Sequence record: PZ445431.1
Strand: one strand, 5' to 3'
Source: a phage
Length of the DNA stretch: 64,000 nucleotides
Below the pieces are notes generated by a model. The model made no database searches, was not told the DNA's origin, and saw only the letters and a program-made list of their open reading frames with translations. Positions 1 to 64,000 of this stretch are shown here, one piece after another (within the stretch, counting starts at the first letter, position 1; each line of letters begins with the position of its first letter). A program made the position numbers and the translations under genes.

Positions 1-419
1 TGAGCGTGAATGATTTCATCACGAGGGATACCAGCACGTTCCAGAAGGTCATCAACGTTAGTAGTGAAGTTCTTCACGCTATCCGCACCATAACGCTGGA
101 ACCATTCTGCAATTCGCAGATGGGCAATGTTAGGCTCAACAGTCTGTAATTCCTGACGACGCATGTTGTAGAACTCATGAGTCTTGAGATACAGATCGTT
201 ACCATCTTTATCAATGCCAGGGAAACGAGCACTGAAGTAGTTAGGATCATCTTCACCACAGAAGCGACGGAAGCCAGCTTCAAAGTTAGGCAAGCTACAT
301 ACTTCCTCTAGATCGTACTCATCCCACAAGGATTTCCCACTAGCAGTATCAGTACGGAAAGCACGAACACCACTATCTACACTCAAACCTGCACCACTAA
401 CAACGATTAGTCTACGCAT
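1..419 (-). CDS. Sir2-like NAD-dependent deacetylase/ADP-ribosyltransferase family protein, partial (C-terminus beyond window start)
   Basis: Minus-strand frame from ATG at 419-417 translates MRRLIVVSGAGLSVDSGVRAFRTD..., i.e. the sirtuin N-terminal GAG[IL]S..SG..FR motif; stop of upstream gene overlaps the ATG (TAATG); not in ORF track because truncated. Confidence 0.55.
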   Translation of the reverse strand, partial: MRRLIVVSGAGLSVDSGVRAFRTDTASGKSLWDEYDLEEVCSLPNFEAGFRRFCGEDDPNYFSARFPGIDKDGNDLYLKTHEFYNMRRQELQTVEPNIAHLRIAEWFQRYGADSVKNFTTNVDDLLERAGIPRDEIIHA

Positions 420-613
420 TATACGATTCCTTGCTTGAATCCTTCGATGATATTTTGGAGCAGAATTGCTTCTTCTGGGCGAACCTTCTCTTGCTTAATA
501 AGCATATCCAAACCAGCAATACAGGTAGCTACTCCAGCATTATACCCAGCATTCCACTGCTCCATGAGCATATTTTCTAAATTACTTTTTAGATTCTGAT
601 TCAAGAAGTCCAT
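419..613 (-). CDS. hypothetical small protein (about 65 aa; ORF track lists longer 419..697 form)
   Basis: GGAGGA RBS immediately upstream of internal ATG at 613; region upstream of 613 better explained by the overlapping 582..785 ORF. Confidence 0.4.
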   Translation of the reverse strand: MDFLNQNLKSNLENMLMEQWNAGYNAGVATCIAGLDMLIKQEKVRPEEAILLQNIIEGFKQGIV

Positions 614-785
614 AAAGTTTTTCCTCCAATTCCATAATACGATTTTCGTAAGAAGCACGCAGCTTCTCGATGGACAAAGCACGAACTGTAACTTCATCTG
701 AATTGATCGCTAGCTGAGCTAGATCTTCTGTTTCCATACGTCCGTTGTAAATTAAGCGATATTTAAGATGTTTTACGTTTTTCAT
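582..785 (-). CDS. hypothetical protein (67 aa)
   Basis: ORF in minus-strand gene string; exact 3' end versus the 419..613 gene unresolved. Confidence 0.4.
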   Translation of the reverse strand: MKNVKHLKYRLIYNGRMETEDLAQLAINSDEVTVRALSIEKLRASYENRIMELEEKLYGLLESESKK

Positions 786-794
786 TCTTGTTCC

Positions 795-1076
795 TTAGTT
801 CTGTACTGTAAATTCATTCTTATCACAGTGAGCATAATAATACCCATACATACGATAAATTTTCACAGCCTTAGTAGACCCCTTCGATTCTTCATAATCA
901 ATCCAGAGCCACTTGTCTTTACCTACATAATGTACCCGAAACTTCTTAACTTTCTTATCATTCCATGTTGCAACAACACGACGATAATCAAATCCGCCCA
1001 ACCAATCTAGAGCCTTACGTTCTTCACTAGGCTCTCCAAGATGGGAAACATCTACTTTTGGAAGCAATTCGCTCAT
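795..1076 (-). CDS. hypothetical protein (93 aa)
   Basis: ORF with GAGGAGA RBS upstream of the ATG. Confidence 0.5.
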   Translation of the reverse strand: MSELLPKVDVSHLGEPSEERKALDWLGGFDYRRVVATWNDKKVKKFRVHYVGKDKWLWIDYEESKGSTKAVKIYRMYGYYYAHCDKNEFTVQN

Positions 1077-1174
1077 AGCTTTCTCCTCTCAAATTTATAA
1101 ATCAATTATACATAAGTTTTAGTTCGAAAGCAAATAAAATAAAAGCCAGGTCGACTAGCAACCTGGCTGATTCA

Positions 1175-3049
1175 TTATTTAGCGCGAATGTCTTGATGTT
1201 TCACTCGACCCATAACCTCATGTTGTTTACCTGGGTTAAACGGACGAGCACCTGGATTTCCAAGATATCCACAAACTCGACGAGTTACCTCAAGAGTCTC
1301 AGGATCATGGTTGCCACAAATAGGGCATTTGAAACCATCCTCAGAAGCTATAGTTTCACCCAAGAACCCACATTCCCCACAAGAGTCTACTGGAGTATTA
1401 ATACCGAAGTAATGAACTTTACTTGCAGCATAGTTAATAACCCATTCCAGTGCATCAGGGAATCGTTTCATATCCGGTAATTCCACATAGGAAATGCACC
1501 CACCAGAAGCAATAGGAGTAAAGTTAGACTCATAATCAAACTTCACATTTGGAGCAACCTTACGTTCTACATCAAGGTGATGGGAATTAGTGTAATATCC
1601 TTTAGCCAGAATATCTTCATGCTCTGGGAAATACTCACGGTCTAGGCGACAGAAGCGATCACATAGAGATTCAGATGGTGTAGCATACAGACTATACCCT
1701 AATTGAGTCTCTTCCTTCTTCTGATCAGCACGATCACGCATGTATTGTAGCACACGTTGAACGAACTTGATACAAGACTCAGACATTGTATCTACATCTT
1801 TACCAAACATGAGTTGCAACATTTCGTGGCAGCCAATATATCCTAGGGATACAGAAGCACGCTTGTAGAAATGATCAAACACATATTCATCTGGCCCCAG
1901 ACGTAATCCAAAGGCTCCTGACGTATAGAGGATGGGCGCAGCTTTAGCTTGAATGTATTTTAAGCGATCAACCCTCCACTCCAATGCTTTTAACGCGGTA
2001 TCCACACGCAGCTCAAGCAGATCGAAGAATAGATCAATATTTCCTTCCGCTTCGATAGCGATTCGAGGAAGGTTTACGGAAACAACGCCTAAGTTGTTAC
2101 GACCAGAAGTTTCACCATCTTCCGCAGCAGCCAGGAATGAACGACAGCCCATAGAGACTTTGTAGTCCCCCGTAACTTCTACAACCTTATCATAACTGAT
2201 GTAGTCAGGATACATACGTTCAGCAGTACATTTCATAGCTAACTTCTTGATATCATAGTTAACATCACCAGGTTTCATGTTTACGCCCTCACGCAAAACA
2301 AATACCAGTTTAGGGAAGATAGCTGTACGTTTATTGATACCCAAACCATCCATACGTACTTCTAGTATTGCTTTCTGTACAAGACGTGCTTCCCAAGAAG
2401 TTCCTAGACCAAAACCAAAGGTAATAAACGGACTTTGACCATTAGAGTTGAACATCGTATTGATTTCATACTCCAGGCCCTGACAGGCATCGTAAACTTC
2501 TTTCTCAGTCATTTCCGTAGCCATTACAGATGCTTTAGCTTCATCCTTAGTCCAACGCTTTGCAAACGCATGATTCTTATCATAAGACTTACGAACATAA
2601 GGAGCCAATACTTCATCTAATCGGTCTACAGAAGTACCCCCATATTGATGTGAACTAACCTGAGTGATAATCTGAGCTGTGATAGCAGCCGCAGTAGTAA
2701 TAGAGTTTGGTGTACTGATTTCAGCATTACCAACCTTCATACCATTCTTCAACATATCTTCCAAAGCAACCAGGCAACAGTTAGTCATACCTAACGCAGC
2801 GTAATCAGCATCATGGAAGTGAATATCACCAATCATGTGAGCATTTCGAATCTGGATTGGCATTTCTTCCAGAATCAGATATTTACTCAATTCCCCTGCA
2901 AGCATATCCCTTTGTGTAGGGAAACGTTCTGAGGGCTTATTGGCATTATTAAACAGCAGCTCTTCATCTGCTGAACCTTCGATAATTTCTTTGCAGTTTC
3001 GAATCAAGGACTGCATTCCTTTATACTTTAGTTCTTCATTGCGATTCAT
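1175..3049 (-). CDS. nrdD: anaerobic ribonucleoside-triphosphate reductase (class III RNR, glycyl-radical enzyme)
   Basis: 624 aa; C-terminal glycyl radical motif RVCGYLG preceded by Cys-rich zinc ribbon (CGECG...CPICG); length and layout typical of NrdD. Confidence 0.9.
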   Translation of the reverse strand: MNRNEELKYKGMQSLIRNCKEIIEGSADEELLFNNANKPSERFPTQRDMLAGELSKYLILEEMPIQIRNAHMIGDIHFHDADYAALGMTNCCLVALEDMLKNGMKVGNAEISTPNSITTAAAITAQIITQVSSHQYGGTSVDRLDEVLAPYVRKSYDKNHAFAKRWTKDEAKASVMATEMTEKEVYDACQGLEYEINTMFNSNGQSPFITFGFGLGTSWEARLVQKAILEVRMDGLGINKRTAIFPKLVFVLREGVNMKPGDVNYDIKKLAMKCTAERMYPDYISYDKVVEVTGDYKVSMGCRSFLAAAEDGETSGRNNLGVVSVNLPRIAIEAEGNIDLFFDLLELRVDTALKALEWRVDRLKYIQAKAAPILYTSGAFGLRLGPDEYVFDHFYKRASVSLGYIGCHEMLQLMFGKDVDTMSESCIKFVQRVLQYMRDRADQKKEETQLGYSLYATPSESLCDRFCRLDREYFPEHEDILAKGYYTNSHHLDVERKVAPNVKFDYESNFTPIASGGCISYVELPDMKRFPDALEWVINYAASKVHYFGINTPVDSCGECGFLGETIASEDGFKCPICGNHDPETLEVTRRVCGYLGNPGARPFNPGKQHEVMGRVKHQDIRAK

Positions 3050-3158
3050 TATACCCTCCTTCTCTAACTAAGACTACTATTATAACTCATTCGAAGGCGG
3101 ATGTCAACAATATTTTACTATAAAGTTCTGTAACATGATCTGAGTCAAAAAATTTTAT

Positions 3159-3187
3159 TTGCCAACCTCTACTAAAAATAGTATAAT
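3159..3187 (+). promoter_or_regulatory. sigma70-type promoter (TTGCCA-N17-TATAAT)
   Basis: -35 at 3159-3164, -10 at 3182-3187. Confidence 0.55.
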
Positions 3188-3299
3188 CACGCATCCGTGT
3201 ACGCGATATAAAATGATTATCTAGTACCATACATCTCCCAATAAAAGCAAGCAAATTTTTTATTTAAATGCAATATCATAGGCTTATTTAAAATTGTAG

Positions 3300-3328
3300 T
3301 TGCTTTCTCCCGTATATATTGGTATAAT
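3300..3328 (+). promoter_or_regulatory. T5-type early promoter (TTGCTT-N17-TATAAT) upstream of phoH
   Basis: -35 at 3300-3305, -10 at 3323-3328. Confidence 0.65.
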
Positions 3329-3401
3329 ATATTTGTAAGTTGATAAACAAGATCTTTTTGTTGATCCTCTGTTAGCGAAGTACACTATAGGAGTGTTATT
3401 T

Positions 3402-4154
3402 ATGGGAAAAGCACGTCAAAAAAGAGAGAACCGCAATGGTTCAAGAAAGCGTGGCAACAAGTATGAGAGTAACGTAATTCAAGCAGATTTCTCTGGTGAT
3501 TACGCCAATCCAGTTGCTAAATCCCTAGTTGGTAAAAACCGTGAGCAAAAATCATATATCAATATGATCAAGAACAACACAGTGACTGTGGGTATTGGTG
3601 AACCAGGTACTGGTAAAACCTTTATTCCGTCCGTTCTTGCAGCTCAGGAACTCGTAGACATTCACTCAGATATTGAGCAAGTGATCCTCGTGCGTCCGAA
3701 CGAACCTCTAGGTAAATCTCTTGGTATGCTCCCAGGTGATCTGGCAGAAAAGCTAGAGCCTTGGTTGGAACCAATAACCGATGGTATGAAATGGGCAATC
3801 GGTGATCACGCCTACAAAGGATATGTCGAACGTCAGAAAATTAAATTCCTGGCTATCGAACATGCCCGTGGCCGAACTTTCAACAACTCCTATGTAATTG
3901 TCGATGAAGCTCAGAATATCTCCGTTGAAGCAATGATCTGTCTCCTGACTCGTGTAGGACAAGATTGTCGTTTAATTATCTGTGGGGATATAGCTCAGAA
4001 AGACATCAAGGGTGATTCAGGTCTAGCACTTCTTATGGAAGTCTATGAGAAGTACGAAAACTCTCCTTTCTCTATGATCGAACTGATCGACAACGTTCGC
4101 TCACCAGAGTCTAAAGCATTCTACGATATCTTTAAGGATATGGGGAAGGTGTAA
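3402..4154 (+). CDS. phoH: PhoH-like ATPase
   Basis: Walker A GEPGTGKTF and VIVDEAQN motif; start moved to ATG 3402 (RBS TAGGAG 9 nt upstream) rather than track start 3393. Confidence 0.85.
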   Translation: MGKARQKRENRNGSRKRGNKYESNVIQADFSGDYANPVAKSLVGKNREQKSYINMIKNNTVTVGIGEPGTGKTFIPSVLAAQELVDIHSDIEQVILVRPNEPLGKSLGMLPGDLAEKLEPWLEPITDGMKWAIGDHAYKGYVERQKIKFLAIEHARGRTFNNSYVIVDEAQNISVEAMICLLTRVGQDCRLIICGDIAQKDIKGDSGLALLMEVYEKYENSPFSMIELIDNVRSPESKAFYDIFKDMGKV

Positions 4155-4155
4155 T

Positions 4156-4398
4156 ATGGGAAACGTCGTACATCTGCACCGCAAAACTAAGATCCACCGT
4201 ACTTCACTGAGCGCTGCTAATATGATTACACGTAAGGAAGGGGAAGAAAGTCCTAAGACTACCCTAGCGTGGAAAATTGTAGCCTCTAATCCAAATCGGC
4301 CTTTCAACTATAATGAACTGAGTACTTCTATAGACATTCTTATGGCTAAGGAAATACAACAGAAACTAACTGATATGACCGATAAACTTAAATGGTAA
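4156..4398 (+). CDS. hypothetical protein (80 aa)
   Basis: ORF tightly coupled to phoH stop; followed by hairpin terminator. Confidence 0.5.
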   Translation: MGNVVHLHRKTKIHRTSLSAANMITRKEGEESPKTTLAWKIVASNPNRPFNYNELSTSIDILMAKEIQQKLTDMTDKLKW

Positions 4399-4405
4399 GA
4401 CAGAC

Positions 4406-4439
4406 GAGCCTGGGTATGAAAATATCCGGGCTCTTTTTA
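4406..4439 (+). terminator. rho-independent terminator candidate
   Basis: GAGCCTGG ... CCGGGCTC stem followed by TTTTTA. Confidence 0.6.
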
Positions 4440-4454
4440 TCTGTAAAATTGTAC

Positions 4455-4483
4455 TTGCAAAATGACCCAAAACAAAGTAGAAT
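4455..4483 (+). promoter_or_regulatory. promoter upstream of nrdA (TTGCAA-N17-TAGAAT)
   Basis: -35 at 4455-4460, -10 at 4478-4483. Confidence 0.55.
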
Positions 4484-4521
4484 ATTTCCTAAATCCTGAT
4501 AACTACAAAAAGGAAAGCCAA

Positions 4522-6855
4522 ATGAGCCATCGTATCGAAAAAGTAATTAAACGTGACGGTACTGTTCAGGACTTTGCTCCTGAAAAACTCAATGATTGGG
4601 CTGCATGGGCATGTAAAGATACTGACGTAAGTTGGTCTGCCGTAGTTATGGCTGCCCTGAAAAATCTACCCAAAGGTGTTGTAGACTCCGATACACTCCA
4701 AGATGTGTTAATTAAAGCCGCTGAAGGTCTTATCAAAGACAACCCAGCATATGATACTGTAGCAAAGGAATTACGTCTTGCGCAGATGCGTAAACGCCTA
4801 TATGATTCTTTTGAACCTCCTTCTCTGCGTTTCTTCCACGATCATATGGTTCGTGTCGGCGCTTGGGAAGACATGAGTGCATGGATTAGCGATGATCAGT
4901 TTGAAGCTCTGAACCAAGTTATTGATCATGATCGTGATCGTTTATTCACCAGTGGTGGACTGAAACAGTTCTTCGACAAGTATTCCCGTCGTAATATTGC
5001 AACTGGTGAAATTTATGAAACCCCGCAGTTTGCCTACATGGGTATGGCAATGGCGATGTTATCTCAACCTAACTGGACAATTCTCGATGCAATCGACCTC
5101 TACAACGCAATGTCACTCCATAAAATCAACGTGCCGACTCCACCTCTCGTGGGTCTTAGGAGCAGCGACCGCGGTTTTGCTTCTTGTTGTCTTGTTGATA
5201 GTACTGATACCCTCGATTCAATCGACACAGCCGAGCACATCGTCTTCAAAATGGTCGCAGCCAGAGCGGGAATCGGGTATCATCTTGAAAGCCGATCAAT
5301 TGCTGATCCGGTGCGAAATGGGGCATTCCCGCATTCCGGAAAACTGCCATATTATCGACACATTGACCGATCAGTAAAAGCTAACACTCAGCAAACCCGT
5401 GGTGGTTCTGCTACTGTGTCTTACCCATACTTCGATCCTGAAATCATTCAGTTGATGCAGGTTAAGCAGCAACGTGCTACAGACGAGAATAAAATCGATA
5501 AGATGGATTACTCTCTGAGCTTTAACAACCTTCTGTTAAAACGTTACCTGAAAAATGAAGATATTACGCTAATGTCCTACTTCTACGCACCAGAAGTTCA
5601 TGAAGCGTTTTATGGCGAAGATGAGGCTAAGTTTGAAGAAATCTACGTGGCAGCGGAGAAACGTGTGGCATCTCTTACAAAGATCGACCACGAAGGAAAA
5701 ACAATTCCAGCAGCTCCTAGAATCTCTGCAAAAGAAATCCTAGATACTTGGTTACGTATCCGTATGGAAACAGGGCGTATGTATGCTCATCACATTGGTG
5801 AATCTAACCGTCATGGTAACTTCCTTGACCCGATTCGTATGACCAACCTTTGTGTTGAAATTACTCAGCCAACCCGTCCATTCCATCACATTACGGAGCT
5901 GTATAAGACCCAAGATCAGTTAGACGATATGCGTCCAGAGGACATTGGTGAAGTATCTCTGTGTAACTTAGGTGGTGTTGTACTAGGTCGCATGGAATCT
6001 CTGGCTGAATGGGAGAAAACTTGCTACATCCTTCTGAAATTCGTTGATACAATCATCGAGATTCAGGATTATCCATTCCCAACCATGGAATACACGGCTA
6101 AGAAACGTCGTAACGTTGGTATTGGTCTGATGAACGCAGCAGGTGCAATGGCAGCAGAAGGTTTGGCTTACGAAGGTGTTGAAGCACGTAACTGGATTCA
6201 CCGTGAAGCTGAAAAGCTGTCCTACTTCCTGCACAAAGCCTCTGTACGTCTGGCCAAAGAACAGGGTGCATGTGACTGGTTTAATCGTACTAAGCCTTCA
6301 CAAGGAACTCTGGTAATCGACACGTATAAGAAAACTGTTGATGAACTGGTAACTGTAGGTCTAGAAATGGATTGGGAATCTCTACGTGCAGATATCCTGA
6401 AATATGGTATGCGTAACTCCGTTCTGACTGCTCAGATGCCGGGTGAAAGTTCCTCTGTACTGCTAGGTGTTACTAACTCTATTGAACCGCCTCGTAAGAT
6501 TGTATCTATCAAGGGTAGTGCAGTGAATAAAGTAATTGCAATTGCTCCAGGTGCAACTGATTGGGATACATTAATGAGCTATAAACTGGCTTATGATGTA
6601 GATCGTATCGAGTGGATCAAATGGGTAGCAACCATGCAGAAATTCTTCAGTCAGTCTATAAGTACGAATATGTACTATGACTACACCAAGTTTGAGAATG
6701 AAATTATTCCTGGCCCAGTAGTAGTTCGTGACTTCATGACTGCTGTTAAGTACGGTTGGAAAACTTTCTACTATGCAAACTTTAACACCGAGAATGGTGG
6801 TGGTGCAGGGGAAGAAACTGCTGCTGGATGCGCATCAGGTGGTTGTAACCTGTAA
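4522..6855 (+). CDS. nrdA: ribonucleoside-diphosphate reductase large subunit (class Ia)
   Basis: ATP-cone N-terminus (VIKRDGTVQDF), about 778 aa from ATG 4522 with AAGGAAAG RBS; track start 4462 lies inside the promoter. Confidence 0.9.
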   Translation: MSHRIEKVIKRDGTVQDFAPEKLNDWAAWACKDTDVSWSAVVMAALKNLPKGVVDSDTLQDVLIKAAEGLIKDNPAYDTVAKELRLAQMRKRLYDSFEPPSLRFFHDHMVRVGAWEDMSAWISDDQFEALNQVIDHDRDRLFTSGGLKQFFDKYSRRNIATGEIYETPQFAYMGMAMAMLSQPNWTILDAIDLYNAMSLHKINVPTPPLVGLRSSDRGFASCCLVDSTDTLDSIDTAEHIVFKMVAARAGIGYHLESRSIADPVRNGAFPHSGKLPYYRHIDRSVKANTQQTRGGSATVSYPYFDPEIIQLMQVKQQRATDENKIDKMDYSLSFNNLLLKRYLKNEDITLMSYFYAPEVHEAFYGEDEAKFEEIYVAAEKRVASLTKIDHEGKTIPAAPRISAKEILDTWLRIRMETGRMYAHHIGESNRHGNFLDPIRMTNLCVEITQPTRPFHHITELYKTQDQLDDMRPEDIGEVSLCNLGGVVLGRMESLAEWEKTCYILLKFVDTIIEIQDYPFPTMEYTAKKRRNVGIGLMNAAGAMAAEGLAYEGVEARNWIHREAEKLSYFLHKASVRLAKEQGACDWFNRTKPSQGTLVIDTYKKTVDELVTVGLEMDWESLRADILKYGMRNSVLTAQMPGESSSVLLGVTNSIEPPRKIVSIKGSAVNKVIAIAPGATDWDTLMSYKLAYDVDRIEWIKWVATMQKFFSQSISTNMYYDYTKFENEIIPGPVVVRDFMTAVKYGWKTFYYANFNTENGGGAGEETAAGCASGGCNL

Positions 6856-6864
6856 TAAAAACAA

Positions 6865-6890
6865 GGAGATCTTCGGGTCTCCTTTTTCTT
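6865..6890 (+). terminator. rho-independent terminator candidate
   Basis: GGAGAT-CTTCGG-GTCTCC hairpin followed by TTTTTCTTT. Confidence 0.6.
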
Positions 6891-6901
6891 TGAAATTTTA
6901 C

Positions 6902-6930
6902 TTGCTAATCGCTACCAGATTTGCTATAAT
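6902..6930 (+). promoter_or_regulatory. promoter (TTGCTA-N17-TATAAT) upstream of HNH/nrdB
   Basis: -35 at 6902-6907, -10 at 6925-6930. Confidence 0.65.
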
Positions 6931-6956
6931 ATCTCCATTAGTTAAGGAGATTAGTT

Positions 6957-7472
6957 TTGATAACACAAGATGAATTAAAAAGGATTCTGGAGTATAATCC
7001 AGATGAAGGAACATTTACTTGGTTAAATAACCAAGAAGTACACAATAAAGTAAGAGGACTACCTGCTGGTTGTTTAAAACCCCACTCAGTAGATCCTAAC
7101 CGAAAAGACTTAGTAATACAAATCAATGGTAAGAAATATCCTGCACAAAATATTGCTTTCCTGTACATGACAGGAAACTTACCTAAAGTTATGGTTGATC
7201 ATATAGATGGAGATTCACTAAACTATAAGTGGACTAATCTAAGAGAAGCAGACTGGCAGTTAAATAGTCAAAATAGAAAAACCAGTAAAAACAATATATT
7301 GGGTACTAAGAATATTCGGAAGAAAGGGTCTGGATTTCAAGTTAGAAAATCCATTAACGGAAAAGAATACGTGAAAACTCTTCCAACTCTCGAAGAGGCG
7401 ATAGAGTATCGAGATTCTTTAATCCTCTCTATAACCAAAGACCCAACACTACTTAGAAACACAGATAAATAG
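6957..7472 (+). CDS. HNH homing endonuclease with AP2-type DNA-binding domain (free-standing, between nrdA and nrdB)
   Basis: N-terminal ELK..LEYNPDEG.F.W motif, DHIDGD...N...NLR HNH core, AP2-like SGFQVRK..NGKEY; TTG start after AAGGAG; paralogous to 28254, 39420, 41576. Confidence 0.8.
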   Translation: MITQDELKRILEYNPDEGTFTWLNNQEVHNKVRGLPAGCLKPHSVDPNRKDLVIQINGKKYPAQNIAFLYMTGNLPKVMVDHIDGDSLNYKWTNLREADWQLNSQNRKTSKNNILGTKNIRKKGSGFQVRKSINGKEYVKTLPTLEEAIEYRDSLILSITKDPTLLRNTDK

Positions 7473-7480
7473 GAGAACTA

Positions 7481-8626
7481 ATGACAACTTTACTTAACTT
7501 AAACTGGGATCATACCAATAAAGATCTATTTCTCGGTGATTCTCTTGGTATTGCAGATTATGTACGAGTAGCTCATCCAGAGCTAGAAAGGCTGGCGTTA
7601 TTAGCTCGCTCTCAATTCTGGACTGAAACTGAAATCAGTCTGGAAGCTGATAAGAAACAATGGCCAAACCTTCCGCGTGATATTCAGGAAATTACTCTCC
7701 TGAACTTAGCATGGCAGACCCAAACAGATTCTTTCATTAGCCGTGCTCCTGAAGCAGCTATTATGCCGCTTGTAAGCCGTCCTGAATTGGAGGGTATGCT
7801 CAAGCAGTGGAGCTACTTCGAAGATCTGCATAGCCGTGCATATAGTAACATTATTCGTAACGTTCTGACTGATCCAGCAGAATTTATTGATTCTGTAACT
7901 AAAAACCAAGAAGCATTTGCACGTATCGCAGATTCTGTTGAACTGTTTGATGAATTGTATCTGTTAGGTCAGTATTTCCTTGCAGTACGTGATCATCGTG
8001 GTGATAATACTTATCCAGAAACTGAGTTCCCTGAAGTTAAACGTGAAACTCAGGCTAAGCTGTTAGATGCTTACTTTGCAATCTACGGTCTGGAAGCAAT
8101 GCAGTTCTACGCATCCTTTGCATGTACCTTTGCTCTAGCAGAGAACGATATTCTGCAAGGTATTGCCAAGAACCTGCAACTAATCGCTAAAGATGAAGCT
8201 CTACATACTCAAATGTCTAAAGCTATCATCCAGATTATGTTCCAGCAGTTTGATAAAGATCTGGTAGACGAAGCATTAGCTAAAGCACCAGCACAACTCC
8301 TAAAAACTCTGAAAACTGAGATTGAATGGGGCCACTTTATCTTTAAAGGCCGCAGTCTGATTGGTTTGAACGCAGAATTGCTTGAAGAATACCTTTACTT
8401 TGTAGGACGTAACGCATTTATGCACATTGGTGTAGAATGGCCAAGCCACTTACCTGTAATTACTAAGAACCCTATTCCGTGGATTATGAACTGGCTGGAT
8501 ACTACTTCCTTACAGCCTGCCCCACAAGAAATCCAGATTGGTGCAGCATATCGTGTGGGTCAGGTAACTGAAACTTCTGCTGATACCCTGAAAGATCTGG
8601 GTAACGAATTTGAGGGCATGTTCTAA
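7481..8626 (+). CDS. nrdB: ribonucleoside-diphosphate reductase small subunit (class Ia)
   Basis: 381 aa, di-iron RNR small-subunit layout, directly downstream of nrdA. Confidence 0.85.
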   Translation: MTTLLNLNWDHTNKDLFLGDSLGIADYVRVAHPELERLALLARSQFWTETEISLEADKKQWPNLPRDIQEITLLNLAWQTQTDSFISRAPEAAIMPLVSRPELEGMLKQWSYFEDLHSRAYSNIIRNVLTDPAEFIDSVTKNQEAFARIADSVELFDELYLLGQYFLAVRDHRGDNTYPETEFPEVKRETQAKLLDAYFAIYGLEAMQFYASFACTFALAENDILQGIAKNLQLIAKDEALHTQMSKAIIQIMFQQFDKDLVDEALAKAPAQLLKTLKTEIEWGHFIFKGRSLIGLNAELLEEYLYFVGRNAFMHIGVEWPSHLPVITKNPIPWIMNWLDTTSLQPAPQEIQIGAAYRVGQVTETSADTLKDLGNEFEGMF

Positions 8627-9156
8627 TGATAGCAGCAATCTATGCAACTGGGCCGAATGGGGAGTTCGGCCTCAATGGTAAGCTCCCCTGGGGTTCTTTC
8701 AAAGAAGAACTAGATATCTTCTATACTACTTTGGATTCTCTAGCACCTGATAATATTATTGTAGGTGCAGGAACTTGGTTAGCCTTCCCTGAGACTCTGC
8801 AAAAAAGAATACTAGGAGATTCTGACCTATTTATTTATGCAAATAGATCACTACCTAACTCTGTAGGATCAGCTACACGCATAAGCAACATTGGATACCG
8901 TCTGCCTGATTTTCTCAAGGAAGAGGTAACTGTAGTATTAGGGGGAGCAACTCTGCTTCTTGAAATGTATGTCAAAAATCATCTAGATATGGCGTATATC
9001 TCTACTATTACTTCAGCCACACCATTATCTGCTGATGTACATCTGCATCATCATATTACTTTAACTAATTCAATGGCAACTAGAATGGACTATGTGGCAG
9101 GACAGAATGCAGATAAAACGCTTTCATTCTTACAAGAATTGGTGATATTTAAATGA
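8626..9156 (+). CDS. frd: dihydrofolate reductase
   Basis: N-terminus [22 protein letters not shown] matches the DHFR signature; sits between nrdB and thymidylate synthase. Confidence 0.75.
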
Positions 9157-10007
9157 AGCAATATATTGAAACTGGAAAACGTATTCTTGAAGAGGGTGTA
9201 TGGGTAACGAATCCTAGAACAGGGGTTCGTTGCCTAACCATTATTGATGCAGACTTTACCTTTAACGTAGGAGCAGGAGAACTGCCGCTAGTAACTACTC
9301 GTAAAGCATTTGCTAAACAAGCAATAATGGAAATGATCGGATATCTCCGTGGGTACGACTCAGCAGCACAATTCCGCGCTATTGGTGTTAATACATGGAA
9401 TGCTAATGCAAATGAAAATATTGCCTGGCTAGGTAATCCATTCCGTAAAGGCGAGGATGATATGGGACGAGTCTATGGTGTTCAAGGACGTCATTGGACT
9501 AATTCTGATGGTATGGTATTTGATCAGTTAGCCAAAGTCTATCATAATTTGAAAAGAGGGATTGACGATCGTGGAGAAATTTTAACTTTTTGGAACCCTG
9601 GGGAATTTCGTAAAGGATGCCTACGTCCGTGTATGCATACCCATCAATTCTCTATTTTAGGTGATACACTATACCTAAACTCTTTCCAGAGGTCTAATGA
9701 TTTCTTGCTGGGCCAAGTATTTAATATGGTGCAATGCTATGCACTTCTAGCTATTATGGCACAGATTACAGGTCTTAAGCCAGGTATTGCTCGTCAAAAG
9801 ATTATTAATCTTCATATCTATGAAGATCAGTATAATGTTCTGATGGAGCACAAGCAATTCGATCGTGAACCTTTTGCACCTCCTACTTTAGAAATCAATC
9901 CAAATATTAGAACTTTGGATGATGTATTAACGTGGGTAAGTAAGGATGATTTTACTGTTCGTGGCTATGAACACCATCCTGCTATTGCATATCCATTTAC
10001 GGTGTAA
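9153..10007 (+). CDS. thyA: thymidylate synthase
   Basis: MKQY start, [14 protein letters not shown] (active-site Cys region), [24 protein letters not shown]; collinear with E. coli ThyA. Confidence 0.9.
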
Positions 10008-10055
10008 CATATATTAATTATACTATTATTTGTCATATTCTTTCTAAAACATTTT

Positions 10056-10364
10056 ATGGCCGATTATCCACTCCAAACACCATATATGCTAAAAAAGACG
10101 CATAAAATAGGGTGGAAACTTCCATTATTAACCCATTCGCTAGTACATGCTGGATTAACATTTGCAATTCTAATCCTATTCACATCACCAGGAATGTCTA
10201 TAGCTTTAGCTATTATGGAATTAATTCTACACTTTATTATAGATTATTGGAAAGCACAACGCTGTAAATACGCTATAAGCGATGCTAAGTTTTGGATAGC
10301 TTTAGGATTTGATCAGTTACTGCATTATCTGACATACGCCCTAATAATCTTGATTATAATCTAA
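10056..10364 (+). CDS. hypothetical membrane protein
   Basis: Highly hydrophobic 102 aa ORF; start may be the internal ATG near 10086. Confidence 0.5.
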   Translation: MADYPLQTPYMLKKTHKIGWKLPLLTHSLVHAGLTFAILILFTSPGMSIALAIMELILHFIIDYWKAQRCKYAISDAKFWIALGFDQLLHYLTYALIILIII

Positions 10365-10368
10365 TTCA

Positions 10369-10394
10369 AATAGCCCTTCGGGGCTATTATATTT
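10369..10394 (+). terminator. rho-independent terminator
   Basis: TAGCCC-TTCG-GGGCTA hairpin followed by T-rich tract. Confidence 0.7.
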
Positions 10395-10403
10395 AAATTT
10401 CAT

Positions 10404-10432
10404 TTGCTTACTGAGTGAAATTCAAATATAAT
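10404..10432 (+). promoter_or_regulatory. T5-type early promoter
   Basis: TTGCTT 10404-10409, TATAAT 10427-10432. Confidence 0.65.
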
Positions 10433-10462
10433 ATACTTCTAATTTGACAGAAGGATTTAATA

Positions 10463-11041
10463 ATGACAGCCATAGTAGCATTTAAATATAAAGATAAAGT
10501 ATACTTAGCCGGTGATCGTATGGGTTCTAATGGCTATACGAAACTGCTGGTTAAAAATCCGAAAGTATTCAAAATCTCTGATGATTTGTGCTTCGGATAC
10601 ACTAGTTCCTTCTACATGGGACAATTACTAGAGCATAGCTTTACTGTACCACCACGTTTAGCAGATATTTCTGATGATAAATATTTATATACGGAAATAG
10701 TACCTAAATTACGTGATATGTTTAACCAGAAAGATTTTGGCGAAAAGAAAAATGAAAAATATGCTGAACCTAATCTGGGACAATTTATTATGCTCTACAA
10801 AGGAAGAATCTTTATTTTCCAATCTAATGCTTCTATTCTAGAAGTTGAATATGCCGGTGTAGGCTGTGGAGGAGAAGATGTACTTTCCAGTATTCGTACA
10901 GGTTTAGCTATTGCGGATTGTCGAGCCACAGATTTAGATGTAGATGATATATTTGAAATCATTGATCTGGCTTTTACGCATTGTGCAGATTATATGTGTG
11001 GTGTATCTTCTCAACATGATATTTTAGTAATTGGAGAATAA
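10463..11041 (+). CDS. putative Ntn-hydrolase, HslV/proteasome-beta-like peptidase
   Basis: N-terminal MTAIVAFKYKDKVYLAGD (Thr2 after Met, as in HslV TTIVSVRR..V.IAGDGQ) and later YAGVGCGGEDV resembling the HslV GSGG motif; similarity judged by eye. Confidence 0.4.
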   Translation: MTAIVAFKYKDKVYLAGDRMGSNGYTKLLVKNPKVFKISDDLCFGYTSSFYMGQLLEHSFTVPPRLADISDDKYLYTEIVPKLRDMFNQKDFGEKKNEKYAEPNLGQFIMLYKGRIFIFQSNASILEVEYAGVGCGGEDVLSSIRTGLAIADCRATDLDVDDIFEIIDLAFTHCADYMCGVSSQHDILVIGE

Positions 11042-11043
11042 AT

Positions 11044-11313
11044 ATGTCTATTCTTTTATCTGCTTTAGAAGCAAAACAAAATACTATTGCTAGCATTAAA
11101 AAGGAAGTAATTGACCTAGAATCACTTATTGCCGTAGAGATTGACAAAGCTATTAAAGATAAAGAATTTAATTGTCACATCCAGGGATTAACTGAATACT
11201 CAGAAAACGCTAGAAATAGCGTCATGCAAAAACTTAGCAAACTAGGTTATGTTGTAGAAGCTAAGTATGAACAGCGTGAAGGTTTTTGGCTTGAAATTGA
11301 TTGGAGCAAATAA
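11044..11313 (+). CDS. hypothetical protein (89 aa)
   Basis: ORF coupled to upstream gene. Confidence 0.5.
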   Translation: MSILLSALEAKQNTIASIKKEVIDLESLIAVEIDKAIKDKEFNCHIQGLTEYSENARNSVMQKLSKLGYVVEAKYEQREGFWLEIDWSK

Positions 11314-11789
11314 TGTCGGTTTTCCACATATATACAGATGGTGCATGTAAAGGCAATCCTGGTTTAGGTGCGTGGGGATTCGTTGTCTATAATGATAATG
11401 ATGATCGTATTGGCTCTAAATCTGGCTTCAGCCCTAAAACTACTAATAACGAAATGGAACTTACTGCAATTGTAGAAGTTCTTCGTTGGTCTACTAAGAA
11501 AGATAATCGTCCAGTAATTATCTACACTGATTCTGCTTACTGCAAAAATGGTATGGAAAGCTGGATGTGGTCTTGGCAGAAGAAAGGCTGGAAGAAGGGA
11601 GATGGTGAAACCCCTCTTAATCTAGAACTCTGGCAAGAAGCATTTAAACTAACCCAACAGTACATTAACTTCCATGATACCAATCCAACCTTTGTTAAGG
11701 TTAAAGGTCACTCAGGTATTCGTGGTAATGAAGAAGTTGATGCTCTATGCAATACTGTAATTACTGAGCAAGAACTTGCTGAGATGTAA
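11301..11789 (+). CDS. rnh: ribonuclease H
   Basis: RNase HI motif HIYTDGACKGNPGLGAWG and downstream catalytic acidic residues; true start probably ATG near 11313. Confidence 0.85.
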   Translation: MEQIMSVFHIYTDGACKGNPGLGAWGFVVYNDNDDRIGSKSGFSPKTTNNEMELTAIVEVLRWSTKKDNRPVIIYTDSAYCKNGMESWMWSWQKKGWKKGDGETPLNLELWQEAFKLTQQYINFHDTNPTFVKVKGHSGIRGNEEVDALCNTVITEQELAEM

Positions 11790-11809
11790 TAAATAAATTA
11801 AAAATTCAC

Positions 11810-11838
11810 TTGCTTAAAGCCCTCGAATTTAGTATAAT
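11810..11838 (+). promoter_or_regulatory. T5-type early promoter
   Basis: AAAATTCACTTGCTTAAAGCC...TAGTATAAT; -35 at 11810, -10 at 11833. Confidence 0.7.
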
Positions 11839-11865
11839 ATTCGTATTGAAAGTGAGGAGGGCTTT

Positions 11866-12144
11866 ATGCGAATTTACAACTCAAATTCATTAGGATTTAA
11901 ACCTTTGAGAAAACGCGCACAATCTCCGCGTCAGATCAGAAAGGCAAATATTGGTGAGCCAGAAACTAGGCTTCCACCACCTCCGGAGCAACGTCTAGTT
12001 TACCTAGATGAAGAGTTAGCCGAAAGGGAACGCAAAGCTCAAGAAGAAATTGAGCGTAAGAAACTGTGTACTGCTCCTGCGTATAACAAGGGTGGTTATC
12101 AATACGTTTCCAGTGAGGAACAAGCTAAGATGATCGGCAGATAA
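11866..12144 (+). CDS. hypothetical protein (92 aa)
   Basis: ORF directly after a consensus early promoter with GAGGAGG RBS. Confidence 0.55.
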   Translation: MRIYNSNSLGFKPLRKRAQSPRQIRKANIGEPETRLPPPPEQRLVYLDEELAERERKAQEEIERKKLCTAPAYNKGGYQYVSSEEQAKMIGR

Positions 12145-12160
12145 TTTTTAAAAAATTCAT

Positions 12161-12189
12161 TTGCTAAACGCTTCAAAATTTAGTATAAT
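12161..12189 (+). promoter_or_regulatory. T5-type early promoter
   Basis: TTGCTA 12161-12166, TATAAT 12184-12189. Confidence 0.7.
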
Positions 12190-12227
12190 ATATCTCATAA
12201 ATTGATCAACAAAAAGGAAAACAAATA

Positions 12228-12743
12228 ATGGCTAAGCAGAAAAACGCAAAAACTCAGGCAGCTCCGGCAGTTAAAACTTTCGCTCAGACCGAAGCCAATC
12301 GTAAGGCTCGTCTGGAACGTCATCTGCGTAAGCATCCTAGCGATGCTCAGGCTCAGACTGCTCTGAAGTCTCCGGTTCCGATTCGTCAGAAGCCGAAGGC
12401 TAAGAACTCCACTCGCGCAACTGCTAAGCAGGTTGTGTTCATCAAGGGTGAAGGTCATAAGTCTGTACCGGTAACTCTGAGCTTTAACGGAGGTGCTGAG
12501 ATGTTCGCCCGCAACGGTATGGCTCTGAAAGATTACGAAAAAGCAGTCAATCAGAAGCGTAAGCCAATGGCTGACGTAATGCGTGAATCCCGTGGACAGT
12601 TTGGCTCCGTTAAACCGAATATCTTCGGGGTAGAGTATAGCCGTGACAACGTTCGCGCTCTGTGCTATGGTATCGGTATTAAGTTTACTGGTGCTTCTGA
12701 TCGTAAATCCACTAAACCTGCTCGTAAGCGTAAAGCGAAGTAA
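12228..12743 (+). CDS. hypothetical basic protein (171 aa), probable highly expressed early protein
   Basis: Lys/Arg-rich; codon choice dominated by CTG/CGT/AAA; consensus promoter upstream and GNRA-loop hairpin terminator downstream. Confidence 0.6.
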   Translation: MAKQKNAKTQAAPAVKTFAQTEANRKARLERHLRKHPSDAQAQTALKSPVPIRQKPKAKNSTRATAKQVVFIKGEGHKSVPVTLSFNGGAEMFARNGMALKDYEKAVNQKRKPMADVMRESRGQFGSVKPNIFGVEYSRDNVRALCYGIGIKFTGASDRKSTKPARKRKAK

Positions 12744-12749
12744 TGATTG

Positions 12750-12767
12750 ATGGGGCGAAAGCCCCAT
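12750..12767 (+). terminator. hairpin terminator with GAAA tetraloop
   Basis: ATGGGGC-GAAA-GCCCCAT perfect 7 bp stem. Confidence 0.6.
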
Positions 12768-12804
12768 ATACTAACTCTTTCTCTGACTAATTAAGGATAT
12801 TTTT

Positions 12805-13020
12805 ATGTTCTCTAAGAAACCACGTTCCGTTACTGAAATCGTTGCTTCCTTTACCACTATTACTGATGAACTTCAAGCTCGTATTGAAGCTGACCAGAAA
12901 ACTGCTGCTGATATTCAGAAACAGCAGGAAGAACTCGCTCTGAAACTGGCTGAAACCAATAAGAGTGAAAAATCTGCTCAAACTATTAAGGAAAATATCC
13001 TTAAACTGCTGGGCAAGTAA
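12805..13020 (+). CDS. hypothetical protein (71 aa)
   Basis: ORF with AAGGA RBS between two GAAA-tetraloop hairpins. Confidence 0.55.
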   Translation: MFSKKPRSVTEIVASFTTITDELQARIEADQKTAADIQKQQEELALKLAETNKSEKSAQTIKENILKLLGK

Positions 13021-13027
13021 TTTAAAT

Positions 13028-13052
13028 CAGGGGGCGAAAGCCCCTCTTATTT
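13028..13052 (+). terminator. hairpin terminator with GAAA tetraloop
   Basis: GGGGGC-GAAA-GCCCC followed by TCTTATTT. Confidence 0.6.
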
Positions 13053-13061
13053 GGAGAAACT

Positions 13062-13274
13062 ATGCGTAACTTCGTTGCAAAGAATGATTTTAACCGTGCT
13101 AGCACTCACAAGTCTGCTAGAGACTACACTCGTCTTTCTAAACATGAGCTTCTAGAAGAAATCATGGAAGAAAACTGGGATGTTAGTGAAAATGGAACAG
13201 ACCTGTTTGAAGAAGGGGAACTTCCTCTGAAAGACCCCAAACAGTGGGAGTCTATTAAAGAGACAGCTCTTTAA
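13062..13274 (+). CDS. hypothetical protein (70 aa)
   Basis: ORF with GGAGAAA RBS. Confidence 0.5.
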   Translation: MRNFVAKNDFNRASTHKSARDYTRLSKHELLEEIMEENWDVSENGTDLFEEGELPLKDPKQWESIKETAL

Positions 13275-13304
13275 TAGTTTTCTACAACAATAAAGGACAT
13301 AATT

Positions 13305-14006
13305 ATGAAATTCAAGCCCTTTGGTATGCTGGACATTGAATCTCTAGGTACTCCAGGAAATTGCGGTACTACTCATATTGCAATGCCTTCTTTCGCTTTT
13401 GTAGCGATGCACGGAATTGATAAAGATCCTGATCTGGTATTCGTTACTCTAGACGTTCAAGATCAGCTTAATGCGGGTGCTAAGGTAACTGCCTCTACTA
13501 TTGCATTCTGGATGGATCAAGCTAAAAACAGTCCATCTGCGCTCCATATTATGGAGGCTCTAAATGGTCGTAATCCTAAACTGATTGCCTTCCGTGATGG
13601 TAAGCATCACTGCACTAATGACGTAGGCTCTAATTATGCTGCCTTCTCTATGGCTCAGAACATTATGGAATTGTCTCTAGGAGATAATGCTCTGTATTAC
13701 GGCAATGGCCCAGAGTTTGATATGACTATCTACTCTGCAAATACGTTCCATGCCGGAACCCATGAAGAAGTAGTTCCGTGGAAATTCTGGAACTTAGGTA
13801 ATGTTCGATCTTTCCGTAATCAATGGATGCAAGCTGGTTATAGTTATAAAGATCTAGAAGCCGAAGGTGCTAGCTGGGCAAAAGCTAAAATGGAAAAGAT
13901 GGATACCATTCGTTATGGAATCTATCCAGTTAAACATGATCCAGCATTCGATGCTTTAGTTGAAAGTTATTGTGTAGCCATCATGATCGAAAAAATCAAA
14001 ATTTGA
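13305..14006 (+). CDS. putative DEDDh-type 3'-5' exonuclease-like protein
   Basis: Exo I-like MLDIESLG near N-terminus and C-terminal H-x4-D (KHDPAFD); weak, motif-only. Confidence 0.35.
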   Translation: MKFKPFGMLDIESLGTPGNCGTTHIAMPSFAFVAMHGIDKDPDLVFVTLDVQDQLNAGAKVTASTIAFWMDQAKNSPSALHIMEALNGRNPKLIAFRDGKHHCTNDVGSNYAAFSMAQNIMELSLGDNALYYGNGPEFDMTIYSANTFHAGTHEEVVPWKFWNLGNVRSFRNQWMQAGYSYKDLEAEGASWAKAKMEKMDTIRYGIYPVKHDPAFDALVESYCVAIMIEKIKI

Positions 14007-14007
14007 T

Positions 14008-14036
14008 TTGCTTTCAGCTCCAAAATTCTGTATAAT
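14008..14036 (+). promoter_or_regulatory. T5-type early promoter
   Basis: TTGCTT 14008-14013, TATAAT 14031-14036, then leader CATAAATTTGAGAGAACAA. Confidence 0.7.
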
Positions 14037-14076
14037 ATATTCATAAATTTGAGAGAACAACAAAAGGAAAATAATT

Positions 14077-14259
14077 ATGCCAGTATCTAAAAACGTCCGT
14101 AAAAATGGTAAAGTAGCAAAACGTAACCTGGGTCTGCGTCGTATGGCTGAGCGTCAGTCCGGCATCCAGAAAATCTTTAATGTACTGAATCGCACCAACC
14201 CGAATATTGATAACAGTTCTGATACTGTTCTGCGCACTCTGCTCGCAATCGGTCTGTAA
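14077..14259 (+). CDS. hypothetical small basic protein (60 aa)
   Basis: ORF downstream of consensus promoter with AAAGGAAA RBS. Confidence 0.5.
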   Translation: MPVSKNVRKNGKVAKRNLGLRRMAERQSGIQKIFNVLNRTNPNIDNSSDTVLRTLLAIGL

Positions 14260-14313
14260 TAGACCGTTTTTAAAACAAGTTCAAATCTCAAACTTCATAT
14301 AAGGAAGCAAATA

Positions 14314-14952
14314 ATGACTACTCGTATCTCTAAAACTCGTGCTCTGGCAACTATCAAGTCTCTGGAAGCTAAAATCCGTAAAGCTACTGAACAACAGCTT
14401 TTGATTGCTGTTGGTGAAGGTAAAGACAAGAATCAAGTTGTCGTTGGTGCTGCAATCGAAGTAGATGCTCTGTCTACTCGTATTAAAACTGATTTCCAGT
14501 CTCTGCTGGATATGATGACCCAGCGTGATCATCTGAAAGCAGCGCTGATCAAGAGCAATGCTGAAACTGTTGTAGAGATCGGTTCCCGCTCTATGACTGT
14601 TGCGGAAGCAATCGAAGCTAAGCGTTCTATGGAACTCAAAGCTCAGTTGCTGGCTAACATGCGTAAGCAGTTCCATGCTGCTACTGTTAAGTTTAACACT
14701 CAAAAGGCTCAGTTTGATGCCAAGTATGAGCGTTTGCAGGATACCATGGCTACCCGTGACAAGAAGACTTCCGAGGATGAAGTTAAGATGCAGCTTAACC
14801 TGCTGGAACTCAAGAACACTCCGTTCCTGATCGATCCGCTGGAGCTGGAAAAGCTGATCAAGCAACACGACGAAGAGTACCAGGACTTTGCAACCAACGT
14901 TGACTTTGTTCTGTCTGAGTCCAACGCCTCTACTTTTATCGAAGTAGAGTAA
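14314..14952 (+). CDS. hypothetical protein (212 aa), coiled-coil-rich, probable highly expressed
   Basis: AAGGAAG RBS, host-like high-expression codon usage; antisense ORF 14281..14868 judged spurious. Confidence 0.6.
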   Translation: MTTRISKTRALATIKSLEAKIRKATEQQLLIAVGEGKDKNQVVVGAAIEVDALSTRIKTDFQSLLDMMTQRDHLKAALIKSNAETVVEIGSRSMTVAEAIEAKRSMELKAQLLANMRKQFHAATVKFNTQKAQFDAKYERLQDTMATRDKKTSEDEVKMQLNLLELKNTPFLIDPLELEKLIKQHDEEYQDFATNVDFVLSESNASTFIEVE

Positions 14953-15336
14953 TAATTTAAAAGACTAGTAAATCGGTAGACGAAAGCCCAAGCATCTTAC
15001 CTCGCAGCAGCGGTTGAAATACGAGGTTAAATAAGACCGCTGACCATACTATAAAGTATAATCTATTGGAGATTATGTTTATTACATCAGACATTTAATC
15101 TGACACGTAAAAACAAAAGGTCGTTGGTAGTACCAACACAACTTCAAAGATCAACGCTCAAGTATGAAAGCTGAAAAGTTAAAAGCACTCAAACTTCTAA
15201 CCTTCTAAAGCTAAAAGATGCAAAGTATTCGTTGATGATTCAAACCCTAGATCAAAGGTACATGGCTCATAAGATATGGCCTGTGGCGCCTCTAGGCTGT
15301 TTATCGGTTTACTAGTCTCTCAATTTAAAAATGTAT

Positions 15337-15365
15337 TTGCTAATTAGTTTAGTTTTCTATATAAT
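15337..15365 (+). promoter_or_regulatory. T5-type early promoter
   Basis: TTGCTA 15337-15342, TATAAT 15360-15365. Confidence 0.65.
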
Positions 15366-15395
15366 ATATTTTTAAATTGATGAGACGAGGCTATT

Positions 15396-15713
15396 ATGAT
15401 TTTTCATATTCTGATTGATGATGTGCGTAACCTTCATGGAATGGACATTATCATTCGAACCCCCGAAGCCGCTGTTGAGTTTCTGAATAAAACCGATACC
15501 ACAGGTCATTTCGTTTATATGGATAACGATCTGGCTGTAGATGGTATGGAAGGTTATCAAATTCTTCGTTTACTCCTAGAATTTGGTCAGAGACCCAAGA
15601 AAGTGGTACTAGTAACCTCGAACCCAGTAGCTAAAGAGACCATGCGTAATGATCTCTTAGACGAAGGGTATCAAGAAAGCCCTAATCGTATTGAGTACGA
15701 TTGGCCGGAGTAA
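15396..15713 (+). CDS. putative stand-alone CheY-like receiver (REC) domain protein
   Basis: ILIDD near N-terminus, YMDNDLAVDGMEGYQIL (acidic pocket/phospho-acceptor region resembling CheY DWNMPNMDG), LVTSN and a following Lys; shorter than canonical REC. Confidence 0.35.
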   Translation: MIFHILIDDVRNLHGMDIIIRTPEAAVEFLNKTDTTGHFVYMDNDLAVDGMEGYQILRLLLEFGQRPKKVVLVTSNPVAKETMRNDLLDEGYQESPNRIEYDWPE

Positions 15714-16168
15714 ATAAAATGAAGGCAGCTTTGCTTTTAATAGCTGCCCTAACCTATAGCTTCAATAGTCATGCGACCTACGACTCAAAGCAGATTGATT
15801 GCATTGCAAAAAATATCTACTTCGAAGCACGAGGTGAGGGCACTAAAGGAATGATCGCAGTTGCACAGGTTACTAAAAACCGTGTTAACTCTGGTACTTT
15901 TCCTAATTCTTACTGTAAAGTAGTATATCAGTCTAACCAGTTCTCTTGGGTGGCCAAGAGACCAAAAGTTGATAAAACCGATGAGGCTTGGCAAGTTGCT
16001 AAGAATTTAGCTAGAGTGATATACTACGTTGATTTACCACAAGATCCAACACATGGAGCGTTATACTTCCATAGTGGTAAAGATAAACCGTACTGGACAA
16101 AGAAGTTTAAGAAAACAACGAAGATTCAAGGCCATACGTTCTACAAGCCTGTGGTTAAGAAAACTTAA
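15701..16168 (+). CDS. secreted SleB-like cell-wall hydrolase (Hydrolase_2 family)
   Basis: Signal peptide MKAALLLIAALTYSFNSHA and the NIYFEARGEG...AVAQVTKNR signature; start probably ATG near 15719. Confidence 0.7.
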   Translation: MAGVNKMKAALLLIAALTYSFNSHATYDSKQIDCIAKNIYFEARGEGTKGMIAVAQVTKNRVNSGTFPNSYCKVVYQSNQFSWVAKRPKVDKTDEAWQVAKNLARVIYYVDLPQDPTHGALYFHSGKDKPYWTKKFKKTTKIQGHTFYKPVVKKT

Positions 16169-16176
16169 AAATTCGA

Positions 16177-16205
16177 TTGCTTAAAGCCTTAAATTTCTGT
16201 ATAAT
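16177..16205 (+). promoter_or_regulatory. T5-type early promoter
   Basis: TTGCTT 16177-16182, TATAAT 16200-16205. Confidence 0.7.
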
Positions 16206-16236
16206 ACTTTCATAAATTAATGAGAGGAAGCGAAAT

Positions 16237-16407
16237 ATGAAATCAGTTGTAATTATTGGTGTTAATACTCGTGGTATCCGTACTACGAAAACAGTTAAAA
16301 CTACTAACGTTGCTGAAATTACTACAAACCCTAAGAAGTTTGATTTCGCTAAAGTCTCGGCAGTTATGACAGAACAATCTTTTAACCAAGCACTGGGAAT
16401 TAAATAA
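16237..16407 (+). CDS. hypothetical small protein (56 aa)
   Basis: Not in ORF track (<60 aa); sits exactly behind the conserved promoter/leader ...AATTAATGAGAGGAAGCGAAATATG and is coupled (TAATG) to the next gene. Confidence 0.5.
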   Translation: MKSVVIIGVNTRGIRTTKTVKTTNVAEITTNPKKFDFAKVSAVMTEQSFNQALGIK

Positions 16408-16850
16408 TGGAAGAGAATATTCTAGATGTTTTGCGTAGGGCTTTGCAGGAATCTAAGGTTGATGGTTCTGATAAAGAAGTAGCTAAAAGCTACCAGACCA
16501 TAATCGGAGATCTTCAGCGTGTTGATAAAGACTTCATTACTTCTGAACAGTTTGTATCTTATATAAAAGCTCAACTGAAAAGCATTAATCAGACGAAAGC
16601 TAAACTTCACGGTCAAGACCTTGATAATTATAGCTTGCAGTCTGCTCAGTATGAGTATATACTGAACAAATGGCTACAACAGTATCTGCCGCCTCAGTTA
16701 TCTGATTCTGAGATTCGCAAATACTTTGCAGAATTAGTTAAGTTGAACCCTGGGATTACAAAAGGTATGCTGATGAAAGCGATTAAGGAAGAGTTTCCTG
16801 GTCGTTACGACGGTGGCATTGCTGCTCAGGTTGCTGGCGAATTTAATTAA
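16407..16850 (+). CDS. GatB/YqeY-domain protein
   Basis: C-terminal GMLMKAIKEEFPGRYDGGIAAQVA resembles YqeY; 147 aa. Confidence 0.6.
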   Translation: MEENILDVLRRALQESKVDGSDKEVAKSYQTIIGDLQRVDKDFITSEQFVSYIKAQLKSINQTKAKLHGQDLDNYSLQSAQYEYILNKWLQQYLPPQLSDSEIRKYFAELVKLNPGITKGMLMKAIKEEFPGRYDGGIAAQVAGEFN

Positions 16851-16858
16851 AAATTGAT

Positions 16859-16887
16859 TTGCTAAACGCCTCAAAATTCTGTATAAT
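16859..16887 (+). promoter_or_regulatory. T5-type early promoter driving an ORF-free segment
   Basis: TTGCTA 16859-16864, TATAAT 16882-16887. Confidence 0.7.
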
Positions 16888-17770
16888 AGATTCATAAATT
16901 AGAGAACAGCGAGCCGATTACGCTGAGTGAGTTTAGTGATTCCTACTAGGATAGCTATTCCACTGAATAGAGTCGGTGAGTTTAGAATGATCACCTGTTA
17001 GAGTTCCGAGTCCAGTCCGGTATATCCGGCCAAGTGACTAGAGTAACGAATATAGGTTCGAGACTTCTTGTAAAACTCGGGAGCTGTCCCGAAATCTCGT
17101 AAACTCTTCTCTAGTTTATGTTAGTGGGGTGTCGAACTGACTTATGTGATAACACTGCCGTCCTAGTATAAACGGTAATATCAAACCGTAACTGGTGGAA
17201 GATGCAGGTTCGAATCCTGCGGTCGGAAAGAATCAGATAACTCGGGCTTATACCGGATAAGCATTCGCTGCTGGAGTACATACTATGACGGTTCAGGAGG
17301 TACGCCACCTGATCAGTATTAGGTTAGAATCGAAACAGCTAAACCACGAGGAAACCTGACGGCCTCAACCAAACTCGGAACTCGGGATCACTGCCTAGTG
17401 TGTGCCCCGTTTAACCTGAGACTAGGCATCCAGCTTCGCATCGAAAATCGGAGGTGCGATTCTAACAGACCGCGTGAATATGAGAGTGGGAAACGCTGAC
17501 ATGAGAGATGTCACTAATGGTGCCCAATAGTACAGGTAATTCGCGATAATTCCTGTTGAGCGGCAGCAGTAGGCTGGGAGTCATGACCTAAGCCTAACCG
17601 AGTTCTTCACATACGGAGAACATAACCACAAAGTCACCCTGACTTAAACTGGAAGATATTGTCTGACGGAAGGGCTGCAGAGCTTAATCTGAGGGGGCTG
17701 ACCCTACCTACCATCGGGTATCTTTAAGAGCTTTTTCGAGAGTTCTTAAAAATACCTAACAAAAGGAATC
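16888..17770 (+). ncRNA. candidate structured non-coding RNA region (no ORF >=60 aa on the sense strand)
   Basis: About 0.88 kb directly downstream of consensus promoter 16859-16887; contains tRNA-like T-arm GCAGGTTCGAATCCTGC (17204-17220) without a pairing acceptor stem and several short hairpins. Confidence 0.35.
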
Positions 17771-17773
17771 AAT

Positions 17774-18283
17774 ATGAATCTAGGAACAACTTGTATCTTT
17801 GATCATCAAGAAATGTGTTGCCCTCGTATTCTGCATATAGCACATTTCTCTGAACGATTGACACTTGATCAAGCTCGCGAGAAAATGAGTGAGATTACAG
17901 GATATAATTTTCGAGAAGGTGAATACTTTAGCGTAGCTTTGGATTACATCGACAATACTCGTCTTTATCACCTAGTTCAGCTTGGTGAAGAAACTGATGA
18001 AGTAAAAATGGCGAAAGATACATTACGTCGTTATCGCCCGCAGATTCTAGAGAGTACACTTCGCGGAGAGCCTAGTGATTACTTCTATATGCGCTGTTAT
18101 GACGCAGATGCACAAGAATACATGGCACATCAACGTTTCTACCACGATATTAAAGAGTTCGTTAATATCAAGTATGACAAGCTATTGATTGACTCTAAAG
18201 CACAACGTGCAGCTAAAAATGCTGAGAAATCTGCTAAAGAAGCTGTTGAAAGTCAAACTAAATTGAATAAAGTCATTAAATGA
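17774..18283 (+). CDS. hypothetical protein (169 aa)
   Basis: ORF with AAAAGGAA RBS. Confidence 0.55.
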   Translation: MNLGTTCIFDHQEMCCPRILHIAHFSERLTLDQAREKMSEITGYNFREGEYFSVALDYIDNTRLYHLVQLGEETDEVKMAKDTLRRYRPQILESTLRGEPSDYFYMRCYDADAQEYMAHQRFYHDIKEFVNIKYDKLLIDSKAQRAAKNAEKSAKEAVESQTKLNKVIK

Positions 18284-18291
18284 TTAACTTT

Positions 18292-18363
18292 CGGGGTGTA
18301 GTCTAAGGGATAGGCAGGAGTCTTCTAAATTCCTTTATGCAGGTTCGAATCCTGTCACCTCGG
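18292..18363 (+). tRNA. tRNA-Arg (anticodon UCU, read by eye)
   Basis: Acceptor CGGGGTG/CACCTCG (one G-U), anticodon arm GGAGT-CTTCTAA-ATTCC, T-arm GCAGG-TTCGAAT-CCTGT, encoded CCA. Confidence 0.55.
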
Positions 18364-18392
18364 CCAATTTTATTAACTGCTAGGAAAATAAA

Positions 18393-18593
18393 GTGAAAAC
18401 ACGATATATAGTAAAAGTAGTAGGTGAACATTCACAAGTAAATACCACCGATGTTACAGCGCTAGCATTTGAAGTAGTCTCCGGTATAGTCATATTTCAT
18501 AACGGAGATATCAAAGCTCCTGAATTTGCTGTGGATGCTAGCCTGTTTATTTCTGCAACTAAAGTAACTGTAGTAGCTAACTCTTCTAAATAA
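18393..18593 (+). CDS. hypothetical protein (66 aa)
   Basis: ORF track only. Confidence 0.4.
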   Translation: MKTRYIVKVVGEHSQVNTTDVTALAFEVVSGIVIFHNGDIKAPEFAVDASLFISATKVTVVANSSK

Positions 18594-18604
18594 TAAGGAA
18601 ATAT

Positions 18605-19549
18605 ATGTTTACTAAAAACACTAAAGAACTGACTTCCGATCAAAAAGTAATTCGTACTATTAAACGTTGGGGCGTTGGTGCTGTAGTTGGTCTTGGCGCT
18701 CTTATTCTGGCTCTCAATTCCTATACAGTTGTTCAGGACGGTACGGTTAAAACTCAGACTTTCCTGGGTAAAGTTAGTCCTAATCCTGTATTGCCGGGGT
18801 TCCATATTGTCAACCCATTCGCCTCTTTTGATACTTTTAGTACGAAAGATATTTCTATGAAACTGGATAAACTTCAGGTTCCTAGCCAGGATAAGTTTAA
18901 GTCCACTGTTGACATTACCGTTATGTTGCAGTTTGATGGTGCTAAAGCTCCTATGAACCGTGTTAACGCAGGTACTCAGGATCAAGCTCTGAACAAGTAC
19001 GTTGAAGAGAAGATGCTATCTACGATTCGTGAGTTTGGTAAGTCTGTACCAAAAGCACAAGATCTGTTCGACGCTAAGATTCAGGCTCAACTGCAAACTG
19101 CTATTCAGCAAGAAGTAGAAGAGTACGCGCGTCCTTATGGTTACACGGTTAAGCAAGTATTCCTTCAGGATATTACTCTGCCACCTGTAATCATGGAACA
19201 GGTACAAAACACAAAAGTTCGTGAAGAACAAGTTAACGCCGCTAAAGCTGAATTGGCTCGTGTTGAACAAGAAGCACAGCAGAAAGTTAAGCAAGCTGAA
19301 GCTGATCGTTCTGCTCGTGAAAACATGGCAGTAGCTAACGAACGTGACGCAGATGCTAAACTGTACGCAGCTAAGAAAGAAGCTGAAGCTAACGCCGCGC
19401 TGCAACGTACCATTACTCCTGAAATGATTCGTTGGAAGCAGCTGGAAGTTGAAATGCTTCGTGCTGAAAAATACCAAGGTGGTGTACCGCAGACTGTTGT
19501 TGGTACTGGCTACGATGGTCAAATGATCATGGATATGCGTAACAAGTAA
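18605..19549 (+). CDS. SPFH/band-7 (prohibitin/HflKC-like) membrane protein
   Basis: N-terminal TM helix, then VVQDGTVK...LPGFHIVNPF SPFH core and long Ala/Glu/Gln-rich coiled-coil tail. Confidence 0.7.
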   Translation: MFTKNTKELTSDQKVIRTIKRWGVGAVVGLGALILALNSYTVVQDGTVKTQTFLGKVSPNPVLPGFHIVNPFASFDTFSTKDISMKLDKLQVPSQDKFKSTVDITVMLQFDGAKAPMNRVNAGTQDQALNKYVEEKMLSTIREFGKSVPKAQDLFDAKIQAQLQTAIQQEVEEYARPYGYTVKQVFLQDITLPPVIMEQVQNTKVREEQVNAAKAELARVEQEAQQKVKQAEADRSARENMAVANERDADAKLYAAKKEAEANAALQRTITPEMIRWKQLEVEMLRAEKYQGGVPQTVVGTGYDGQMIMDMRNK

Positions 19550-19572
19550 TAGTTACACGTAATCTTCGAACC

Positions 19573-19612
19573 AAGCCCGCGTTTCCTCTGAGAGCGCGGG
19601 CTTTTCTGTATT
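19573..19612 (+). terminator. rho-independent terminator
   Basis: AAGCCCGCG ... CGCGGGCTT stem followed by TTCTGTATTT. Confidence 0.7.
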
Positions 19613-19752
19613 TAAGGCAAAAGAAAAGCCCATAAGTTATTCAACTAAGGTCTTTAGTATTTAATTCTTTAGAATCATATACTATTATTTCAGCAACAAC
19701 GTGCTGCCCTTAAGTGCCCTGCGATTTTCCTCTAAAAAGTTAAAAAATTCGA

Positions 19753-19781
19753 TTGCTTGAATGCTAAATTCTCTGTATAAT
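19753..19781 (+). promoter_or_regulatory. T5-type early promoter upstream of nadR-like gene
   Basis: TTGCTT 19753-19758, TATAAT 19776-19781. Confidence 0.7.
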
Positions 19782-19811
19782 ATATTTATAAATTTGAGAG
19801 AGGAATCAAAT

Positions 19812-20867
19812 ATGATTAAGACTGGTCTAGTAATTGGTAAGTTCGCACCATTAACACGTGGTCATATTAACCTAATAAACACAGCAGCAACTATGTGTGA
19901 ACGAGTTATAGTTGTAGTTAGTCATGATAATCGCTGGCTGGATAAACAAAACACACGTGATCAGGAAGTCTTACAGTTAAAGAACCGACTTCGTTGGTTA
20001 GAACAAACTTACGCGGATATTGAGCACATTTCGGTAGAGTACATTATTGAAGATGATATTCCTGAATATCCGAATGGTTGGCCGGAATATGCTAGAATAC
20101 TTAATGAAAATTATGGACATTTGCCTGAGATCACCATTTTCTCTAGCGAACTAGACTATGATGCAGAATATAAGAAATATCTGCCGAAGTTTGGTCATTA
20201 TATTGTAGATTCTGATCGGACTCGTGTTCCAATCTCAGCTACAATGATTCGTAATGATCTTATGAAGTATTGGGAGTTTCTTCCTAGCGTAGTTCGTAAA
20301 GATTACGTGCGTAAGGTTGTAATCATTGGGACTGAAAGCTCGGGAAAGACTACTTTAACAAAATACCTTGCGAAGCTATACAACACTTCGTGGGTAGAAG
20401 AATATGGTCGAACGTATTGTGAAGTTGATCTAGTTGGTAACGAAAATCTGCTTACCAGCGAAGATTATAGTAAAATTGCGTTCAGACACAAAGAGCTAGA
20501 GTTTGAAGCAGAACGTACTGCAAATAAGATCATGTTTGTGGATACAAATGCTTTTATTACTGAGTTCTACCACAGACTTTATGAACATAGTAAGAATCCT
20601 GTGGTTACAGCAATTGCAAAAGAAGAACATTATGATTTAGTAATTGTTCTAGCGCCTACTGTCAAGTGGGTAGATGATGGTTTACGTATTAACTCCGATC
20701 GTTCAATTACTTCTGAACTGTTCGAGCAGATGAAGAAAGAATTTCCAAATCAGTTCCCTGAAGGGCGTACTGTTTACATCGACTCTCCGGACTACAAAGT
20801 TCGTATGGACGAAGCAGTAAACGCAGTAGACTGGCTGATTCATCACTTTAACGTTGGAGAGTTTTAA
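19812..20867 (+). CDS. nadR: NadR-like bifunctional NMN adenylyltransferase / ribosylnicotinamide kinase (no HTH domain)
   Basis: GKFAPLTRGHINLI nucleotidyltransferase motif and VVIIGTESSGKTTLTKYLAKLYNTSWVEEYGR P-loop closely matching NadR; start ATG 19812 after conserved leader GAGAGAGGAATCAAAT. Confidence 0.8.
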   Translation: MIKTGLVIGKFAPLTRGHINLINTAATMCERVIVVVSHDNRWLDKQNTRDQEVLQLKNRLRWLEQTYADIEHISVEYIIEDDIPEYPNGWPEYARILNENYGHLPEITIFSSELDYDAEYKKYLPKFGHYIVDSDRTRVPISATMIRNDLMKYWEFLPSVVRKDYVRKVVIIGTESSGKTTLTKYLAKLYNTSWVEEYGRTYCEVDLVGNENLLTSEDYSKIAFRHKELEFEAERTANKIMFVDTNAFITEFYHRLYEHSKNPVVTAIAKEEHYDLVIVLAPTVKWVDDGLRINSDRSITSELFEQMKKEFPNQFPEGRTVYIDSPDYKVRMDEAVNAVDWLIHHFNVGEF

Positions 20868-20868
20868 T

Positions 20869-21546
20869 ATGACTAACTATCTCGTAAATGACTTTAAAAA
20901 CTGGAAACCTCTGGAATATCTGTGGCTGTTCATAGCGGTTGTCTTCATTAGTTTAGCAAACTATAATGGTACAGCTCTAGATTGGGCTACTGCAATAACC
21001 AATGTGGTTTGTGTTATTCTGGTTGCAAAAGGACGTGTTTCCAACTATATTTGGGGCTTAGTGGGTGTTCTTACATATGGTATTACAGCTTTAAACGCAG
21101 ATCTTTATGGTAACGCTGCACTAAACCTGCTATACTACGTTCCTATGCAGTTTTATGGAATGTACTTATGGCATAAAAATAAGCCAAGTAATCTGCCGGA
21201 TGTTCCAACTAAGGTTCTGACTAAAGCCCAAGCTCTGCTGACTCTAGGGATTCTAGCAGTAGCCACGTTAGGGTATGGTAGTTTCTTAGCTACTACGGCT
21301 GATCCATTTCCAATGTTGGATGCATTTACTGCGGTAGGTAGTGTGATCGCTATGTGGCTTATGGTTAAGCAGTATGCCGAGCAGTGGCTGATCTGGATTG
21401 CTATTAACATTGGTACTGTGTACATTTGGCTTGTAACTGCTCAATCTACAGGTGCATCTTATGCAATCCTAGCAATGTGGCTAGTATTCTTAGGTAACTC
21501 TATTATGGGAGCCTATAAAGGATACTTTGTACGCGTTAACAAATAA
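20869..21546 (+). CDS. pnuC: PnuC-family nicotinamide riboside transporter
   Basis: Multi-TM 226 aa protein with Trp-rich PnuC-like helices, immediately downstream of the nadR-like gene. Confidence 0.7.
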   Translation: MTNYLVNDFKNWKPLEYLWLFIAVVFISLANYNGTALDWATAITNVVCVILVAKGRVSNYIWGLVGVLTYGITALNADLYGNAALNLLYYVPMQFYGMYLWHKNKPSNLPDVPTKVLTKAQALLTLGILAVATLGYGSFLATTADPFPMLDAFTAVGSVIAMWLMVKQYAEQWLIWIAINIGTVYIWLVTAQSTGASYAILAMWLVFLGNSIMGAYKGYFVRVNK

Positions 21547-21553
21547 AGTAGTT

Positions 21554-21580
21554 ATAGCCCTCGCTTAGAGGGCTATTATA
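21554..21580 (+). terminator. rho-independent terminator
   Basis: TAGCCCTC-GCTTA-GAGGGCTA hairpin followed by TTATAC. Confidence 0.6.
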
Positions 21581-21593
21581 CAGAAATTTTCAC

Positions 21594-21622
21594 TTGCTTA
21601 ATATAGAAAATTTCTGTATAAT
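21594..21622 (+). promoter_or_regulatory. T5-type early promoter
   Basis: TTGCTT 21594-21599, TATAAT 21617-21622. Confidence 0.7.
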
Positions 21623-21652
21623 ATATTTATAAATTTGAGAGAGGAATCAAAT

Positions 21653-21949
21653 ATGAAACGCATTGTACTTGCATTGACTCTAGTATCTACTTCTGTATTT
21701 GCTGCTCCACAACAGGAACTTTGTCAAGTTCAAGTTTGTAATAAGCTAGAACGATTTACTCTAGACATTTGGTCACATATTAAAGATAATATGGGTGAAC
21801 AGTGTTTTGATATTGTTCTGCCAAAAGAACAAGCTGTTCCTGGTGCTGTTCTCAGTTCAGAATCACGTTGGTGGCAGGGTTCTTCTATCAATCCAACTAA
21901 GAAGTCAGTGACACGTATCAAACAAGTATATCAGTGCAATGTTCAGTAA
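21653..21949 (+). CDS. secreted small Cys-containing protein
   Basis: Signal peptide MKRIVLALTLVSTSVFA; four Cys; conserved promoter/leader upstream. Confidence 0.6.
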   Translation: MKRIVLALTLVSTSVFAAPQQELCQVQVCNKLERFTLDIWSHIKDNMGEQCFDIVLPKEQAVPGAVLSSESRWWQGSSINPTKKSVTRIKQVYQCNVQ

Positions 21950-21957
21950 AATTTCAC

Positions 21958-21986
21958 TTGCTTAATGCCGAAATTTTCTGTATAAT
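21958..21986 (+). promoter_or_regulatory. T5-type early promoter driving tRNA-Ser/tRNA-CAU
   Basis: TTGCTT 21958-21963, TATAAT 21981-21986; tRNA starts 15 nt downstream. Confidence 0.7.
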
Positions 21987-22000
21987 ATATTCATAATTTC

Positions 22001-22091
22001 GGAAGATTAACCCTAAAGGTAAGGGAGCTGTTTGCTAAACAGCTAGTAGCTGTGGAAACACGGTGTGCCAGTTCGAGTCTGGCATCTTCCT
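22001..22091 (+). tRNA. tRNA-Ser (anticodon GCU), type II
   Basis: Perfect acceptor GGAAGAT/ATCTTCC, anticodon arm GCTGT-TTGCTAA-ACAGC, long variable arm, T-arm GCCAG-TTCGAGT-CTGGC, encoded CCA. Confidence 0.75.
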
Positions 22092-22099
22092 CCAAATTT

Positions 22100-22174
22100 G
22101 GTTCTCAAGCTCATTTGGTATGAGCCGTCGCCTCATAAGCGAAAGGTAGGTAGGTTCGAATCCTCCGGGAGCCA
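22100..22174 (+). tRNA. tRNA with CAU anticodon (Met/fMet or Ile-lysidine)
   Basis: Acceptor GGTTCTC/GGGAGCC (two G-U), anticodon loop CTCATAA, T-loop TTCGAAT, encoded CCA. Confidence 0.6.
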
Positions 22175-22194
22175 CCAATTAACTAGGAGACGAT

Positions 22195-22380
22195 ATGTCT
22201 AAGTTTCAGGAATTGAAGCAGGAACTAGAAGAGTGTGCCTGCCCAAAATGCTTCGGAGCAGGTGAATGGAACGATGCTGAACCTGGTGATACATGGTATA
22301 ATACATACGTTTGTACACATTGTAATGGTTCTGGTATTAATCCTGAATGCGGTATTTCTCTAGGTATTGAGCGAGGCTAA
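22195..22380 (+). CDS. hypothetical Cys-rich (zinc-ribbon-like) small protein
   Basis: CxxC ... CxxC pairs in 61 aa; AGGAG RBS. Confidence 0.5.
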   Translation: MSKFQELKQELEECACPKCFGAGEWNDAEPGDTWYNTYVCTHCNGSGINPECGISLGIERG

Positions 22381-22381
22381 G

Positions 22382-22714
22382 ATGGATATTTACACTACAC
22401 CAGCAGTAAACCTGATTGGCTCTTGCCTTGTGCATTTCCGCTTCTTCCAAACGGATGATAGCAAAGAGGAGTATACCTATCCTCTGATGGATTTTCAGAT
22501 TGAGGACTTCTTCCGTGAAGTGCGTAATATCTCTGAGAACTTCTATTATGGCATGGATAAGGAAGACTTTGACATTGAGTTCCCTATAATCTCTCGTTAT
22601 TTCCTAGAGCAGTCCGACGCTCGGTTTGAGAAGATTGAACACATGGAAGTAGCCTGGGCTATCCAGTTCGAAATTACTGGCTTTGCTCGATACATTCAAG
22701 GTTACGAACTATGA
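22382..22714 (+). CDS. hypothetical protein (about 110 aa)
   Basis: ORF; start moved to internal ATG 22382 to avoid overlap. Confidence 0.5.
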   Translation: MDIYTTPAVNLIGSCLVHFRFFQTDDSKEEYTYPLMDFQIEDFFREVRNISENFYYGMDKEDFDIEFPIISRYFLEQSDARFEKIEHMEVAWAIQFEITGFARYIQGYEL

Positions 22715-22809
22715 AATTAAAAGATTATTATATTGGTTGGTTTGTAGGACTAATAGTAGGATTTTCACTGGGCTACAACTTGTATCAACTGATAAACTGA
22801 TTACATGGG
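22714..22809 (+). CDS. possible small hydrophobic peptide (31 aa)
   Basis: ATGA-coupled to upstream stop; single predicted TM; overlaps the 5' end of the following tRNA by 3 nt. Confidence 0.25.
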
Positions 22810-22880
22810 GGTGTAATCGAATTGGCATAGGTACTGGACTTAAAATTCAGGTTTTGTGGGTTCGAATCCCACCACCCCTA
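22807..22880 (+). tRNA. tRNA, anticodon UAA by eye (Leu-type anticodon on a short-variable-arm body)
   Basis: Acceptor GGGGGTG/CACCCCT, anticodon arm CTGGA-CTTAAAA-TTCAG, T-arm GTGGG-TTCGAAT-CCCAC, A73, encoded CCA. Confidence 0.55.
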
Positions 22881-22898
22881 CCAAATTAAGGAAATAAA

Positions 22899-23021
22899 AT
22901 GAAAGCTATTAAGAAAGCACTGCGTAAATTTATGTATTGTCGTTTTCATAGCATCAAGGCTTCAACTAATGGTACTACTTACGATCGCTATGATCCTAAG
23001 TTTGGCTTACATTCTAAATAA
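22899..23021 (+). CDS. possible small basic protein (40 aa)
   Basis: AAGGAA RBS then ATG; not in track (<60 aa). Confidence 0.3.
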   Translation: MKAIKKALRKFMYCRFHSIKASTNGTTYDRYDPKFGLHSK

Positions 23022-23035
23022 CTGGAGAAAACAAA

Positions 23036-23241
23036 TGGCTAATCCTGAAATTACGGCACAACGCTTTATGCTGAAAGGAATTATTGCTGAAGCAGGCATG
23101 ACAGAAGAAGTTGCAGATTTTCAAAAGCAATTCCTCAATATTCTCACTCAAGCCAAAGAGCTAGGAGAGAAAGAACATGGCGCGGCTATTATGGCAATCA
23201 CATTGGTTGGGCTTGATCTGGCTGAAGAATCAGGAGTTTAA
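23036..23241 (+). CDS. hypothetical protein (68 aa)
   Basis: ATG 23036 after GGAGAA RBS; track form 22969..23241 begins inside the preceding small ORF. Confidence 0.45.
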
Positions 23242-23271
23242 CTCCTCCAAGCAGAAATTTTAAAAATGTAC

Positions 23272-23301
23272 TTGCTTTTTACTTAAGATTTCTGCTATAA
23301 T
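23272..23301 (+). promoter_or_regulatory. T5-type early promoter (N18 spacing)
   Basis: TTGCTT 23272-23277, TATAAT 23296-23301. Confidence 0.6.
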
Positions 23302-23330
23302 AGTTATATAAGTTGATGAGAGGAATCAGA

Positions 23331-23597
23331 ATGTTAAAACGTTTTGCAGCAACTGGTATTGAAAGCTCAGTATGTAAATCCTGGGGTGGTTGGGAAGGTG
23401 AGATCGAGTGGCTTTATTTCTACAATGTAGAACTTCTTCCAGAGATCAAAGCTCAATGTATTGAGGCTGGTATGGCTCCTGATGCTACGGCTGATGTTGA
23501 AATCAGCATGAATAAGCTAGAGGGTCGAGTAGTCACTGTTACTGATGAAGGTGAAGAGGTATTCGAACTTCCATTCACTTTGAAAGTCACTCCTTAA
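23331..23597 (+). CDS. hypothetical protein (88 aa)
   Basis: ATG directly after conserved leader TTGATGAGAGGAATCAGA. Confidence 0.55.
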   Translation: MLKRFAATGIESSVCKSWGGWEGEIEWLYFYNVELLPEIKAQCIEAGMAPDATADVEISMNKLEGRVVTVTDEGEEVFELPFTLKVTP

Positions 23598-23642
23598 TTT
23601 GATTAACTGATACAGCACTGAGCAAGTTCTTTAAAATTTGAC

Positions 23643-23671
23643 TTGCTCAGTCCTTCAAAACTTGATATAAT
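23643..23671 (+). promoter_or_regulatory. T5-type early promoter driving tRNA-Tyr/Glu cluster
   Basis: TTGCTC 23643-23648, TATAAT 23666-23671. Confidence 0.65.
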
Positions 23672-23735
23672 AGTTATCTAATTTGGAAAACATATTTAAA
23701 AGTGTTTAAACTAGTATTTGAATATTTCTAAATAT

Positions 23736-23823
23736 GTTGGATTAGTATCGTAGAGGTAGCGAAGCAGACTGTAAATCTGCCGACTCGGAAGGGTCTCGGG
23801 TGGTTCGACTCCATCATCCAACA
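23736..23823 (+). tRNA. tRNA-Tyr (anticodon GUA), type II
   Basis: Perfect acceptor GTTGGAT/ATCCAAC, anticodon arm GCAGA-CTGTAAA-TCTGC, long variable arm, encoded CCA. Confidence 0.75.
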
Positions 23824-23833
23824 CCAAATTTAA

Positions 23834-23907
23834 GTCCTGTTAGACAAACTGGTAAAGTCACTACCCTTTCAAGGTAGGATTTGCGGGTTCGATCCCCGCA
23901 CAGGACG
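23834..23907 (+). tRNA. tRNA-Glu (anticodon UUC)
   Basis: Perfect acceptor GTCCTGT/ACAGGAC, anticodon arm CTACC-CTTTCAA-GGTAG, T-arm GCGGG-TTCGATC-CCCGC, encoded CCA. Confidence 0.75.
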
Positions 23908-23917
23908 CCAATTTCTG

Positions 23918-23995
23918 CATTCCTAGAGTGTTACTGGACAGCATGTCGGTCTCCAAAACCGTACGGTCTAGGTTCGAGTCCTAGTAGGTTTGCCA
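23918..23995 (+). tRNA. tRNA-like gene, possibly Trp (CCA anticodon arm CGGT-CTCCAAA-ACCG); acceptor stem not resolved
   Basis: Anticodon arm and T-arm CTAGG-TTCGAGT-CCTAG resemble tRNA-Trp but I could not pair a 5' acceptor strand by eye. Confidence 0.35.
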
Positions 23996-24001
23996 ATATT
24001 T

Positions 24002-24073
24002 GCACCTTTAGCTGAGATGGATTAGCGCTTGCCTGAAGAGCTTGAGAGGTTCGTTCGATACGAACAGGGTGCA
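24002..24073 (+). tRNA. tRNA, anticodon not resolved by eye (possibly CCU)
   Basis: Acceptor GCACCTT/AGGGTGC, T-arm GTTCG-TTCGATA-CGAAC, encoded CCA; anticodon stem has a mismatch. Confidence 0.5.
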
Positions 24074-24087
24074 CCAATTTGAAGGAG

Positions 24088-24366
24088 ATGCTGATGCATC
24101 CTGAAAACTTCTTTATTTACTGTGCGGATAAGTCACTGAAACGCAGAATTAACAAAGTCTATCATTATCGTGCTAGTCAACAGCCTTATGTTTATGCTTT
24201 TGATGGAGATTACATCCCACTAGAACAGTTGGCCTGTGATTACATGGTTTTGAAGAACTTTGACGAGACAAAGATCTCAAGCGTTCATAATCGACAGAAC
24301 CCGTTAACGTGGAAATATAAGAAGAAAAAGAAAGGCATCAAATTCTTAAAAAATGTAGTTGCTTAA
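24088..24366 (+). CDS. hypothetical protein (about 92 aa)
   Basis: GAAGGAG RBS then ATG; 3' end overlaps the next promoter. Confidence 0.5.
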   Translation: MLMHPENFFIYCADKSLKRRINKVYHYRASQQPYVYAFDGDYIPLEQLACDYMVLKNFDETKISSVHNRQNPLTWKYKKKKKGIKFLKNVVA

Positions 24367-24387
24367 CCGCTTAAAGTTCTGTATAAT
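24359..24387 (+). promoter_or_regulatory. T5-type early promoter embedded in the 3' end of a CDS
   Basis: TTGCTT 24359-24364, TATAAT 24382-24387. Confidence 0.65.
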
Positions 24388-24416
24388 TATTACATAAATT
24401 GAACTGGAGAAGCAAC

Positions 24417-24641
24417 ATGACAGAACAAGAATTGAAAGAACGTAAGCTGGTAATGCTTCGCTTACTAAACATTTTCTCTGGTATGGATGGTGGTATTGAC
24501 TTCATTCAACTACGCACTTTTGTAGAAGAAGCAGAAGGCGAGGCTATCACTAGGATTCTTAAACATATGGGTTTGTTACTAGATGCTGCTAATGTGGCTA
24601 CTCAATATAAACTCGAAGATTTACCGGAGCGTGTTAAATGA
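24417..24641 (+). CDS. hypothetical protein (74 aa)
   Basis: ATG after conserved leader; track start 24399 lies inside the leader. Confidence 0.55.
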   Translation: MTEQELKERKLVMLRLLNIFSGMDGGIDFIQLRTFVEEAEGEAITRILKHMGLLLDAANVATQYKLEDLPERVK

Positions 24642-24829
24642 AAATGTTAGTTAAATTTAAGTGTTGTGGTTCTGAACATATTTTCACTCGTTATAGAGAG
24701 TTTAAGATGTGTGAGTGCGGTAAATCAGGCTACGATGCTGGAGATGGCTATTATGCTAGATCTATAGGACATTCTAAAGATCTAGAGTTTACTAATCTCG
24801 AAAAGCAAGATAAATCGACCGTTGGCTGA
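24638..24829 (+). CDS. hypothetical Cys-rich small protein (63 aa)
   Basis: CC...CxC cluster; overlapping ATGA coupling. Confidence 0.5.
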   Translation: MKMLVKFKCCGSEHIFTRYREFKMCECGKSGYDAGDGYYARSIGHSKDLEFTNLEKQDKSTVG

Positions 24830-24888
24830 ATGGCTTAGGCGGAGGCCTGCAAAACCTCCTTATGTGAGTTCGAATCTCATGCGGTCGT
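24816..24888 (+). tRNA. tRNA-Cys (anticodon GCA)
   Basis: Acceptor CGACCGT/GCGGTCG, anticodon arm GAGGC-CTGCAAA-ACCTC with a C-A closing mismatch, T-arm GTGAG-TTCGAAT-CTCAT, encoded CCA. Confidence 0.55.
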
Positions 24889-24898
24889 CCAAATTTTA

Positions 24899-24978
24899 GG
24901 GTCGTTAGCCAAGCGGTTTGGCGGTGGACTGTTAATCCATGTCGAAAGACAACGTAGGTTCGAATCCTACACGGCCCG
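24899..24978 (+). tRNA. tRNA-Asn (anticodon GUU) with unusually long variable region
   Basis: Acceptor GGGTCGT/ACGGCCC, anticodon arm GTGGA-CTGTTAA-TCCAT (close to E. coli tRNA-Asn), extra hairpin GTCGAAAGAC before the T-arm, encoded CCA. Confidence 0.55.
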
Positions 24979-25084
24979 CCATATTCTGTGTAGAGTTAAG
25001 TAAACCGGTAGCCAACCAGCTATCATTGCTGATATCGAATTCAGTCACAGATACCATTTTTCATTAACAACTGAGGAAATAGAT

Positions 25085-25270
25085 ATGACAACTCGTGCAA
25101 TTGCTCGACTAGAAGCTGATCGTGATAATCTGATTAATAATATTAAGGTTCGTGGTAATATTATTAAGGCTCTGAAAGCTGAACTTCTTGAAGAACTTCA
25201 AGGTCAAGTAGAGCGTCGTGAAGCTCTAAAAGAGGTTGAGGAAGCTATCGAAAAACTCAAAACTGAGTAA
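25085..25270 (+). CDS. hypothetical coiled-coil protein (61 aa)
   Basis: GAGGAAA RBS. Confidence 0.5.
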   Translation: MTTRAIARLEADRDNLINNIKVRGNIIKALKAELLEELQGQVERREALKEVEEAIEKLKTE

Positions 25271-25273
25271 ATT

Positions 25274-25855
25274 ATGCACGGAATATCCTTACCCATTCCA
25301 GGGTTTGAGGAGTACTTAGTAAGTTTGGATGGGTTAGTATTTAGTATCAAATCAAACAAAATACTAACCCAAATAACCAGTAATTACGGATACTTATCTA
25401 TACGTCTCCATAAAAATGGTCAACAGAGAAATACCGGTGTACATAGGATTTTAGCATGTGCATTTAAGAAATTACCAAGTCTAGACTCTGAACTAGAAGT
25501 TGACCATATTAACACAGACATTACTTATTGGGGTCTTAATAACTTACAAGTGCTCACAAAAGAGCAGCATCTAGAAAAGACTTTAAAAGATAAAGGATTT
25601 AGTAAACTAAACCATGATAATTGTTGTAAGGATTGTGGTAAAGCTATTTCTTTAAAAGCTGAAAAATGTCAGGAGTGCTCTTCACATAAACCAAAAGATA
25701 TCTCTATAACTAAAGAAATAATCGAGGTTACAGTAAGAGAGCTAGGCTGGTCAGGTGCAGGGAGAAAGTTAAGTTATTCAGATAATGGGTTGCGTAAAAG
25801 ATACACTTCTTTAGGAGGCAATCCTAAAGAACTTAAAAAGTTAAAGGTACTATAG
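25274..25855 (+). CDS. HNH homing endonuclease (NUMOD-type N-terminus)
   Basis: IPGFEEYLVSLDGLVFS N-terminal motif and VDHINTD...NNLQVL HNH core; stop codon lies inside the acceptor stem of the next tRNA. Confidence 0.75.
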   Translation: MHGISLPIPGFEEYLVSLDGLVFSIKSNKILTQITSNYGYLSIRLHKNGQQRNTGVHRILACAFKKLPSLDSELEVDHINTDITYWGLNNLQVLTKEQHLEKTLKDKGFSKLNHDNCCKDCGKAISLKAEKCQECSSHKPKDISITKEIIEVTVRELGWSGAGRKLSYSDNGLRKRYTSLGGNPKELKKLKVL

Positions 25856-25917
25856 TCTAACGGTTAGGATACTCCCCTGTCACGGGAGAGGTAGGGTTTC
25901 GATTACCCTTAGTACCG
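25846..25917 (+). tRNA. tRNA-Asp (anticodon GUC)
   Basis: Perfect acceptor GGTACTA/TAGTACC, anticodon arm CTCCC-CTGTCAC-GGGAG, T-arm AGGGT-TTCGATT-ACCCT, encoded CCA; 5' end overlaps the HNH gene stop. Confidence 0.75.
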
Positions 25918-25926
25918 CCAAATTAT

Positions 25927-26000
25927 ACATCCATAGCTCAATTGGTTAGAGCTACCGCCTCTTAAGCGGTAGGTTCTAGGTTCAAGTCCTTCATTGGAGA
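25927..26000 (+). tRNA. tRNA-Lys-like (anticodon CUU); acceptor/T stems imperfect
   Basis: Canonical D-arm GCTCAATTGGTTAGAGC and anticodon arm ACCGC-CTCTTAA-GCGGT; acceptor pairing poor by eye. Confidence 0.4.
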
Positions 26001-26010
26001 CCAAACAATT

Positions 26011-26084
26011 GCGGGTTAGATCTTTGGTAGAGATCGCTAGTCTCATAAGCTAGAAAGAGGTAGGTTCGATTCCTGCACCCGCTT
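26011..26084 (+). tRNA. tRNA with CAU anticodon (second copy)
   Basis: Acceptor GCGGGTT/CACCCGC region, anticodon arm CTAGT-CTCATAA-GCTAG, T-arm GTAGG-TTCGATT-CCTGC, encoded CCA. Confidence 0.6.
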
Positions 26085-26108
26085 CCAATTTAATAGAAGG
26101 ATTTCGAA

Positions 26109-26273
26109 ATGAAATTATTTCGTTTAAAAGTAAGTGATTTACGTTCTAGCAAAGATCGTAAGAAGTATCCACTAGCCCATTACGGTAAAGATGAAAACGA
26201 AGTGATGGCGGAATTTGGTATTAATCACCCTTACTTAAAAGTTTATTCTATTAAGGAAGTCTATGCTAATTAA
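26109..26273 (+). CDS. hypothetical small protein (54 aa)
   Basis: AAGGA RBS then ATG; not in track (<60 aa). Confidence 0.4.
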   Translation: MKLFRLKVSDLRSSKDRKKYPLAHYGKDENEVMAEFGINHPYLKVYSIKEVYAN

Positions 26274-26736
26274 TAAAGTTTTAGCTGCCTTAAACCTTCC
26301 TGATAACTTCATTATAGATGATAAGCTCATAAGAGCTTATATGAGCAAATATAACGAAATTTCAGGTAAAGAAGGTAAGTTAAAAACTTCAGAGTTTAGA
26401 TTCTGTTATCGAATGGCAGCCTTAAATCTCTTAAAATATAAAAGGGAGCATAAAATACCTATAACGGAAGGTTTTGTATATGTAATTGGTAATCCAGCAT
26501 GGCCAGGCATGTATAAAATAGGTATGACTATAGATGTGAATGAGAGGTTAACAAGTTATCAAACTTATTCACCTAATAGAGACTACAAGCTATACCATTT
26601 CAGATTTTCGTCGGATAAAAGACGTACAGAGAAAGAATTACATAATCTTCTTAAAGATTATAGAGTATCTGGAGAATGGTTTGAAGTACCTGTACTAGAT
26701 GCTTTTAAATTATTAGTAGAAAAATTGGATTGCTAG
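26263..26736 (+). CDS. T5orf172-domain (GIY-YIG-like) protein, putative homing endonuclease
   Basis: GFVYVIGNPAWPGMYKIGMTIDVNERL matches the T5orf172/GIY-YIG-like core; 3' end overlaps the next tRNA acceptor stem. Confidence 0.6.
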   Translation: MLINKVLAALNLPDNFIIDDKLIRAYMSKYNEISGKEGKLKTSEFRFCYRMAALNLLKYKREHKIPITEGFVYVIGNPAWPGMYKIGMTIDVNERLTSYQTYSPNRDYKLYHFRFSSDKRRTEKELHNLLKDYRVSGEWFEVPVLDAFKLLVEKLDC

Positions 26737-26801
26737 CTCAACTGGATAAGAGTAGCGGACCTTTAATCCGTCAGTTCTGGGTTCGAATCCCAGGCAATCC
26801 A
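26727..26801 (+). tRNA. tRNA, anticodon UUU by eye (Lys) with C at position 33
   Basis: Perfect acceptor GGATTGC/GCAATCC, T-arm CTGGG-TTCGAAT-CCCAG, encoded CCA. Confidence 0.55.
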
Positions 26802-26808
26802 CCAAATT

Positions 26809-26879
26809 GCTCGGTTAGTTTAATGGGAGAACCCCGTCTTTACACGGCGGTTGCGATAGTTCGATTCTATCACCGAGTA
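26809..26879 (+). tRNA. tRNA-like gene with apparent 6-nt anticodon loop (anticodon unresolved)
   Basis: Acceptor GCTCGGT/ACCGAGT, perfect T-arm GATAG-TTCGATT-CTATC, encoded CCA; only CCGT/ACGG pairs around loop CTTTAC. Confidence 0.45.
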
Positions 26880-26906
26880 CCACTCAACTAAAATAAGGAA
26901 TTGCAA

Positions 26907-27143
26907 ATGCAATTATCATCTAAAGTTCAAGGTTTCTTCGCACATGCAACAGCAGAATTTGCTATTAGCAAGGGTTGGGATTTTGAGCAAGAACTTTCTG
27001 AGTTCTATAAAGATATAGATATGAATACGCCATACATGGGACTCTCCACTGGTCAAGAGATCACAGAAGGCGATGTGTTCAAGGCAAGTCAAGGTGAGGT
27101 AACACCTAGTTTTGCCGCTTTTTTGGAGTGGCTTCACAATTAA
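26907..27143 (+). CDS. hypothetical protein (78 aa)
   Basis: AAGGAA RBS; second in-frame ATG chosen for spacing. Confidence 0.5.
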   Translation: MQLSSKVQGFFAHATAEFAISKGWDFEQELSEFYKDIDMNTPYMGLSTGQEITEGDVFKASQGEVTPSFAAFLEWLHN

Positions 27144-27252
27144 AGAAGAAGCTCCAGATGATGATGTATTTATGCAAAGCATGCACTCTGGGAGTTCTGA
27201 TATGTTATTTGTTAAAGATGTACGACATATCCAAGAAGTGGTAAAAACGCAG

Positions 27253-27281
27253 TTGCTTAATGCTTAATTTCTTGTTATAAT
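27253..27281 (+). promoter_or_regulatory. T5-type early promoter driving ORF-free/tRNA-like segment
   Basis: TTGCTT 27253-27258, TATAAT 27276-27281. Confidence 0.7.
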
Positions 27282-27284
27282 ATT

Positions 27285-27615
27285 TATATAAATTGATGCG
27301 AAAATAGCTGCCTAGATACCAGGTGTATGACGTCTACACTAGCAGAGCTACCGAAAAAGAGATCCTCAGGATAAACGTCGTAGCAAAATTAGTCTGGTAT
27401 CCATTAATTTAGTTCACTAAGGTATTAGCTCGACCTAGGACTGGCTGCCAAAAAGCACGATCCCTACGATTTGGGAGAAGTTCTAGATTAGTCCACTAGA
27501 TTCAGCGGCAACTGAATAGTGTATCGGGTTTGTGAAGAGCAGCTATTCTCTACTGGCTAATGTCTGAGGTTAGTACGCACACCGAGCTAATAGCCTTAGT
27601 AAACTTAAAGAATTT
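27285..27615 (+). ncRNA. candidate non-coding RNA (ORF-free segment downstream of consensus promoter)
   Basis: About 330 nt with no ORF >=60 aa after promoter 27253-27281; long-range complement GATACCAG (27308) / CTGGTATC (27394) and hairpin ATTCAG-CGGCAA-CTGAAT. Confidence 0.35.
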
Positions 27616-27688
27616 GGGCGAATAGTGTCAGCGGGAGCACACCAGACTTGCAAGTCTGGTAGGGAGGGTTCGAGTCTCTCTTTGTCCA
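27616..27688 (+). tRNA. tRNA-like gene with non-canonical anticodon loop (6 or 8 nt around TTGCAA)
   Basis: Acceptor GGGCGAA/TTTGTCC (two G-U), D-stem GTGT/ACAC, stem CCAGAC/GTCTGG, T-arm GAGGG-TTCGAGT-CTCTC, encoded CCA. Confidence 0.45.
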
Positions 27689-27706
27689 CCAAATTAAAAA
27701 GAATGC

Positions 27707-27780
27707 GCGCGATTGACGGAATAGGTATACGTGTCAGCCTTAGAAGTTGAATTTTGAGGGTTCGAATCCCTTGTCGCGCA
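27707..27780 (+). tRNA. tRNA, anticodon UAG by eye (Leu-type anticodon on a short-variable-arm body)
   Basis: Perfect acceptor GCGCGAT/GTCGCGC, anticodon arm TCAGC-CTTAGAA-GTTGA, T-arm GAGGG-TTCGAAT-CCCTT, A73, encoded CCA. Confidence 0.55.
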
Positions 27781-27908
27781 CCAAATTTGATGGTCAGAGT
27801 AAATTAAACCTACTATCTCGGTTGAGCTGTTTTAATGGATTCGAATCCCAGCGAGGCGTAACTGCCTGGCGTGATAGAGGCATCATTCCACTAACATTGG
27901 AAAAACTA

Positions 27909-28139
27909 ATGAAACGAAAATTAAAAAAGTCTTATATAATTAAGATAAATAAGCTACGAAGTAGGGCAAAAGGATGGCCACTTCGAATATTAATTGCGGA
28001 TAACCATATTAGATACCATGCGGAACAACATCATTACAAACAGTGGGAGTCATACTGTCGCTCAAAAGCAGGTCGTTTAGATGGATCTTATGAGCTTCTA
28101 TTTGGTAAGAAGCCTACTAGATTAGCTTTAGGTAAGTAA
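27909..28139 (+). CDS. hypothetical basic protein (76 aa)
   Basis: Internal ATG of track ORF 27747..28139; the upstream part of that ORF overlaps tRNA-like sequence. Confidence 0.35.
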   Translation: MKRKLKKSYIIKINKLRSRAKGWPLRILIADNHIRYHAEQHHYKQWESYCRSKAGRLDGSYELLFGKKPTRLALGK

Positions 28140-28144
28140 TACTT

Positions 28145-28235
28145 GGAAAAGCAAATAGACTGGCGACTAAACCCGATTGGAAATCGGTTGAGTAATAGCA
28201 ATATTGCCTTATGGGTTCAACTCCCATCTTTTCCG
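28145..28235 (+). tRNA. tRNA-Ser (anticodon GGA), type II
   Basis: Perfect acceptor GGAAAAG/CTTTTCC, anticodon arm CCCGA-TTGGAAA-TCGGT, long variable arm, T-arm ATGGG-TTCAACT-CCCAT, encoded CCA. Confidence 0.7.
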
Positions 28236-28253
28236 CCAAATATTGGAGTATAG

Positions 28254-28769
28254 ATGCTAACACAACAAGAATTAAAATCCGTGTTGTTATATAAACCAGA
28301 TACTGGAGAGTTTTTCTGGAAATATAGATCTGATTTAGATAGTCAATGGAATAGTAAATATGCTGGAACTAGGGCAGGATTTATTAATGAACTAGGCTAT
28401 TGGAAGATAACTCTAGGAAATACTAGCTGGTTAGCACATCGTCTAGCATTCTTATACATGACTGGGGAAATACCAGATCTAATTGACCACAAGGATCAAG
28501 ATAAGTCCAATACTAAATGGGATAACTTACGAATAGCCACTGTATCACAGAATCAGGCTAATGCTAAATTAAGGGTAGATAATACCTCTGGGTACAAAAA
28601 TGTAACTTGGCATAAGCAAAGAAATAAGTGGAAAGTAGAAGTACGTAAAGATGGCAAACTCCATTATGGTGGACTTTTTACAGAACTAGATAAAGCTGTA
28701 AATAAAGCTAATAATCTTAGACGTGAGTTATTCGGGGAATTTGCAGTATATGAAGAGTTTATGGGGTAG
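28254..28769 (+). CDS. HNH homing endonuclease with AP2-type DNA-binding domain
   Basis: Same architecture as 6957..7472 (ELK..LYKPDTG.F.W, IDHKDQDKSNTKWDNLR, AP2-like SGYKNVTWHK); stop lies inside the next tRNA acceptor stem. Confidence 0.8.
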   Translation: MLTQQELKSVLLYKPDTGEFFWKYRSDLDSQWNSKYAGTRAGFINELGYWKITLGNTSWLAHRLAFLYMTGEIPDLIDHKDQDKSNTKWDNLRIATVSQNQANAKLRVDNTSGYKNVTWHKQRNKWKVEVRKDGKLHYGGLFTELDKAVNKANNLRRELFGEFAVYEEFMG

Positions 28770-28856
28770 GTCAATCCAACGGCTGGCGCTGGACTCCGAC
28801 TTGAAATCGGTTGATCGTAGTGATACGGTGTAAGGGTTCGATCCCCTTACCTACCT
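28765..28856 (+). tRNA. tRNA-Ser (anticodon UGA), type II
   Basis: Perfect acceptor GGTAGGT/ACCTACC, anticodon loop CTTGAAA, long variable arm, T-arm AAGGG-TTCGATC-CCCTT, encoded CCA. Confidence 0.7.
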
Positions 28857-28879
28857 CCAATTAACTATAAGGAATCCTT

Positions 28880-29053
28880 ATGAGCAAAACAGCTACTGTA
28901 ACAATGAAGGATGGTACAAAATTTAAAGCATGTCTTCATGAAACAGATAATGGATGGAAGGCTTATTTGCCACACCTAGATTCCACTGGGTATGGAATGA
29001 CCCAACGTGAAGCTATTGTTGATGCTTTAAATGAGGCTTCCGCTGGTTTATAA
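28880..29053 (+). CDS. hypothetical small protein (57 aa)
   Basis: TAAGGAA RBS then ATG; not in track (<60 aa). Confidence 0.4.
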   Translation: MSKTATVTMKDGTKFKACLHETDNGWKAYLPHLDSTGYGMTQREAIVDALNEASAGL

Positions 29054-29060
29054 AAATTCT

Positions 29061-29191
29061 TGGAATATGCCGGAATTGGTAGACGGGACTGCCGAATAGG
29101 TTTACTAGGAACATCCACTCCTAGAAATATACCTTAAAAGCGGTTGAGTTAAATGGTATAACTCATGAAGGTTCAAGTCCTTCTATTCCTT
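29061..29191 (+). tRNA. tRNA-like element of abnormal length (about 131 nt, or 85 nt from alternative 5' end); possible insertion-containing or degenerate tRNA
   Basis: Leu-like D-arm TGCCGGAATTGGTAGACGGG near 5' end, perfect T-arm GAAGG-TTCAAGT-CCTTC at 3' end, acceptor candidates pair 6/7, no encoded CCA. Confidence 0.3.
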
Positions 29192-29312
29192 GATACATCA
29201 ATGGCTCAAAGTGTAACGGTGCTATTTGATGCTCTTGGCAAGACTTCCCCGACATGCGTTCGGGAGTAAGCTGCTAAGACTAGAGTAGAAGAGTTTCAAC
29301 AAGACAACGATA

Positions 29313-29384
29313 GCTCTTAAAGCATTGCTGGCGATGCAGTTGCCTTGTAAGCATCTGAACCGGGTTCGATTCCTAGTGGGAGCA
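29313..29384 (+). tRNA. tRNA-Thr (anticodon UGU)
   Basis: Acceptor GCTCTTA/TGGGAGC (two G-U), D-arm GCAT...ATGC, anticodon arm GTTGC-CTTGTAA-GCATC, T-loop TTCGATT, encoded CCA. Confidence 0.55.
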
Positions 29385-29403
29385 CCAAAATTAAAAAATT
29401 CAT

Positions 29404-29432
29404 TTGCCTTCTCTCTTATTTCTTGTTATTAT
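29404..29432 (+). promoter_or_regulatory. early promoter variant (TTGCCT-N17-TATTAT)
   Basis: -35 at 29404-29409, -10 at 29427-29432. Confidence 0.55.
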
Positions 29433-29462
29433 ATTTATATAAATTAATGAGAGGGAAACCAA

Positions 29463-29756
29463 ATGAAACGTTATCTTTCTGTTATGTTCCAAACTGGTGG
29501 TCAACGCTATACTTATGAATTTCCATCTTCTTGGAAGATCAAAGAAGGTGATCAAGTAGTAGTGTTAACACCGCGTGATGGTTTCAAGGTAGTAACGGTT
29601 AAGCAAGTATTTCCAAAAGATCACGAACCATCTAAGGCTATTCAGTACAAGATGATTCATGGTCTGGTACGAAAAGTACCTAGAACAGAAGTCGAAGTAG
29701 ATAAAACTGGGGAAGCTAAATACCAGTATACCTCTTACTTAGACGAGTTGTTATAA
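29463..29756 (+). CDS. hypothetical protein (97 aa)
   Basis: ATG directly after conserved leader AATTAATGAGAGGGAAACCAA. Confidence 0.55.
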   Translation: MKRYLSVMFQTGGQRYTYEFPSSWKIKEGDQVVVLTPRDGFKVVTVKQVFPKDHEPSKAIQYKMIHGLVRKVPRTEVEVDKTGEAKYQYTSYLDELL

Positions 29757-29962
29757 TGGGAATTACTTTCACAGAAAAGATTATGGGCAATGGTGTTATG
29801 ATCATTACCGCATGGGATGGTAATCAGTGGTGTAGTGTTTCAGGTATTAAGCCTGAAGAACAAACACTAGAAAATATCTCAAAGATTAAGCGAAGAATGG
29901 CAGAACGTGCACGACTTCCAGGTGCGCCTAGAAATGGTAAACGTTCTGCAATTAAATGTTAA
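29756..29962 (+). CDS. hypothetical protein (68 aa)
   Basis: ATAATG-coupled ORF. Confidence 0.5.
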   Translation: MGITFTEKIMGNGVMIITAWDGNQWCSVSGIKPEEQTLENISKIKRRMAERARLPGAPRNGKRSAIKC

Positions 29963-29963
29963 T

Positions 29964-30037
29964 GCTTCGGTAGCTTAGCGATCTAAAGCACTCGGCTGAT
30001 AACCGAGAGATCGGGGGTTTAAATCCCTCCCGGAGTA
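29964..30037 (+). tRNA. tRNA-Ile (anticodon GAU)
   Basis: Acceptor GCTTCGG/CCGGAGT (two G-U), anticodon arm CTCGG-CTGATAA-CCGAG, T-arm GGGGG-TTTAAAT-CCCTC, encoded CCA. Confidence 0.65.
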
Positions 30038-30058
30038 CCAAATTTAGGAAGTAAGACT

Positions 30059-30133
30059 ATGCGTCCAGGAAAGTTTAAAAAAAAAAAAAAGCTAATTGGT
30101 CTAAAGAGTATAAAGAATATTTACTTAGTCTAG
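30059..30133 (+). CDS. possible mini-ORF (24 aa) containing an A14 homopolymer
   Basis: ATG after TAGGAAG; translation MRPGKFKKKKKLIGLKSIKNIYLV; coding status doubtful. Confidence 0.2.
   Translation: MRPGKFKKKKKLIGLKSIKNIYLV
30077..30090. repeat. A14 homopolymeric tract
   Basis: 14 consecutive A between tRNA-Ile and the third CAU tRNA. Confidence 0.95.
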
Positions 30134-30144
30134 TAAAACATAAT

Positions 30145-30217
30145 AGTTAGTTGGCAGAGTGGTTATGCACCTCCTTCATACGGAGCGACTACAGTGGTTC
30201 AAATCCACTACTAACTA
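30145..30217 (+). tRNA. tRNA with CAU anticodon (third copy)
   Basis: Perfect acceptor AGTTAGT/ACTAACT, anticodon loop TTCATAC, T-arm AGTGG-TTCAAAT-CCACT, encoded CCA. Confidence 0.6.
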
Positions 30218-30258
30218 CCATAAAAAAGAGCTAGAGATAGCTAAATATAGGAGCAAGT

Positions 30259-30453
30259 GTGTTAACTGTTAAAATAATGTCTGCAAATGGTGGTGAAGAA
30301 ATTCATGATGGTAATAGCGTAGGATTTAATCCTAAAAATAAGAGTATTCATGTCTCGGGATTAGATCAAGCCATATTCCTAAAAGAGGATGAAGTCGCCT
30401 ACGTTATGAATCAGAACGGTAAAACAGTTTCTGTTTACTACGGTAAGCTGTAA
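30259..30453 (+). CDS. hypothetical protein (64 aa)
   Basis: GTG/ATG start after TAGGAGC. Confidence 0.45.
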   Translation: MLTVKIMSANGGEEIHDGNSVGFNPKNKSIHVSGLDQAIFLKEDEVAYVMNQNGKTVSVYYGKL

Positions 30454-30820
30454 AGAACAGAGGATCAGGTCATTGTACCAGATCCTGCTGAGAAGAGAGT
30501 CCACATTCTATAAATGGCCGGGCGTGACAGCAGGAAGTAGACTGCAACTCCATGCTATCCAGGAGTATAAATGTAGAAGCTAAGACTTTAGATAGCCATT
30601 GTCTTAGCGTGAGCAATCACGTAGTTGCAACAGACCTGGAAGATCGCAACGTTAAAATCAAAGCTCCTGTGCTTATTAAACTGAATGGGACTATCAATCC
30701 ACAAGCCGGACTACGAGCGATTATCGGGTATTCACTTAATAAGCAAGCCTGCCTTCCAGTTTTTATCTTGCTTCTGGGTTAACAAAAAGCTGAGCCAAAT
30801 TCTAACATCAGGGAGATCTA

Positions 30821-31189
30821 ATGAAAGCATATCAAAGTCTTAAGTCTGGCGTAATTAACATTGTTCATAACAATCAGATCATTCAACTATATTCTAAAGA
30901 TGGTGAACTTAAACAGAAAGTTCTAGTCGAAGATCTAGAAGGTATCACACCTCACTTTGACCCTGAGGCCTTTCGCATTGTAGATGTGGAAGTGGTTCCT
31001 CAAGTCGAGGGTGGTCAGCACCTAAATGTCAATGTGTTAAGCCGTGATCAGCTTTTGGATGCACAGAAACATCCTGAAAAATATCCTCAGTTGACCATCC
31101 GTGTCTCTGGCTATGCTGTTCGATTTAACGCATTGACGCGTGAACAACAGAACGACGTTATTAGTCGTACATTTACTCAGGCGATATAA
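30821..31189 (+). CDS. grcA: GrcA/YfiD-like autonomous glycyl-radical cofactor (pyruvate formate-lyase C-terminal domain homologue)
   Basis: C-terminal [60 protein letters not shown] is near-identical to the glycyl-radical domain of E. coli GrcA/PflB (RVSGYAV motif); host-like codon usage. Confidence 0.85.
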
Positions 31190-31270
31190 TGGGGTTTGGA
31201 TACGATTTCTCCCAGCTACGCAAGGTAGTCGAGCAAACTCCATTTATCTCCCAAGTTTTAGGAGAAATGT

Positions 31271-31570
31271 GTGGATCGAGCATTAAGACGCCATCACCGG
31301 CAACGTGTGAAAAACAATCGCAAAAAGTATTGGACAGTCTTCCCACATGAAGAAAGTCCTAAGCGGTTAGGCATTATCACTACCACTCCTTGCATCTGTT
31401 CTTGTTGGATGTGTGGGAATCCTCGCAAATACTATAAGAATAGTAAAGCAGGCATGAAAATCTCGGAGATTAAAAAGATGGATGCAATGATTATGGGCAT
31501 CACCTTTACAGGTGGTATCTCTGATGAATTCGACGGTTTTGTAACTCAGGATATTGTCGAAATTATCTAA
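31271..31570 (+). CDS. hypothetical Cys-rich protein (99 aa)
   Basis: GTG start 8 nt after TAGGAG; CxCxC...C cluster. Confidence 0.45.
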   Translation: MDRALRRHHRQRVKNNRKKYWTVFPHEESPKRLGIITTTPCICSCWMCGNPRKYYKNSKAGMKISEIKKMDAMIMGITFTGGISDEFDGFVTQDIVEII

Positions 31571-31579
31571 TTAATAATA

Positions 31580-31617
31580 AACCCCAGCTATTGAATAGGT
31601 AGTCTGGGGTTTTCTTG
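31580..31617 (+). terminator. rho-independent terminator
   Basis: ACCCCAG ... CTGGGGT stem followed by TTTCTTG. Confidence 0.65.
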
Positions 31618-31634
31618 TATGTAGGATTTTCGAA

Positions 31635-31820
31635 ATGAAAATTTTTAAAGTGAACTATAGCGGCCTGTGGTTAGGTGGTACAGCTATTGTCGTTGCAGAA
31701 ACTGCAGAAGAAGCAATCGAACTGACTAGAAACCATAGAAGTTCTATAGAATTCGAGGATGTGACAGTAGAAGAACTCCCGAGCAGTGGGGTAGTATACA
31801 ACAACAACGGAGATTACTGA
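31635..31820 (+). CDS. hypothetical protein (61 aa)
   Basis: ORF with weak RBS. Confidence 0.4.
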   Translation: MKIFKVNYSGLWLGGTAIVVAETAEEAIELTRNHRSSIEFEDVTVEELPSSGVVYNNNGDY

Positions 31821-31878
31821 TGTTATATTTTGAAGTTCGCCCACATTAAGTTAATTTAAAAGACTTAATGGAGGTAAT

Positions 31879-32274
31879 ATGAGCCGTACATATCGTAAAC
31901 AATCTGGTGATCGTCACTGGCGTGATGCACATCGTTCTACTTATAATTTTCATAGCACTAATATCCGTATTCCGTATACCTACACGGATAGGGATGGTAA
32001 GCAGTGGAAGTATTATCAAGTTCGATCCAATGAAGCATGGGCTAAAACTTGGGATGAAATTGAGAAGGAGATTCAGGAAAATATCATCCGTAACGAGAAG
32101 AAAGATGGGCACTGGTGGGATTCTGTTAGTAGGAATGTTAAGTGGCATTCTAACAAAATGGTTCGTCAGGGAAACCGTCGCGAACTTCATCGTGTGATGA
32201 AAGATCCAGAAAATTACGACTATAATCGCGATCATGATCTGCGTAAGCGTGGGTTATGGTGGTGCTACGACTAA
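31879..32274 (+). CDS. hypothetical basic Trp/His-rich protein (131 aa)
   Basis: GGAGG RBS; antisense ORF 31846..32235 judged spurious. Confidence 0.5.
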   Translation: MSRTYRKQSGDRHWRDAHRSTYNFHSTNIRIPYTYTDRDGKQWKYYQVRSNEAWAKTWDEIEKEIQENIIRNEKKDGHWWDSVSRNVKWHSNKMVRQGNRRELHRVMKDPENYDYNRDHDLRKRGLWWCYD

Positions 32275-32291
32275 TTTCGTAAATAATTCAT

Positions 32292-32320
32292 TTGCTAAAA
32301 CCCTCTCCTTTTGATATAAT
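32292..32320 (+). promoter_or_regulatory. T5-type early promoter
   Basis: TTGCTA 32292-32297, TATAAT 32315-32320. Confidence 0.7.
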
Positions 32321-32350
32321 ATTTATATAAATTGATGAGAGGGCTTTGAA

Positions 32351-32623
32351 ATGAAAGAAGCAGAAATTAATGAAATGGCTAGAATATTCATCGTTTCCTA
32401 TATGCAAGGCAGTTGCAATAGTTTATTCGAGTCTGCTATAGTATTTCAGGAAATGTTAGCCGAGAAAGGCGTACATATGGAAGATACTGAAATTGAAGAT
32501 CTTCTAATGGAAACTTGTAGTAGTGCTGAAGTCTTCCAGTGTGGTAACTGTAATTGGTGGTGTCCAGAGCATGATCGTTCTGAAGAAGGTTCCTACTGTT
32601 CCGATTGTGAAGGAGAAGAATAA
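32351..32623 (+). CDS. hypothetical acidic protein with C-terminal CxxC...CxxC zinc ribbon
   Basis: ATG after conserved leader; QCGNCNWWC...YCSDCEGEE. Confidence 0.55.
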   Translation: MKEAEINEMARIFIVSYMQGSCNSLFESAIVFQEMLAEKGVHMEDTEIEDLLMETCSSAEVFQCGNCNWWCPEHDRSEEGSYCSDCEGEE

Positions 32624-32922
32624 TGAATAAGTTTATTATTGCTCTAGTAATTTCAGCAGTTAGTTTCGGTTCTCTGGCATCTACCAAAGTTTCTATGAAA
32701 AATGGTAATGTTAAAGTTCAGCAGAATGGCATTACCACCGAATATGGTAAAGTACGTGATGTAAAAGAACGTAATGGCAAAGTAGAAATATATACTAATA
32801 AAAACTTCTCTACTCCGGCTGTTACTGTTAGTAAACGTGGTGAAATCACTACTCAACGTACTAATAGTTCTGATTCTTTTACTTGCCGTTATGACTGCGG
32901 CTTTGAAGGTGAAGATGAGTAA
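32623..32922 (+). CDS. secreted protein (signal peptide)
   Basis: MNKFIIALVISAVSFGSLAS signal peptide; ATAATG coupling. Confidence 0.55.
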   Translation: MNKFIIALVISAVSFGSLASTKVSMKNGNVKVQQNGITTEYGKVRDVKERNGKVEIYTNKNFSTPAVTVSKRGEITTQRTNSSDSFTCRYDCGFEGEDE

Positions 32923-33334
32923 TTTAGACCCTAGAATTAAACATGCAGTCGAAGAAATCCAAGATCAGATAGATGAGGACTTCACTGTTTGGTCAAGATT
33001 TGGCAATGGTGAAGGCTGTCAGCTTTATAGCATGAAAATGGGCATCTCGATTGAACTTAGTATCAATCCAGAGGGCAACGTAGAAGCCCAACCCATGTTC
33101 AGTGTTCCAGGCTTCTCTGGATTTGTTATGGGCATGAAACTATGTCTACCAAATAAACATCTTTACCGTGTTATCTGTCAGCTAGAAACAATTAAACATT
33201 TCTTGCCAGAAGATAACATTAATGACTACTATCATGAAGTTGTAGCAGCTTACATGATGAAAGAACGCAAACGTCGGAGAGAAGAACGTGAAAGAGCTAA
33301 ATCTCAACAGTCTAGTACAGATTCCAGCAACTGA
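32915..33334 (+). CDS. hypothetical protein (about 139 aa)
   Basis: Internal ATG 32915 overlapping upstream stop (ATGAGTAA); track start 32837 would overlap 85 nt. Confidence 0.5.
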   Translation: MSNLDPRIKHAVEEIQDQIDEDFTVWSRFGNGEGCQLYSMKMGISIELSINPEGNVEAQPMFSVPGFSGFVMGMKLCLPNKHLYRVICQLETIKHFLPEDNINDYYHEVVAAYMMKERKRRREERERAKSQQSSTDSSN

Positions 33335-33581
33335 TGCTGTACTAGAATATCTTAGAAAGGATCATGTTAAATTCTGGACTGATTATAGCTACGAGCATAA
33401 CTCAGATTTAGCTACTGATTTTGCAAATAAACGAATAGCTGAGTATACAGATCCTAGAGTTAAGAATGGTGTGATTACTTTACCACTTTGGGATGTGATG
33501 GAAAAGTTTGGTAAAGATTTGTGCCCAGGTTGTGTACCATTGTTTGTTACTATTCTAATTGATGAAAAGGATCTTAAATGA
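33288..33581 (+). CDS. hypothetical protein (97 aa)
   Basis: ORF overlapping upstream gene by 47 nt. Confidence 0.45.
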   Translation: MKELNLNSLVQIPATDAVLEYLRKDHVKFWTDYSYEHNSDLATDFANKRIAEYTDPRVKNGVITLPLWDVMEKFGKDLCPGCVPLFVTILIDEKDLK

Positions 33582-33862
33582 TTATCTCTCCATTTGCTTT
33601 GTGGTTTGTTATTGGTGCAGTTGTCGCGATTTACAGCCTGATTGATGATCTGTATATCTCTAAAAATAAAGATGTTATTCTTTATGTTATAAACAAATAT
33701 CGTCCACCAGAATTAGCAGAATTTGACAATGAAAAGATGTTCAAATTCATTATGTCAGGTATGCTTATCATGGACACCTTGTTCGGGCCAGTAGCTACTT
33801 ACTTCTTCTTCCGTAAAACTCGTAAGATGAAAAAGTTTCGCGCTGAAATGCAGAGCAAGTAA
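33578..33862 (+). CDS. hypothetical membrane protein (94 aa)
   Basis: Two hydrophobic helices; ATGA coupling. Confidence 0.5.
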   Translation: MIISPFALWFVIGAVVAIYSLIDDLYISKNKDVILYVINKYRPPELAEFDNEKMFKFIMSGMLIMDTLFGPVATYFFFRKTRKMKKFRAEMQSK

Positions 33863-33979
33863 AGAACTCGCGTAGGACCGAGTTGCGTCACCTGCAACTG
33901 TTACGGATAAGGGAGTCGTGCCCCTTTAGTGCGGTAAGTGGTGAGTTGGTCGCTGACCTCAACTTTAACTGGAGATATC

Positions 33980-34327
33980 ATGAGCTTTATTTTATTCAGT
34001 GTAGCAGCATGGTTTATTATTGGTTTAGGCTATGCTATTGCAGTTATTCGTCATCTGGATGAATATTCTGCTGAATGGTTTATTAAGTACCTACGTTTAG
34101 ACGATCGAGAACACGAGTTCGACAGTGCTGAGGAAAGACAGGCTGTCCAGTCAATGACTCCCAAAGAATGCTTGCTTTACATGCGTGTAATTGGTTTCTT
34201 TGGACTGTTGGTAGTGGGGCCGCTAGGTCTTACTATTGCTCCCTACAAAGAAGTTGTTGACGACATTAAACTATGGAGAACCGCTGGATCGCTACGTCGT
34301 GCTAGAGAATTAAGTAAACAAGAGTGA
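33980..34327 (+). CDS. hypothetical membrane protein (about 115 aa)
   Basis: Start at ATG 33980 after CTGGAGA; two predicted TM segments. Confidence 0.5.
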   Translation: MSFILFSVAAWFIIGLGYAIAVIRHLDEYSAEWFIKYLRLDDREHEFDSAEERQAVQSMTPKECLLYMRVIGFFGLLVVGPLGLTIAPYKEVVDDIKLWRTAGSLRRARELSKQE

Positions 34328-34361
34328 TGATAATCACCTCCTAGCAAGAATAATAATGACA

Positions 34362-34396
34362 AAGCCCAGCCTGCAATTTTGCGACTGGGCTATTTT
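34362..34396 (+). terminator. rho-independent terminator
   Basis: AGCCCAG ... CTGGGCT stem followed by ATTTTTG. Confidence 0.65.
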
Positions 34397-34412
34397 TGTA
34401 ATAAAATTTCAG

Positions 34413-34441
34413 TTGCTCAGATGCCACAAGTATTGTATAAT
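34413..34441 (+). promoter_or_regulatory. T5-type early promoter
   Basis: TTGCTC 34413-34418, TATAAT 34436-34441. Confidence 0.65.
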
Positions 34442-34472
34442 ATGTTTATAGATTGAGGCAAAAGGATAATTT

Positions 34473-35171
34473 ATGAGAATCATTTCAAAGTTCAATGATG
34501 TATACGATTTGCAGAATAGTTTATTTGATCCAGATCGTGTCTGGGAGCGTAAAACTGAAGAGCTGCGAGTAAAAGTAACTGACGATGTAGAAAAGAATAT
34601 CGTTCATAATCGTCAGGTGTTTCGTGAGGGTTCCTTATCCTTCCGTGGTGACTTCGAATACTCAGTAAATCCACTGTTTATTGCAGGCGAAGTTTACTGG
34701 TTACATGAACTGTCCTGCTGGCATCCAGCATTCAGTTTCAAAACGTTCAACATCGATGCTGTGTTCGATAAAATGGAAGAAATGGGATTACATGCCCGTT
34801 CTTACTTACTAGATAAGAATCGTGGTGATGTTCGTGAAACCATGCGAGATATGTTGGTTGAAGCAAAACCTAAAGCAGAACGTATCTTATCTGAACTGCG
34901 CGTACCAATTGCATATGTGAAAGGTATTAAGAAGAACGATAACGATGATGTTCGTAACTTCGTAATTCAGACAAACATTCGTTTCCATCAGTCAGGTATT
35001 CCGTGGCAGGAAATTGAAAGTAACTTATACCGTTTACACCAAGTTCTCGAACAGTATATCTTCGGTGTACTAGGAACTGGTGAGCCTGATATGATTACCG
35101 TATCAGATAAAGACAGGTTAGCAGCACATGGATTTGATACAAAAACTTCTTTCAGGAATATGGCAAGGTAA
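34473..35171 (+). CDS. hypothetical protein (232 aa)
   Basis: ATG after AAAAGGATAA and consensus promoter; no motif recognised. Confidence 0.6.
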   Translation: MRIISKFNDVYDLQNSLFDPDRVWERKTEELRVKVTDDVEKNIVHNRQVFREGSLSFRGDFEYSVNPLFIAGEVYWLHELSCWHPAFSFKTFNIDAVFDKMEEMGLHARSYLLDKNRGDVRETMRDMLVEAKPKAERILSELRVPIAYVKGIKKNDNDDVRNFVIQTNIRFHQSGIPWQEIESNLYRLHQVLEQYIFGVLGTGEPDMITVSDKDRLAAHGFDTKTSFRNMAR

Positions 35172-35577
35172 GTGGTATATCCTGGGAGCTGGTCTTGCGA
35201 TAGGTATCGGATTCGGTGCTTATCACTTAGTTAATAAGGTTGAGACTCTAGCAGGTGATCTTGCAGTTGCGACTAAAAAGATCTCCACTCTAGAGACTTC
35301 TCTTAATAAAGTGAAAACTGAGAGTGAACTTCGTGAGACTCGAATGAACCAGTATTTCACAATGAATAATATTTCGCAAGCAGATCTAGACAAAAAGATT
35401 AAGCAGTTAGATAAAGCTCTTAGTCGTCAAGATGTTATCGCTGCAAAGCCTGGATTGGTAACATTAATTGCTAAAAAGCAGAATAAAGAGTTCGAGGAAA
35501 GATTAGCGTGTTTAACTGGAAACTTGGAGTACTGCTCGCAGCCGCAATCACAATCACAGGCTGTGCAGAAGAAATAA
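35128..35577 (+). CDS. membrane-anchored coiled-coil protein, i-spanin-like
   Basis: N-terminal TM helix (WYILGAGLAIGIGFGAYHLV) then coiled coil; 3' end overlapped by a lipoprotein gene in another frame. Confidence 0.4.
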   Translation: MDLIQKLLSGIWQGKWYILGAGLAIGIGFGAYHLVNKVETLAGDLAVATKKISTLETSLNKVKTESELRETRMNQYFTMNNISQADLDKKIKQLDKALSRQDVIAAKPGLVTLIAKKQNKEFEERLACLTGNLEYCSQPQSQSQAVQKK

Positions 35578-35861
35578 AACCGGAGCCATCCCATGAGTTA
35601 AAGCAAGCTCATATAGATTGGCCTAAAGGACTTCAGCCGTGTAGCTTTGATTTCAAATTCGAAAAGAAATTAGCTACAAATGGTGAAGATGGCGTAGTAG
35701 TTGTTGTACCTTACAAAGATTGGAATGCAAAAGCAAAATGCGAGGAAGCAGTTTACTCTTACATTTCACGACTGACCGGTATGGTTTGCTTCTATCGTCA
35801 AGATTTACAAGAAAAACGTTGCTTAGTTTATTATCCACCCATTACAAATAGGAAAGATTAA
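35508..35861 (+). CDS. lipoprotein, o-spanin-like (embedded/overlapping arrangement)
   Basis: Signal peptide with lipobox LAAAITITGC; overlaps 3' end of preceding membrane protein. Confidence 0.4.
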   Translation: MFNWKLGVLLAAAITITGCAEEIKPEPSHELKQAHIDWPKGLQPCSFDFKFEKKLATNGEDGVVVVVPYKDWNAKAKCEEAVYSYISRLTGMVCFYRQDLQEKRCLVYYPPITNRKD

Positions 35862-36613
35862 TGTCAGTATTAGTCGGTTTACACGGTGAGGCTGGTGCGG
35901 GAAAAGATACCGTTGCAGAATTAATGATTGACTGGTGTAATGACACGTTCCCAACGTGTTTATCCCGTCGTTACAGTTTTGCTAAACCCGTTTACGAACT
36001 TGCATCCGTAATCCTCGGGGTAACTCCAGAGTTTCTGGGAGAGCGCAGGGGGAAAGAGATTGACCAATGGTTTACAGTCACACAATCTCAATTGGAGCGA
36101 GCTAGAGACATATGGTTTAAGTATGGTATCGATAAGTTTGAGGACTTCTCGTACGTTTGGCCTATTTTTGAAGGAAAATACCTTGATCCTCAGCAGTTAA
36201 TTGGGCAAGCTGATGATGCGCTGTATAGCGTGTTTATCTCCCCAAGAAAAATGCTACAGCTTGTAGGTACTGAGTTAGGAAGGCAGCTGGTGCATGAACG
36301 CATTTGGCTCATAATTCTGGAGCAATCCATCGATAAAGACGACCCAGACGTCGCAATCGTTACCGATGTGCGTTTTCCCAATGAGGGAGAGCTAATCATG
36401 GAAACCAATACTCTAGATATGGATTCCATACTTATTAAGGTTGAATCTGGTATTACTAATAAGTATCGCATCGAGACAGATCATCCGTCTGAAAGCGGTA
36501 TTCCTGAAAAATACATTTCTCATAAATTTGAGAATACCTTCAACGGACTTGATGCACTTCGTACCGATGTGTACCACTTCTGTGACTTAGAGCTAGAACC
36601 ACTAGTTGGATAA
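35861..36613 (+). CDS. dnk: deoxynucleoside monophosphate kinase
   Basis: P-loop GLHGEAGAGKDT at N-terminus, 250 aa, matching T5 dNMP kinase size and layout. Confidence 0.7.
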   Translation: MSVLVGLHGEAGAGKDTVAELMIDWCNDTFPTCLSRRYSFAKPVYELASVILGVTPEFLGERRGKEIDQWFTVTQSQLERARDIWFKYGIDKFEDFSYVWPIFEGKYLDPQQLIGQADDALYSVFISPRKMLQLVGTELGRQLVHERIWLIILEQSIDKDDPDVAIVTDVRFPNEGELIMETNTLDMDSILIKVESGITNKYRIETDHPSESGIPEKYISHKFENTFNGLDALRTDVYHFCDLELEPLVG

Positions 36614-36625
36614 TTAAGGATCACT

Positions 36626-37225
36626 ATGACTAACAAGAAAGAAGAAAAGACTAACCTGTTTCACACTGTTCGCCAATCTAATGAGTATACCTTTTTCTTT
36701 GACGAAGAGTTAGGCTCACCGGATGAGTATCGTGATCTATCAATGATACTGATGCAGGCTGGTGAAGATGATGAAATTAATCTGATGATTAATGGGCCTG
36801 GTGGTTACGTTGATACTGCTGCACAGCTATCTAACCTAATAGCTAACTGTCGTGGAACGGTTATTGGGCACCTGCTCGGTCCTAGTGCTTCTGCTTACTG
36901 CACAATCTTCCTATCTTGCCACGGTTGGGTTGTACATCCACATGCTACGCTTATGGGACATACGTTCTCTGGCGGATTCTGCGAGAAAGGTCAAGAAATC
37001 AAGAAAGCCTATGAATCCTACAACCAGTTTGTAGAAGATATGATGCTAGATATTTACTTTCCGTTCTTCTCTGTCGACGAAATCGAGGACATGGTAAAAG
37101 AGAATAAGAATATCTATCTCAACAGCAAAGAAATCAATAAGCGTATTGAAATTTTGGCGAATTATCGTAAAGAGCAGTGTAGTAAAGCTCAAGCCCCACA
37201 TCCAGAAGAACATGGAGAAGTGTAA
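36626..37225 (+). CDS. ClpP-like serine peptidase (S14 family-like)
   Basis: INLMINGPGGYVDTA (ClpP INSPGGVITAG), GPSASAYCTIFL (GQAASMG) and LMGHTFSGG (MIHQPLGG) blocks collinear with ClpP. Confidence 0.55.
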   Translation: MTNKKEEKTNLFHTVRQSNEYTFFFDEELGSPDEYRDLSMILMQAGEDDEINLMINGPGGYVDTAAQLSNLIANCRGTVIGHLLGPSASAYCTIFLSCHGWVVHPHATLMGHTFSGGFCEKGQEIKKAYESYNQFVEDMMLDIYFPFFSVDEIEDMVKENKNIYLNSKEINKRIEILANYRKEQCSKAQAPHPEEHGEV

Positions 37226-37233
37226 GTAGTTTT

Positions 37234-37267
37234 AAGCCAGAGTTTAACGACTCTGGCTTTTCTTTTG
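37234..37267 (+). terminator. rho-independent terminator
   Basis: AAGCCAGAG ... CTCTGGCTT stem followed by TTCTTTTG. Confidence 0.7.
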
Positions 37268-37327
37268 CCTAAAATTCTTCTTGACAACGACAAAAAATTG
37301 TGCTCCAGAAGTGATCTTAAAAAACAC

Positions 37328-37357
37328 ATTGTAATTTTACTCTAGAATTAGTATAAT
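37328..37357 (+). promoter_or_regulatory. candidate promoter upstream of holin (TTGTAA-N18-TATAAT)
   Basis: -10 TATAAT at 37352-37357. Confidence 0.4.
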
Positions 37358-37381
37358 GGTAGTGGTTAGAGGAGGTTACAA

Positions 37382-38038
37382 GTGGAAAAGTTTATACAAC
37401 TATTAACGATACTGCTACAAGAAGCGAAAGATCCAGCTTCACTACTAAAACGTCTGCTAACTATCTTAGTTGCTGTCATTATTTTCTTGTTTGTAAGTAA
37501 CACTAGCGAGGTGATGTCATTTTTAAAGACTTTCTCCACGTCTTCGGTTTTACAGGATGTTCAAACCCAAAGGATAGATAACTTTCCTAATGTAGCACGA
37601 GAAAAGAGTATGGTTCTTTTCTCCCAGACTGGTGCGGATGCCGTTTTTGTAGTAAAGTATAAACCAGATGCTATAAATGATTATTCAAACATTATTGCAT
37701 GGGAAAGCAATGCGCAATTGGATAGGGCTGACTTGGCCGATAAAGCAGTAAATAAGACGTCTGAACTTTATAGACGTCACCTGGAAGGCTTTAACTACGC
37801 TGCGGATTTAAGTGTAAAAGTAAATAAATATACGGGGTCAAATATACCAGCGTTTAAGAACATTACTTTTAATTACGTCTACACTTGTCCATATTTCAAC
37901 CTAAATAATATCTATGCTGGATACATAGGTATTGCATGGAAGGATAAACCCGTAGATACAGCTGATTCGGAACAATTTAATGAGTACTTAGCAAAGCTCT
38001 GTTCCCCACAACGGAGATCATTAGGTAGATCTATATGA
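37382..38038 (+). CDS. holin (T5-type, large)
   Basis: GTG start after AGAGGAGG; N-terminal TM helix; immediately upstream of and overlapping the endolysin gene. Confidence 0.6.
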   Translation: MEKFIQLLTILLQEAKDPASLLKRLLTILVAVIIFLFVSNTSEVMSFLKTFSTSSVLQDVQTQRIDNFPNVAREKSMVLFSQTGADAVFVVKYKPDAINDYSNIIAWESNAQLDRADLADKAVNKTSELYRRHLEGFNYAADLSVKVNKYTGSNIPAFKNITFNYVYTCPYFNLNNIYAGYIGIAWKDKPVDTADSEQFNEYLAKLCSPQRRSLGRSI

Positions 38039-38448
38039 GTTTTAAATTTGGTAAAAATAGCGAAAAACAATTAGCAACTGTTAAGCCCGAGCTACAGAAG
38101 GTAGCTCGTAGGGCTTTAGAATTATCTCCATATGATTTCATAATCGTACAGGGTATTCGTACAGTAGCACAAAGTGCCCAAAACATTGCTAATGGTACTT
38201 CATTTTTGAAAGACCCTAGCAAGAGTAAGCATGTAACTGGAGACGCTATCGATTTTGCACCATATATTAATGGAAAGATTGATTGGAAAGATCTGGAAGC
38301 ATTTTGGGCTGTTAAGAAGGCTTTTGAACAAGCCGGTAAGGAACTTGGTGTCAAACTTCGTTTTGGTGCCGACTGGAATAGTTCTGGTGATTATCATGAT
38401 GAGATCGATCGTGGTACTTACGACGGTGGTCACGTAGAATTAGTCTGA
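38035..38448 (+). CDS. lys: endolysin, L-alanyl-D-glutamate peptidase (M15 family)
   Basis: 137 aa with SKHVTGDAIDF and DGGHVEL zinc-binding motifs; size and motifs match T5 endolysin. Confidence 0.85.
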   Translation: MSFKFGKNSEKQLATVKPELQKVARRALELSPYDFIIVQGIRTVAQSAQNIANGTSFLKDPSKSKHVTGDAIDFAPYINGKIDWKDLEAFWAVKKAFEQAGKELGVKLRFGADWNSSGDYHDEIDRGTYDGGHVELV

Positions 38449-38458
38449 TAATAAATCA

Positions 38459-38482
38459 AGGCGGGGTAATTCCCGCCTTTTA
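38459..38482 (+). terminator. rho-independent terminator
   Basis: GGCGGG-GTAATT-CCCGCC followed by TTTT. Confidence 0.7.
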
Positions 38483-38523
38483 AAGCAAAGGGGGCTTTAA
38501 AAACTTAATGATAGGAGAAAGCC

Positions 38524-38940
38524 ATGTTTGCAGAACTATTCACCATGATATTACTAGGAATATGGAAAATAAGCCTAGTAATTTTCATCTTAATGATAAT
38601 TCTCACTGTTGTCGCACTAGTTACCCAAAATGATACATTAAAGAAAGTCGTTCATGGGCTAGAGTATATAATTATGGGCACATTCGGCGTTTGCAAATGC
38701 AACTGTCAGAGGAATACGAAATATTGTTGGCTTTGGATGGAGTTAGAGAACTGCATCACAGTAGCCCTGGCTGTCTCATTCGGTATGATTCTTATGGCCC
38801 TAACTCTAGCATTGATACCACTAATGTTAGCTGGGGGAGTCACGGCTTATTTCACCCTTTTCTCCCCTATACTTATGTATTCAATATATCCAATAACTAT
38901 GTACTTAGTTAGGAAGAGATTCCCACATCAAGCACACTAA
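38524..38940 (+). CDS. hypothetical polytopic membrane protein (138 aa)
   Basis: Several hydrophobic helices and a CKCNC cluster. Confidence 0.5.
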   Translation: MFAELFTMILLGIWKISLVIFILMIILTVVALVTQNDTLKKVVHGLEYIIMGTFGVCKCNCQRNTKYCWLWMELENCITVALAVSFGMILMALTLALIPLMLAGGVTAYFTLFSPILMYSIYPITMYLVRKRFPHQAH

Positions 38941-38953
38941 TATAAAAAAGTAG

Positions 38954-38982
38954 TTGACTTTCCGCTGAAATTTTTATATAAT
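38954..38982 (+). promoter_or_regulatory. early promoter (TTGACT-N17-TATAAT)
   Basis: -35 at 38954-38959, -10 at 38977-38982. Confidence 0.7.
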
Positions 38983-39015
38983 ATTTGTATAAATTGAATC
39001 AGAGGAGTTTCACAA

Positions 39016-39423
39016 ATGTCAGATCGTTACTATACTCAGATGGCTAACCATTACAATATGGCTCCGTATGAATTGAACATCGCATTACGTGACCTCGATT
39101 CACCAGAGCGTGCAAAACTTGAGAAAAAGGCGGGAATTCGTATGTCTAGCAAGGGCAAGAAACTTACTCGTATTGACTTAAATACCATGTTAATGGAAGA
39201 GCTTGGCGTGAATATTGAAGGTCAGAAGTTGCCTCTCAATGTTCTTGAAACGATGCTGGATAAAGTCAAAAAGAAAACCTATAAGAAAGTACAAGTACCG
39301 GAAGGCAGGCTAAAAGCCCCTTATCAGGCTGCTGTATCTGAGTGCTTAGGTGCTACCTTAGATCTTAGCACTGCAACTGTTAAAGTGATGCGTGCGTTTT
39401 TAGAGGCAGTTAATAAATTGTGA
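39016..39423 (+). CDS. hypothetical protein (135 aa)
   Basis: ATG after conserved leader. Confidence 0.55.
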   Translation: MSDRYYTQMANHYNMAPYELNIALRDLDSPERAKLEKKAGIRMSSKGKKLTRIDLNTMLMEELGVNIEGQKLPLNVLETMLDKVKKKTYKKVQVPEGRLKAPYQAAVSECLGATLDLSTATVKVMRAFLEAVNKL

Positions 39424-39947
39424 TTACCCAAGAAAGATTGAAGGAGCTTCTAGAGTACAATCCAGATACAGGGATATTTATATGGAAGAGCCGAAAGATA
39501 GATAGAAGTGGTTTTAACAAGCAATTCGCAGGAAAAGTTGCTGGCAATCCTCAAAATAACGGTTATATCAATATTACTGTTGATTCCGAAGTTCATGGGG
39601 CACATAGATTAGCTTTTCTTTACATGGAAGGCTATATGCCTGCAAGGGTAGACCACGAAAACATGGTTAGGTCTGATAACAAATGGCTTAACCTACGAGA
39701 AGCTACAGTCTCTCAAAATGGTGCTAATGCGTTAAAGTATTCTAACAATAGTTCTGGATATAAGAACGTATACTGGACAAAGAAAACGTGTAAATGGCAA
39801 GTACAGGTTATGAAAGATGGTAAATCCTACTCGGGAGGATACTTCACAAACCTCAAAGATGCTGTAGAAACTGCCAATGAGTTAAGATTTGAATTATTTG
39901 GGGAATTTGCCCTATATGAACCATTTAAAGGAGATAAACATGAGTAA
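39420..39947 (+). CDS. HNH homing endonuclease with AP2-type DNA-binding domain
   Basis: GTG start; ERLKELLEYNPDTGIFIW, VDHENMVRSDNKWLNLR, AP2-like SGYKNVYWTKK; paralogue of 6957, 28254, 41576. Confidence 0.8.
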   Translation: MITQERLKELLEYNPDTGIFIWKSRKIDRSGFNKQFAGKVAGNPQNNGYINITVDSEVHGAHRLAFLYMEGYMPARVDHENMVRSDNKWLNLREATVSQNGANALKYSNNSSGYKNVYWTKKTCKWQVQVMKDGKSYSGGYFTNLKDAVETANELRFELFGEFALYEPFKGDKHE

Positions 39948-40230
39948 ATTAGTATATCTATTAAAGGGATCTACCTGCAATCCGTGCAAAATGTTCGAGC
40001 CTGTATTCGATAAAGTAGTACAGGACTACAGTCTAGAAGTTCATAAAGAGACTGATAACACAGAACTTATGCAGAAATTTGGCGTTCGTCAGGTTCCTGT
40101 AGTAGTTCTAGCAGATCGTCTCCCTAATGGTCGTGTGGAAGCCAACCACATTCTGATTGGTCGTCAGCTTCGTAAAGAAACTATGCACGATGCAATCAAA
40201 AACTTCCTGGAAGATAATCCAGAAGATTAA
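39940..40230 (+). CDS. thioredoxin/glutaredoxin-like protein
   Basis: CNPC redox motif near N-terminus and thioredoxin-fold-like length (96 aa); start ATG 39940 after AAAGGAGA. Confidence 0.5.
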   Translation: MSKLVYLLKGSTCNPCKMFEPVFDKVVQDYSLEVHKETDNTELMQKFGVRQVPVVVLADRLPNGRVEANHILIGRQLRKETMHDAIKNFLEDNPED

Positions 40231-40238
40231 TAAATCCA

Positions 40239-40268
40239 ACCCAGATCTTAGCTGATCTGGGTTTTTTA
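40239..40268 (+). terminator. rho-independent terminator
   Basis: ACCCAGATC-TTAGCT-GATCTGGGT followed by TTTTTATT. Confidence 0.75.
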
Positions 40269-40272
40269 TTAC

Positions 40273-40301
40273 TTGCTTTCTGCTAAAAATTTTGATATAA
40301 T
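40273..40301 (+). promoter_or_regulatory. T5-type early promoter
   Basis: TTGCTT 40273-40278, TATAAT 40296-40301. Confidence 0.7.
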
Positions 40302-40332
40302 ATATTTATAAATTGATGAGAGGAGTATCACA

Positions 40333-40713
40333 TTGAATTACGCATATCTTATAATACATAACAACGTGGTCTGTGGTACTCGTGCTGTAGAAATGGGAAT
40401 CACAGAAGAAAAATATAAGTCACTACCTGAAAAAGAGCAAGAATATTACGTTGAGCAAGCTGCTTGGGAATATGCTGAAGTTTATCCCGAAGAACGTGAA
40501 GGTCGTGTTACTATTGTTGTTGCTCTGGGGCTGGTGGGCTGTGATACCGAAGTTGATACAGATCTAGAAACACTTGAAGAATGGGAAGAGCTGGATATTG
40601 CAGAGCAAAATGCTATTATCCGTGAATCTTTCTGGGAAGCAGTAGACTGTCACGTTGTCTTTGAGCCAAACGATACAGAAGCTGAAAAACATACTAATTG
40701 GATGACTCGATAA
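40333..40713 (+). CDS. hypothetical acidic protein (126 aa)
   Basis: TTG start after conserved leader GAGAGGAGTATCACA; alternative ATG at about 40393. Confidence 0.45.
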   Translation: MNYAYLIIHNNVVCGTRAVEMGITEEKYKSLPEKEQEYYVEQAAWEYAEVYPEEREGRVTIVVALGLVGCDTEVDTDLETLEEWEELDIAEQNAIIRESFWEAVDCHVVFEPNDTEAEKHTNWMTR

Positions 40714-41576
40714 TGAAAAAAGAATTTAACCTGCATGAAATGTTAGTAGTACCAGACGATGTTAACCTGTTCTTCGTAGGAGATATTCACGGCTGTAATG
40801 ATATGCTGGAAGATGCTCTTAAACTAGCAGGATATAAAGAAAAGCGTGACTATGTTGTCTGTGTTGGCGACTTAATTGACCGTGGCCCGCAGAACTTACA
40901 GGTTCTAGCCAAATTCTTATATAACCCACGTTTCCGTAGCGTTCGTGGCAACCATGATCAGTTTATGATTGCCGGGGATTATGCCAACTGGATGTATAAT
41001 GGTGGAATGTGGGCAATGAATGATCTGGATACCGATACAATTAAAGGTATCGCAGAAGATATGGCAGTTAAAATGCCAGTATTCATGACTGTACTCCATC
41101 GTGGCAAGAAATACGGTATTGTTCATGGTGGAATACCATTCCAGTATAAAGATGCGGGATTCGATGTACATACACCTAATTGGGACGATATTATTGATCA
41201 TATCGCTGCAAGTGAAAATGATCCTAATGATCATCCTAGTTATTACATTGAGCCATATCTATGGGATCGTGATGTAATTCAGGAAATTGGGTTCATCCTA
41301 GCACGTGGAGGAGCTACTCATGAGTACTTCAATCGTTATGCTAGCTTTAAGAATCAGTTAGTAGTTGAAGTACCTCCAGTTAAAGGTGTGGACTATGTAT
41401 TCCATGGGCACACAGGTGTACCATACCCAATCCTGTACCAGAACCGCGTATACCTAGATACTGGCGGTGTGTTCAACGGGAAGTTGACGGTTGCGCAAGT
41501 TAATGATGAAGCCGGTAAGATTATGACATTTACCACAGATAAAAATGATAGCTGTGGTGTACAGAGGATTCTGTAA
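40713..41576 (+). CDS. serine/threonine protein phosphatase (calcineurin-like metallophosphoesterase, lambda-PPase type)
   Basis: GDIHGC, GDLIDRG, GNHD motifs. Confidence 0.8.
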   Translation: MKKEFNLHEMLVVPDDVNLFFVGDIHGCNDMLEDALKLAGYKEKRDYVVCVGDLIDRGPQNLQVLAKFLYNPRFRSVRGNHDQFMIAGDYANWMYNGGMWAMNDLDTDTIKGIAEDMAVKMPVFMTVLHRGKKYGIVHGGIPFQYKDAGFDVHTPNWDDIIDHIAASENDPNDHPSYYIEPYLWDRDVIQEIGFILARGGATHEYFNRYASFKNQLVVEVPPVKGVDYVFHGHTGVPYPILYQNRVYLDTGGVFNGKLTVAQVNDEAGKIMTFTTDKNDSCGVQRIL

Positions 41577-42088
41577 TGGCCGGTATTTCTCAGGAATACC
41601 TGAAGAGTAGACTAACCTATAATCCTGAAACATGGGAGTTTCGGTGGAAGCCTAACCCAAATGCTAGTAAAACATGGAATACTAGGTTTGCTGGTAAAGA
41701 AGCAGGTACTCTAAATAAAACTACCGGATATATCAATTTAACAATTGATGGGGTTAAGCATGGTGCACATAGAATGGCTTTCTTATACATGGAGGGCTAT
41801 TTACCTACTAAAGTGGATCACAAAGATACAATAAGAACAAATAATGCTTGGAGTAACCTTAGGGCTGCTGATAATGCTCAGAATACTTGGAATGCTGGTA
41901 TGAAAAGCTCCAATACTTCAGGATTTAAAGGTGTTTACTTAGATAAGCGTATAAATAAATATGTAGGTAGAGTTCGCTTTAGAGACAAAAGGTTCTCTAC
42001 TAAATATTATGAAAATGCTGAGGATGCAGCTAAAGAGTTGGAAATCCTTAGAGAACAGTTACATAAAGAATTTGCGAGGAATGAATAA
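41576..42088 (+). CDS. HNH homing endonuclease with AP2-type DNA-binding domain
   Basis: Same family as 6957, 28254, 39420; KVDHKDTIRTNNAWSNLR HNH core and AP2-like SGFKGVYLDK. Confidence 0.8.
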   Translation: MAGISQEYLKSRLTYNPETWEFRWKPNPNASKTWNTRFAGKEAGTLNKTTGYINLTIDGVKHGAHRMAFLYMEGYLPTKVDHKDTIRTNNAWSNLRAADNAQNTWNAGMKSSNTSGFKGVYLDKRINKYVGRVRFRDKRFSTKYYENAEDAAKELEILREQLHKEFARNE

Positions 42089-42686
42089 TGCGTGTTAAAT
42101 TCTGGTCGGATTTGCACTTAGACCACCCTGGAACTCTTCGCTTCCGTCCGTGGTTTAAGAATATGAAAGAACATGATGAATATATCCTAGATACTTTGTC
42201 CAAGCACATTGGCAAGCGTACTAAGCTCGTCTTGCTAGGGGATATTGCCGTGGGGCGTGAAGGGTTGGCTAAATTAAAGTCGGTTATCCACAATGTGCCT
42301 AACCAGTTAATCATGGGCAACCACGATGCTGAACGTCAGGGTCTGCATATTAAAGATCTTGTAGACGTTTATGATGATATTCAGGCTCTAGGTAAGCAAA
42401 CAGGTGGTGGCAAGAAGTTTTGGCTGTCACACTGTCACACTGTCCATTGCACGAAGCAGAACTTCGTGGTAAGCTAAACATTCACGGACATGTGCACACC
42501 AATTCTGTGCGCGACCCACGTTATATCAACATCTCTTTTGAGATGAGTAAGACTCCTATTCCTCTAGAAGATATTGTATCTGGCAAGTTCACAAGCTATG
42601 ATAGAGTAGTTAACTGCACTACTGGTGAAGTACTCCAAATCGATGAAGATGTGGCAGCAGTATTGAGGGGAGATATCAATGTTTGA
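42088..42686 (+). pseudogene. calcineurin-like metallophosphoesterase interrupted by a frameshift (8 bp tandem duplication)
   Basis: ORFs 42088..42477 (DLHLDH, GDIAVG, GNHD) and 42420..42686 (HGHVH) are two halves of one phosphoesterase; frames switch at CTGTCACA CTGTCACA (42424-42439); removing one copy restores ...FWLSHCPLHEAELRG... Confidence 0.65.
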
Positions 42687-42780
42687 TTTTGATGGTATGG
42701 CTCGTGAGATATTTATAGCAATAGGGGTAGTAGTTCTTATCTCTTTCTTTACGGGCCTAGGCTTAGGCCTTTTATTTTAA
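42679..42780 (+). CDS. possible small hydrophobic peptide (33 aa)
   Basis: ATG overlapping upstream stop (ATGTTTGA); single TM. Confidence 0.3.
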   Translation: MFDFDGMAREIFIAIGVVVLISFFTGLGLGLLF

Positions 42781-42788
42781 AACTTCAT

Positions 42789-42817
42789 TTGCTAAAATGC
42801 TTAGTTTTCTGTATAAT
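42789..42817 (+). promoter_or_regulatory. T5-type early promoter
   Basis: TTGCTA 42789-42794, TATAAT 42812-42817. Confidence 0.7.
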
Positions 42818-42847
42818 TACTTTATAAATTGATGAGAAGGAATCAAA

Positions 42848-43279
42848 ATGCAAAAGATTGATAAAGCACTTTTAATCGCAACAGCAGATAAGTTTGAGCA
42901 AGTTAAAGCTACTTTTAAGGCAGTCTTTCAGTCCTATGTTCAAGACAAATCGAACCCGATTTCTGAGCGTTTGATGATGTGGGAATGTTTTGCTTGCAAT
43001 GCTCTGCTAATTTCCGATTATAAGGGAGAAGTATCTGAGGAATTGCATGAGATCTTTATTAATGAGGATACTCCACGCTATCAGTTAGTGAACTTCCAAG
43101 ATCTAGCTGAGCAAGTTATTCCTGATGATCTTTGGGACAAGTATTACGGTGATCCTGAAGAAGATGGTATGGAACCTGAGAAGTGCATTGAACTGATCTG
43201 TAAAGATCATCCTGAAATTGCTGAGAAATTTGAGTTGGTATTTGCTTCGGAGTTCTCAGGTTTCGTTAACGATTGGTAA
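42848..43279 (+). CDS. hypothetical acidic protein (143 aa)
   Basis: ATG after conserved leader. Confidence 0.55.
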   Translation: MQKIDKALLIATADKFEQVKATFKAVFQSYVQDKSNPISERLMMWECFACNALLISDYKGEVSEELHEIFINEDTPRYQLVNFQDLAEQVIPDDLWDKYYGDPEEDGMEPEKCIELICKDHPEIAEKFELVFASEFSGFVNDW

Positions 43280-43292
43280 ATAAATAATTTAC

Positions 43293-43321
43293 TTGCTAAA
43301 TGTCCAGAAATCTTATATAAT
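43293..43321 (+). promoter_or_regulatory. T5-type early promoter
   Basis: TTGCTA 43293-43298, TATAAT 43316-43321. Confidence 0.7.
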
Positions 43322-43353
43322 ATATTTATAAATTAATGAGAGAGGAAGTTCAA

Positions 43354-43605
43354 ATGGAAAACATGACTAAAACTGAAATGGCAAACGTATTGGCTATCCT
43401 GCTGGACATGCAAGGGTTTGAAGGTCAGCTCATGAAGATGTCTATTCCGGCAATGAAAAAGATGTACGATTCTCTGAACAAGAATGCTATGGCATTCAAC
43501 CTCGCAAAACAGGAAGCACGTTTTGCGAAAGAGCATCAAGCAACTGCCGAACGTCGTGCAGCATCTTTTGAGCGTGAAGTTAAGCAACTAAAAGGTAAGA
43601 AATAA
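43354..43605 (+). CDS. hypothetical protein (83 aa)
   Basis: ATG after conserved leader; track start 43336 lies in the leader. Confidence 0.55.
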   Translation: MENMTKTEMANVLAILLDMQGFEGQLMKMSIPAMKKMYDSLNKNAMAFNLAKQEARFAKEHQATAERRAASFEREVKQLKGKK

Positions 43606-43979
43606 TGACTAACGGAAAATTCTTACTTGTACTAGGGCTGAATGCCCTAGTTTCCCTGGCTATCACGCTTGGTGTTACCGATTTCACGCTCAACCAGCGT
43701 GAGAAGATGGAGGACTTACCTTTATCCTTCTCAGCGGTTGAATATACTAACCAAGAAGCAGATGTTATACGTTACCAAGCTAACCTAGACGAGGGTCTTT
43801 CGAAGTATTCTGGTGTGGAAGTTTTTGATGCGTATAAACTGAATGATATCGCTGAAGCTAAGCTTCAGATTGAAGAAGGTAAACTCTTCTGTAAAGCAAG
43901 TAACTCATCCCTAGTAAAAATTAAGTTTTATGAAACTATAAGCCCCTACATTAAATGTAGTAATGGAGTAACGGATTAA
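43605..43979 (+). CDS. hypothetical exported/membrane-anchored protein (124 aa)
   Basis: N-terminal hydrophobic signal-like segment; ATAATG coupling. Confidence 0.5.
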   Translation: MTNGKFLLVLGLNALVSLAITLGVTDFTLNQREKMEDLPLSFSAVEYTNQEADVIRYQANLDEGLSKYSGVEVFDAYKLNDIAEAKLQIEEGKLFCKASNSSLVKIKFYETISPYIKCSNGVTD

Positions 43980-44260
43980 TGATTACAGAAATTTTAATTG
44001 GATTGCTGGTTCTCACGACTTTAGCAGCAATTGGCGGAATCATTGGCATTATTAATGCTAATAAAAATATGGATAGGATGCGCCTCACTAATGATGGGCT
44101 AGTTAAACGTCTCGTTGAACAGGAAGAAGATATCGAATTAGCACAAAGACGCTCAGATCTTCTTAAAGAAAAGCTAACGAATATTGAAACTCTTGTTGGT
44201 AACACTAAACTTCCTATTAAAGTCCTGCGCGCTCAGGTAATCACGGAGATTAAGAAATGA
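43979..44260 (+). CDS. hypothetical membrane protein (93 aa)
   Basis: N-terminal TM helix, coupled start. Confidence 0.5.
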   Translation: MITEILIGLLVLTTLAAIGGIIGIINANKNMDRMRLTNDGLVKRLVEQEEDIELAQRRSDLLKEKLTNIETLVGNTKLPIKVLRAQVITEIKK

Positions 44261-44502
44261 TGTTAATTATCTTAGCTTTTTATCTGGTTATTGTTGGTGT
44301 TCTGGTTACTAAGTATCATACCTGGATCCCGAAGAACGTTGCTAAAGTAGCACTGTTTGTTCTGCCAGTTCCTATCATCATCGTTGCAATGCTGTTCACG
44401 ATGTTGGCTGGTAAAGTGACAAAAACCGACGTTAAACGCATTGTAGATGAACTACAGCAATCTTCTGACCTGATCGAGGATATTCTGAAAGATGAAGCTT
44501 AA
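44257..44502 (+). CDS. hypothetical membrane protein (81 aa)
   Basis: Two hydrophobic helices, ATGA coupling. Confidence 0.5.
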   Translation: MMLIILAFYLVIVGVLVTKYHTWIPKNVAKVALFVLPVPIIIVAMLFTMLAGKVTKTDVKRIVDELQQSSDLIEDILKDEA

Positions 44503-44824
44503 TTTTAGTGAATTAACCCTGCTGGACGAGTTTCTAGGTTTTGTTACTGAACGTGGGTTTATTAATGTAGATCCTCAGACACTAGAAGTTCTGCAATCTA
44601 TCCAGAATAAAACTAGAACAGATCTAGAAGACTTATGGCGACCGCTTTCTGAGCTAACTCCTCTTAACATGAAAGTGATTGTTAAAAATATTGAAACTGG
44701 TGAAGAACGCGAAATGGTTCGTAAAGAACTGGCTAATAGTTATTCTCCAGAGTCCTTAGTAATGCATCATGACGATGAACCAGAAACACTTTGGACAGCC
44801 CATTACGTTTGGCGTCTGCCTTGA
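44492..44824 (+). CDS. hypothetical protein (110 aa)
   Basis: Coupled ORF. Confidence 0.5.
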   Translation: MKLNFSELTLLDEFLGFVTERGFINVDPQTLEVLQSIQNKTRTDLEDLWRPLSELTPLNMKVIVKNIETGEEREMVRKELANSYSPESLVMHHDDEPETLWTAHYVWRLP

Positions 44825-44924
44825 TTGATTTAACAACTGTTACGGCAATCCTAGTCTTCGGTTTAGTGGTTGCCGTTTTCATAATAGTTGAGCAGGCCAA
44901 AGTAATACGGAGACTTAAAAATAG

Positions 44925-45125
44925 ATGATTAATTTTTATAACCCTAAATTGCAGAAAGCAACGTGGGATTACTTTATAATTCTACCAGCTTTTATGTTAA
45001 GTTGTGCAATCATTAACATTATGTATCAAGAAGCTGGTTGGACAGTCCAAGATTTCCACATTTCACAAGTTCTTCCTTTCATGTATGAAGGCGTTATCGC
45101 AGCAATAAATGGAGTTTGTAAATGA
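44925..45125 (+). CDS. hypothetical membrane protein (66 aa)
   Basis: Hydrophobic ORF. Confidence 0.45.
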   Translation: MINFYNPKLQKATWDYFIILPAFMLSCAIINIMYQEAGWTVQDFHISQVLPFMYEGVIAAINGVCK

Positions 45126-45589
45126 CAGCACTGCAAAGATTACAGAATTACTGGTTTGATGGCCAATTTAATGATTTATTCATCCAGTTGTTTGTCGAAA
45201 CGAACGGACGTTTTAATTACCGCTTCTTTAATACTTTCCATGAAACGAAGTTCTCGCATACAGAGATTAACGCAGCGATTCAAGATCTCACTGGTTCTAA
45301 GGTAATTCCTTATCGTGATGTAGATTTTGCACCTGACTGTTTTGGTTTTGAACTGTTTAAGAAAGCATATAAGTTCGGTAAGTTCGAAGATGCACGACAT
45401 TGGGTTCATGACTTCTGGTATAATACCGATATCGTCCCTAGCCGTGTACTGATCCTCAACTGGATTGCTAAACAACATCCGCCGAAGGCACAATCGGCAT
45501 TCCTTCCAACTGATACAGGAAATCTTTACCATGACACAAAAGAAAAATCCAGTGCTAGAGCAGATGAAGCAGTTGGAGAAGCAGATTGA
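45122..45589 (+). CDS. hypothetical protein (155 aa)
   Basis: Coupled ORF. Confidence 0.5.
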   Translation: MTALQRLQNYWFDGQFNDLFIQLFVETNGRFNYRFFNTFHETKFSHTEINAAIQDLTGSKVIPYRDVDFAPDCFGFELFKKAYKFGKFEDARHWVHDFWYNTDIVPSRVLILNWIAKQHPPKAQSAFLPTDTGNLYHDTKEKSSARADEAVGEAD

Positions 45590-45914
45590 GGAAGGAAGCG
45601 TTGATGGACAGTCAATTGTCAATCATGCTTTTGATCTTACAGTAGGATGTGCTAATCCGCTGGTGGCAGGTGAAACAGCAGATATTCTTGGGCTTTTAAT
45701 GGCAGTTGGCCAGTTAATCGAGATTACCCAAGAAGAGCTAGACAATGATGAAGAAGTAATTGTTCATGATGTTCTTGGTGCTCTAGATCTGATTGTTAAT
45801 GCTTATGCCTATAAACGCCGCCACTCAATTGATGAATATCGAGTTTCTCGTGAGATTACCGAATCTATTCTGGAAACTGCTGATATGGCCTTAAACGGCA
45901 AGCAACTTCACTAA
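45531..45914 (+). CDS. hypothetical acidic protein (about 127 aa)
   Basis: Internal ATG 45531 of track ORF 45465..45914. Confidence 0.45.
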   Translation: MTQKKNPVLEQMKQLEKQIEEGSVDGQSIVNHAFDLTVGCANPLVAGETADILGLLMAVGQLIEITQEELDNDEEVIVHDVLGALDLIVNAYAYKRRHSIDEYRVSREITESILETADMALNGKQLH

Positions 45915-45968
45915 TCCTAGAGGCCAGGACTTAATTGTTCTGGCCTTTCGTGTATCAAGGAATATAAT

Positions 45969-46166
45969 ATGAAATCACTAGATAATTACTTAAAAGCTAA
46001 ATACAGTCCTATAGAAGATCAATCCGCTGTAACTTGTGAAATAAGTCAAAATAATACATTACGATTAGCTCAAAAAGGTGGAGGAGCATCCGCCAGCATT
46101 ATTTGGCTATCCGAAGAACAAGCAAAAGACTTGTACCATAAGCTAGACAAGTTATTTAATAAGTAA
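45969..46166 (+). CDS. hypothetical protein (65 aa)
   Basis: ORF with AAGGAA RBS. Confidence 0.45.
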   Translation: MKSLDNYLKAKYSPIEDQSAVTCEISQNNTLRLAQKGGGASASIIWLSEEQAKDLYHKLDKLFNK

Positions 46167-46167
46167 T

Positions 46168-46686
46168 ATGAGAGATAAAATAAACGAATTACTTTATGAG
46201 GAAGCATTACAATTCCCCATAAATAGATTCACTAAATCAGATGGATCTATTAATAGAACTAAGCTCAAACAACTTCATCCAGATTTCCAGCAAGATGCAC
46301 TTAATCTAATCTTTATTAGAAGAGCTGTAGAAGCACATGGTAAGTTCTTTGGGTATGAAAGAGTTAAGTATAGAACTATGCAACAGCAAGTTGAGATCTA
46401 TTGTCCAGATCATGATGGTTACTTCTTGCAAACTGCACGGTCTCACTTAGAAGGACATGGTTGCCGATTATGTGCACATAAAGTTGTGACACGCTTAACA
46501 GAATATGGAGTGTACACCGTACCAGCACCTTTCCACAAATTTATAGTTGACGGTGAGCACATAATTTGGTATAATAAAGATCAAAAGTTAAAACAGGAGT
46601 TAAAGAAAGATGGAGTACGTAGTCTGGTCAAACCCCTTAGCTCTACTCTCCCACAAACTGTTCAAGACGACGTGGGGAAAGAATGA
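46168..46686 (+). CDS. putative endonuclease-like protein with His/Cys zinc-binding module (paralogue of 48708..49436)
   Basis: Shares HPDFQQDALNLIFI...YGYERV...QTARSHLEGHGC..CA block with 48708..49436. Confidence 0.5.
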   Translation: MRDKINELLYEEALQFPINRFTKSDGSINRTKLKQLHPDFQQDALNLIFIRRAVEAHGKFFGYERVKYRTMQQQVEIYCPDHDGYFLQTARSHLEGHGCRLCAHKVVTRLTEYGVYTVPAPFHKFIVDGEHIIWYNKDQKLKQELKKDGVRSLVKPLSSTLPQTVQDDVGKE

Positions 46687-46894
46687 GATAATTGTTAACG
46701 AGAGTCCTCTTAATCATCAACATCCTTTAGTCCCAGCTCTCTACAAGATTATTATAAATGGTACAGAATACCTAGTAGATGATTTCGGTAAAGAGTTTGT
46801 ACAAGAAGCCATAGACAACAATAACATTTCTATGGGCGAATTAATTAATAGAGCATCTAATTTTGATAAGAGTTGGATGCTAATCTGGGGTTGA
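46610..46894 (+). CDS. hypothetical protein (94 aa); start uncertain
   Basis: Track ORF overlapping previous gene by 77 nt. Confidence 0.3.
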   Translation: MEYVVWSNPLALLSHKLFKTTWGKNEIIVNESPLNHQHPLVPALYKIIINGTEYLVDDFGKEFVQEAIDNNNISMGELINRASNFDKSWMLIWG

Positions 46895-46895
46895 T

Positions 46896-47060
46896 ATGGA
46901 AACATTACTTCTTGTACTACTAGGCGGTTCACTCTTAACCATTCTAGGCTTGATAATTATATGTAGTCGCCTCAATGTTAAGAATCTAGAATTAGATAGT
47001 GAGAATCAGATTCTTAACCGAGAAATTAAACAACATAATACACAGCTCGTAAGCTGTTAG
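46896..47060 (+). CDS. possible small membrane-anchored protein (54 aa)
   Basis: ATG then hydrophobic N-terminus; not in track. Confidence 0.3.
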   Translation: METLLLVLLGGSLLTILGLIIICSRLNVKNLELDSENQILNREIKQHNTQLVSC

Positions 47061-47079
47061 ATAAACTGGAGAATAGATA

Positions 47080-47685
47080 ATGTTTACACAACAAACCATT
47101 AAAGTAGTTGCAGATCATGAACTCGACACATGGGATTACAGCTTTAAAGATCTGACTGCTACAGTACAGTTTAAATCTATGCAACTGTCGTTTTTGCACA
47201 TTGATCTTCAGGCTTGCAAAGAGTTTCAGGCTAAGCTCATGAATGCTCGTAAGATCTTTGGCACAGCTCGCATCCCGGCTGATAATCTGATTAATGCACT
47301 GATCGATGCAGGATACAAACTCGTGAAGACTGAAGTGAACCGCCCGAGTACTACAACTATTCCTCGTAATGACCCTTGGCATATTACTGCACTAACTAAT
47401 TCTGATAAAAGATTAATGTCGGATATGCACAATGTTCCGTGTGGTGGCGTGGTAAGCAATACGCAATCATATAAATTTGGGGAAACATCTAGCGTAGACG
47501 AGTGGAATAAAGCTGGCGTTGCAATGATGGGCTTTGCAAAAGATCGCGGAGCACAAGAAGACTCCGGAGTTTCTAGGAACTCATATACTATCCGTTTGAG
47601 CAATCCTAGAAAAGAGGGAGAGCTTGAAGAAATGTTAACGAAAGTATTCGAAGCTATTGATGCAGATAAAGCTAGAGGTCGTTAA
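47080..47685 (+). CDS. hypothetical protein (201 aa)
   Basis: ORF track; antisense ORFs judged spurious. Confidence 0.55.
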   Translation: MFTQQTIKVVADHELDTWDYSFKDLTATVQFKSMQLSFLHIDLQACKEFQAKLMNARKIFGTARIPADNLINALIDAGYKLVKTEVNRPSTTTIPRNDPWHITALTNSDKRLMSDMHNVPCGGVVSNTQSYKFGETSSVDEWNKAGVAMMGFAKDRGAQEDSGVSRNSYTIRLSNPRKEGELEEMLTKVFEAIDADKARGR

Positions 47686-47993
47686 TGGATATAATTACTC
47701 AGTTTACTGTAGGCCGCTGTAAGGTGGCCACACTCAATAAACATACAGTCGGAGTTAGTACATTATCTGAAAACGAATATGAACAAAAAGAAGATATGCA
47801 GTATATTCTCTTCATTGGTTCAGATGATATGAAGTTACTTAAAGACCTAGTATTTAAGTTACCTCCAAATATAAAAATAACACCTAGAAATATATCTCAC
47901 TTATCTAAGCAGCTAGGGTTTACGTGGATTAAGTTAGATCCTTCAGTGAAATCAGTAACAAAAACTAAACCAAAACCGGATGATTATATATGA
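47685..47993 (+). CDS. hypothetical protein (102 aa)
   Basis: Coupled ORF. Confidence 0.5.
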   Translation: MDIITQFTVGRCKVATLNKHTVGVSTLSENEYEQKEDMQYILFIGSDDMKLLKDLVFKLPPNIKITPRNISHLSKQLGFTWIKLDPSVKSVTKTKPKPDDYI

Positions 47994-48715
47994 GTATAAA
48001 AAAGAATTTAGCAGAGATTATTAAGTTAGCTAGAGCTTGTAATGGAAAGAATGTTTCCGAACTTAATGAGTTAGAAGCTCATGCAGTAGCATTTTGTGCA
48101 GAGTTTTATCCAGCATATATTAATGCTAGTGGGCAACCTAAATATAATAAAGATGCAGAAGAAGTCACATTAGCCCCTTCATACATTAGCTTACGTCGTC
48201 TAATTCAAACTATTGATCCGACTATTAAAGGATTCTCAGCGGATTCATTCCATGTGTTTGCAGATGTAGAACTTCCACATTTTAAGGAAGCAAATGCAAA
48301 GTCAGCATTAGAATGTTATCCAAATATTTTAATGGTTCCACAAAAGCAATGTAAATACGATCATCTTCCTAGACTTATTAAAAAGGTAGAACCTCCTTAT
48401 TCTTCCTTATCTGAATTAAAGCTAGGGATTGTATCTACTCTTACGCAAGTTCATCTAAGTTTAGTTGATGACAATGTTACTTCTAATCCTATTCTAGATG
48501 CCGCACATTATGAAATTCTACGTGACCCTGAGCAAGCTAGAAAAGTTGCAAAGTCAGTTAAGTTTGATATCTCAACAATTCTTGACATTGAACAAGAAAC
48601 GAGACCTAGAGGAAGTGTGGATTATTCTGCGCTTAATTCTGAAGCATCTTATTTAGCGACATTCCTTTTTATGGCATCGAAAGGAGTTATTCTAAAGGTT
48701 AACAAAGATGGATGA
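47990..48715 (+). CDS. hypothetical protein (241 aa)
   Basis: Coupled ORF. Confidence 0.55.
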   Translation: MSIKKNLAEIIKLARACNGKNVSELNELEAHAVAFCAEFYPAYINASGQPKYNKDAEEVTLAPSYISLRRLIQTIDPTIKGFSADSFHVFADVELPHFKEANAKSALECYPNILMVPQKQCKYDHLPRLIKKVEPPYSSLSELKLGIVSTLTQVHLSLVDDNVTSNPILDAAHYEILRDPEQARKVAKSVKFDISTILDIEQETRPRGSVDYSALNSEASYLATFLFMASKGVILKVNKDG

Positions 48716-49436
48716 TTTACGTAGTGAAATTAATAAAAACCTAAGAGAGGAAGCCAGGAGGTTTCCTCTCAAAAACTTTTTAAAGTCAAACGGTTCTACT
48801 AATATTACAAAGATTAGGCAGCTTCATCCAGACTTCCAACAAGAGGCATTAAATCTTATCTTTATTAAGAAAGCATTGAAAGTCCAAAAGGAAGAGTATG
48901 GGTATGAAAGAGTTAACTATAAAACAGCTACTCAATTAGTAGAGATTTGGTGTTACAAACATCAAGGCTATTTTATGCAAACAGCTAGATCCCATCTAGA
49001 AGGGCACGGTTGTTTACAATGTGCTAGAGAAAGCAATCTCAATACACCTATCGAGAAACCGGAAATAGATGAGGATGTTCAGTTTCCCACCTATCTCTAT
49101 ATCTTCTCTAATAAGGATCAGTCTAGGAAGAAATTAAAGACGAAGATTGGAGTTTCTAGAGAGCCACATCAAAGGTTTAAGAATCTAGAATATGATAAAC
49201 TGCGTGTGCCGGGTTTCGAAGATATGGAAGTATTTGGTATATATCAGTATAAGAAAGGATCTAAAGAACTTGCTTATAAAATGGAACATCAAGCACATAA
49301 ATTTTTCGAGAGCAGATTTGCTAATCATTATAAATTCGATGGAGCAAAAGAGATATTCAACGTTAAGGCTGTGGAGGCAGAAGAATATTTATTAAGTCAA
49401 GGATGCATAAAAATTTACCCAACTCCAAACTCATGA
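48708..49436 (+). CDS. putative GIY-YIG/T5orf172-like endonuclease with His/Cys zinc-binding module (paralogue of 46168..46686)
   Basis: N-terminal block shared with 46168 (HPDFQQEALNLIFI, QTARSHLEGHGCLQCA) plus C-terminal YLYIFSNKDQSRKKLKTKIGVSREPHQRFKNL GIY-YIG-like segment. Confidence 0.5.
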   Translation: MDDLRSEINKNLREEARRFPLKNFLKSNGSTNITKIRQLHPDFQQEALNLIFIKKALKVQKEEYGYERVNYKTATQLVEIWCYKHQGYFMQTARSHLEGHGCLQCARESNLNTPIEKPEIDEDVQFPTYLYIFSNKDQSRKKLKTKIGVSREPHQRFKNLEYDKLRVPGFEDMEVFGIYQYKKGSKELAYKMEHQAHKFFESRFANHYKFDGAKEIFNVKAVEAEEYLLSQGCIKIYPTPNS

Positions 49437-49463
49437 TAAAAATTTAAAAGTAACGAAATCTGC

Positions 49464-49493
49464 TTGACATTCGTGAGAATAATGTGTTATAAT
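49464..49493 (+). promoter_or_regulatory. near-consensus sigma70 promoter (TTGACA-N17/18-TATAAT) with no ORF downstream
   Basis: TTGACA at 49464-49469, TTATAAT at 49487-49493; differs from the TTGCTT early promoter class. Confidence 0.5.
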
Positions 49494-49779
49494 AATCTCA
49501 TAGATTAAAAACATCAACTTGTTTTTACCTCTAGGCCGTAGATTTACATCATTCCTCGTAGGAAAACACTTGATGACGGTTCTGCTTGCAGGTTCTCGTC
49601 AATTGTTCTTCCTCCCCGAGACTCAGGAGGATGTATCAAATCGCGCGCGCCTAGAGGGGCTAACTCTCATGAAATGGGGGTATATTAACTTTTAAATAAC
49701 TAAAAATATTTAAAGGCAATATTTATGTTCAAGATGATACACCTGTTGCCGCTCATCTGCTAGGATGGCACAACACTTT

Positions 49780-49960
49780 CTTCTAGGCTCCTAAGTTTCT
49801 AGGAATAGTTAAGCACTAACTCTAGAGTTTACACTAAACTTTAAATCTGTTTCTCACACATTCTAGGGCAGTTTCTCTCCAACGTTACATATCCTAGGGC
49901 GGTTTCCTATACAGGGCGGTTATAGGGAGGGCGGTTATTTCTAGGAGACATTTTTTGAAA
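49780..49960. repeat. short direct repeats (TTTCTAGG x4-5, GGGCGGTT x3)
   Basis: CTTCTAGG, TTTCTAGG, CTAGGGCGGTT, CAGGGCGGTT, GGGAGGGCGGTT read directly. Confidence 0.8.
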
Positions 49961-49979
49961 ACACATTTCTGGAAATTAC

Positions 49980-50580
49980 TGTCGGATTTGCACATTACAT
50001 TTCTAGAAATTTATGGTCGGATTTGCACATTGATAGGAGTCTCCAAAGTTTTTAGGAACACTGAAAATAGCAGCATTATTTCGGGCCGAAGGCCCATATT
50101 TGCCTGAGTTTTTAGAGCCACAGGAATTTTCACTTGTCAAGCGATTTTGCCCCATTTTGCTAATAAAATTTCGCTTTATCTCCCCTAATCTCAATTCTAG
50201 CCAAAACATCCCGCATTATCCTCAAAAATGCAGCAAACCGGTGCTAAAGCACCATCACCGCTGCTCCTTCCGTAGTTCCTCCCAAAATCTCATCGGATTC
50301 GCACTTCTCCCCAAACTCACACAATCACACACCCTCTCATCGAAGTCACAAAAATCTTGTCGGATTTGCACACCTTAACACTTGTCGGATTTGCACATAC
50401 TCTAGTAAACCCAGCTGGATTGCATCGCAGTTGCGGATTGCTGGAGTTTTTAGGAAAATTCATTGTCGGATTTGCACACTATAAAAATTTTTCGGGTAGG
50501 ATTTGCACATTACCAAAAATTGTCGGATTCGCACATACACGCCAGCACGTAACCCATGGAGCAAATGTCGGATTTGCACA
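49980..50580. repeat. iteron array: about 9 direct copies of TGTCGGATTTGCACA (minor variants)
   Basis: Copies at about 49980, 50016, 50291, 50359, 50383, 50464, 50496, 50521, 50566, all same orientation, irregular spacing. Confidence 0.9.
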
Positions 50581-50599
50581 AAAGCGCAGGGCAATTTGC

Positions 50600-50755
50600 C
50601 CTGCCTGCCGAAATGCGAATGATAATGAGAATGATTCGCATTTGAGAAGTTGAATGCGAATGAGAACAGTTATCATTTGACTACCGGAATACGAATGAGA
50701 ATGATTTGCATTTAGGAAGGGAAACGCTAATAATAATGAGAATGACTCGCATTTA
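50600..50755. repeat. second iteron family AATGAGAATGA(T/C)T(C/T)GCATTT (3 full copies plus partial), each embedding short AATGCGAAT/ATTCGCATT inverted motifs
   Basis: Copies at about 50621, 50693, 50733 plus GCGAATGAGAACAG at 50664. Confidence 0.85.
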
Positions 50756-50786
50756 CAAAGCGAAGTGAGAAACACTGTTATTTAAG

Positions 50787-50856
50787 TTATCCACAGGTTT
50801 ATTAACAGCACGATCTGACTTGACAAAATCCTAGTGATTTTGAGGCGTTATCCACA
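50787..50856 (+). promoter_or_regulatory. two perfect DnaA boxes (TTATCCACA) in direct orientation
   Basis: TTATCCACA at 50787-50795 and 50848-50856. Confidence 0.8.
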
Positions 50857-50894
50857 GACTTATCAACAGGTTATTCTACTGTATATTTATACAG
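50848..50894. repeat. left arm of about 47 bp inverted repeat (partner 54593-54639)
   Basis: TTATCCACAGACTTATCAACAGGTTATTCTACTGTATATTTATACAG versus reverse complement of 54593-54639, about 90% identical. Confidence 0.8.
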
Positions 50895-50926
50895 TATTCC
50901 TGCGTAGTGAATAACTCTAATATAGC

Positions 50927-50957
50927 TCTAAAACGCTCTCAAACGCGTTCTAACGCG
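50927..50957. repeat. direct repeat copy 1 (TCTAAAACGCTCTCAAACGCGTTCTAACGCG); partner at 55019-55050
   Basis: Same orientation, about 27/31 matches to 55019-55050. Confidence 0.8.
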
Positions 50958-51041
50958 TTTATTTTTGGGGGAGGTATTTTAATAAGGGGAAATTTGAGGA
51001 AGGCCAGAAAAGACGGGGCCGATAGTTGCGCCCCGTTATTA

Positions 51042-51236
51042 TTAGTCTGGTAGTCGATGTGTGATCTTTTCGCTTTCGCCGTAGGAGTCTACCAAATGTT
51101 GATAGTAACCATCGTTATCATAAATCACTTTATCATAATCGCCACGCTCCACCGCTTGCCGATTTTCCAGCGTATCAGGCACAAAGAAAGTATCAACGGT
51201 AACAGTAGTTTTAGTTACAACAATTTTATCACTCAT
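51042..51236 (-). CDS. hypothetical protein (64 aa), pre-early-region leftward operon
   Basis: ORF in leftward gene string. Confidence 0.45.
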   Translation of the reverse strand: MSDKIVVTKTTVTVDTFFVPDTLENRQAVERGDYDKVIYDNDGYYQHLVDSYGESEKITHRLPD

Positions 51237-51366
51237 AACGCCATTGCTCCTAGAATGAGAATGATTATCAATATCATTGTGAAGCCATTACCAAATCGTA
51301 AACGCTGGGAATGTTTCCCAGCGGTATTATTAGATTTATGGCTTTGTGTTTTTCGCCACCAGCTAT

Positions 51367-51579
51367 TCACGGTTTTAAATTCTCTATAGTTAATTTTGCG
51401 CGAATAGTGATTCCATATAATTCGCCTCCCTTGTTTCTTACATCAGGTAGCCAGTCCCACAATTCATGGTATCCGCTTAAAATTCCTAGCGATGCAAGAT
51501 TAGCAATAAAACCGGCTATAGTAACCGCTTCCAGTGAAATAGTTACACGATTATTAATAACTAAAGTAAACTTTTTCAT
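51367..51579 (-). CDS. hypothetical protein (70 aa)
   Basis: ATGA-coupled to upstream gene. Confidence 0.5.
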   Translation of the reverse strand: MKKFTLVINNRVTISLEAVTIAGFIANLASLGILSGYHELWDWLPDVRNKGGELYGITIRAKLTIENLKP

Positions 51580-51920
51580 TGCGCCACCTTTCGAAACGCT
51601 GTTTCGATACTTTCAGCGGTTGATTGAATATACGCGCCTTTCATAATTAGACGCTCCGTACATACTTTGCGGAAAATGAAAATGAATTCATTTTCATTTT
51701 CCGCTATTAACGCTTCCCCCATAACCTGAACGTCACAAGACCCAAAAGTTAAAAATTGAAACGCTAGTTCACGGGCGACAACGGCAGAAATTTTATAATG
51801 TGCTTTGCCCTCATAGATATTAACCACGCCTTTATAAACAGGGGAAAGCTGATTTAAATAGTTTGCTAATAATGCCGGACGGCAATTAGTTACAAAGCGA
51901 TTGCCCTCATAAATAACCAT
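51576..51920 (-). CDS. hypothetical protein (114 aa)
   Basis: ORF in leftward gene string. Confidence 0.55.
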   Translation of the reverse strand: MVIYEGNRFVTNCRPALLANYLNQLSPVYKGVVNIYEGKAHYKISAVVARELAFQFLTFGSCDVQVMGEALIAENENEFIFIFRKVCTERLIMKGAYIQSTAESIETAFRKVAQ

Positions 51921-52026
51921 TAAATGATCCTCGCATCACGGATAACCATAATCACTAGCGTGATCAACATTGCAGCACTAGACACGCCACAAACAAAAGT
52001 TAGCATTTTAACAATTGCCCCTTCCA

Positions 52027-52239
52027 TTATAACACCCCACGAAAAGCAGCGTAAAAAGTAGCAAAGTGTTTAACCGTTTCGGCTATCAAATTGCCGCGCT
52101 TGTCAAATTTCTTTTCTGTAACACGGAAAGCGTTTTTGTTGCGTGCTACATATTCTATTTTACAATCTGGACGCTCGAAGGTGTTAACATCCACCAGCTT
52201 AAAACCTTTAGAACGGGCAAGGGAAACATTTTTTAACAT
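52027..52239 (-). CDS. hypothetical basic protein (70 aa)
   Basis: ORF in leftward gene string. Confidence 0.5.
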   Translation of the reverse strand: MLKNVSLARSKGFKLVDVNTFERPDCKIEYVARNKNAFRVTEKKFDKRGNLIAETVKHFATFYAAFRGVL

Positions 52240-52245
52240 TTTTAT

Positions 52246-52395
52246 TCCCCTTTACCAGTCATACAGCCCAACAAGTAAGAAAACCCCGCGATACCTGCTC
52301 CAATAATAACCACGTGAACGCCGAAAGCTATTACAAACAGCGATAAAATAGCGCCCAAGATACTAGCCAGAATAGATCGAAAAATAACCATTTTA
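52246..52395 (-). CDS. possible small membrane protein (49 aa)
   Basis: Minus-strand ATG at 52395 followed by two hydrophobic segments; not in track. Confidence 0.35.
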
Positions 52396-52437
52396 TTAGC
52401 TCCTAGAAATTAGGGGATAATATATCCCCTTTAATAA

Positions 52438-52665
52438 TTACATTAAAACAATTTTTACCGCTTGCTTTTTGGTGCAGTGGTTAGTTTTCAATTCATCCAA
52501 CAAAAAGCCCGCCGTTTGCTGGTCAATCTTGTCATTGTCATAAAGTTCCTGAATGGTAACATAAGTTTTACCTATGCCGAACTCAGAAACCATAACGCTG
52601 ACAATAGCGGGAACGGATACCCATTCCATACCGTTAAAAATTGCAGAAGATGATGAATGTACCAT
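52438..52665 (-). CDS. hypothetical protein (75 aa)
   Basis: ORF in leftward gene string. Confidence 0.5.
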   Translation of the reverse strand: MVHSSSSAIFNGMEWVSVPAIVSVMVSEFGIGKTYVTIQELYDNDKIDQQTAGFLLDELKTNHCTKKQAVKIVLM

Positions 52666-52772
52666 TTTAACGCCTCCTAGAAATCAGGGAAAATTTTCAA
52701 TCCACCGTTTCGGTGTAAAGGCATTATAACAAAAAAGGCCACCATAATAGGCGACCTTTACAAAACTTTACA

Positions 52773-53294
52773 TTAGACTATTTCTAATGCTTCCACACCG
52801 AAACAGCGTTTTAGTTCTTTCTGTAAAACTGCATATTCATCCCAACGGGAATTATCAGGAATATAAACAAGCTGTTTTAATCGATTTGCATATAATAACG
52901 CCTTGTTACCAATTATTTCCGCGCCACCGTGTTTAATAATTAGTTTCATAACGGTATTAATAGGATCGCCGCCATTTACATAAGTACCGGACTTACTCAA
53001 TTGATAATGATAAATACTCGCATATACATTATCATTTTCAATCCATTCCCCTGTTTCTTCATCTTCTTCCCCATCGCTACCGAAACGAGAAGCATTATCA
53101 TATGCGTGTTCGTTTGCGAAAGCGTCCAGATCACAGCCAGCGGGAACAAAATGTTCCTCCGTCCAGCCCTCCCCGCAATAGCCAGTATGACAATCAACTA
53201 AAACGATCATATCGTGCTTAGCTTCATTCACACTTTCTAGTGAAAATCCATACTTGCAAACACTATCACGCTCAATAATTAATTTACTAAACAT
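52773..53294 (-). CDS. hypothetical acidic protein (173 aa)
   Basis: Cys/His cluster (CHTGYCGEGW...GC) followed by strongly acidic tract GSDGEEDEETGEWIEND. Confidence 0.6.
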   Translation of the reverse strand: MFSKLIIERDSVCKYGFSLESVNEAKHDMIVLVDCHTGYCGEGWTEEHFVPAGCDLDAFANEHAYDNASRFGSDGEEDEETGEWIENDNVYASIYHYQLSKSGTYVNGGDPINTVMKLIIKHGGAEIIGNKALLYANRLKQLVYIPDNSRWDEYAVLQKELKRCFGVEALEIV

Positions 53295-53347
53295 AATTAG
53301 TCTCCTAACTAAAAGGGAAAGCGGGGATTATTCCCCACTAGTAATTA

Positions 53348-54343
53348 TTATTCACTTTCGGTGTTAGTGGTAAAGGTAGAAATGTCAATACCTTTTACCA
53401 TTTCGTCGATCATTTCAGCAATATTGAAACTCTGTACCATTTCCAACATTGCCGCTTCCATTGCCGCGCCTGCTACCGCTTTCGCTTTCTGATTAGTCGG
53501 GGCGTACTGGTCAACTGCTACGCTTAACAGGTTAGCGATCACTATACGACCAATCGGCGTATCGATATAACCTTTAATCATAAACGGCGCTTTTTTCGCC
53601 GCTACTTTCGTGATTTGAGTTAATGCAATTTTACCCGCTTCCAGTTTTGCAGCATTTACAACAGCGGATTTATTAGCAGCAACGATAGAAGATACTTTAG
53701 TCATGATATTTCCTTTATTTTCAGTAGTTTGCGCATTTGCGCTTGAAGTTTGAGAGTTTACAGCCTGTTTTGCTACGTTGTCAACTGGTTTTAGTGTAAA
53801 TCCAGCGTTTGCAACGTTTGATTCATTCCCATACTCTAAATAATCGTTAGGGATCAACATGTTACCGCTAGCGCGTTCAAAACACAATACGCCAGTTGTT
53901 TCGATTGCGTCACTATCCGCACGTTTAATGGCGCTTGTCAATTCGCCCCAAATGCTAGACAGTAAATCTTCTACATCTCTGGAATTAATACCATTTACGC
54001 GAGTAGCGAAAACCATTTCTTTTTCTTGTACATTGTAACCACGGGCAATATAGCTTTTTTCGTCGTGACCTACAATGATAAAATCAATATCGCTTCCCCG
54101 CTGATTTCGTATGATGTGATAGTCACGGTTGTAAAGCACTAGAACGCGGCTAGGGTCTAGTAATAGCGTGAAATCATCGACTGAATAATGAGTATCATTA
54201 TTATCTAAAATATCATCGTGAATCTTTTCAACCATTGCCACCGTATGTTGTAGGCTTGCTGGACTTGATCCGTCTAGCAGGTTGCGCAAAATACCCTTAA
54301 TAATAGTGGCGTTTGCTGGTACTGCAATTCTTACAGTAGACAT
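53348..54343 (-). CDS. hypothetical protein (331 aa), first gene of leftward pre-early operon
   Basis: Longest ORF of the block; GGAGAC RBS; Ala/Lys-rich C-terminal half. Confidence 0.6.
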   Translation of the reverse strand: MSTVRIAVPANATIIKGILRNLLDGSSPASLQHTVAMVEKIHDDILDNNDTHYSVDDFTLLLDPSRVLVLYNRDYHIIRNQRGSDIDFIIVGHDEKSYIARGYNVQEKEMVFATRVNGINSRDVEDLLSSIWGELTSAIKRADSDAIETTGVLCFERASGNMLIPNDYLEYGNESNVANAGFTLKPVDNVAKQAVNSQTSSANAQTTENKGNIMTKVSSIVAANKSAVVNAAKLEAGKIALTQITKVAAKKAPFMIKGYIDTPIGRIVIANLLSVAVDQYAPTNQKAKAVAGAAMEAAMLEMVQSFNIAEMIDEMVKGIDISTFTTNTESE

Positions 54344-54592
54344 TTCTTTGTCTCCCTCGTTAATCGGTGAGTGAATGATATAGATAATTGTTCGCTATGG
54401 GCAAGAAAAAAGAAAAGGTTTTTTATTCCTTGCCTAACGCTTGTTTTTATGATACCCGCGTGTTTTCTATTTCTAGCTCTCTGTAAGCGTACACAAGGCT
54501 TTATTATAATAAGGGTAGCAGTGAGAAAACGCCGTGTAGCGTGTTCTAGACCTCTTAAATTTGATTGCGGTTGTTACTGCTACCATTCTACC

Positions 54593-54639
54593 CTGTATAT
54601 TTATACAGTAGGATAACCTGTATATAAGTCTGTGGATAA
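54593..54639. repeat. right arm of about 47 bp inverted repeat (partner 50848-50894), containing a DnaA box
   Basis: CTGTATATTTATACAGTAGGATAACCTGTATATAAGTCTGTGGATAA. Confidence 0.8.
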
Positions 54640-54688
54640 GTCGCCAAATCGTCGCCTATTACGTCAAGTTATTTTGTGCTGTGGATAA
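54631..54688 (-). promoter_or_regulatory. two perfect DnaA boxes (TGTGGATAA on + strand = TTATCCACA on - strand)
   Basis: TGTGGATAA at 54631-54639 and 54680-54688; partial boxes at about 54611 and 54965. Confidence 0.8.
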
Positions 54689-55018
54689 CTTTGGGGATAA
54701 GTTAAATGATAGTGGTTCTCACTTAGCCCGATAGTTTCTCATAGTTATTATTTCTCTTTAATTTATAAGTATATTATATAATATGAAATAGTTAGTTGGC
54801 TAATAGGTTTTTAGAGTATTAATAGTCTGCTAATAATAACGCATGTTACAATCCACCAGCGTGATTATCATCCTAGCGACTATTAGCGTGCTAATGACCT
54901 GATACACGTCCAGACTTATTTGTCAATGAAAAATAATAGCAGAAAATACTTTTTTGAAAAATCAAGTGGATAACTCATTAAATTTCATTTTTGCTTTTTG
55001 TATAAGTTATTAACAGGG

Positions 55019-55050
55019 TCTAAAACGCTCTGTAACGCATTCTAAGCGCC
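55019..55050. repeat. direct repeat copy 2 (TCTAAAACGCTCTGTAACGCATTCTAAGCGCC)
   Basis: Matches 50927-50957 in the same orientation. Confidence 0.8.
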
Positions 55051-55351
55051 TCAAAGGAAAAGATAGGCAATCATAAGGAGTACACCGAGAAAACCTCACC
55101 ACTAGCGAAATAAGTTTTGTCAAGTACCCCAAAGCAGATATAAATGAAAAAATTACTTGCTAAAATGGTTGTTTTGATGTTATTCGCGCGCCCGTTTCAT
55201 TTAATTTTAGGCAGTCGCTGGACGTGGTGCGGTGGCGTTTGTCCTTACGTTTCTTTACAAAAATAAGGTTGCGCCCTTCTCGGTATTCTCCTATTATTTA
55301 TCACGTAGGGCGGCAATGACGAACTACACGGCGGAGAAGTTTACCACCGCG

Positions 55352-55388
55352 CTCTTTAAAAACTAGGGAACATCTTAAAGCCTATCGG
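55352..55388. repeat. left arm of 37 bp near-perfect inverted repeat
   Basis: CTCTTTAAAAACTAGGGAACATCTTAAAGCCTATCGG; reverse complement matches 55795-55831 at 36/37. Confidence 0.9.
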
Positions 55389-55421
55389 CGGTAAACTTAT
55401 ATAATATAAGGAATCGACGAT

Positions 55422-55580
55422 ATGACAACAATATTTAACGATCATCCAGCTACCCACGACACGATCGAAAAAATCGAACAATGGGTAAAGACTGCAAATG
55501 AATACTATGCTAATCATTCGGAAGCGGTAATAATCTGCAATGATGGGAATGGTTTATATGCTTTGGAGGATCTCAAATGA
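55422..55580 (+). CDS. hypothetical small protein (52 aa) inside the IR-flanked cassette
   Basis: ATG after TATATAATATAAGGAATCGACGAT; ATGA-coupled to the next ORF; not in track. Confidence 0.45.
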   Translation: MTTIFNDHPATHDTIEKIEQWVKTANEYYANHSEAVIICNDGNGLYALEDLK

Positions 55581-55786
55581 AACAAACGCTTTTGATCACT
55601 GGCAAGCCTATCAAGTCACTTGATAGCAGAACAAAAAATTTGTTGATAGTAGCGCAAAAATCGGTAAAATACCGATTCAAGCAGTACAAGAAAGGAAGGC
55701 AGCAAGGTCTGGAAATGGTGTGGCGTAATATAATGATTGATTTATATAACTCCCATCAAATCGAAAAAAGTTTAAAAAACGCTTGA
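55577..55786 (+). CDS. hypothetical basic protein (69 aa) inside the IR-flanked cassette
   Basis: ORF track; Lys/Arg-rich. Confidence 0.5.
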   Translation: MKQTLLITGKPIKSLDSRTKNLLIVAQKSVKYRFKQYKKGRQQGLEMVWRNIMIDLYNSHQIEKSLKNA

Positions 55787-55794
55787 TACGCTAG

Positions 55795-55831
55795 CCGATA
55801 GGTTTTAAGATGTTCCCTAGTTTTTAAAGAG
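55795..55831. repeat. right arm of 37 bp near-perfect inverted repeat
   Basis: CCGATAGGTTTTAAGATGTTCCCTAGTTTTTAAAGAG. Confidence 0.9.
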
Positions 55832-56017
55832 CGATAACTTGATAAAATTTGACGGTCGGCACTTACCATAATGTGCCCCGCCCCCTAACTGGGATATAGC
55901 GGCCCGCGTGGAGTTCTTTAAATTTATTATACTGGCGAGCGGATTATAATCTAATAGCGTTTCAACGTATCGAGGCGCTATTGTGGAATAATCCCCCAAT
56001 AAACCGGAGTATTAAAA

Positions 56018-56269
56018 ATGCAAAACGTTATTACCGCGCCGAAAGTAGGTCAATCTGTTTTCATTCCTTTTGTAACTAAAACGGATGAATTAACCGGAAA
56101 AGCCGAACGTATTAAAGGTGTGGCGCTTGATCCTTTCGATAAAATCGAAGCGGTATACGCGGAAACGGAACGGAGTAACAACGGCAAGCCAATTTATAAC
56201 GTTCGCGTTAAATCCGGCGACGTTGTAAAGATCATTCAGAAAGATGATAAATGGCAAGCTATTAGCTAA
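56018..56269 (+). CDS. hypothetical protein (83 aa)
   Basis: ORF with GGAG RBS. Confidence 0.55.
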   Translation: MQNVITAPKVGQSVFIPFVTKTDELTGKAERIKGVALDPFDKIEAVYAETERSNNGKPIYNVRVKSGDVVKIIQKDDKWQAIS

Positions 56270-56368
56270 TTAGTGCTAACTTTATATTCCCCTGAAATAT
56301 GGGGAATATATGGATTAACATTAGTTAATCATAATCCCTTAATTAATAATTGAATGGAGTATTAAATT

Positions 56369-56785
56369 ATGTCTAACGTTAAAACCGAAAAAGCCGCAAA
56401 ATTCGCATGGAATGAAGAAAACACTGAAAAAGCCGTTTCTATGTATTCTGAAATGGTCGCTAAAAGCGGAATTGAATTTGCTAACACTGACGGCTTAAAA
56501 GAAATCGCCGCCGCCGTTGGCGCGGCTTCTCCCGTGTCTGTTCGCTCAAAATTGACCAGCGCAAAAGCCTACCAGAAAAGCGATAAACCTCGCAAAGTTG
56601 GCGGTGGTAGCTCAATCCGTAAAGCTCACTATGTGCGCGTCATTGCTAAACATGCCATTGATAGCGGCATTGTAAAAGACGCCGACGATCTGGCAAGTCT
56701 GGAAAGCGCAAAATTGGAAACGCTGGACGCCGTAGCGCAATTGTTAGGCGTAGCGGAGGAAGTAAAACAGGCCGCAGGCGAATAA
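56369..56785 (+). CDS. hypothetical protein (138 aa)
   Basis: ORF with GGAG RBS. Confidence 0.55.
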   Translation: MSNVKTEKAAKFAWNEENTEKAVSMYSEMVAKSGIEFANTDGLKEIAAAVGAASPVSVRSKLTSAKAYQKSDKPRKVGGGSSIRKAHYVRVIAKHAIDSGIVKDADDLASLESAKLETLDAVAQLLGVAEEVKQAAGE

Positions 56786-56834
56786 ATTTAATCAGTGGGG
56801 AATAATCCCCACTATCCCTTAAAGGAGAATAATT

Positions 56835-57059
56835 TTGATCTTTTATCCTAGCGAAGCGTTTATTTTGGGCTTATTTATAGTTGCCGCCGCTTTTATTCTG
56901 AATTATACGCGGTCAATTCTGGCAATAATCGGAATTAATAACGTTTACGCCGCAAATAATTTCCGCAAAAACGCGAATATTCAAAAATATATGTCAATCA
57001 TCTTTCTTACAATTGGCATTGTATTTGGCTTTTGTTCTAGTTTAACGCCGATTAATTAA
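56835..57059 (+). CDS. hypothetical membrane protein (74 aa)
   Basis: Two hydrophobic helices; AAGGAGAA RBS. Confidence 0.5.
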   Translation: MIFYPSEAFILGLFIVAAAFILNYTRSILAIIGINNVYAANNFRKNANIQKYMSIIFLTIGIVFGFCSSLTPIN

Positions 57060-57171
57060 ATGTTGCAAATTATAACGCCTTTAAAAGTCCTCACTTCAGG
57101 CAAGGCGTTATATTTGGCAATATTGCCAGCTTTAAAATGTTTTAAATCCCTTTAATGGAGTTACTTAACTT

Positions 57172-58836
57172 ATGAATATTTCCGCAGAAAAACAGTCTCA
57201 GATCAATAAACTTGCCGCCGACTTTAATTTCTACGGTAAGCGTTTACGCGCTACCAAACTTGAAGTTTGCGACGATATTTCAAAAGCTGTATATGATACG
57301 CCGAAACATTCAACGGCAATTTGTGACTGGTTGGAAGCAAATAAGCCAGCGAAACCGAAGGCAGCGAAAGCTGTAAAAGCCATTAAAAACGATGATCGCC
57401 CCGAAGCGGCGGGGATCGTTTCTAGCACGGTTGAGCAATGGGAAGTTAAATCCGGTCGCCGTTTTATTCTAACGTCGATTCAAAATAATACTTTCCCGCA
57501 CAAAAACTTTTTGAAAGCGCTTGAGCAATACGCTAGTTATTATGGCGCTGAATTGCTTGTTAGCAAATTCATTTACAACAAAAACGGATTTCAGAATGGG
57601 GAAGGCGGCGAAAAAATCAAATATGATCCCGCATTTGATAAATATATTTGTGAGAAAAACGTATTTTTAAATAATCGCCGCTTTGCTTTCATGGCTGAAA
57701 TTAACGTATTACCAACGGCAGATTATCCGCTTTCAGGATTCGCAGAAACTGCCACCGCTTTAAATATTGAAGGTCTGGCAATTGGTCACGCAAAAATTAC
57801 CGCTGAAAGTGTGCCAGCGTTAAAAGGTGAAGTAGTGCGCCGTATGTACTCCACCGGAACGGCTACGCTTAAAAACTACATTCAGCAGAAAGCAGGTCAA
57901 AAAGCTGAGGCGCTGCATAATTACGGCGCTTTGCTGGTAGAATTTGACGACGACGGCGAATTTTTTGTTCGCCAGCTTGAGACAATGGATGAAAGCGGGA
58001 TGTTTTATGATTTGAATATTTGCGCTATACCAACCGGATGTTTCAAAACATCTGATCATGTTTTAGGTTTGCAATATGGCGATATTCACGCCGAAAAATT
58101 AGATGATGATTGCGCTGTTGCATCATGGGTGGGCGAAAATAGCTTGCTTGATATTCTTAAACCAAAATATCAGTTTATCCATGATGTGCATGATTTTACA
58201 TCGCGTAACCATCATAATCGCGCCTCTGGTGTATTCCTAGCTAAACAGTACGCCGCCGGACGTGATAAAGTTATTGATGATCTTATCGATACTGGACGTG
58301 TATTAGAATCAATGGAGCGCGATTTTTCTCAAACAATCATCGTGGAATCCAATCATGATTTGGCGTTATCCCGTTGGCTTGACGATCGCAACGCTAATAT
58401 TAAAGACGATCCCGCAAACGCCGAACTGTATCACAGCCTAAACGCCGCTATTTATGCAGCTATTGCAAAACAAGATGATACCTTTAACGTATTGGATTAC
58501 GCGCTTAGAAACGTTGCAGGTTGCGAATTTAACGCTATTTTTCTGACTACTGACCAATCTTTCAAGATTGCAGGAATTGAATGCGGCGTACACGGTCACA
58601 ATGGCATTAACGGCAGTCGGGGCAATCCTAAGCAGTTTAAGAAACTTGGACGCCTCAACACTGGCCATACTCACACGGCGAGCATTTACGGTGGCGTGTA
58701 TACCGCTGGCGTTGCTGGTAGTCTCGATATGGGTTACAACGTGGGCGCGTCAAGCTGGACGCAAACGCATTTAATTACCTATGCAAACGGGCAACGTACT
58801 TTGATTGATTTCAAAAACGGTAAATTCTTTGCATAG
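57172..58836 (+). CDS. A1: A1-like pre-early protein (metallophosphoesterase-type)
   Basis: 554 aa with GDIHAE, ESNHD, GVHGHNG, NTGHTHT phosphoesterase-like motifs; size and position next to a dmp-like gene match T5 A1. Confidence 0.6.
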   Translation: MNISAEKQSQINKLAADFNFYGKRLRATKLEVCDDISKAVYDTPKHSTAICDWLEANKPAKPKAAKAVKAIKNDDRPEAAGIVSSTVEQWEVKSGRRFILTSIQNNTFPHKNFLKALEQYASYYGAELLVSKFIYNKNGFQNGEGGEKIKYDPAFDKYICEKNVFLNNRRFAFMAEINVLPTADYPLSGFAETATALNIEGLAIGHAKITAESVPALKGEVVRRMYSTGTATLKNYIQQKAGQKAEALHNYGALLVEFDDDGEFFVRQLETMDESGMFYDLNICAIPTGCFKTSDHVLGLQYGDIHAEKLDDDCAVASWVGENSLLDILKPKYQFIHDVHDFTSRNHHNRASGVFLAKQYAAGRDKVIDDLIDTGRVLESMERDFSQTIIVESNHDLALSRWLDDRNANIKDDPANAELYHSLNAAIYAAIAKQDDTFNVLDYALRNVAGCEFNAIFLTTDQSFKIAGIECGVHGHNGINGSRGNPKQFKKLGRLNTGHTHTASIYGGVYTAGVAGSLDMGYNVGASSWTQTHLITYANGQRTLIDFKNGKFFA

Positions 58837-58888
58837 TTAAATTTAATCGGCGGTTGAAATATACCGCCATTAATAAAAGGTTTATTAA

Positions 58889-59146
58889 ATGAATATTGTA
58901 TTACCTAAAACGCTGGATAAAAAGCAGTATATAACGCCGGATGATATGGAGTGCGGCAAGGTATACCAATTCGATTATATGTTGGCTAGTCCGACAAATA
59001 CAGGTTGTATTATTGCAGTTGATACCCGCGATAATGACGTATTAACGTTTAATGATTATTCTGACTTTATGGAATGGTTAGATGATCAAAGTATCACTAA
59101 TAATGGCGAATTAACGCCCTATCAATTAACGCTCACAATTAAATAG
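58889..59146 (+). CDS. hypothetical acidic protein (85 aa)
   Basis: ORF track. Confidence 0.5.
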   Translation: MNIVLPKTLDKKQYITPDDMECGKVYQFDYMLASPTNTGCIIAVDTRDNDVLTFNDYSDFMEWLDDQSITNNGELTPYQLTLTIK

Positions 59147-59184
59147 TTTAATCCCGTAAATATAAATAATCAGGAGTTATAAAC

Positions 59185-59577
59185 ATGAAACAACAAAATA
59201 TTCCTTTTGACGCTGCAAAATCTTCCATCGTTCTAGTTTATTCTAATGGTGAACGTTATCACGTCGAGGCGGGGCAAGTTAATTTTGATTTGCTGAATTA
59301 TAACGACGCTTTGCAGGTTACTACCTTTGCTTATGATACCGGCAAAGTGGCAAGCCATACGAAAGCAAAAGGCGTTTACGCTGATACTTTGACAGTGCAA
59401 ACAATTATTATTGATGCGCTTAAATCCGGTCTAGCGTTTGCAGTTGTTAAGCCGTGTCCGGTCTGCAATCCAGAAGCTAGCGCGATGGTTTACATTTGCG
59501 CGGGAATCCGTTCTAGTGTATCCGGTGAAGATCTTAGCTTTATTGGTGACGCGCTAGCGTACGGCCTCACTAATTAA
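59185..59577 (+). CDS. hypothetical pre-early protein (130 aa), possible A2 counterpart
   Basis: Position downstream of A1 and size; no motif-level support. Confidence 0.3.
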   Translation: MKQQNIPFDAAKSSIVLVYSNGERYHVEAGQVNFDLLNYNDALQVTTFAYDTGKVASHTKAKGVYADTLTVQTIIIDALKSGLAFAVVKPCPVCNPEASAMVYICAGIRSSVSGEDLSFIGDALAYGLTN

Positions 59578-59665
59578 TAGTTAATTGAACATTGCCAGCT
59601 AATCTAATATAATTAGCTGGCAAGATTGAATTAACCCTAAACCCCTTAAATGGAGAATGTAGCAA

Positions 59666-60400
59666 ATGAATCAAGTTAATATGAATATTACCCGCGCTTT
59701 CCCGCATATTTCCCGCGTTATGATTTGGGATTTAGACGGGACAATCATTAATTCAATGCACCGTGTAGCGCCTTGTTTTGATGATAACGGAAATTTAAAT
59801 TTAAATAAGTATTCCCGCGAAGCCTGCAAACATGATTTAATTATGCAGGATTCTTTATTGCCGTTGGTTGAATATATGCGCCAATGTATGAATGATGCAA
59901 ATACTTTAAATATTATTTGTACCGCGCGCCTTATGTCTAAAAGCGATTACTTTTATTTGCGTAAACAAGGCTTGCGAGGGCGCGGAAATAGCAATATCCG
60001 CGTATTCTCCCGCGATACATTACACAAATACTTTGAAGCGGATAAGGTTAGCGAAATATACCACAGCAAAGACGCTGTATACAAAAGCTATTACTTTGAA
60101 CTATTTAAACAGCTATATCCGAACGCTGATTTTACGATGATTGATGATCATAAAGGCGTATTATCGGCGGCGGCAAGTGCTGGATTTAAAACGTTGGATG
60201 CTCAAGCCGTTAACGATATCCTATCAATCGGCGTAACATTGATCGGTGAAACCTTTATTGATGAATCGCTTGATGATGATAACGATTATCAATTCCTAGC
60301 CGAACGTTTAAAAATGTGTTGGGAAGGTATGACCGAGGAAGAACGCGCGGAATATAGTACCACTCCGCAACAATTCATTGATAAATTAAAAGTTGCCTAA
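59666..60400 (+). CDS. dmp: 5'-deoxyribonucleotidase (HAD-superfamily phosphatase), Dmp-like
   Basis: 244 aa with HAD motif I MIWDLDGTIIN; size and position match T5 dmp. Confidence 0.65.
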   Translation: MNQVNMNITRAFPHISRVMIWDLDGTIINSMHRVAPCFDDNGNLNLNKYSREACKHDLIMQDSLLPLVEYMRQCMNDANTLNIICTARLMSKSDYFYLRKQGLRGRGNSNIRVFSRDTLHKYFEADKVSEIYHSKDAVYKSYYFELFKQLYPNADFTMIDDHKGVLSAAASAGFKTLDAQAVNDILSIGVTLIGETFIDESLDDDNDYQFLAERLKMCWEGMTEEERAEYSTTPQQFIDKLKVA

Positions 60401-60415
60401 CAATTAAAAATAAAA

Positions 60416-60450
60416 TAGTCACACTGTGTAATGATAACATGGTGTGACTA
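60416..60450 (+). other. strong hairpin (9 bp stem) immediately after the dmp-like gene
   Basis: TAGTCACAC ... GTGTGACTA with 17 nt loop; no T tract. Confidence 0.5.
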
Positions 60451-60563
60451 TTAGCTTGCTAAGTACCGGGGCGGTAATGAGACTCATTCTCATCTAGGGA
60501 ACCTCTGGGCACACCTTCATGTGTAATCTTATGAGATTTCGAGAATTGGTAATTAGCGCTAAC

Positions 60564-60809
60564 TTAGGAGGAACACCGGTCTACCGGCTTGTATCCTGAT
60601 TCTGACATACGAAATCTCCTCCGCGATGCCCGAGATCCATCCGACCACTCTCGCTCAAACTCCTCCCGTTTCTCCGCAAACTTCCGCTCCCTTTCCGAAA
60701 GCTCCCGCGATACTCCCGCAATATATTCACGATGCTTATTAATCGCCCCGAGTGTTCCGAAGATTCCCGCAAGCACCCCGATAATGAAGATAGCCACAAA
60801 ACTAAACAT
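60564..60809 (-). CDS. hypothetical membrane-anchored protein (81 aa)
   Basis: N-terminal TM helix then Arg/Glu-rich tail. Confidence 0.45.
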   Translation of the reverse strand: MFSFVAIFIIGVLAGIFGTLGAINKHREYIAGVSRELSERERKFAEKREEFEREWSDGSRASRRRFRMSESGYKPVDRCSS

Positions 60810-60912
60810 TACTTGTCTCCCCGCAGCTTACGTTCGATACGAGCTAAGTGGTTATCTAAGATGCACTGTCCGATAATTACCACAACTAGTAAAGCAATAA
60901 TTACTACTTCCA

Positions 60913-61098
60913 TTATAACCACCCCGCCATAGCTGCTAACCAAAAGAGTACAAAGATAAAGAATAACACAGTCCCGAATCCGAAACTATTTATCCAACTT
61001 TCGTACACTTCCCCGCGTCTGTTCTTTCTTCTGTTGTCGTCTGACATCTCTTTGCTTCTCCTGTAGTCTTGGTATTTGGAATACCCTAGCAATTGCAC
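60913..61098 (-). CDS. hypothetical tail-anchored membrane protein (61 aa)
   Basis: C-terminal TM helix; overlapping alternative ORF 60986..61177 not chosen. Confidence 0.35.
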   Translation of the reverse strand: MQLLGYSKYQDYRRSKEMSDDNRRKNRRGEVYESWINSFGFGTVLFFIFVLFWLAAMAGWL

Positions 61099-61376
61099 GA
61101 ACCATTATGACTGTCCCGATAAGATCCATTACTTCATCAAAGCCGGATTCTTCTAGTAAGAAGGATGTTCCCATCACGTCTTCTATTGTATCTTCTATGA
61201 CGTCTTGAATGATTTCATCAATTGCATCATGTATTGCTTTTTATTCCTGGGATTTATTTCAAAGTTAACAGGTTCCTGAAAGGACTTTTCTTCATCTTGC
61301 ATTGTGTTTGCTACCTGTACCTCATCCCAGAAATAAAAATTTTTGTTTACTTCGAGATCTTTTTACTTTATACTAA

Positions 61377-61643
61377 TTACAAGTGACCAGATTGTTCTAG
61401 TTTAAATTTGCAATCACCATATTTGAGATCAAACTGTGACAAATCCCACCACCCAAACTTAGTGCGTAACTGAGTTTTAGGGAATCGGTAGCCCACAGTA
61501 CGTGCTTCTCGAATATCTAAAGCGTAGTGTTCTTCACCAACATGACCATAAGACTTCACATATGCCTTACAAAATGGCTCGGGAGCTGGCACACAACCCG
61601 TCAACACTACTGCTGCAACTACGATGGCTAGTAACTTTTTCAT
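61377..61643 (-). CDS. llp: lipoprotein, lytic-conversion (Llp-like) candidate
   Basis: Signal peptide with lipobox MKKLLAIVVAAVVLTGC; divergently adjacent to the pb5-like gene, as llp/oad in T5. Confidence 0.65.
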   Translation of the reverse strand: MKKLLAIVVAAVVLTGCVPAPEPFCKAYVKSYGHVGEEHYALDIREARTVGYRFPKTQLRTKFGWWDLSQFDLKYGDCKFKLEQSGHL

Positions 61644-61726
61644 AATCGTTCCTCTGTTTAATTTATAAATATATTATAGCAAAATAGAGGGATCTAAGCA
61701 AATACATTTTTAAAGAAGGAGATTGT

Positions 61727-63508
61727 ATGAGTTTTTTCGCAGGAAAATTTAGTGATGGTAAAACTGTATTATCTCTAAACGCTGCTAATGGTGGTGATAT
61801 AAATCAGCACTACTCTCCAAATACTAATAGTATCTTCCACTCAGATATGCCATTTGTCCTAGTTGATGGGACTTATGAAGCAGCCCTAGGTAACGCAGGT
61901 AATGGATACTTTGTTACTCAGATGCCTTGGGATATTATAAATATTAAATCCAATGATCCGGGTAGAGTTATATTAACTGCTATTGAGATAAACGGTACTC
62001 ATCGTGGATTTCTGAATGGTACTCAATCTCAGGTTGGCCAGTTCTTATCATTCTTTGAAGACCCACCACGTGCTGGTGCTGAATTATCTGTAACATCTGC
62101 TTTTGCGATCGGTGATAGTTTAGCTCATGGTACTTATATCTATAATGGTGGTCTTGGTCATGAGGAATCTATTGCTAGGCAAGGTTCTGGAGGCAGTTTA
62201 CTACAGTCCTCTGGTTTCCAGATCTTTAGACCTGGTGGTGTTTCTGCTGGTGAAGCCATTGCCAGAGCCTGGAGTCTTATGGGTTTTCCAACTGGTGTCT
62301 CTACTGTTCCTTTAGATGGTGGTAACGCAGATTATTGGGAACCTAACTGGCAGGCGCCTATTGGTTCTGCTGGTAGAGGCCATGATTGGTTTTATGTTTG
62401 TAGTTCTAATATTCGTGGCTTCGCAGGTAAAAAAGGCGTACTACCAGATAACGTAAACGTTCTTTACCAATCTCCTGCATACCCAGAAAAAATATATGTT
62501 TGTAGAGGTTCTACTTCTAATATGGCTGCTCAGTCTGCTAGAAAGGTATATGTACAGGACTGGTATAACGTTACGCCAACTAAGGTTATTTGGTATGTGC
62601 TAAATCTGCGCTATTCTAATGGTAGTATGGGAGTTTCTGGTAATCCATTTACCGGTTCAGATATCCTAATATCTCCGTCTAATTTTACTATTAAAGGTGT
62701 TAGCCTACCAAATACAGGCTATAAATTTATTAACCAGAATGCTTTCGGAAACTTAGGCTATCGCCCTGATATGGAGTATGTTGGTAATAACGCTGCGTAT
62801 ACCGGAGTTTTTGGTGATAATACTGCACGATGTGAATTTATCGGCTCTAGTAATGGCGGGTTGTGGTCTCCTGTTAACTATGGGGGTGCAGCTTCTCAAA
62901 TTAGCTTATATAAATTTGGTATAGGTAAACAATGGTATGTAGATACTAATACCAACTCCATTGGTAATGAACATGGACCTGTGTGGAGTCCTAGTACTGT
63001 ACCCCTCAGGTTATTCCCAGGCAACGTTGCAAGTACTTATGTAGGGGACGATATAACTCCATCCTACCCTGGTGCTGGTGACTTCTACACACCTTTGGCC
63101 ACAGTTTGGTTGGGATTACCAAATGCTCACTCTACTGTTATATTAACTACTGAAGTTATTATGGGTAATCTTAATACTGCTGGAATGCCTGTGCGTACTT
63201 ACGGCGGTAGCGCTTGGCAGGTACAAGGTAGACGTCAACAAAGTTATACAGCTGGTGATGGTGTATTCCACCAGATTCTTACTCTGCCACCTGGATATCT
63301 AGTACCTTATCACAGTACAACTTCCTATAGTTATATACAGACTTGGGCTAGTAGGCCTGATGAGTTTGCTTTCCGTAGGAACGGATATATTTATACTATT
63401 AAAAACCTTGGTAATGGCAACGTTGAGTTGGGTGTTATCATTCACGCTGCAGAAGCGGCAGCTGTTTTCTTGCCAAGACTACGTGTAACAGTTCAACGCC
63501 TAACCTAA
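61727..63508 (+). CDS. oad: receptor-binding tail protein, pb5-like
   Basis: 593 aa; N-terminus [41 protein letters not shown] follows the T5 pb5 N-terminal pattern as I recall it; divergent from llp-like gene. Confidence 0.65.
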
Positions 63509-63518
63509 AGGAGGATAT

Positions 63519-64000
63519 ATGGCAAATGATGTATTAGTTCCCGATCTCATGTCTCCCGAAGGCATGGATGTTATTGAAGCCTATTTACAGTGCGGTAGTG
63601 ATGTTCCTGCCGCCGCTCGTAGTCTTGGAATGTCCGAGATTGCATTCCGTGATATAATGAATCGTGGGGAAGTTAAAAACTATCTCAACGATATCTTTAT
63701 GGAAAGTGGCTTCCGTAATCGTGACCGCTTATTCGGAGTTCTTGACGAAGTTATCAAGCGTAAGCTGGAAGAACTTGAAGAAACTGGCATGGGTTCTGAC
63801 CAGGATATCATGGATATTCTCTGGAAGGCGCACAAGATGAAGATGGAAGAAATGAAAATGATGGTAGAACTGGAGAAAGTGAAGGCAGCAGCCCGTACTC
63901 CGGCTAACCAGACTAATATTCAGAATAATATTATTGCTGGAAGTGGTGACGAAAACTATATGAATCTTATTACCGCTCTAGCAGGAGGAGGTAAGAGATA
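63519..64000 (+). CDS. putative terminase small subunit-like protein, partial (3' end beyond window)
   Basis: AGGAGGA RBS; N-terminal helix-turn-helix-like segment ([21 protein letters not shown]) and charged coiled-coil region. Confidence 0.4.

What the first reader, a model, noticed from the sequence alone, without database searches (positions are those of the whole stretch)
49464..49760. Near-consensus sigma70 promoter firing into the ORF-free iteron leader
TTGACA-N17/18-TATAAT at 49464-49493 is the best match to the host consensus in the window and differs from the TTGCTT early promoter class. No ORF follows; downstream sequence has GC-rich hairpins (for example GCGCGCGCCTAGAGGGGC). It may produce a non-coding transcript across the iteron region or act as a polymerase-loading site.
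Basis: seen in the sequence. Interest (0 to 1): 0.45.

Follow-up and report, generated by a model that had tools for sequence, protein, structure and literature searches.

The report
Conserved promoter driving unannotated phage RNA
The promoter is real and conserved across T5-like phages, and it appears to drive a previously unannotated, highly folded small RNA gene next to the terminal repeat whose function is unknown.

Summary
The window is T5-like Escherichia phage TrudiRoth (100% match). The reported site is there: TTGACA-N18-TATAAT at 49464-49493, 12/12, with an extended -10 TG. Only two 12/12 sites occur in the 64 kb (0.1 expected by chance), and the other one precedes an ordinary gene.

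In about 60 related loci (T5/Tequintavirus, Epseptimavirus, Klebsiella Sugarlandvirus, Serratia phage Kamaji) the hexamers and the TG stay fixed while the spacer and the upstream gene change. That is the signature of a selected promoter.

It lies in unique DNA about 650 bp outside the terminal repeat and points into it. No ORF is conserved downstream.

What follows is one transcription unit of about 180-200 nt: a small hairpin P1, a 130-nt rod P2 and a hairpin P3 holding a G-run. At least 12 rod sequence classes are unrelated in sequence, yet all fold the same way (z -2.3 to -7.4).

The evidence points to RNA on the promoter strand. Variation sits in loops (p=2e-5). Stem changes are WC<->G·U 13 times against A·C once. 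Two U·G pairs in P3 are conserved, one in all 17 sequences.

Rfam, three T5 GenBank records and the searchable literature describe nothing here. Function and 3' end are unproven. A canonical terminator exists in only one class, so read-through into the iterons remains possible.

The parts
49464..49469 (+). -35 hexamer TTGACA
   Evidence: Fixed as TTGAC[AG] in 27 of the first 29 loci examined. Variants elsewhere: TTGCAT in the B3 class, TTGAAA in L057, TTTACA in Kamaji.
49470..49487 (+). 18-nt spacer, free to vary except its last bases; extended -10 TG at 49485-49486
   Evidence: Spacer sequences are unrelated between classes, while ATGTTAT[AC]AT is kept.
49488..49493 (+). -10 hexamer TATAAT
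   Evidence: TATAAT or TATCAT in the T5-like loci. Sugarlandvirus loci have TATAAT (L043, L057) or TAGAAT (L058). Kamaji has TACAAT.
49494..49506 (.). 13-bp palindrome AATCT-CAT-AGATT over the predicted start site; possible operator, or a constrained initial transcribed sequence
   Evidence: The only exact copy in the window. Identical in classes A, B, C and in Sugarland. The T5 class has AACTC-TAT-GAGTT, a symmetric change of both arms. The predicted start site is about A49500, so only half of it would be in the RNA (inference).
49500..49700 (+). Predicted non-coding RNA, about 180-200 nt; the 3' end has not been mapped
   Evidence: MFE -66.8 kcal/mol, z -4.85 on + against z -1.58 on -. Covariance model R1 finds it once in the window and in six other sequence classes. 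No Rfam hit.
49506..49527 (+). P1 hairpin (AAAAACAU / UUGUUUUU in the MFE; 7 core pairs AAAAACA / UGUUUUU counted across classes; 6-nt loop)
   Evidence: Four of 7 pairs change on both sides across classes and 90.8% of cells are paired. Kamaji and Sugarland have a P1 of different sequence.
49528..49657 (+). P2, a 130-nt imperfect rod. The base is conserved (CCUCUAGGC/GCCUAGAGG); the apical part is hypervariable
   Evidence: At least 12 unrelated sequence classes all form a rod. Within class A the variation sits in the apical loop and in internal loops.
49663..49681 (+). P3 hairpin ACUCUCAU-GAA-AUGGGGGU with a conserved G-run
   Evidence: 88.7% of cells are paired; one U·G pair is present in 17/17 sequences and another in 12/17. 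These pairs cannot form on the complementary strand. In class B3 this hairpin is a 14-bp stem followed by a T-run, a canonical terminator.
49682..49727 (+). A/U-rich tract after P3. It exists in 2-3 sequence variants that recombine independently of the rod class
   Evidence: GC is 0.32 here. The scan finds no U-tract terminator here in the window.
49728..49780 (.). Ultra-conserved 53-nt block TTCAAGATGATACACCTGTTGCCGCTCATCTGCTAGGATGGCACAACACTTTC, always 238-274 nt downstream of the -35. Probably a DNA-level protein site
   Evidence: 100% identical in many otherwise divergent loci. Its few substitutions are not compensatory, e.g. TCATC->TCTTC without a matching change in GATGA. Not recognisable by eye in the Sugarland and Kamaji sequences.
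48708..49436 (+). Upstream gene: a T5orf172/MUG113 homing-endonuclease-like insertion. It is context, not part of the unit
   Evidence: Pfam PF10544 and PF13455; PHROG endonuclease families. Other phages have phrog_8993, T5.018 (phrog_8583) or a 118-aa endonuclease here, and the promoter always starts within about 30 nt of the stop codon.
50114..50115 (.). Inferred inner boundary of the terminal repeat (context)
   Evidence: Placed by homology to the annotated boundaries of T5 NC_005859 (10219) and Spc35, which both lie 335-337 nt after the 53-nt block. In records that hold both terminal repeats, the promoter/RNA query matches once and the iss query matches twice.

Best explanation
This is a functional host-type (sigma70, extended -10) promoter. 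Its product is a small non-coding RNA gene conserved across several Demerecviridae lineages but not annotated. The RNA would start near A49500. It folds into a short hairpin (P1), a roughly 130-nt imperfect rod (P2) and a G-run hairpin (P3). It would end at or just after P3, near 49681-49700, either by weak or partial intrinsic termination or by trimming of an unstructured A/U-rich 3' extension back to the hairpins.

The unit sits in unique DNA right after the last leftward early gene, about 650 bp outside the terminal repeat, and points toward it. It is therefore the first near-consensus promoter I can identify on the second-step-transfer DNA that enters the cell. It should need nothing but host RNA polymerase.

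The base of the fold (leader, P1, bottom of P2, P3) is conserved. The apex of the rod is replaced wholesale between close relatives while base pairing is kept. From this I infer that the RNA works as a folded molecule, recognised at its basal module by a protein. I do not think it acts as an mRNA leader or as an antisense regulator.

Shown here: the promoter signals and their conservation, the absence of coding potential, the conserved architecture, and RNA-strand-specific substitution patterns.

Inferred: the transcription start site, the 3' end, stability, and the protein-binding mode of action acting in trans.
For: Promoter: 12/12 plus TG. There are two such hexamer matches in 64 kb against 0.1 expected. 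The hexamers and TG are fixed while the spacers are unrelated across about 40 distinct sequences. The same promoter occurs in Sugarlandvirus (12/12 plus TG) and in Serratia phage Kamaji, whatever gene lies upstream.

RNA fold: window z -4.85. Ten representatives give z -3.7 to -7.4, three Klebsiella classes give -6.3, -4.9 and -2.3, and Kamaji gives -4.4. The P1/rod/P3 layout is the same in all.

Strand: the + strand is more stable than the - strand in 32 of 32 variants. Summed alifold energies are -357.9 on + against -293.4 on -.

Within-class variation: 35 of 62 variable columns fall in the 31% of columns that are unpaired (p=2.4e-5). Stem changes on + are 13 WC<->G·U, 1 to A·C and 3 compensatory. 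The mirrored analysis on - gives 4 G·U and 5 A·C.

Basal helices: 6 pairs change on both sides against 2.1 in shuffles (0 of 500 shuffles reach it), and this exceeds all slid controls. One U·G pair in P3 is present in 17/17 sequences.

End of unit: a canonical terminator sits at P3 in class B3.

Other points: no conserved ORF. One copy per genome, outside the repeat. No Rfam family matches.
Against: No transcript has been seen. I could not reach the existing RNA-seq data (PRJEB101990; PMC13250531).

In the window and in most classes P3 is not followed by a U-tract, and the scan reports no terminator there. A discrete 3' end is therefore an assumption, and read-through toward the iterons is possible.

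A long imperfect inverted repeat also folds on the minus strand. Some classes give z as low as -6.7 to -8.7 on that strand. Class E shows no plus-strand G·U bias.

The covariance model built from class A does not detect classes D, E or Sugarland. Their membership rests on position, promoter and architecture only.

The counts come from about 40 related sequences falling into about 12 classes, so they are not independent events. No binding partner or phenotype is known.
Confidence: 0.6

Rival explanations
1. The RNA or the act of transcription works in cis. The promoter exists to send RNA polymerase, or an RNA 3' end or R-loop, into the A/T-rich tract, the 53-nt block and the DRD iterons and DnaA boxes that straddle the terminal-repeat boundary. 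The purpose would be to activate or prime DNA replication (as ColE1 RNA II, T4 oriF/oriG and T7 phi1.1A/B do), or to help genome-end recognition and processing (compare T7 phiOR and its concatemer junction). In this view the structured 5' part merely stabilises or anchors the transcript.
For: The order promoter, structured RNA with a G-run, about 45 nt of A/T-rich DNA (GC 0.32), an ultra-conserved block at fixed distance (238-274 nt), then 8 same-strand 15-mer iterons and DnaA boxes (Davison, bioRxiv 10.1101/866236) resembles a transcription-activated origin. Most classes lack a terminator after P3. T5 origins are not defined at sequence level, and T5 encodes a UL9-like origin-binding helicase (PMC3632103). 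The variable RNA with a conserved downstream block mirrors the ColE1-type RNA II and origin arrangement (my own knowledge).
Against: The distance from the promoter to the repeat boundary is not conserved: about 650 bp in T5-like phages against about 1,136 bp in Sugarland. The 53-nt block is not recognisable in the Sugarland and Kamaji sequences, although the promoter and RNA are kept. The G-run is paired within P3 rather than free. A C-rich, G-poor tract that could load Rho (GC skew down to -0.65 at 50150-50400) should stop untranslated read-through. One class has a strong terminator at P3. EM studies placed T5 origins internally (cited). RNA-level selection on the fold is not needed for simple transcriptional activation.
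Confidence: 0.2
2. It is a 3'-end module for the upstream early operon. The rod and P3 would act as a terminator, an exonuclease block or an RNase III processing site. This would end and stabilise the leftward early transcripts and insulate the terminal repeat from read-through. The promoter would be secondary.
For: In the window there is no terminator between the stop codon of the last early gene (49436) and the rod, so operon transcripts must enter it. Long imperfect hairpins are classical RNase III and stabiliser elements (my own knowledge, e.g. T7 early mRNA). The plus-strand RNA selection fits this reading equally well.
Against: It does not explain why a consensus promoter with fixed hexamers is kept immediately upstream in every lineage. 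Sugarland has its own canonical terminator between the last gene and the promoter, so the rod is not needed as the operon terminator there. The conserved P1/P2/P3 architecture is more elaborate than a stabiliser hairpin needs.
Confidence: 0.1
3. It is only a DNA-level element. The 130-bp imperfect palindrome would act as DNA: a cruciform, or a snap-back hairpin used to duplicate the terminal repeat (as proposed for T7 concatemer processing), or a protein-binding site. The promoter would be incidental or merely help extrusion.
For: The inverted repeat folds significantly on both strands in several classes. It lies a few hundred bp outside the repeat boundary, which is where a T7-like hairpin-primed duplication would need it (my own knowledge of the Chung/Hinkle T7 model).
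Against: The + strand is more stable in 32 of 32 variants. Stem substitutions are G·U-compatible on + (13) and almost never A·C (1), and the mirror analysis loses this. P3 depends on conserved U·G pairs, one of them present in all 17 sequences, that are A·C mismatches in DNA and on the other strand. The promoter is conserved at the right distance and in the right orientation.
Confidence: 0.06
4. It is a chance promoter-like sequence with no function.
For: A/T-rich phage DNA yields many weak promoter-like matches: 51 against 37.6 expected in 12 kb.
Against: A 12/12 match plus TG is expected 0.1 times per window. Hexamer-specific conservation across three or more genus-level groups with diverged spacers cannot be chance.
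Confidence: 0.02

Closest known systems
Bacillus phage phi29 pRNA (Rfam RF00044)
   Same: A viral non-coding RNA of about 120-174 nt encoded next to a genome end and transcribed from a strong host-type early promoter toward that end. Its sequence is nearly unrecognisable between relatives while its secondary structure is kept (my own knowledge). The unit here shows the same pattern: at least 12 sequence classes and one architecture.
   Different: No Rfam match. The fold here is a hairpin, a rod and a hairpin, not the pRNA three-way junction with inter-molecular loop pairing. T5-like phages use a conventional terminase, and no RNA requirement for packaging is known. A role in packaging is untested.
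Lambda PR' 6S RNA and oop RNA (short constitutive phage transcripts)
   Same: A short, untranslated transcript made by unmodified host sigma70 polymerase from a strong phage promoter.
   Different: Lambda 6S is the terminated leader of the late operon and is extended by Q antitermination. Here no co-oriented genes lie downstream: the next genes are convergent. oop is an antisense RNA with a defined target, whereas no complementarity above chance was found here.
Transcription-primed or transcription-activated origins (ColE1 RNA II, T4 oriF/oriG, T7 phi1.1A/B, lambda ori)
   Same: A promoter followed by structured RNA, an A/T-rich tract, then a conserved block and iterons with DnaA boxes. The RNA is variable and the downstream DNA is conserved.
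   Different: No evidence of a persistent hybrid. The RNA would be C-rich, not G-rich, further downstream. The G-run is paired in P3. The block is absent in Sugarland and Kamaji. Origin activity is unknown.
Bacterial 6S RNA (RF00013)
   Same: A rod-like RNA of about 180 nt made from a sigma70 promoter.
   Different: The predicted rod has no large central bubble that would mimic an open promoter. No Rfam hit at E<=1.
T5 'injection stop signal' / Repeat Region 3 (Heusterspreute 1987; Wang 2005; Davison 2020 bioRxiv 10.1101/866236)
   Same: The same 1.6-kb non-coding region (T5 9194-10856), known to be conserved in T5-like phages and rich in repeats, palindromes and DnaA boxes.
   Different: The described repeats end at T5 10409 (AY587007). 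The promoter and RNA occupy the undescribed remainder, about 10410-10855. They lie outside the terminal repeat and carry no feature in three T5 GenBank records. The preprint's text never uses the words promoter or transcript.

Membership tests
sigma70 promoter with extended -10 | -35 hexamer close to TTGACA | tested here: met
   TTGACA, 6/6.
sigma70 promoter with extended -10 | -10 hexamer close to TATAAT, at 17+/-1 nt from the -35 | tested here: met
   TATAAT, 6/6, with an 18-nt spacer. Relatives have 17 or 18.
sigma70 promoter with extended -10 | TGn immediately upstream of the -10 | tested here: met
   TGT-TATAAT. The TG is kept in all relatives examined.
sigma70 promoter with extended -10 | Signals conserved while surrounding sequence drifts | tested here: met
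   Spacers are unrelated between classes while the hexamers are fixed. The site is present in Sugarlandvirus and in Kamaji.
sigma70 promoter with extended -10 | Mapped transcription start, or in vitro transcription by Esigma70 | not testable with these tools
   No read-level RNA data are accessible. PRJEB101990 exists for Bas33.
Intrinsic (Rho-independent) terminator at P3 | Stable G+C-containing stem-loop | tested here: met
   P3 has 8 bp including 3 G·U. It is conserved, with 88.7% of cells paired.
Intrinsic (Rho-independent) terminator at P3 | U-tract directly after the stem | tested here: not met
   The scan reports no terminator at 49663-49700; the tail is UAUAUUAAC. The feature is met only in class B3: a 14-bp stem followed by TTTTTCTTT.
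Any curated RNA family (Rfam 15, including 6S RF00013 and phi29 pRNA RF00044) | Covariance-model match | tested here: not met
   No hit at E<=1 over the element in the window or in 7 loci of other classes.
6S-like RNA polymerase-sequestering RNA | Large central bubble flanked by long helices | tested here: not met
   Predicted rods have only small internal loops. This is a prediction only.
Base-pairing (antisense) sRNA | Extended complementarity to a target transcript | tested here: not met
   The longest match to the rest of the 64-kb window is 11 nt, against 11-14 nt for shuffled controls. No match in E. coli genomes or plasmids. The other half of the phage genome was not tested.
Transcription-primed origin (ColE1 / T4 ori / T7 ori type) | Promoter directed into an A/T-rich unwinding element next to initiator sites | tested here: inconclusive
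   The layout is compatible. However, the block and the distances are not conserved in Sugarland and Kamaji.
Transcription-primed origin (ColE1 / T4 ori / T7 ori type) | Persistent RNA-DNA hybrid, or DNA synthesis starting there | not testable with these tools
   Needs DRIP or replication-initiation-point mapping.
Protein-coding leader / small ORF | Conserved reading frame with a start signal | tested here: not met
   The longest ATG ORFs are 11-40 aa, in different frames and positions per class, and all frames contain stops.

The most novel reading that the evidence does not exclude
The RNA is a dedicated component of genome-end or replication biology in Demerecviridae. Either it is a phi29-pRNA-like or ColE1-RNA-II-like molecule made from the first promoter to enter with the second-step DNA, or the whole 'iss' non-coding region is really an RNA-activated origin or packaging site. 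In that reading the RNA would act together with the 53-nt block and the same-strand DRD iterons at the terminal-repeat boundary. The wholesale replacement of the rod apex between relatives would then reflect specificity or incompatibility determinants between co-infecting phages.
Probability: 0.15. Interest if true: 0.8.

Novelty: new member of a known kind. Interest (0 to 1): 0.5.

Why it matters
T5 is a classical model phage, and the 1.6-kb non-coding region at the border between first-step and second-step DNA has puzzled people since the 1980s. All published discussion I could read treats it as DNA repeats, DnaA boxes and palindromes.

A consensus host promoter that drives a structure-conserved but sequence-hypervariable RNA adds a new and testable player. 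The unit is kept in T5-like, Sugarland-like and Kamaji-like phages, and it is the first near-consensus promoter I can identify on the DNA that enters in the second step.

It gives a concrete target for knock-out and trans-complementation experiments in a phage family widely used for therapy and defence-system studies. It is also a candidate new RNA family for Rfam.

If it proves to be an ordinary stable sRNA, the gain is an annotation fix in several hundred genomes. If it acts at the repeat boundary, it bears directly on how T5 replicates or forms its ends.

Tried and rejected
1. Rfam at permissive E-values, on the window and on seven loci of other classes: nothing over the element. tRNA/tmRNA scan: nothing there.

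2. Similarity of the RNA to E. coli genomes and plasmids, testing a host-derived, decoy or spacer-like origin: no match even at E=1.

3. Antisense targets in the rest of the window: no better than shuffled controls.

4. Small-protein reading: rejected, no conserved ORF.

5. The 53-nt block as part of the RNA fold: rejected, because its substitutions break candidate pairs without compensation.

6. A second operator copy of the 13-bp palindrome in the window: none.

7. Covariance model from class A: it finds classes A2, A3, B, B2, B3 and C but not D, E or Sugarland, and no second copy in the window. So a single model cannot yet unite the family.

8. A sequence-based alignment of the P2 base across classes is out of register for class B, which lowers the formal pair count for that helix.

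9. The IMG/VR and metagenome scans returned the same classes already seen in GenBank and one chance hit, L032.

10. Literature: nine counted full-text searches and five papers read. These included Davison's preprint, the BF23 genome paper, Klimuk 2020 and the Bas33 RNA-seq paper. None mentions a promoter or RNA here. Gentz & Bujard 1985 is not held and Davison 2015 did not turn up in a title search. An older description therefore cannot be excluded.

11. Upstream proteins as partners: the neighbouring gene is a variable homing-endonuclease-type insertion, not a conserved partner.

Full report
**Identity and context**

The window matches Escherichia phage TrudiRoth (Bas30, MZ501109; Demerecviridae, Epseptimavirus) at 100%. 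The window + strand corresponds to the minus strand of phage T5.

The finding lies at the start of the family's large non-coding region. Window 49437 to about 51041 is equivalent to T5 9194-10856. The literature describes this region as the injection-stop-signal / 'Repeat Region 3' area, rich in repeats, palindromes and DnaA boxes (Davison, bioRxiv 10.1101/866236; BF23 paper PMC10644984).

In T5 the annotated repeats stop at 10409 (AY587007). The stretch up to ORF018/T5.018 carries no feature in three GenBank records. That unannotated stretch is where the promoter and the sequence just downstream sit.

Using the annotated repeat boundaries of T5 and Spc35, the terminal repeat would begin near window 50115. 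The promoter is therefore in unique DNA about 650 bp outside the repeat and fires toward it. Consistent with this, records that contain both repeats match the promoter/RNA query once but match the iss query twice.

**Observation**

TTGACA, 18 nt and TATAAT, with TG at -15/-14, are at 49464-49493. In the whole window only two 12/12 sites exist, against 0.1 expected. The other, at 3107 on the minus strand, lacks the TG and is followed by an RBS and an ATG.

No ORF of consequence follows.

**Conservation of the promoter**

I collected about 60 related loci from GenBank phages, IMG/VR and metagenomes. In 27 of the first 29 loci, a TTGAC[AG]-N17/18-TGTTAT[AC]AT site lies 238-274 nt upstream of an ultra-conserved 53-nt block. 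The other two loci have TTGCAT-N17-TGTTATAAT.

The spacer sequences are unrelated between groups while the hexamers and the TG are fixed. The gene upstream also differs:
- a T5orf172/MUG113 homing-endonuclease-like gene in the window;
- a 118-aa endonuclease gene, phrog_8993, or T5.018 in other phages.

In every case the promoter begins within about 30 nt of that gene's stop codon.

The same unit occurs in Klebsiella phage Sugarland (12/12 plus TG), in two further Sugarland-type classes and in Serratia phage Kamaji (TTTACA-N17-TGTTACAAT). This is strong comparative evidence for a used promoter.

**What is transcribed**

From about A49500 the + strand folds into P1 (49506-49527), a 130-nt rod P2 (49528-49657) and P3 (49663-49681). 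The MFE is -66.8 kcal/mol with z -4.85. The complementary strand gives z -1.58.

Across relatives the sequence between the promoter and the A/T-rich tract falls into at least 12 classes with no recognisable similarity in the rod. All of them have the same P1/rod/P3 layout and are unusually stable: z -3.7 to -7.4, -6.3, -4.9 and -2.3, and -4.4.

Classes that share the base of the rod differ completely in its apex (A/A2/A3 and B/B2/B3). Variability therefore increases toward the tip.

**RNA or DNA?**

Several results point to RNA on the promoter strand.
- The + strand is more stable than the - strand in all 32 distinct variants.
- Within six classes with at least 3 variants, 35 of 62 variable columns lie in the 31% of columns that are unpaired (p=2.4e-5).
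- Variable base pairs on + are WC<->G·U 13 times, to A·C once, fully compensatory 3 times and disruptive 3 times.
- The mirror analysis on the - strand gives 4 G·U and 5 A·C, and a summed alifold energy of -293 against -358 on +.
- For the basal helices, the formal count gives 6 pairs with changes on both sides against 2.1 in shuffles (0 of 500 shuffles reach it). This beats all slid controls.
- P1 has 4 of 7 covarying pairs.
- P3 contains a U·G pair present in 17 of 17 sequences, which is a mismatch on the other strand and in DNA.

Class E is the exception, with no + strand bias.

**What it is not**

- No Rfam family matches at E<=1, in the window or in seven loci of other classes.
- No ORF is conserved.
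- It has no similarity to E. coli genomes or plasmids.
- It has no complementarity above chance to the other 64 kb of the window.
- There is no second copy in the window.

**The 3' end and downstream**

In the window and in most classes, P3 is followed by an A/U-rich tract but not by a U-run, and the scan calls no terminator. In class B3 the same hairpin is a 14-bp stem followed by a T-run.

Downstream, in order, come:
- the A/T-rich tract, which exists in 2-3 variants that recombine independently of the rod class;
- the 53-nt block, which behaves as a DNA site because its substitutions are not compensatory;
- CTAG-rich and GGGCGGTT repeats;
- eight DRD 15-mers, all on the + strand;
- a C-rich, G-poor tract starting at the inferred repeat boundary (GC skew to -0.65), which would favour Rho termination of untranslated read-through (inference);
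- DnaA boxes and a near-consensus LexA box.

A discrete RNA of about 180-200 nt is therefore my preferred reading. A longer primary transcript trimmed back to the hairpins, or functional read-through, cannot be excluded.

**Mechanism**

I commit to a stable, folded, trans-acting RNA recognised at its conserved basal module. It would be made by unmodified host polymerase as soon as second-step DNA enters the cell.

The main rival is a cis role at the repeat boundary, in origin activation or priming or in end processing. Arguments for it are the origin-like layout and the lack of terminators. Arguments against it are the variable distance to the boundary, the absence of the block in Sugarland and Kamaji, and the terminator in class B3.

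A 3'-stabiliser/insulator role and a DNA-only palindrome are less likely, for the reasons given under rival explanations.

**Literature**

Within the searchable library I found no mention of a promoter or RNA at this position. Key older papers were not readable, so prior description cannot be ruled out.

RNA-seq for a class-A phage (Bas33) exists, but it was analysed per gene (PMC13250531).

**Verdict**

The substantive result is a candidate new structured RNA family with its own consensus promoter, conserved in several Demerecviridae lineages. Its function is unknown.

Noticed in passing
window 50877-50896 and 54591-54610: A near-consensus LexA (SOS) box, TACTGTATATTTATACAGTA, with a second copy CCCTGTATATTTATACAGTA. 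Both sit next to the DnaA boxes. The motif is conserved as TACTGTATA[AT][AT]TATACAGTA in 40 of 60 held sequences, including T5 (the annotated 'palindrome D') and Klebsiella phage Sugarland. Davison's preprint on this region mentions neither LexA nor SOS.
   Followed up: partly
window 49728-49780: A 53-nt block that is 100% identical in many otherwise divergent T5-like phages and always lies 238-274 nt from the promoter. Its substitutions are not compensatory. It is not recognisable in Sugarland and Kamaji. It looks like a protein-binding DNA site of unknown function.
   Followed up: partly
window 49980-50580; also 42104, 47186, 47417: The 15-mer TGTCGGATTTGCACA (T5 'direct repeat D') occurs 8 times in the non-coding region. 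Four looser copies (1-2 mismatches) lie elsewhere in the window: 42104, 47186 and 47417 in upstream early-gene DNA, and a 2-mismatch one at 11314. All 12 are on the + strand, against 0.1 expected. From memory, the core ATTCGCAC/ATTTGCAC resembles the HSV UL9 origin box GTTCGCAC, and T5 D2 is UL9-like. This was not tested.
   Followed up: no
window 50150-50400: A strongly C-rich, G-poor tract on the + strand (GC skew -0.43 to -0.65) that begins at the inferred terminal-repeat boundary. It could act as a Rho-loading site for + strand transcripts and is G-rich on the other strand.
   Followed up: no
window 49494-49506: A 13-bp palindrome AATCT-CAT-AGATT lies directly over the predicted start site. 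In the T5 class it is AACTC-TAT-GAGTT, so both arms changed symmetrically. It is the only exact copy in the window. It may be an operator.
   Followed up: partly
window 48708-49436 (compare L017 1140-1496, L057 1-380): Different homing-endonuclease-type genes (T5orf172/MUG113, GIY-YIG-like) are inserted immediately upstream of the promoter in different phages. Homology between genomes breaks at or within the -35/spacer region.
   Followed up: partly
window 3079-3107 (- strand): The only other 12/12 sigma70 match in the window (TTGACA-N17-TATAAT, no TG). It is followed by AAGGAGG and an ATG, so it is an ordinary mRNA promoter. It is divergent from a TTGCTT-type promoter at 3300.
   Followed up: partly
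window 27616-27691: ARAGORN reports a tRNA-like gene with a 4-base anticodon (tgca) among the 21 tRNA genes.
   Followed up: no
window 50600-50760: Four copies of a GCGAATGAGAATGATTCGCATT-type unit, each partly palindromic, lie between the DRD iterons and the DnaA boxes. They correspond to T5 direct repeat C and palindromes E-I. A weak PrrF 'hit' there (E=0.37) is well below the Rfam threshold.
   Followed up: no
window about 63519-64000: Extrapolating the coordinate offset seen, the window would run about 480 nt past the end of the TrudiRoth record. Its last 700 nt match DNA annotated as receptor-binding tail protein and terminase small subunit in relatives. The source assembly may therefore carry one collapsed terminal repeat joined to the other genome end.
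   Followed up: partly

What the first reader, a model, noticed from the sequence alone, without database searches (positions are those of the whole stretch)
49980..50580. Array of about 9 direct iterons TGTCGGATTTGCACA in an ORF-free leader
Nine same-orientation copies of a 15-mer (minor variants such as TGTCGGATTCGCACA, GGTAGGATTTGCACA) within 600 bp, in a 1.5 kb stretch that has only repeat-driven ORFs. It is not a CRISPR array (no regular spacers, repeat too short). The pattern suggests cooperative binding sites for a phage or host DNA-binding protein at the inner boundary of the pre-early region, where T5 has its injection-stop and DnaA-box locus.
Basis: partly seen in the sequence, partly recalled or inferred. 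Interest (0 to 1): 0.7.

Follow-up and report, generated by a model that had tools for sequence, protein, structure and literature searches.

The report
T5 iterons flanking the genome end
The repeat array is real, but it is the already-described 'DRD' repeat series of phage T5's injection-stop region, and it flanks a strictly conserved site where the phage genome is cut, so it is most likely a docking array for a phage protein such as the packaging enzyme.

Summary
Eight copies of TGTCGGATTTGCACA (≤2 mismatches) plus one degenerate copy lie on the + strand at 49980-50580, against about 1 match expected by chance.

The window is Escherichia phage TrudiRoth, a T5-like phage. The array is the orthologue of the nine 'DRD' direct repeats in T5 'Repeat Region 3' (the injection-stop locus). 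These are named in the T5 literature but have no assigned function. The feature is therefore already known.

New here:
- The array is bipartite, with 2 copies on one side and 6-7 on the other. It flanks an invariant block, TTTTTA|GAGCCACA, which is the T5/EscoHU1 genome right terminus (window 50114|50115).
- The same architecture occurs in a Vibrio phage whose A1 protein is only 32% identical.
- The iteron sequence changes in a lineage-specific, concerted way, while the neighbouring DnaA boxes stay invariant. This favours a phage-encoded binder.

Best explanation (about 0.42, inferred): a cosB/pac-like recognition array for the small terminase subunit at the packaging-start cut. Main rival (about 0.2): binding sites for the essential pre-early protein A2, acting in second-step DNA transfer. 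No binding has been shown for either.

The parts
49464..49493 (+). Consensus sigma-70 promoter (TTGACA-18-TATAAT, with TG extension) on the unique-sequence side, firing into the array. No ORF lies downstream.
   Evidence: 12/12 hexamer match. An equivalent promoter sits at the same position in Vibrio phage Thalassa (L011 10182-10210) and in T5, EscoHU1 and Erwinia KEY.
49865..49936 (+). Four AGGGC(G/A)GTT repeats at 49865, 49896, 49913 and 49928. These probably correspond to the T5 'DRA' copies. They lie in the most CTAG-dense stretch of the window.
   Evidence: Read from the sequence. Conserved in T5 and EscoHU1. CTAG count is 8 in 271 nt, the window maximum.
49980..49994 (+). Iteron copy 1 (exact), in the cluster on the unique side of the terminus.
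50015..50029 (+). Iteron copy 2 (GGTCGGATTTGCACA), in the unique-side cluster.
50083..50095 (.). G+C hairpin GGGCC-GAA-GGCCC, 19 bp before the terminus.
   Evidence: Read from the sequence. Conserved in T5 and EscoHU1, with a related hairpin in Erwinia KEY.
50109..50122 (.). Invariant terminus block TTTTTA|GAGCCACA. The predicted genome right terminus, which is also the inner boundary of the terminal repeat, falls at 50114|50115.
   Evidence: The T5 repeat boundary was verified at 10219|10220. The EscoHU1 boundary is at the identical aligned position. The block is 100% conserved in 5 lineages. Six full-length T5-like contigs end exactly at |GAGCCACA.
50115..60510 (.). The terminal repeat as carried once in this window (10,396 bp). 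It holds the pre-early genes A2, A1 and dmp.
   Evidence: The right boundary is set by homology. The left terminus is set by a 60/60 match to the EscoHU1 left end.
50291..50305 (+). Degenerate iteron (CATCGGATTCGCACT), inside the repeat.
   Evidence: family D3
50358..50372 (+). Iteron copy (exact), in the repeat-side cluster.
50383..50397 (+). Iteron copy (exact).
50464..50478 (+). Iteron copy (exact).
50495..50509 (+). Iteron copy (GGTAGGATTTGCACA).
50521..50535 (+). Iteron copy (TGTCGGATTCGCACA).
50566..50580 (+). Iteron copy (exact). This is the last of the array.
50584..50591 (+). Nick-site consensus GCGCAGGG. By homology with T5's major 7.9% single-strand interruption, the nick is predicted at 50583|50584.
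   Evidence: T5 annotation places the nick at 9748/9749. The 8-mer occurs at homologous sites in T5 and TrudiRoth. AGCGCAGG is invariant in 5 lineages.
50586..50604 (-). Palindrome GCAGGGCAAATTGCCCTGC. It scores as an intrinsic terminator for transcription leaving the pre-early genes.
50610..50771 (.). Four AATGAGAATGATTCGCATT-type repeats (T5 'DRC'), weakly Fur-box-like. They are a neighbouring element, not part of the iteron family.
   Evidence: families D2, D4. The best unit matches the Fur 19-mer at only about 15/19 by eye, and none appears at ≤3 mismatches.
50787..50896 (+). Two consensus DnaA boxes TTATCCACA (50787, 50848) and a near-perfect LexA box TACTGTATATTTATACAGTA (50877-50896). 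This is the landmark that follows the array in every lineage examined.

Best explanation
The array is a two-part cluster of same-orientation binding sites for a phage-encoded, sequence-specific DNA-binding protein. It is built around the site where replicated T5-type DNA is cut to make the genome's right end.

The left end of T5 DNA enters the cell first, so it should have been packaged last. The right-end cut should therefore be where packaging starts. I propose that the small terminase subunit binds the iterons on both sides of the invariant block TTTTTA|GAGCCACA. In this window that is 2 copies on the side that is not packaged and 6-7 copies within the first roughly 470 bp that are packaged. 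Binding would position the large subunit for the initiating cut. This is how lambda cosB, P1 pac and SPP1 pacL/pacR work.

Shown here: the array, its bipartite layout, the conserved cut site between the two clusters, its conservation across the family, and the lineage-specific drift of the motif.

Inferred: that a protein binds it, that this protein is the small terminase subunit, and that the cut is the packaging start. The same array in the left terminal repeat lies where first-step DNA transfer halts, so a second role in injection is not excluded.
For: 1. In T5 the verified repeat boundary, 10219|10220, lies in the array's large gap. Six copies lie 244-467 bp inside and three lie 86-272 bp outside.
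2. EscoHU1's annotated boundary is at the identical aligned position. Six full-length T5-like contigs end exactly at |GAGCCACA, and all other full-length records end elsewhere in the same gap.
3. In a 5-lineage alignment (T5, TrudiRoth, EscoHU1, a Klebsiella phage, an Erwinia phage) the invariant blocks are the iteron cores, the nick site, and the 14-nt terminus block. Most of the rest is poorly conserved.
4. Vibrio phage Thalassa has an A1 protein only 32% identical. It carries 9 copies of GTCGGATTTGCAC in the same orientation: 2 on the unique side, one ending 9 bp from the boundary, and 7 inside the repeat.
5. Vibrio PG07 shows the same '2 copies, 367-bp gap, 3 copies' layout with a variant motif.
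6. The motif varies by lineage: TAGAATCCGCAC, TAGRTTTCGCACAT, and GTCGAATTTCTACTT, where GCAC has become CTAC in all copies. The adjacent DnaA boxes and CTGT-N8-ACAG palindromes are unchanged. This is the pattern expected for a co-evolving phage protein and its site.
7. The array is confined to T5-sized phage genomes and is absent from 5,426 E. coli genomes and 72,556 plasmids.
8. From my own knowledge: terminase recognition repeats flank or abut the initiating cut in lambda, P1 and SPP1; the last DNA packaged is the first ejected; in T7 the right end is formed before the left.
Against: - No binding data exist for any protein.
- The N-terminal, presumably DNA-binding, part of the small terminase subunit is only 36% identical between TrudiRoth and Thalassa, although both have the same 13-mer.
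- The distance from the cut to the nearest iteron is not constant: 9-67 bp in Thalassa against about 85-245 bp in T5-like phages.
- No iterons lie near the other (left) terminus.
- Conserved single or paired iteron-like sites inside the D13 and T5.019 homologues are not explained.
- Some records place the repeat boundary elsewhere. chee130_1 is 180 bp further in. Seafire's PhageTerm call is at the nick site and is probably an artefact.
- The array is equally well placed for a role in the injection stop or restart.
- An essential DNA-binding pre-early protein, A2, has no known target.
Confidence: 0.42

Rival explanations
1. The iterons are the specific target of A2, the essential pre-early DNA-binding protein. 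A2 is made from the first-step DNA. It would bind the copies as they reach the cytoplasm and, with A1, release or ratchet the stalled DNA so that second-step transfer proceeds. Alternatively it could pair the arrays of the left and right repeats.
For: A2 is essential for second-step transfer, binds DNA, and has no known target. The array lies at the mapped first-step stop, about 7.9-8.3% of the T5 genome, inside the region annotated as the injection stop signal. A2 is present in every lineage examined. Its segment S-V-R-S-K-L and the motif (H/S)Y(V/I)R are kept in all lineages with a GCAC-type iteron. They are changed in the Aeromonas lineage (VRQKL) and the Proteus lineage (VRTKL, HVVF), whose repeats differ. 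A phage-encoded binder is favoured by the concerted drift of the motif.
Against: The small terminase subunit shows the same covariation pattern, so the test does not discriminate. An injection role does not explain why the array is split around an invariant cut site, or why copies are kept on the unique side. The A2 model is of low confidence (pLDDT 59) and has no significant structural match. From memory, early biochemistry reported general double-strand DNA binding for A2.
Confidence: 0.2
2. The iterons are sites for a host protein that blocks DNA entry and so form part of the injection stop signal. For example, they could be low-affinity DnaA sites extending the DnaA-box cluster, as in Davison's DnaA model.
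For: The enteric motif contains ATTTGCACA, an 8/9 match to the DnaA box TTWTNCACA, in the same orientation as the nearby consensus boxes. The neighbouring elements are consensus host-factor sites: DnaA boxes and a LexA box. The 13-mer is identical in E. coli and Vibrio harveyi phages.
Against: In Vibrio and Aeromonas phages the iteron departs from the DnaA consensus (GCACC, CTACTT), while true TTATCCACA boxes in the same genomes stay perfect. The conserved left half, GTCGG, is unexplained. Phages of closely related Vibrio hosts carry different variants. Spacing of 25-343 bp does not fit a contiguous DnaA filament. The array has no match in E. coli chromosomes.
Confidence: 0.08
3. The array is a replication origin, or an auxiliary origin. 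It would consist of iterons for a phage initiator such as the UL9-like origin-binding helicase, next to DnaA boxes, and would be activated by transcription from the conserved promoter.
For: Direct repeats beside DnaA boxes, with a strong promoter reading in, resemble plasmid and phage origins. T5 encodes a UL9-like helicase with a predicted HTH motif, and multiple internal origins have been reported.
Against: The cumulative GC-skew minimum is at about 54 kb and the maximum is near 12 kb, next to the array. The literature places the origins near the genome centre. Spacing is irregular, and no initiator gene is adjacent. The invariant cut site between the two clusters is not explained.
Confidence: 0.08
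4. The motif acts in RNA. The promoter at 49464 would make a non-coding transcript carrying nine same-sense copies that sponge an RNA-binding protein, for example CsrA, through GGA loops.
For: All copies are on one strand and downstream of a conserved consensus promoter. Every enteric copy contains GGA. The promoter-proximal leader 49500-50100 folds better than shuffles (z = -3.7).
Against: The array segment itself is not unusually structured (z = -1.4), and copies do not form individual hairpins. GGA is lost in most Vibrio and Aeromonas variants. No Rfam family matches. A hairpin and the genome terminus lie between copies 2 and 3.
Confidence: 0.03

Closest known systems
DRD direct repeats of phage T5 'Repeat Region 3' / injection-stop locus (Heusterspreute 1987; Wang 2005; Davison 2015 and bioRxiv 10.1101/866236)
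   Same: Same motif (reverse complement TGTGCAAATCCGACA), about nine copies, same order of neighbouring elements, same place at the inner end of the terminal repeat. This window's array is the orthologue.
   Different: Nothing essential differs. TrudiRoth has a degenerate extra copy at 50291 and lacks T5's ninth copy (T5 10477). The papers I could read assign no function and do not discuss packaging.
Terminase recognition repeats: lambda cosB (R1-R3), P1 pac (4+3 hexamers flanking the cut), SPP1 pacL/pacR
   Same: Short repeated motifs grouped on both sides of, or next to, the initiating terminase cut, with the larger group on the first-packaged side. Works like: yes, plausibly.
   Different: Binding by the small terminase subunit is untested. 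The repeats are 15 bp, all in one orientation, and up to 245 bp from the cut. T5 makes exact 10-kb direct terminal repeats, not cohesive ends or headful series.
T7 short-repeat arrays SRL/SRR flanking the terminal repeat, and the concatemer-junction pause site (from my own knowledge)
   Same: A phage with direct terminal repeats carries arrays of short direct repeats next to the repeat boundary, and transcription runs towards the junction.
   Different: Unrelated sequences, 7-bp units, a 160-bp repeat, and phage RNA polymerase rather than a sigma-70 promoter. The function of SRL/SRR is itself unsettled.
Replication-origin iterons of plasmids and phages (RK2 oriV, P1 oriR, R6K gamma)
   Same: Same-orientation direct repeats beside DnaA boxes.
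   Different: Irregular spacing, shorter units, no adjacent initiator gene, no skew or literature support for an origin here. The array encloses a genome terminus.

Membership tests
T5 DRD repeats (injection-stop 'Repeat Region 3' of Demerecviridae) | Motif TGTGCAAATCCGACA or its complement | tested here: met
   Five exact copies and three near-exact copies here. The identical motif occurs at T5 9752-10477.
T5 DRD repeats (injection-stop 'Repeat Region 3' of Demerecviridae) | About nine copies, all in one orientation | tested here: met
   Nine copies on the + strand. Nine in T5.
T5 DRD repeats (injection-stop 'Repeat Region 3' of Demerecviridae) | Position at the inner end of the terminal repeat, between the DnaA-box inverted repeats/DRC repeats and the DRA repeats | tested here: met
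   Collinear alignment with T5. DnaA boxes at 50787 and 50848. Repeat boundary at 50114|50115.
Terminase recognition site (cosB / pac type) | Repeated motifs adjacent to or flanking the terminase cut that starts packaging | tested here: met
   Iterons lie on both sides of the verified T5/EscoHU1 terminus and of the Thalassa terminus. That this end is the packaging start is an inference from last-in-first-out.
Terminase recognition site (cosB / pac type) | Specific binding by the small terminase subunit | not testable with these tools
   No structure or family information. The covariation test is uninformative.
Terminase recognition site (cosB / pac type) | The site is sufficient for phage-dependent cutting or packaging of foreign DNA | not testable with these tools
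   No captured copies in plasmids or E. coli chromosomes. This neither supports nor refutes.
Replication-origin iterons | Regularly spaced 17-22 bp repeats bound by an adjacent initiator gene product | tested here: not met
   15-bp units at spacings of 25-343 bp. No initiator gene adjacent.
Replication-origin iterons | Origin signature (skew minimum or mapped origin) | tested here: not met
   Skew minimum at about 54 kb in T5 and maximum near the array. The literature places origins near the centre.
DnaA boxes | 9-mer TTWTNCACA | tested here: not met
   ATTTGCACA matches 8/9. The Vibrio and Aeromonas variants diverge further, while true boxes stay invariant.
CRISPR array | Repeats of 23-50 bp with regular unique spacers | tested here: not met
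   15-bp repeats with spacings of 25 to 343 bp.
Protein-sponge RNA (CsrB type) | GGA motifs presented in hairpin loops of a stable transcript | tested here: not met
   No per-copy hairpins, z = -1.4. GGA is not conserved in other lineages.

The most novel reading that the evidence does not exclude
The iteron array, together with the invariant TTTTTA|GAGCCACA block and the promoter reading into it, is the so far undefined packaging-initiation site of T5-like phages. The same protein-DNA complex, or its footprint on the left repeat, also sets the first-step injection stop. That would explain mechanistically why the first-step DNA and the terminal repeat have almost the same length throughout the Demerecviridae.
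Probability: 0.12. Interest if true: 0.75.

Novelty: already known. Interest (0 to 1): 0.36.

Why it matters
How T5 stops and restarts DNA injection has been open since the 1960s. [quoted passage not shown] How T5 terminase chooses its cut sites is also undescribed in the literature I could search.

This work shows three things. The most conspicuous repeat family of that region brackets the genome terminus. It is conserved from enterobacterial to Vibrio phages. It co-varies by lineage while the host-factor boxes do not. Together these narrow the candidates to a phage protein, either the small terminase subunit or A2, and they give simple binding and mutagenesis tests. There is also a practical point: PhageTerm-type calls in this family can mistake the adjacent nick for the terminus.

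Tried and rejected
- **Nick determinant.** T5's 7.9% nick lies 4 bp from copy 1. However, nick sites share their own 8-mer, CCCTGCGC, at homologous positions. Two major nicks have no iteron nearby, and there is no GCGC beside the D13 iteron pair. Rejected.
- **Covariation to choose between A2 and the small terminase subunit.** Both proteins show the same pattern: conserved in lineages with a GCAC-type iteron, changed in the Aeromonas and Proteus lineages. Uninformative.
- **A2 fold.** The single-sequence model has pLDDT 59, and no structural match has E<2. My impression of a SAP/HeH-type motif was not confirmed. There were no PDB or Pfam hits for A2, and only a sub-threshold HTH hit for the small terminase subunit.
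- **Origin of replication.** GC skew gives no support.
- **RNA-level role.** No Rfam family, and the array segment is not structured.
- **Captured copies in E. coli genomes or plasmids.** None found.
- **Coding potential.** The five small ORFs tested have no Pfam hits and are not conserved between records.
- **Left terminus.** No iterons there.
- **Papers I could not read.** Davison 2015 (PMC4743489) and Bourguignon 1976 (PMC515544) are not held. Statements about them rest on the Davison preprint and on memory.

Full report
**What is there**

- TGTCGGATTTGCACA occurs on the + strand at 49980, 50358, 50383, 50464 and 50566 (exact), at 50015 and 50521 (1 mismatch) and at 50495 (2 mismatches).
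- A ninth, degenerate copy is at 50291-50305.
- With up to 3 mismatches the window holds 13 matches against 1.3 expected, and no shuffle reaches 13.
- Spacing is irregular, from 25 to 276 bp (343 bp if the degenerate copy is left out).
- Between the flanking genes (49437-51041) there are only ORFs of ≤98 aa. The five tested have no Pfam hit, and they are annotated differently in different records.

**Identity**

The stretch is 100% identical to Escherichia phage TrudiRoth (MZ501109; Demerecviridae, Epseptimavirus). It matches 522 phage records, nearly all T5-like.

The window is the reverse of the T5 convention. It carries one copy of the terminal repeat embedded in a circularly permuted sequence. 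It also differs from the GenBank record by a 979-bp indel near window 25.8-26.0 kb.

In T5 (NC_005859) the reverse-complement motif TGTGCAAATCCGACA occurs at 9752, 9798, 9824, 9855, 9936, 9961, 10305, 10340 and 10477. These positions largely fall inside the feature annotated 'injection stop signal'. They are the 'series of nine DRD repeats' of 'Repeat Region 3' described by Davison (bioRxiv 10.1101/866236), following Heusterspreute 1987 and Wang 2005.

That paper assigns them no function. Two 2026 papers still describe the locus only as repeat-rich and mechanistically unexplained. The feature is therefore already known, and its function is not.

**Distribution**

The motif is concentrated here in three genomes.

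| Genome | Motif matches | In the array | Other sites |
|---|---|---|---|
| TrudiRoth | 14 (≤2 mismatches), all on one strand | 8 | isolated or paired |
| T5 | | 9 | 12153 (gene T5.019); tandem pair 78935/78950 (gene D13) |
| Vibrio phage Thalassa | | 9 by repeat-family count | 3, one at the homologous place in its D13 homologue |

The T5 extra sites are conserved in TrudiRoth. The D13 pair reads in frame as VQILQVQIRQ, a coiled-coil segment. These secondary sites are unexplained.

**The array brackets the genome terminus**

I verified that the T5 left and right repeats are identical over 10,219 bp. The right genome end...GTGGCTC|TAAAAAC..., falls in the array's large gap. Six copies lie 244-467 bp inside and three lie 86-272 bp beyond it.

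Other genomes agree:
- EscoHU1's annotated boundary is at the identical aligned position.
- chee130_1's boundary is 180 bp further in, still inside the gap.
- Seafire's PhageTerm boundary is exactly the nick site AG|CGCAGGGC, which is probably a nick artefact.
- Among IMG/VR contigs that contain paired iterons, all are T5-sized or fragments.
- Six full-length contigs end exactly at |GAGCCACA. All other full-length ones end elsewhere within the same gap.

A five-lineage alignment (TrudiRoth, T5, EscoHU1, Klebsiella K7rec15, Erwinia KEY) was then examined. The invariant blocks are each iteron core (TCGGATTYGCACA), the nick site AGCGCAGG, and a 14-nt block TTTTTA|GAGCCACA that contains the terminus. 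Most of the rest is poorly conserved.

By homology the repeat in this window runs from 50115 to 60510. The left end is fixed by a 60/60 match to EscoHU1. Two iterons are on the unique side and seven, including the degenerate copy, are inside the repeat.

**Family-wide conservation**

Vibrio phage Thalassa (Ermolyevavirinae) is only distantly related:

| Protein | Identity to TrudiRoth |
|---|---|
| A1 | 32% |
| Small terminase subunit | 44% |
| A2 | 42% |
| Large terminase subunit | 59% |

Its 7,395-bp repeat boundary has two GTCGGATTTGCAC copies on the unique side, one ending 9 bp from the boundary, and seven copies inside.

The whole layout is collinear with TrudiRoth:
1. A consensus sigma-70 promoter pointing into the array.
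2. A CTAG-rich leader.
3. Two iterons.
4. The terminus.
5. Seven iterons.
6. GCGCAG sites.
7. Lineage-specific short repeats.
8. DnaA boxes and CTGT-N8-ACAG palindromes.

Other lineages carry the following:

| Lineage | Motif | Copies |
|---|---|---|
| Klebsiella K7rec15 | enteric motif | 10 |
| Erwinia KEY | enteric motif | 8 |
| Vibrio PG07 | TAGAATCCGCAC | 2, a 367-bp gap, then 3 |
| Vibrio 70E37.6 | TAGRTTTCGCACAT | about 7 |
| Aeromonas AhSzw-1 | GTCGAATTTCTACTT (GCAC replaced by CTAC in all copies) | about 8 |
| Proteus phage 2 | an unrelated 18-bp-period repeat | at least 7 |

In all of these lineages the DnaA box TTATCCACA and the CTGT-N8-ACAG palindrome are unchanged. Invariant host-factor boxes next to an iteron that drifts in concert within each lineage argue that the iteron is read by a phage-encoded protein. 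The different variants in phages of closely related Vibrio hosts point the same way.

**Mechanism**

The left end of T5 DNA is injected first (established knowledge). By the last-in-first-out rule the right end is packaged first. The cut at TTTTTA|GAGCCACA is therefore inferred to be the packaging-initiation cut.

In this window's orientation packaging would run from 50115 rightwards. The six or seven repeat-side iterons would then lie in the first roughly 470 bp packaged, which is the cosB position. The two unique-side iterons would lie on the unpackaged side.

This bipartite arrangement around a conserved cut site is what lambda cosB, P1 pac (4+3 hexamers) and SPP1 pacL/pacR look like (from my own knowledge). 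I therefore take recognition by the small terminase subunit as the best single explanation, at about 0.42.

This is an inference, and several points count against it:
- No binding has been shown.
- The N-terminal part of the small terminase subunit is only 36% identical between two phages that share the same 13-mer.
- The distance between cut and iterons varies.
- The secondary sites are unexplained.

**Rivals**

The array sits at the first-step stop. A2's SVRSKL and HY(V/I)R segments track the iteron type. But the small terminase subunit tracks it equally, and the A2 model is uninformative.

*A host-factor roadblock, about 0.08.* This includes the idea that ATTTGCACA is a weak DnaA box. It is disfavoured by the lineage-specific drift and by the absence of the array from E. 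coli chromosomes.

*A replication origin, about 0.08.* This lacks support from GC skew, and the literature places origins near the genome centre.

*An RNA-level role, about 0.03.* This is not supported.

The iterons are not the nick determinant.

**Verdict**

It is the known DRD repeat series of the T5 injection-stop/terminal-repeat junction.

The added value of this analysis has four parts: the link to the invariant genome terminus, the conservation of the whole architecture from enterobacterial to Vibrio phages, the evidence for a phage-encoded reader, and concrete tests to decide between the small terminase subunit and A2.

Noticed in passing
window 50877-50896 and 54591-54610: There is a near-perfect LexA (SOS) box, TACTGTATATTTATACAGTA (19/20), and a second copy at 17/20. 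Each sits beside a pair of consensus DnaA boxes (50787, 50848 on +; 54631, 54680 on -), and the two sets are in mirror-image orientation. CTGT-N8-ACAG next to TTATCCACA is present in every Demerecviridae lineage examined (Klebsiella, Erwinia, Proteus, Aeromonas and three Vibrio lineages). The Davison preprint discusses the DnaA boxes but never mentions LexA.
   Followed up: partly
window 49464-49493 and 49500-49660: A perfect-consensus extended sigma-70 promoter has no ORF downstream. It is conserved in position and orientation in T5, EscoHU1, Erwinia KEY and Vibrio phage Thalassa. The first roughly 160 nt of its transcript fold into a long hairpin, and the 601-nt leader has z = -3.7 against shuffles. 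This may be a non-coding RNA, or transcription directed at the genome terminus.
   Followed up: partly
window 50584-50591; TrudiRoth record 87013 and 28078: The T5 single-strand nick sites share an 8-mer, CCCTGCGC (GCGCAGGG on this strand), at homologous positions in T5 and TrudiRoth. Seafire's PhageTerm 'terminal repeat' boundary coincides exactly with this nick. PhageTerm-derived repeat lengths in this family may therefore be about 470 bp short. BF23's 9,743 bp is close to the T5 nick position at 9748/9749.
   Followed up: partly
window 50610-50771: Four AATGAGAATGATTCGCATT-type repeats (T5 'DRC') resemble Fur boxes, about 15/19 to GATAATGATAATCATTATC by eye. A better Fur-like site (17/19) is at 51257-51275. 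There is a weak, non-significant Rfam hit to the Fur-regulated sRNA PrrF over 50577-50722 on the minus strand (E = 0.18). This is suggestive because T5-like phages use iron-regulated receptors, but it is unproven. Vibrio and Aeromonas phages have TCTAGNCG-type repeats at this position instead.
   Followed up: partly
window 47417-47431, 47186-47200, 42104-42118; TrudiRoth record 27687-27716 (outside the window): Iteron-like sites lie inside genes, all on the same strand as the array. One is in the T5.019 homologue and is conserved in T5 at 12153. A tandem pair lies in the D13 (SbcC-like) gene. It is conserved in T5 at 78935/78950 and, as a single site, at the homologous position in Vibrio phage Thalassa. 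The pair encodes VQILQVQIRQ. Their meaning is unknown.
   Followed up: partly
window 49760-50030: This is the highest CTAG density in the window, 8 in 271 nt against 4.7 per kb overall. It overlaps four AGGGCGGTT repeats. The Thalassa leader is also CTAG-rich.
   Followed up: no
window 60451-60570: The left genome terminus is predicted at 60510|60511 from an exact match to EscoHU1. The unique-side flank (ACACCTTCATGTGTAATCTTATGA) is conserved with T5, but the first bases inside the repeat differ completely between T5 and the Epseptimavirus phages. No repeat array accompanies this terminus.
   Followed up: partly
window 25801-26000 and 63519-64000: The window is not collinear with MZ501109. It lacks 979 bp that the record has in the tRNA/homing-endonuclease region. 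It also runs across the record's end into the small terminase gene. The source is therefore a permuted or variant assembly.
   Followed up: partly
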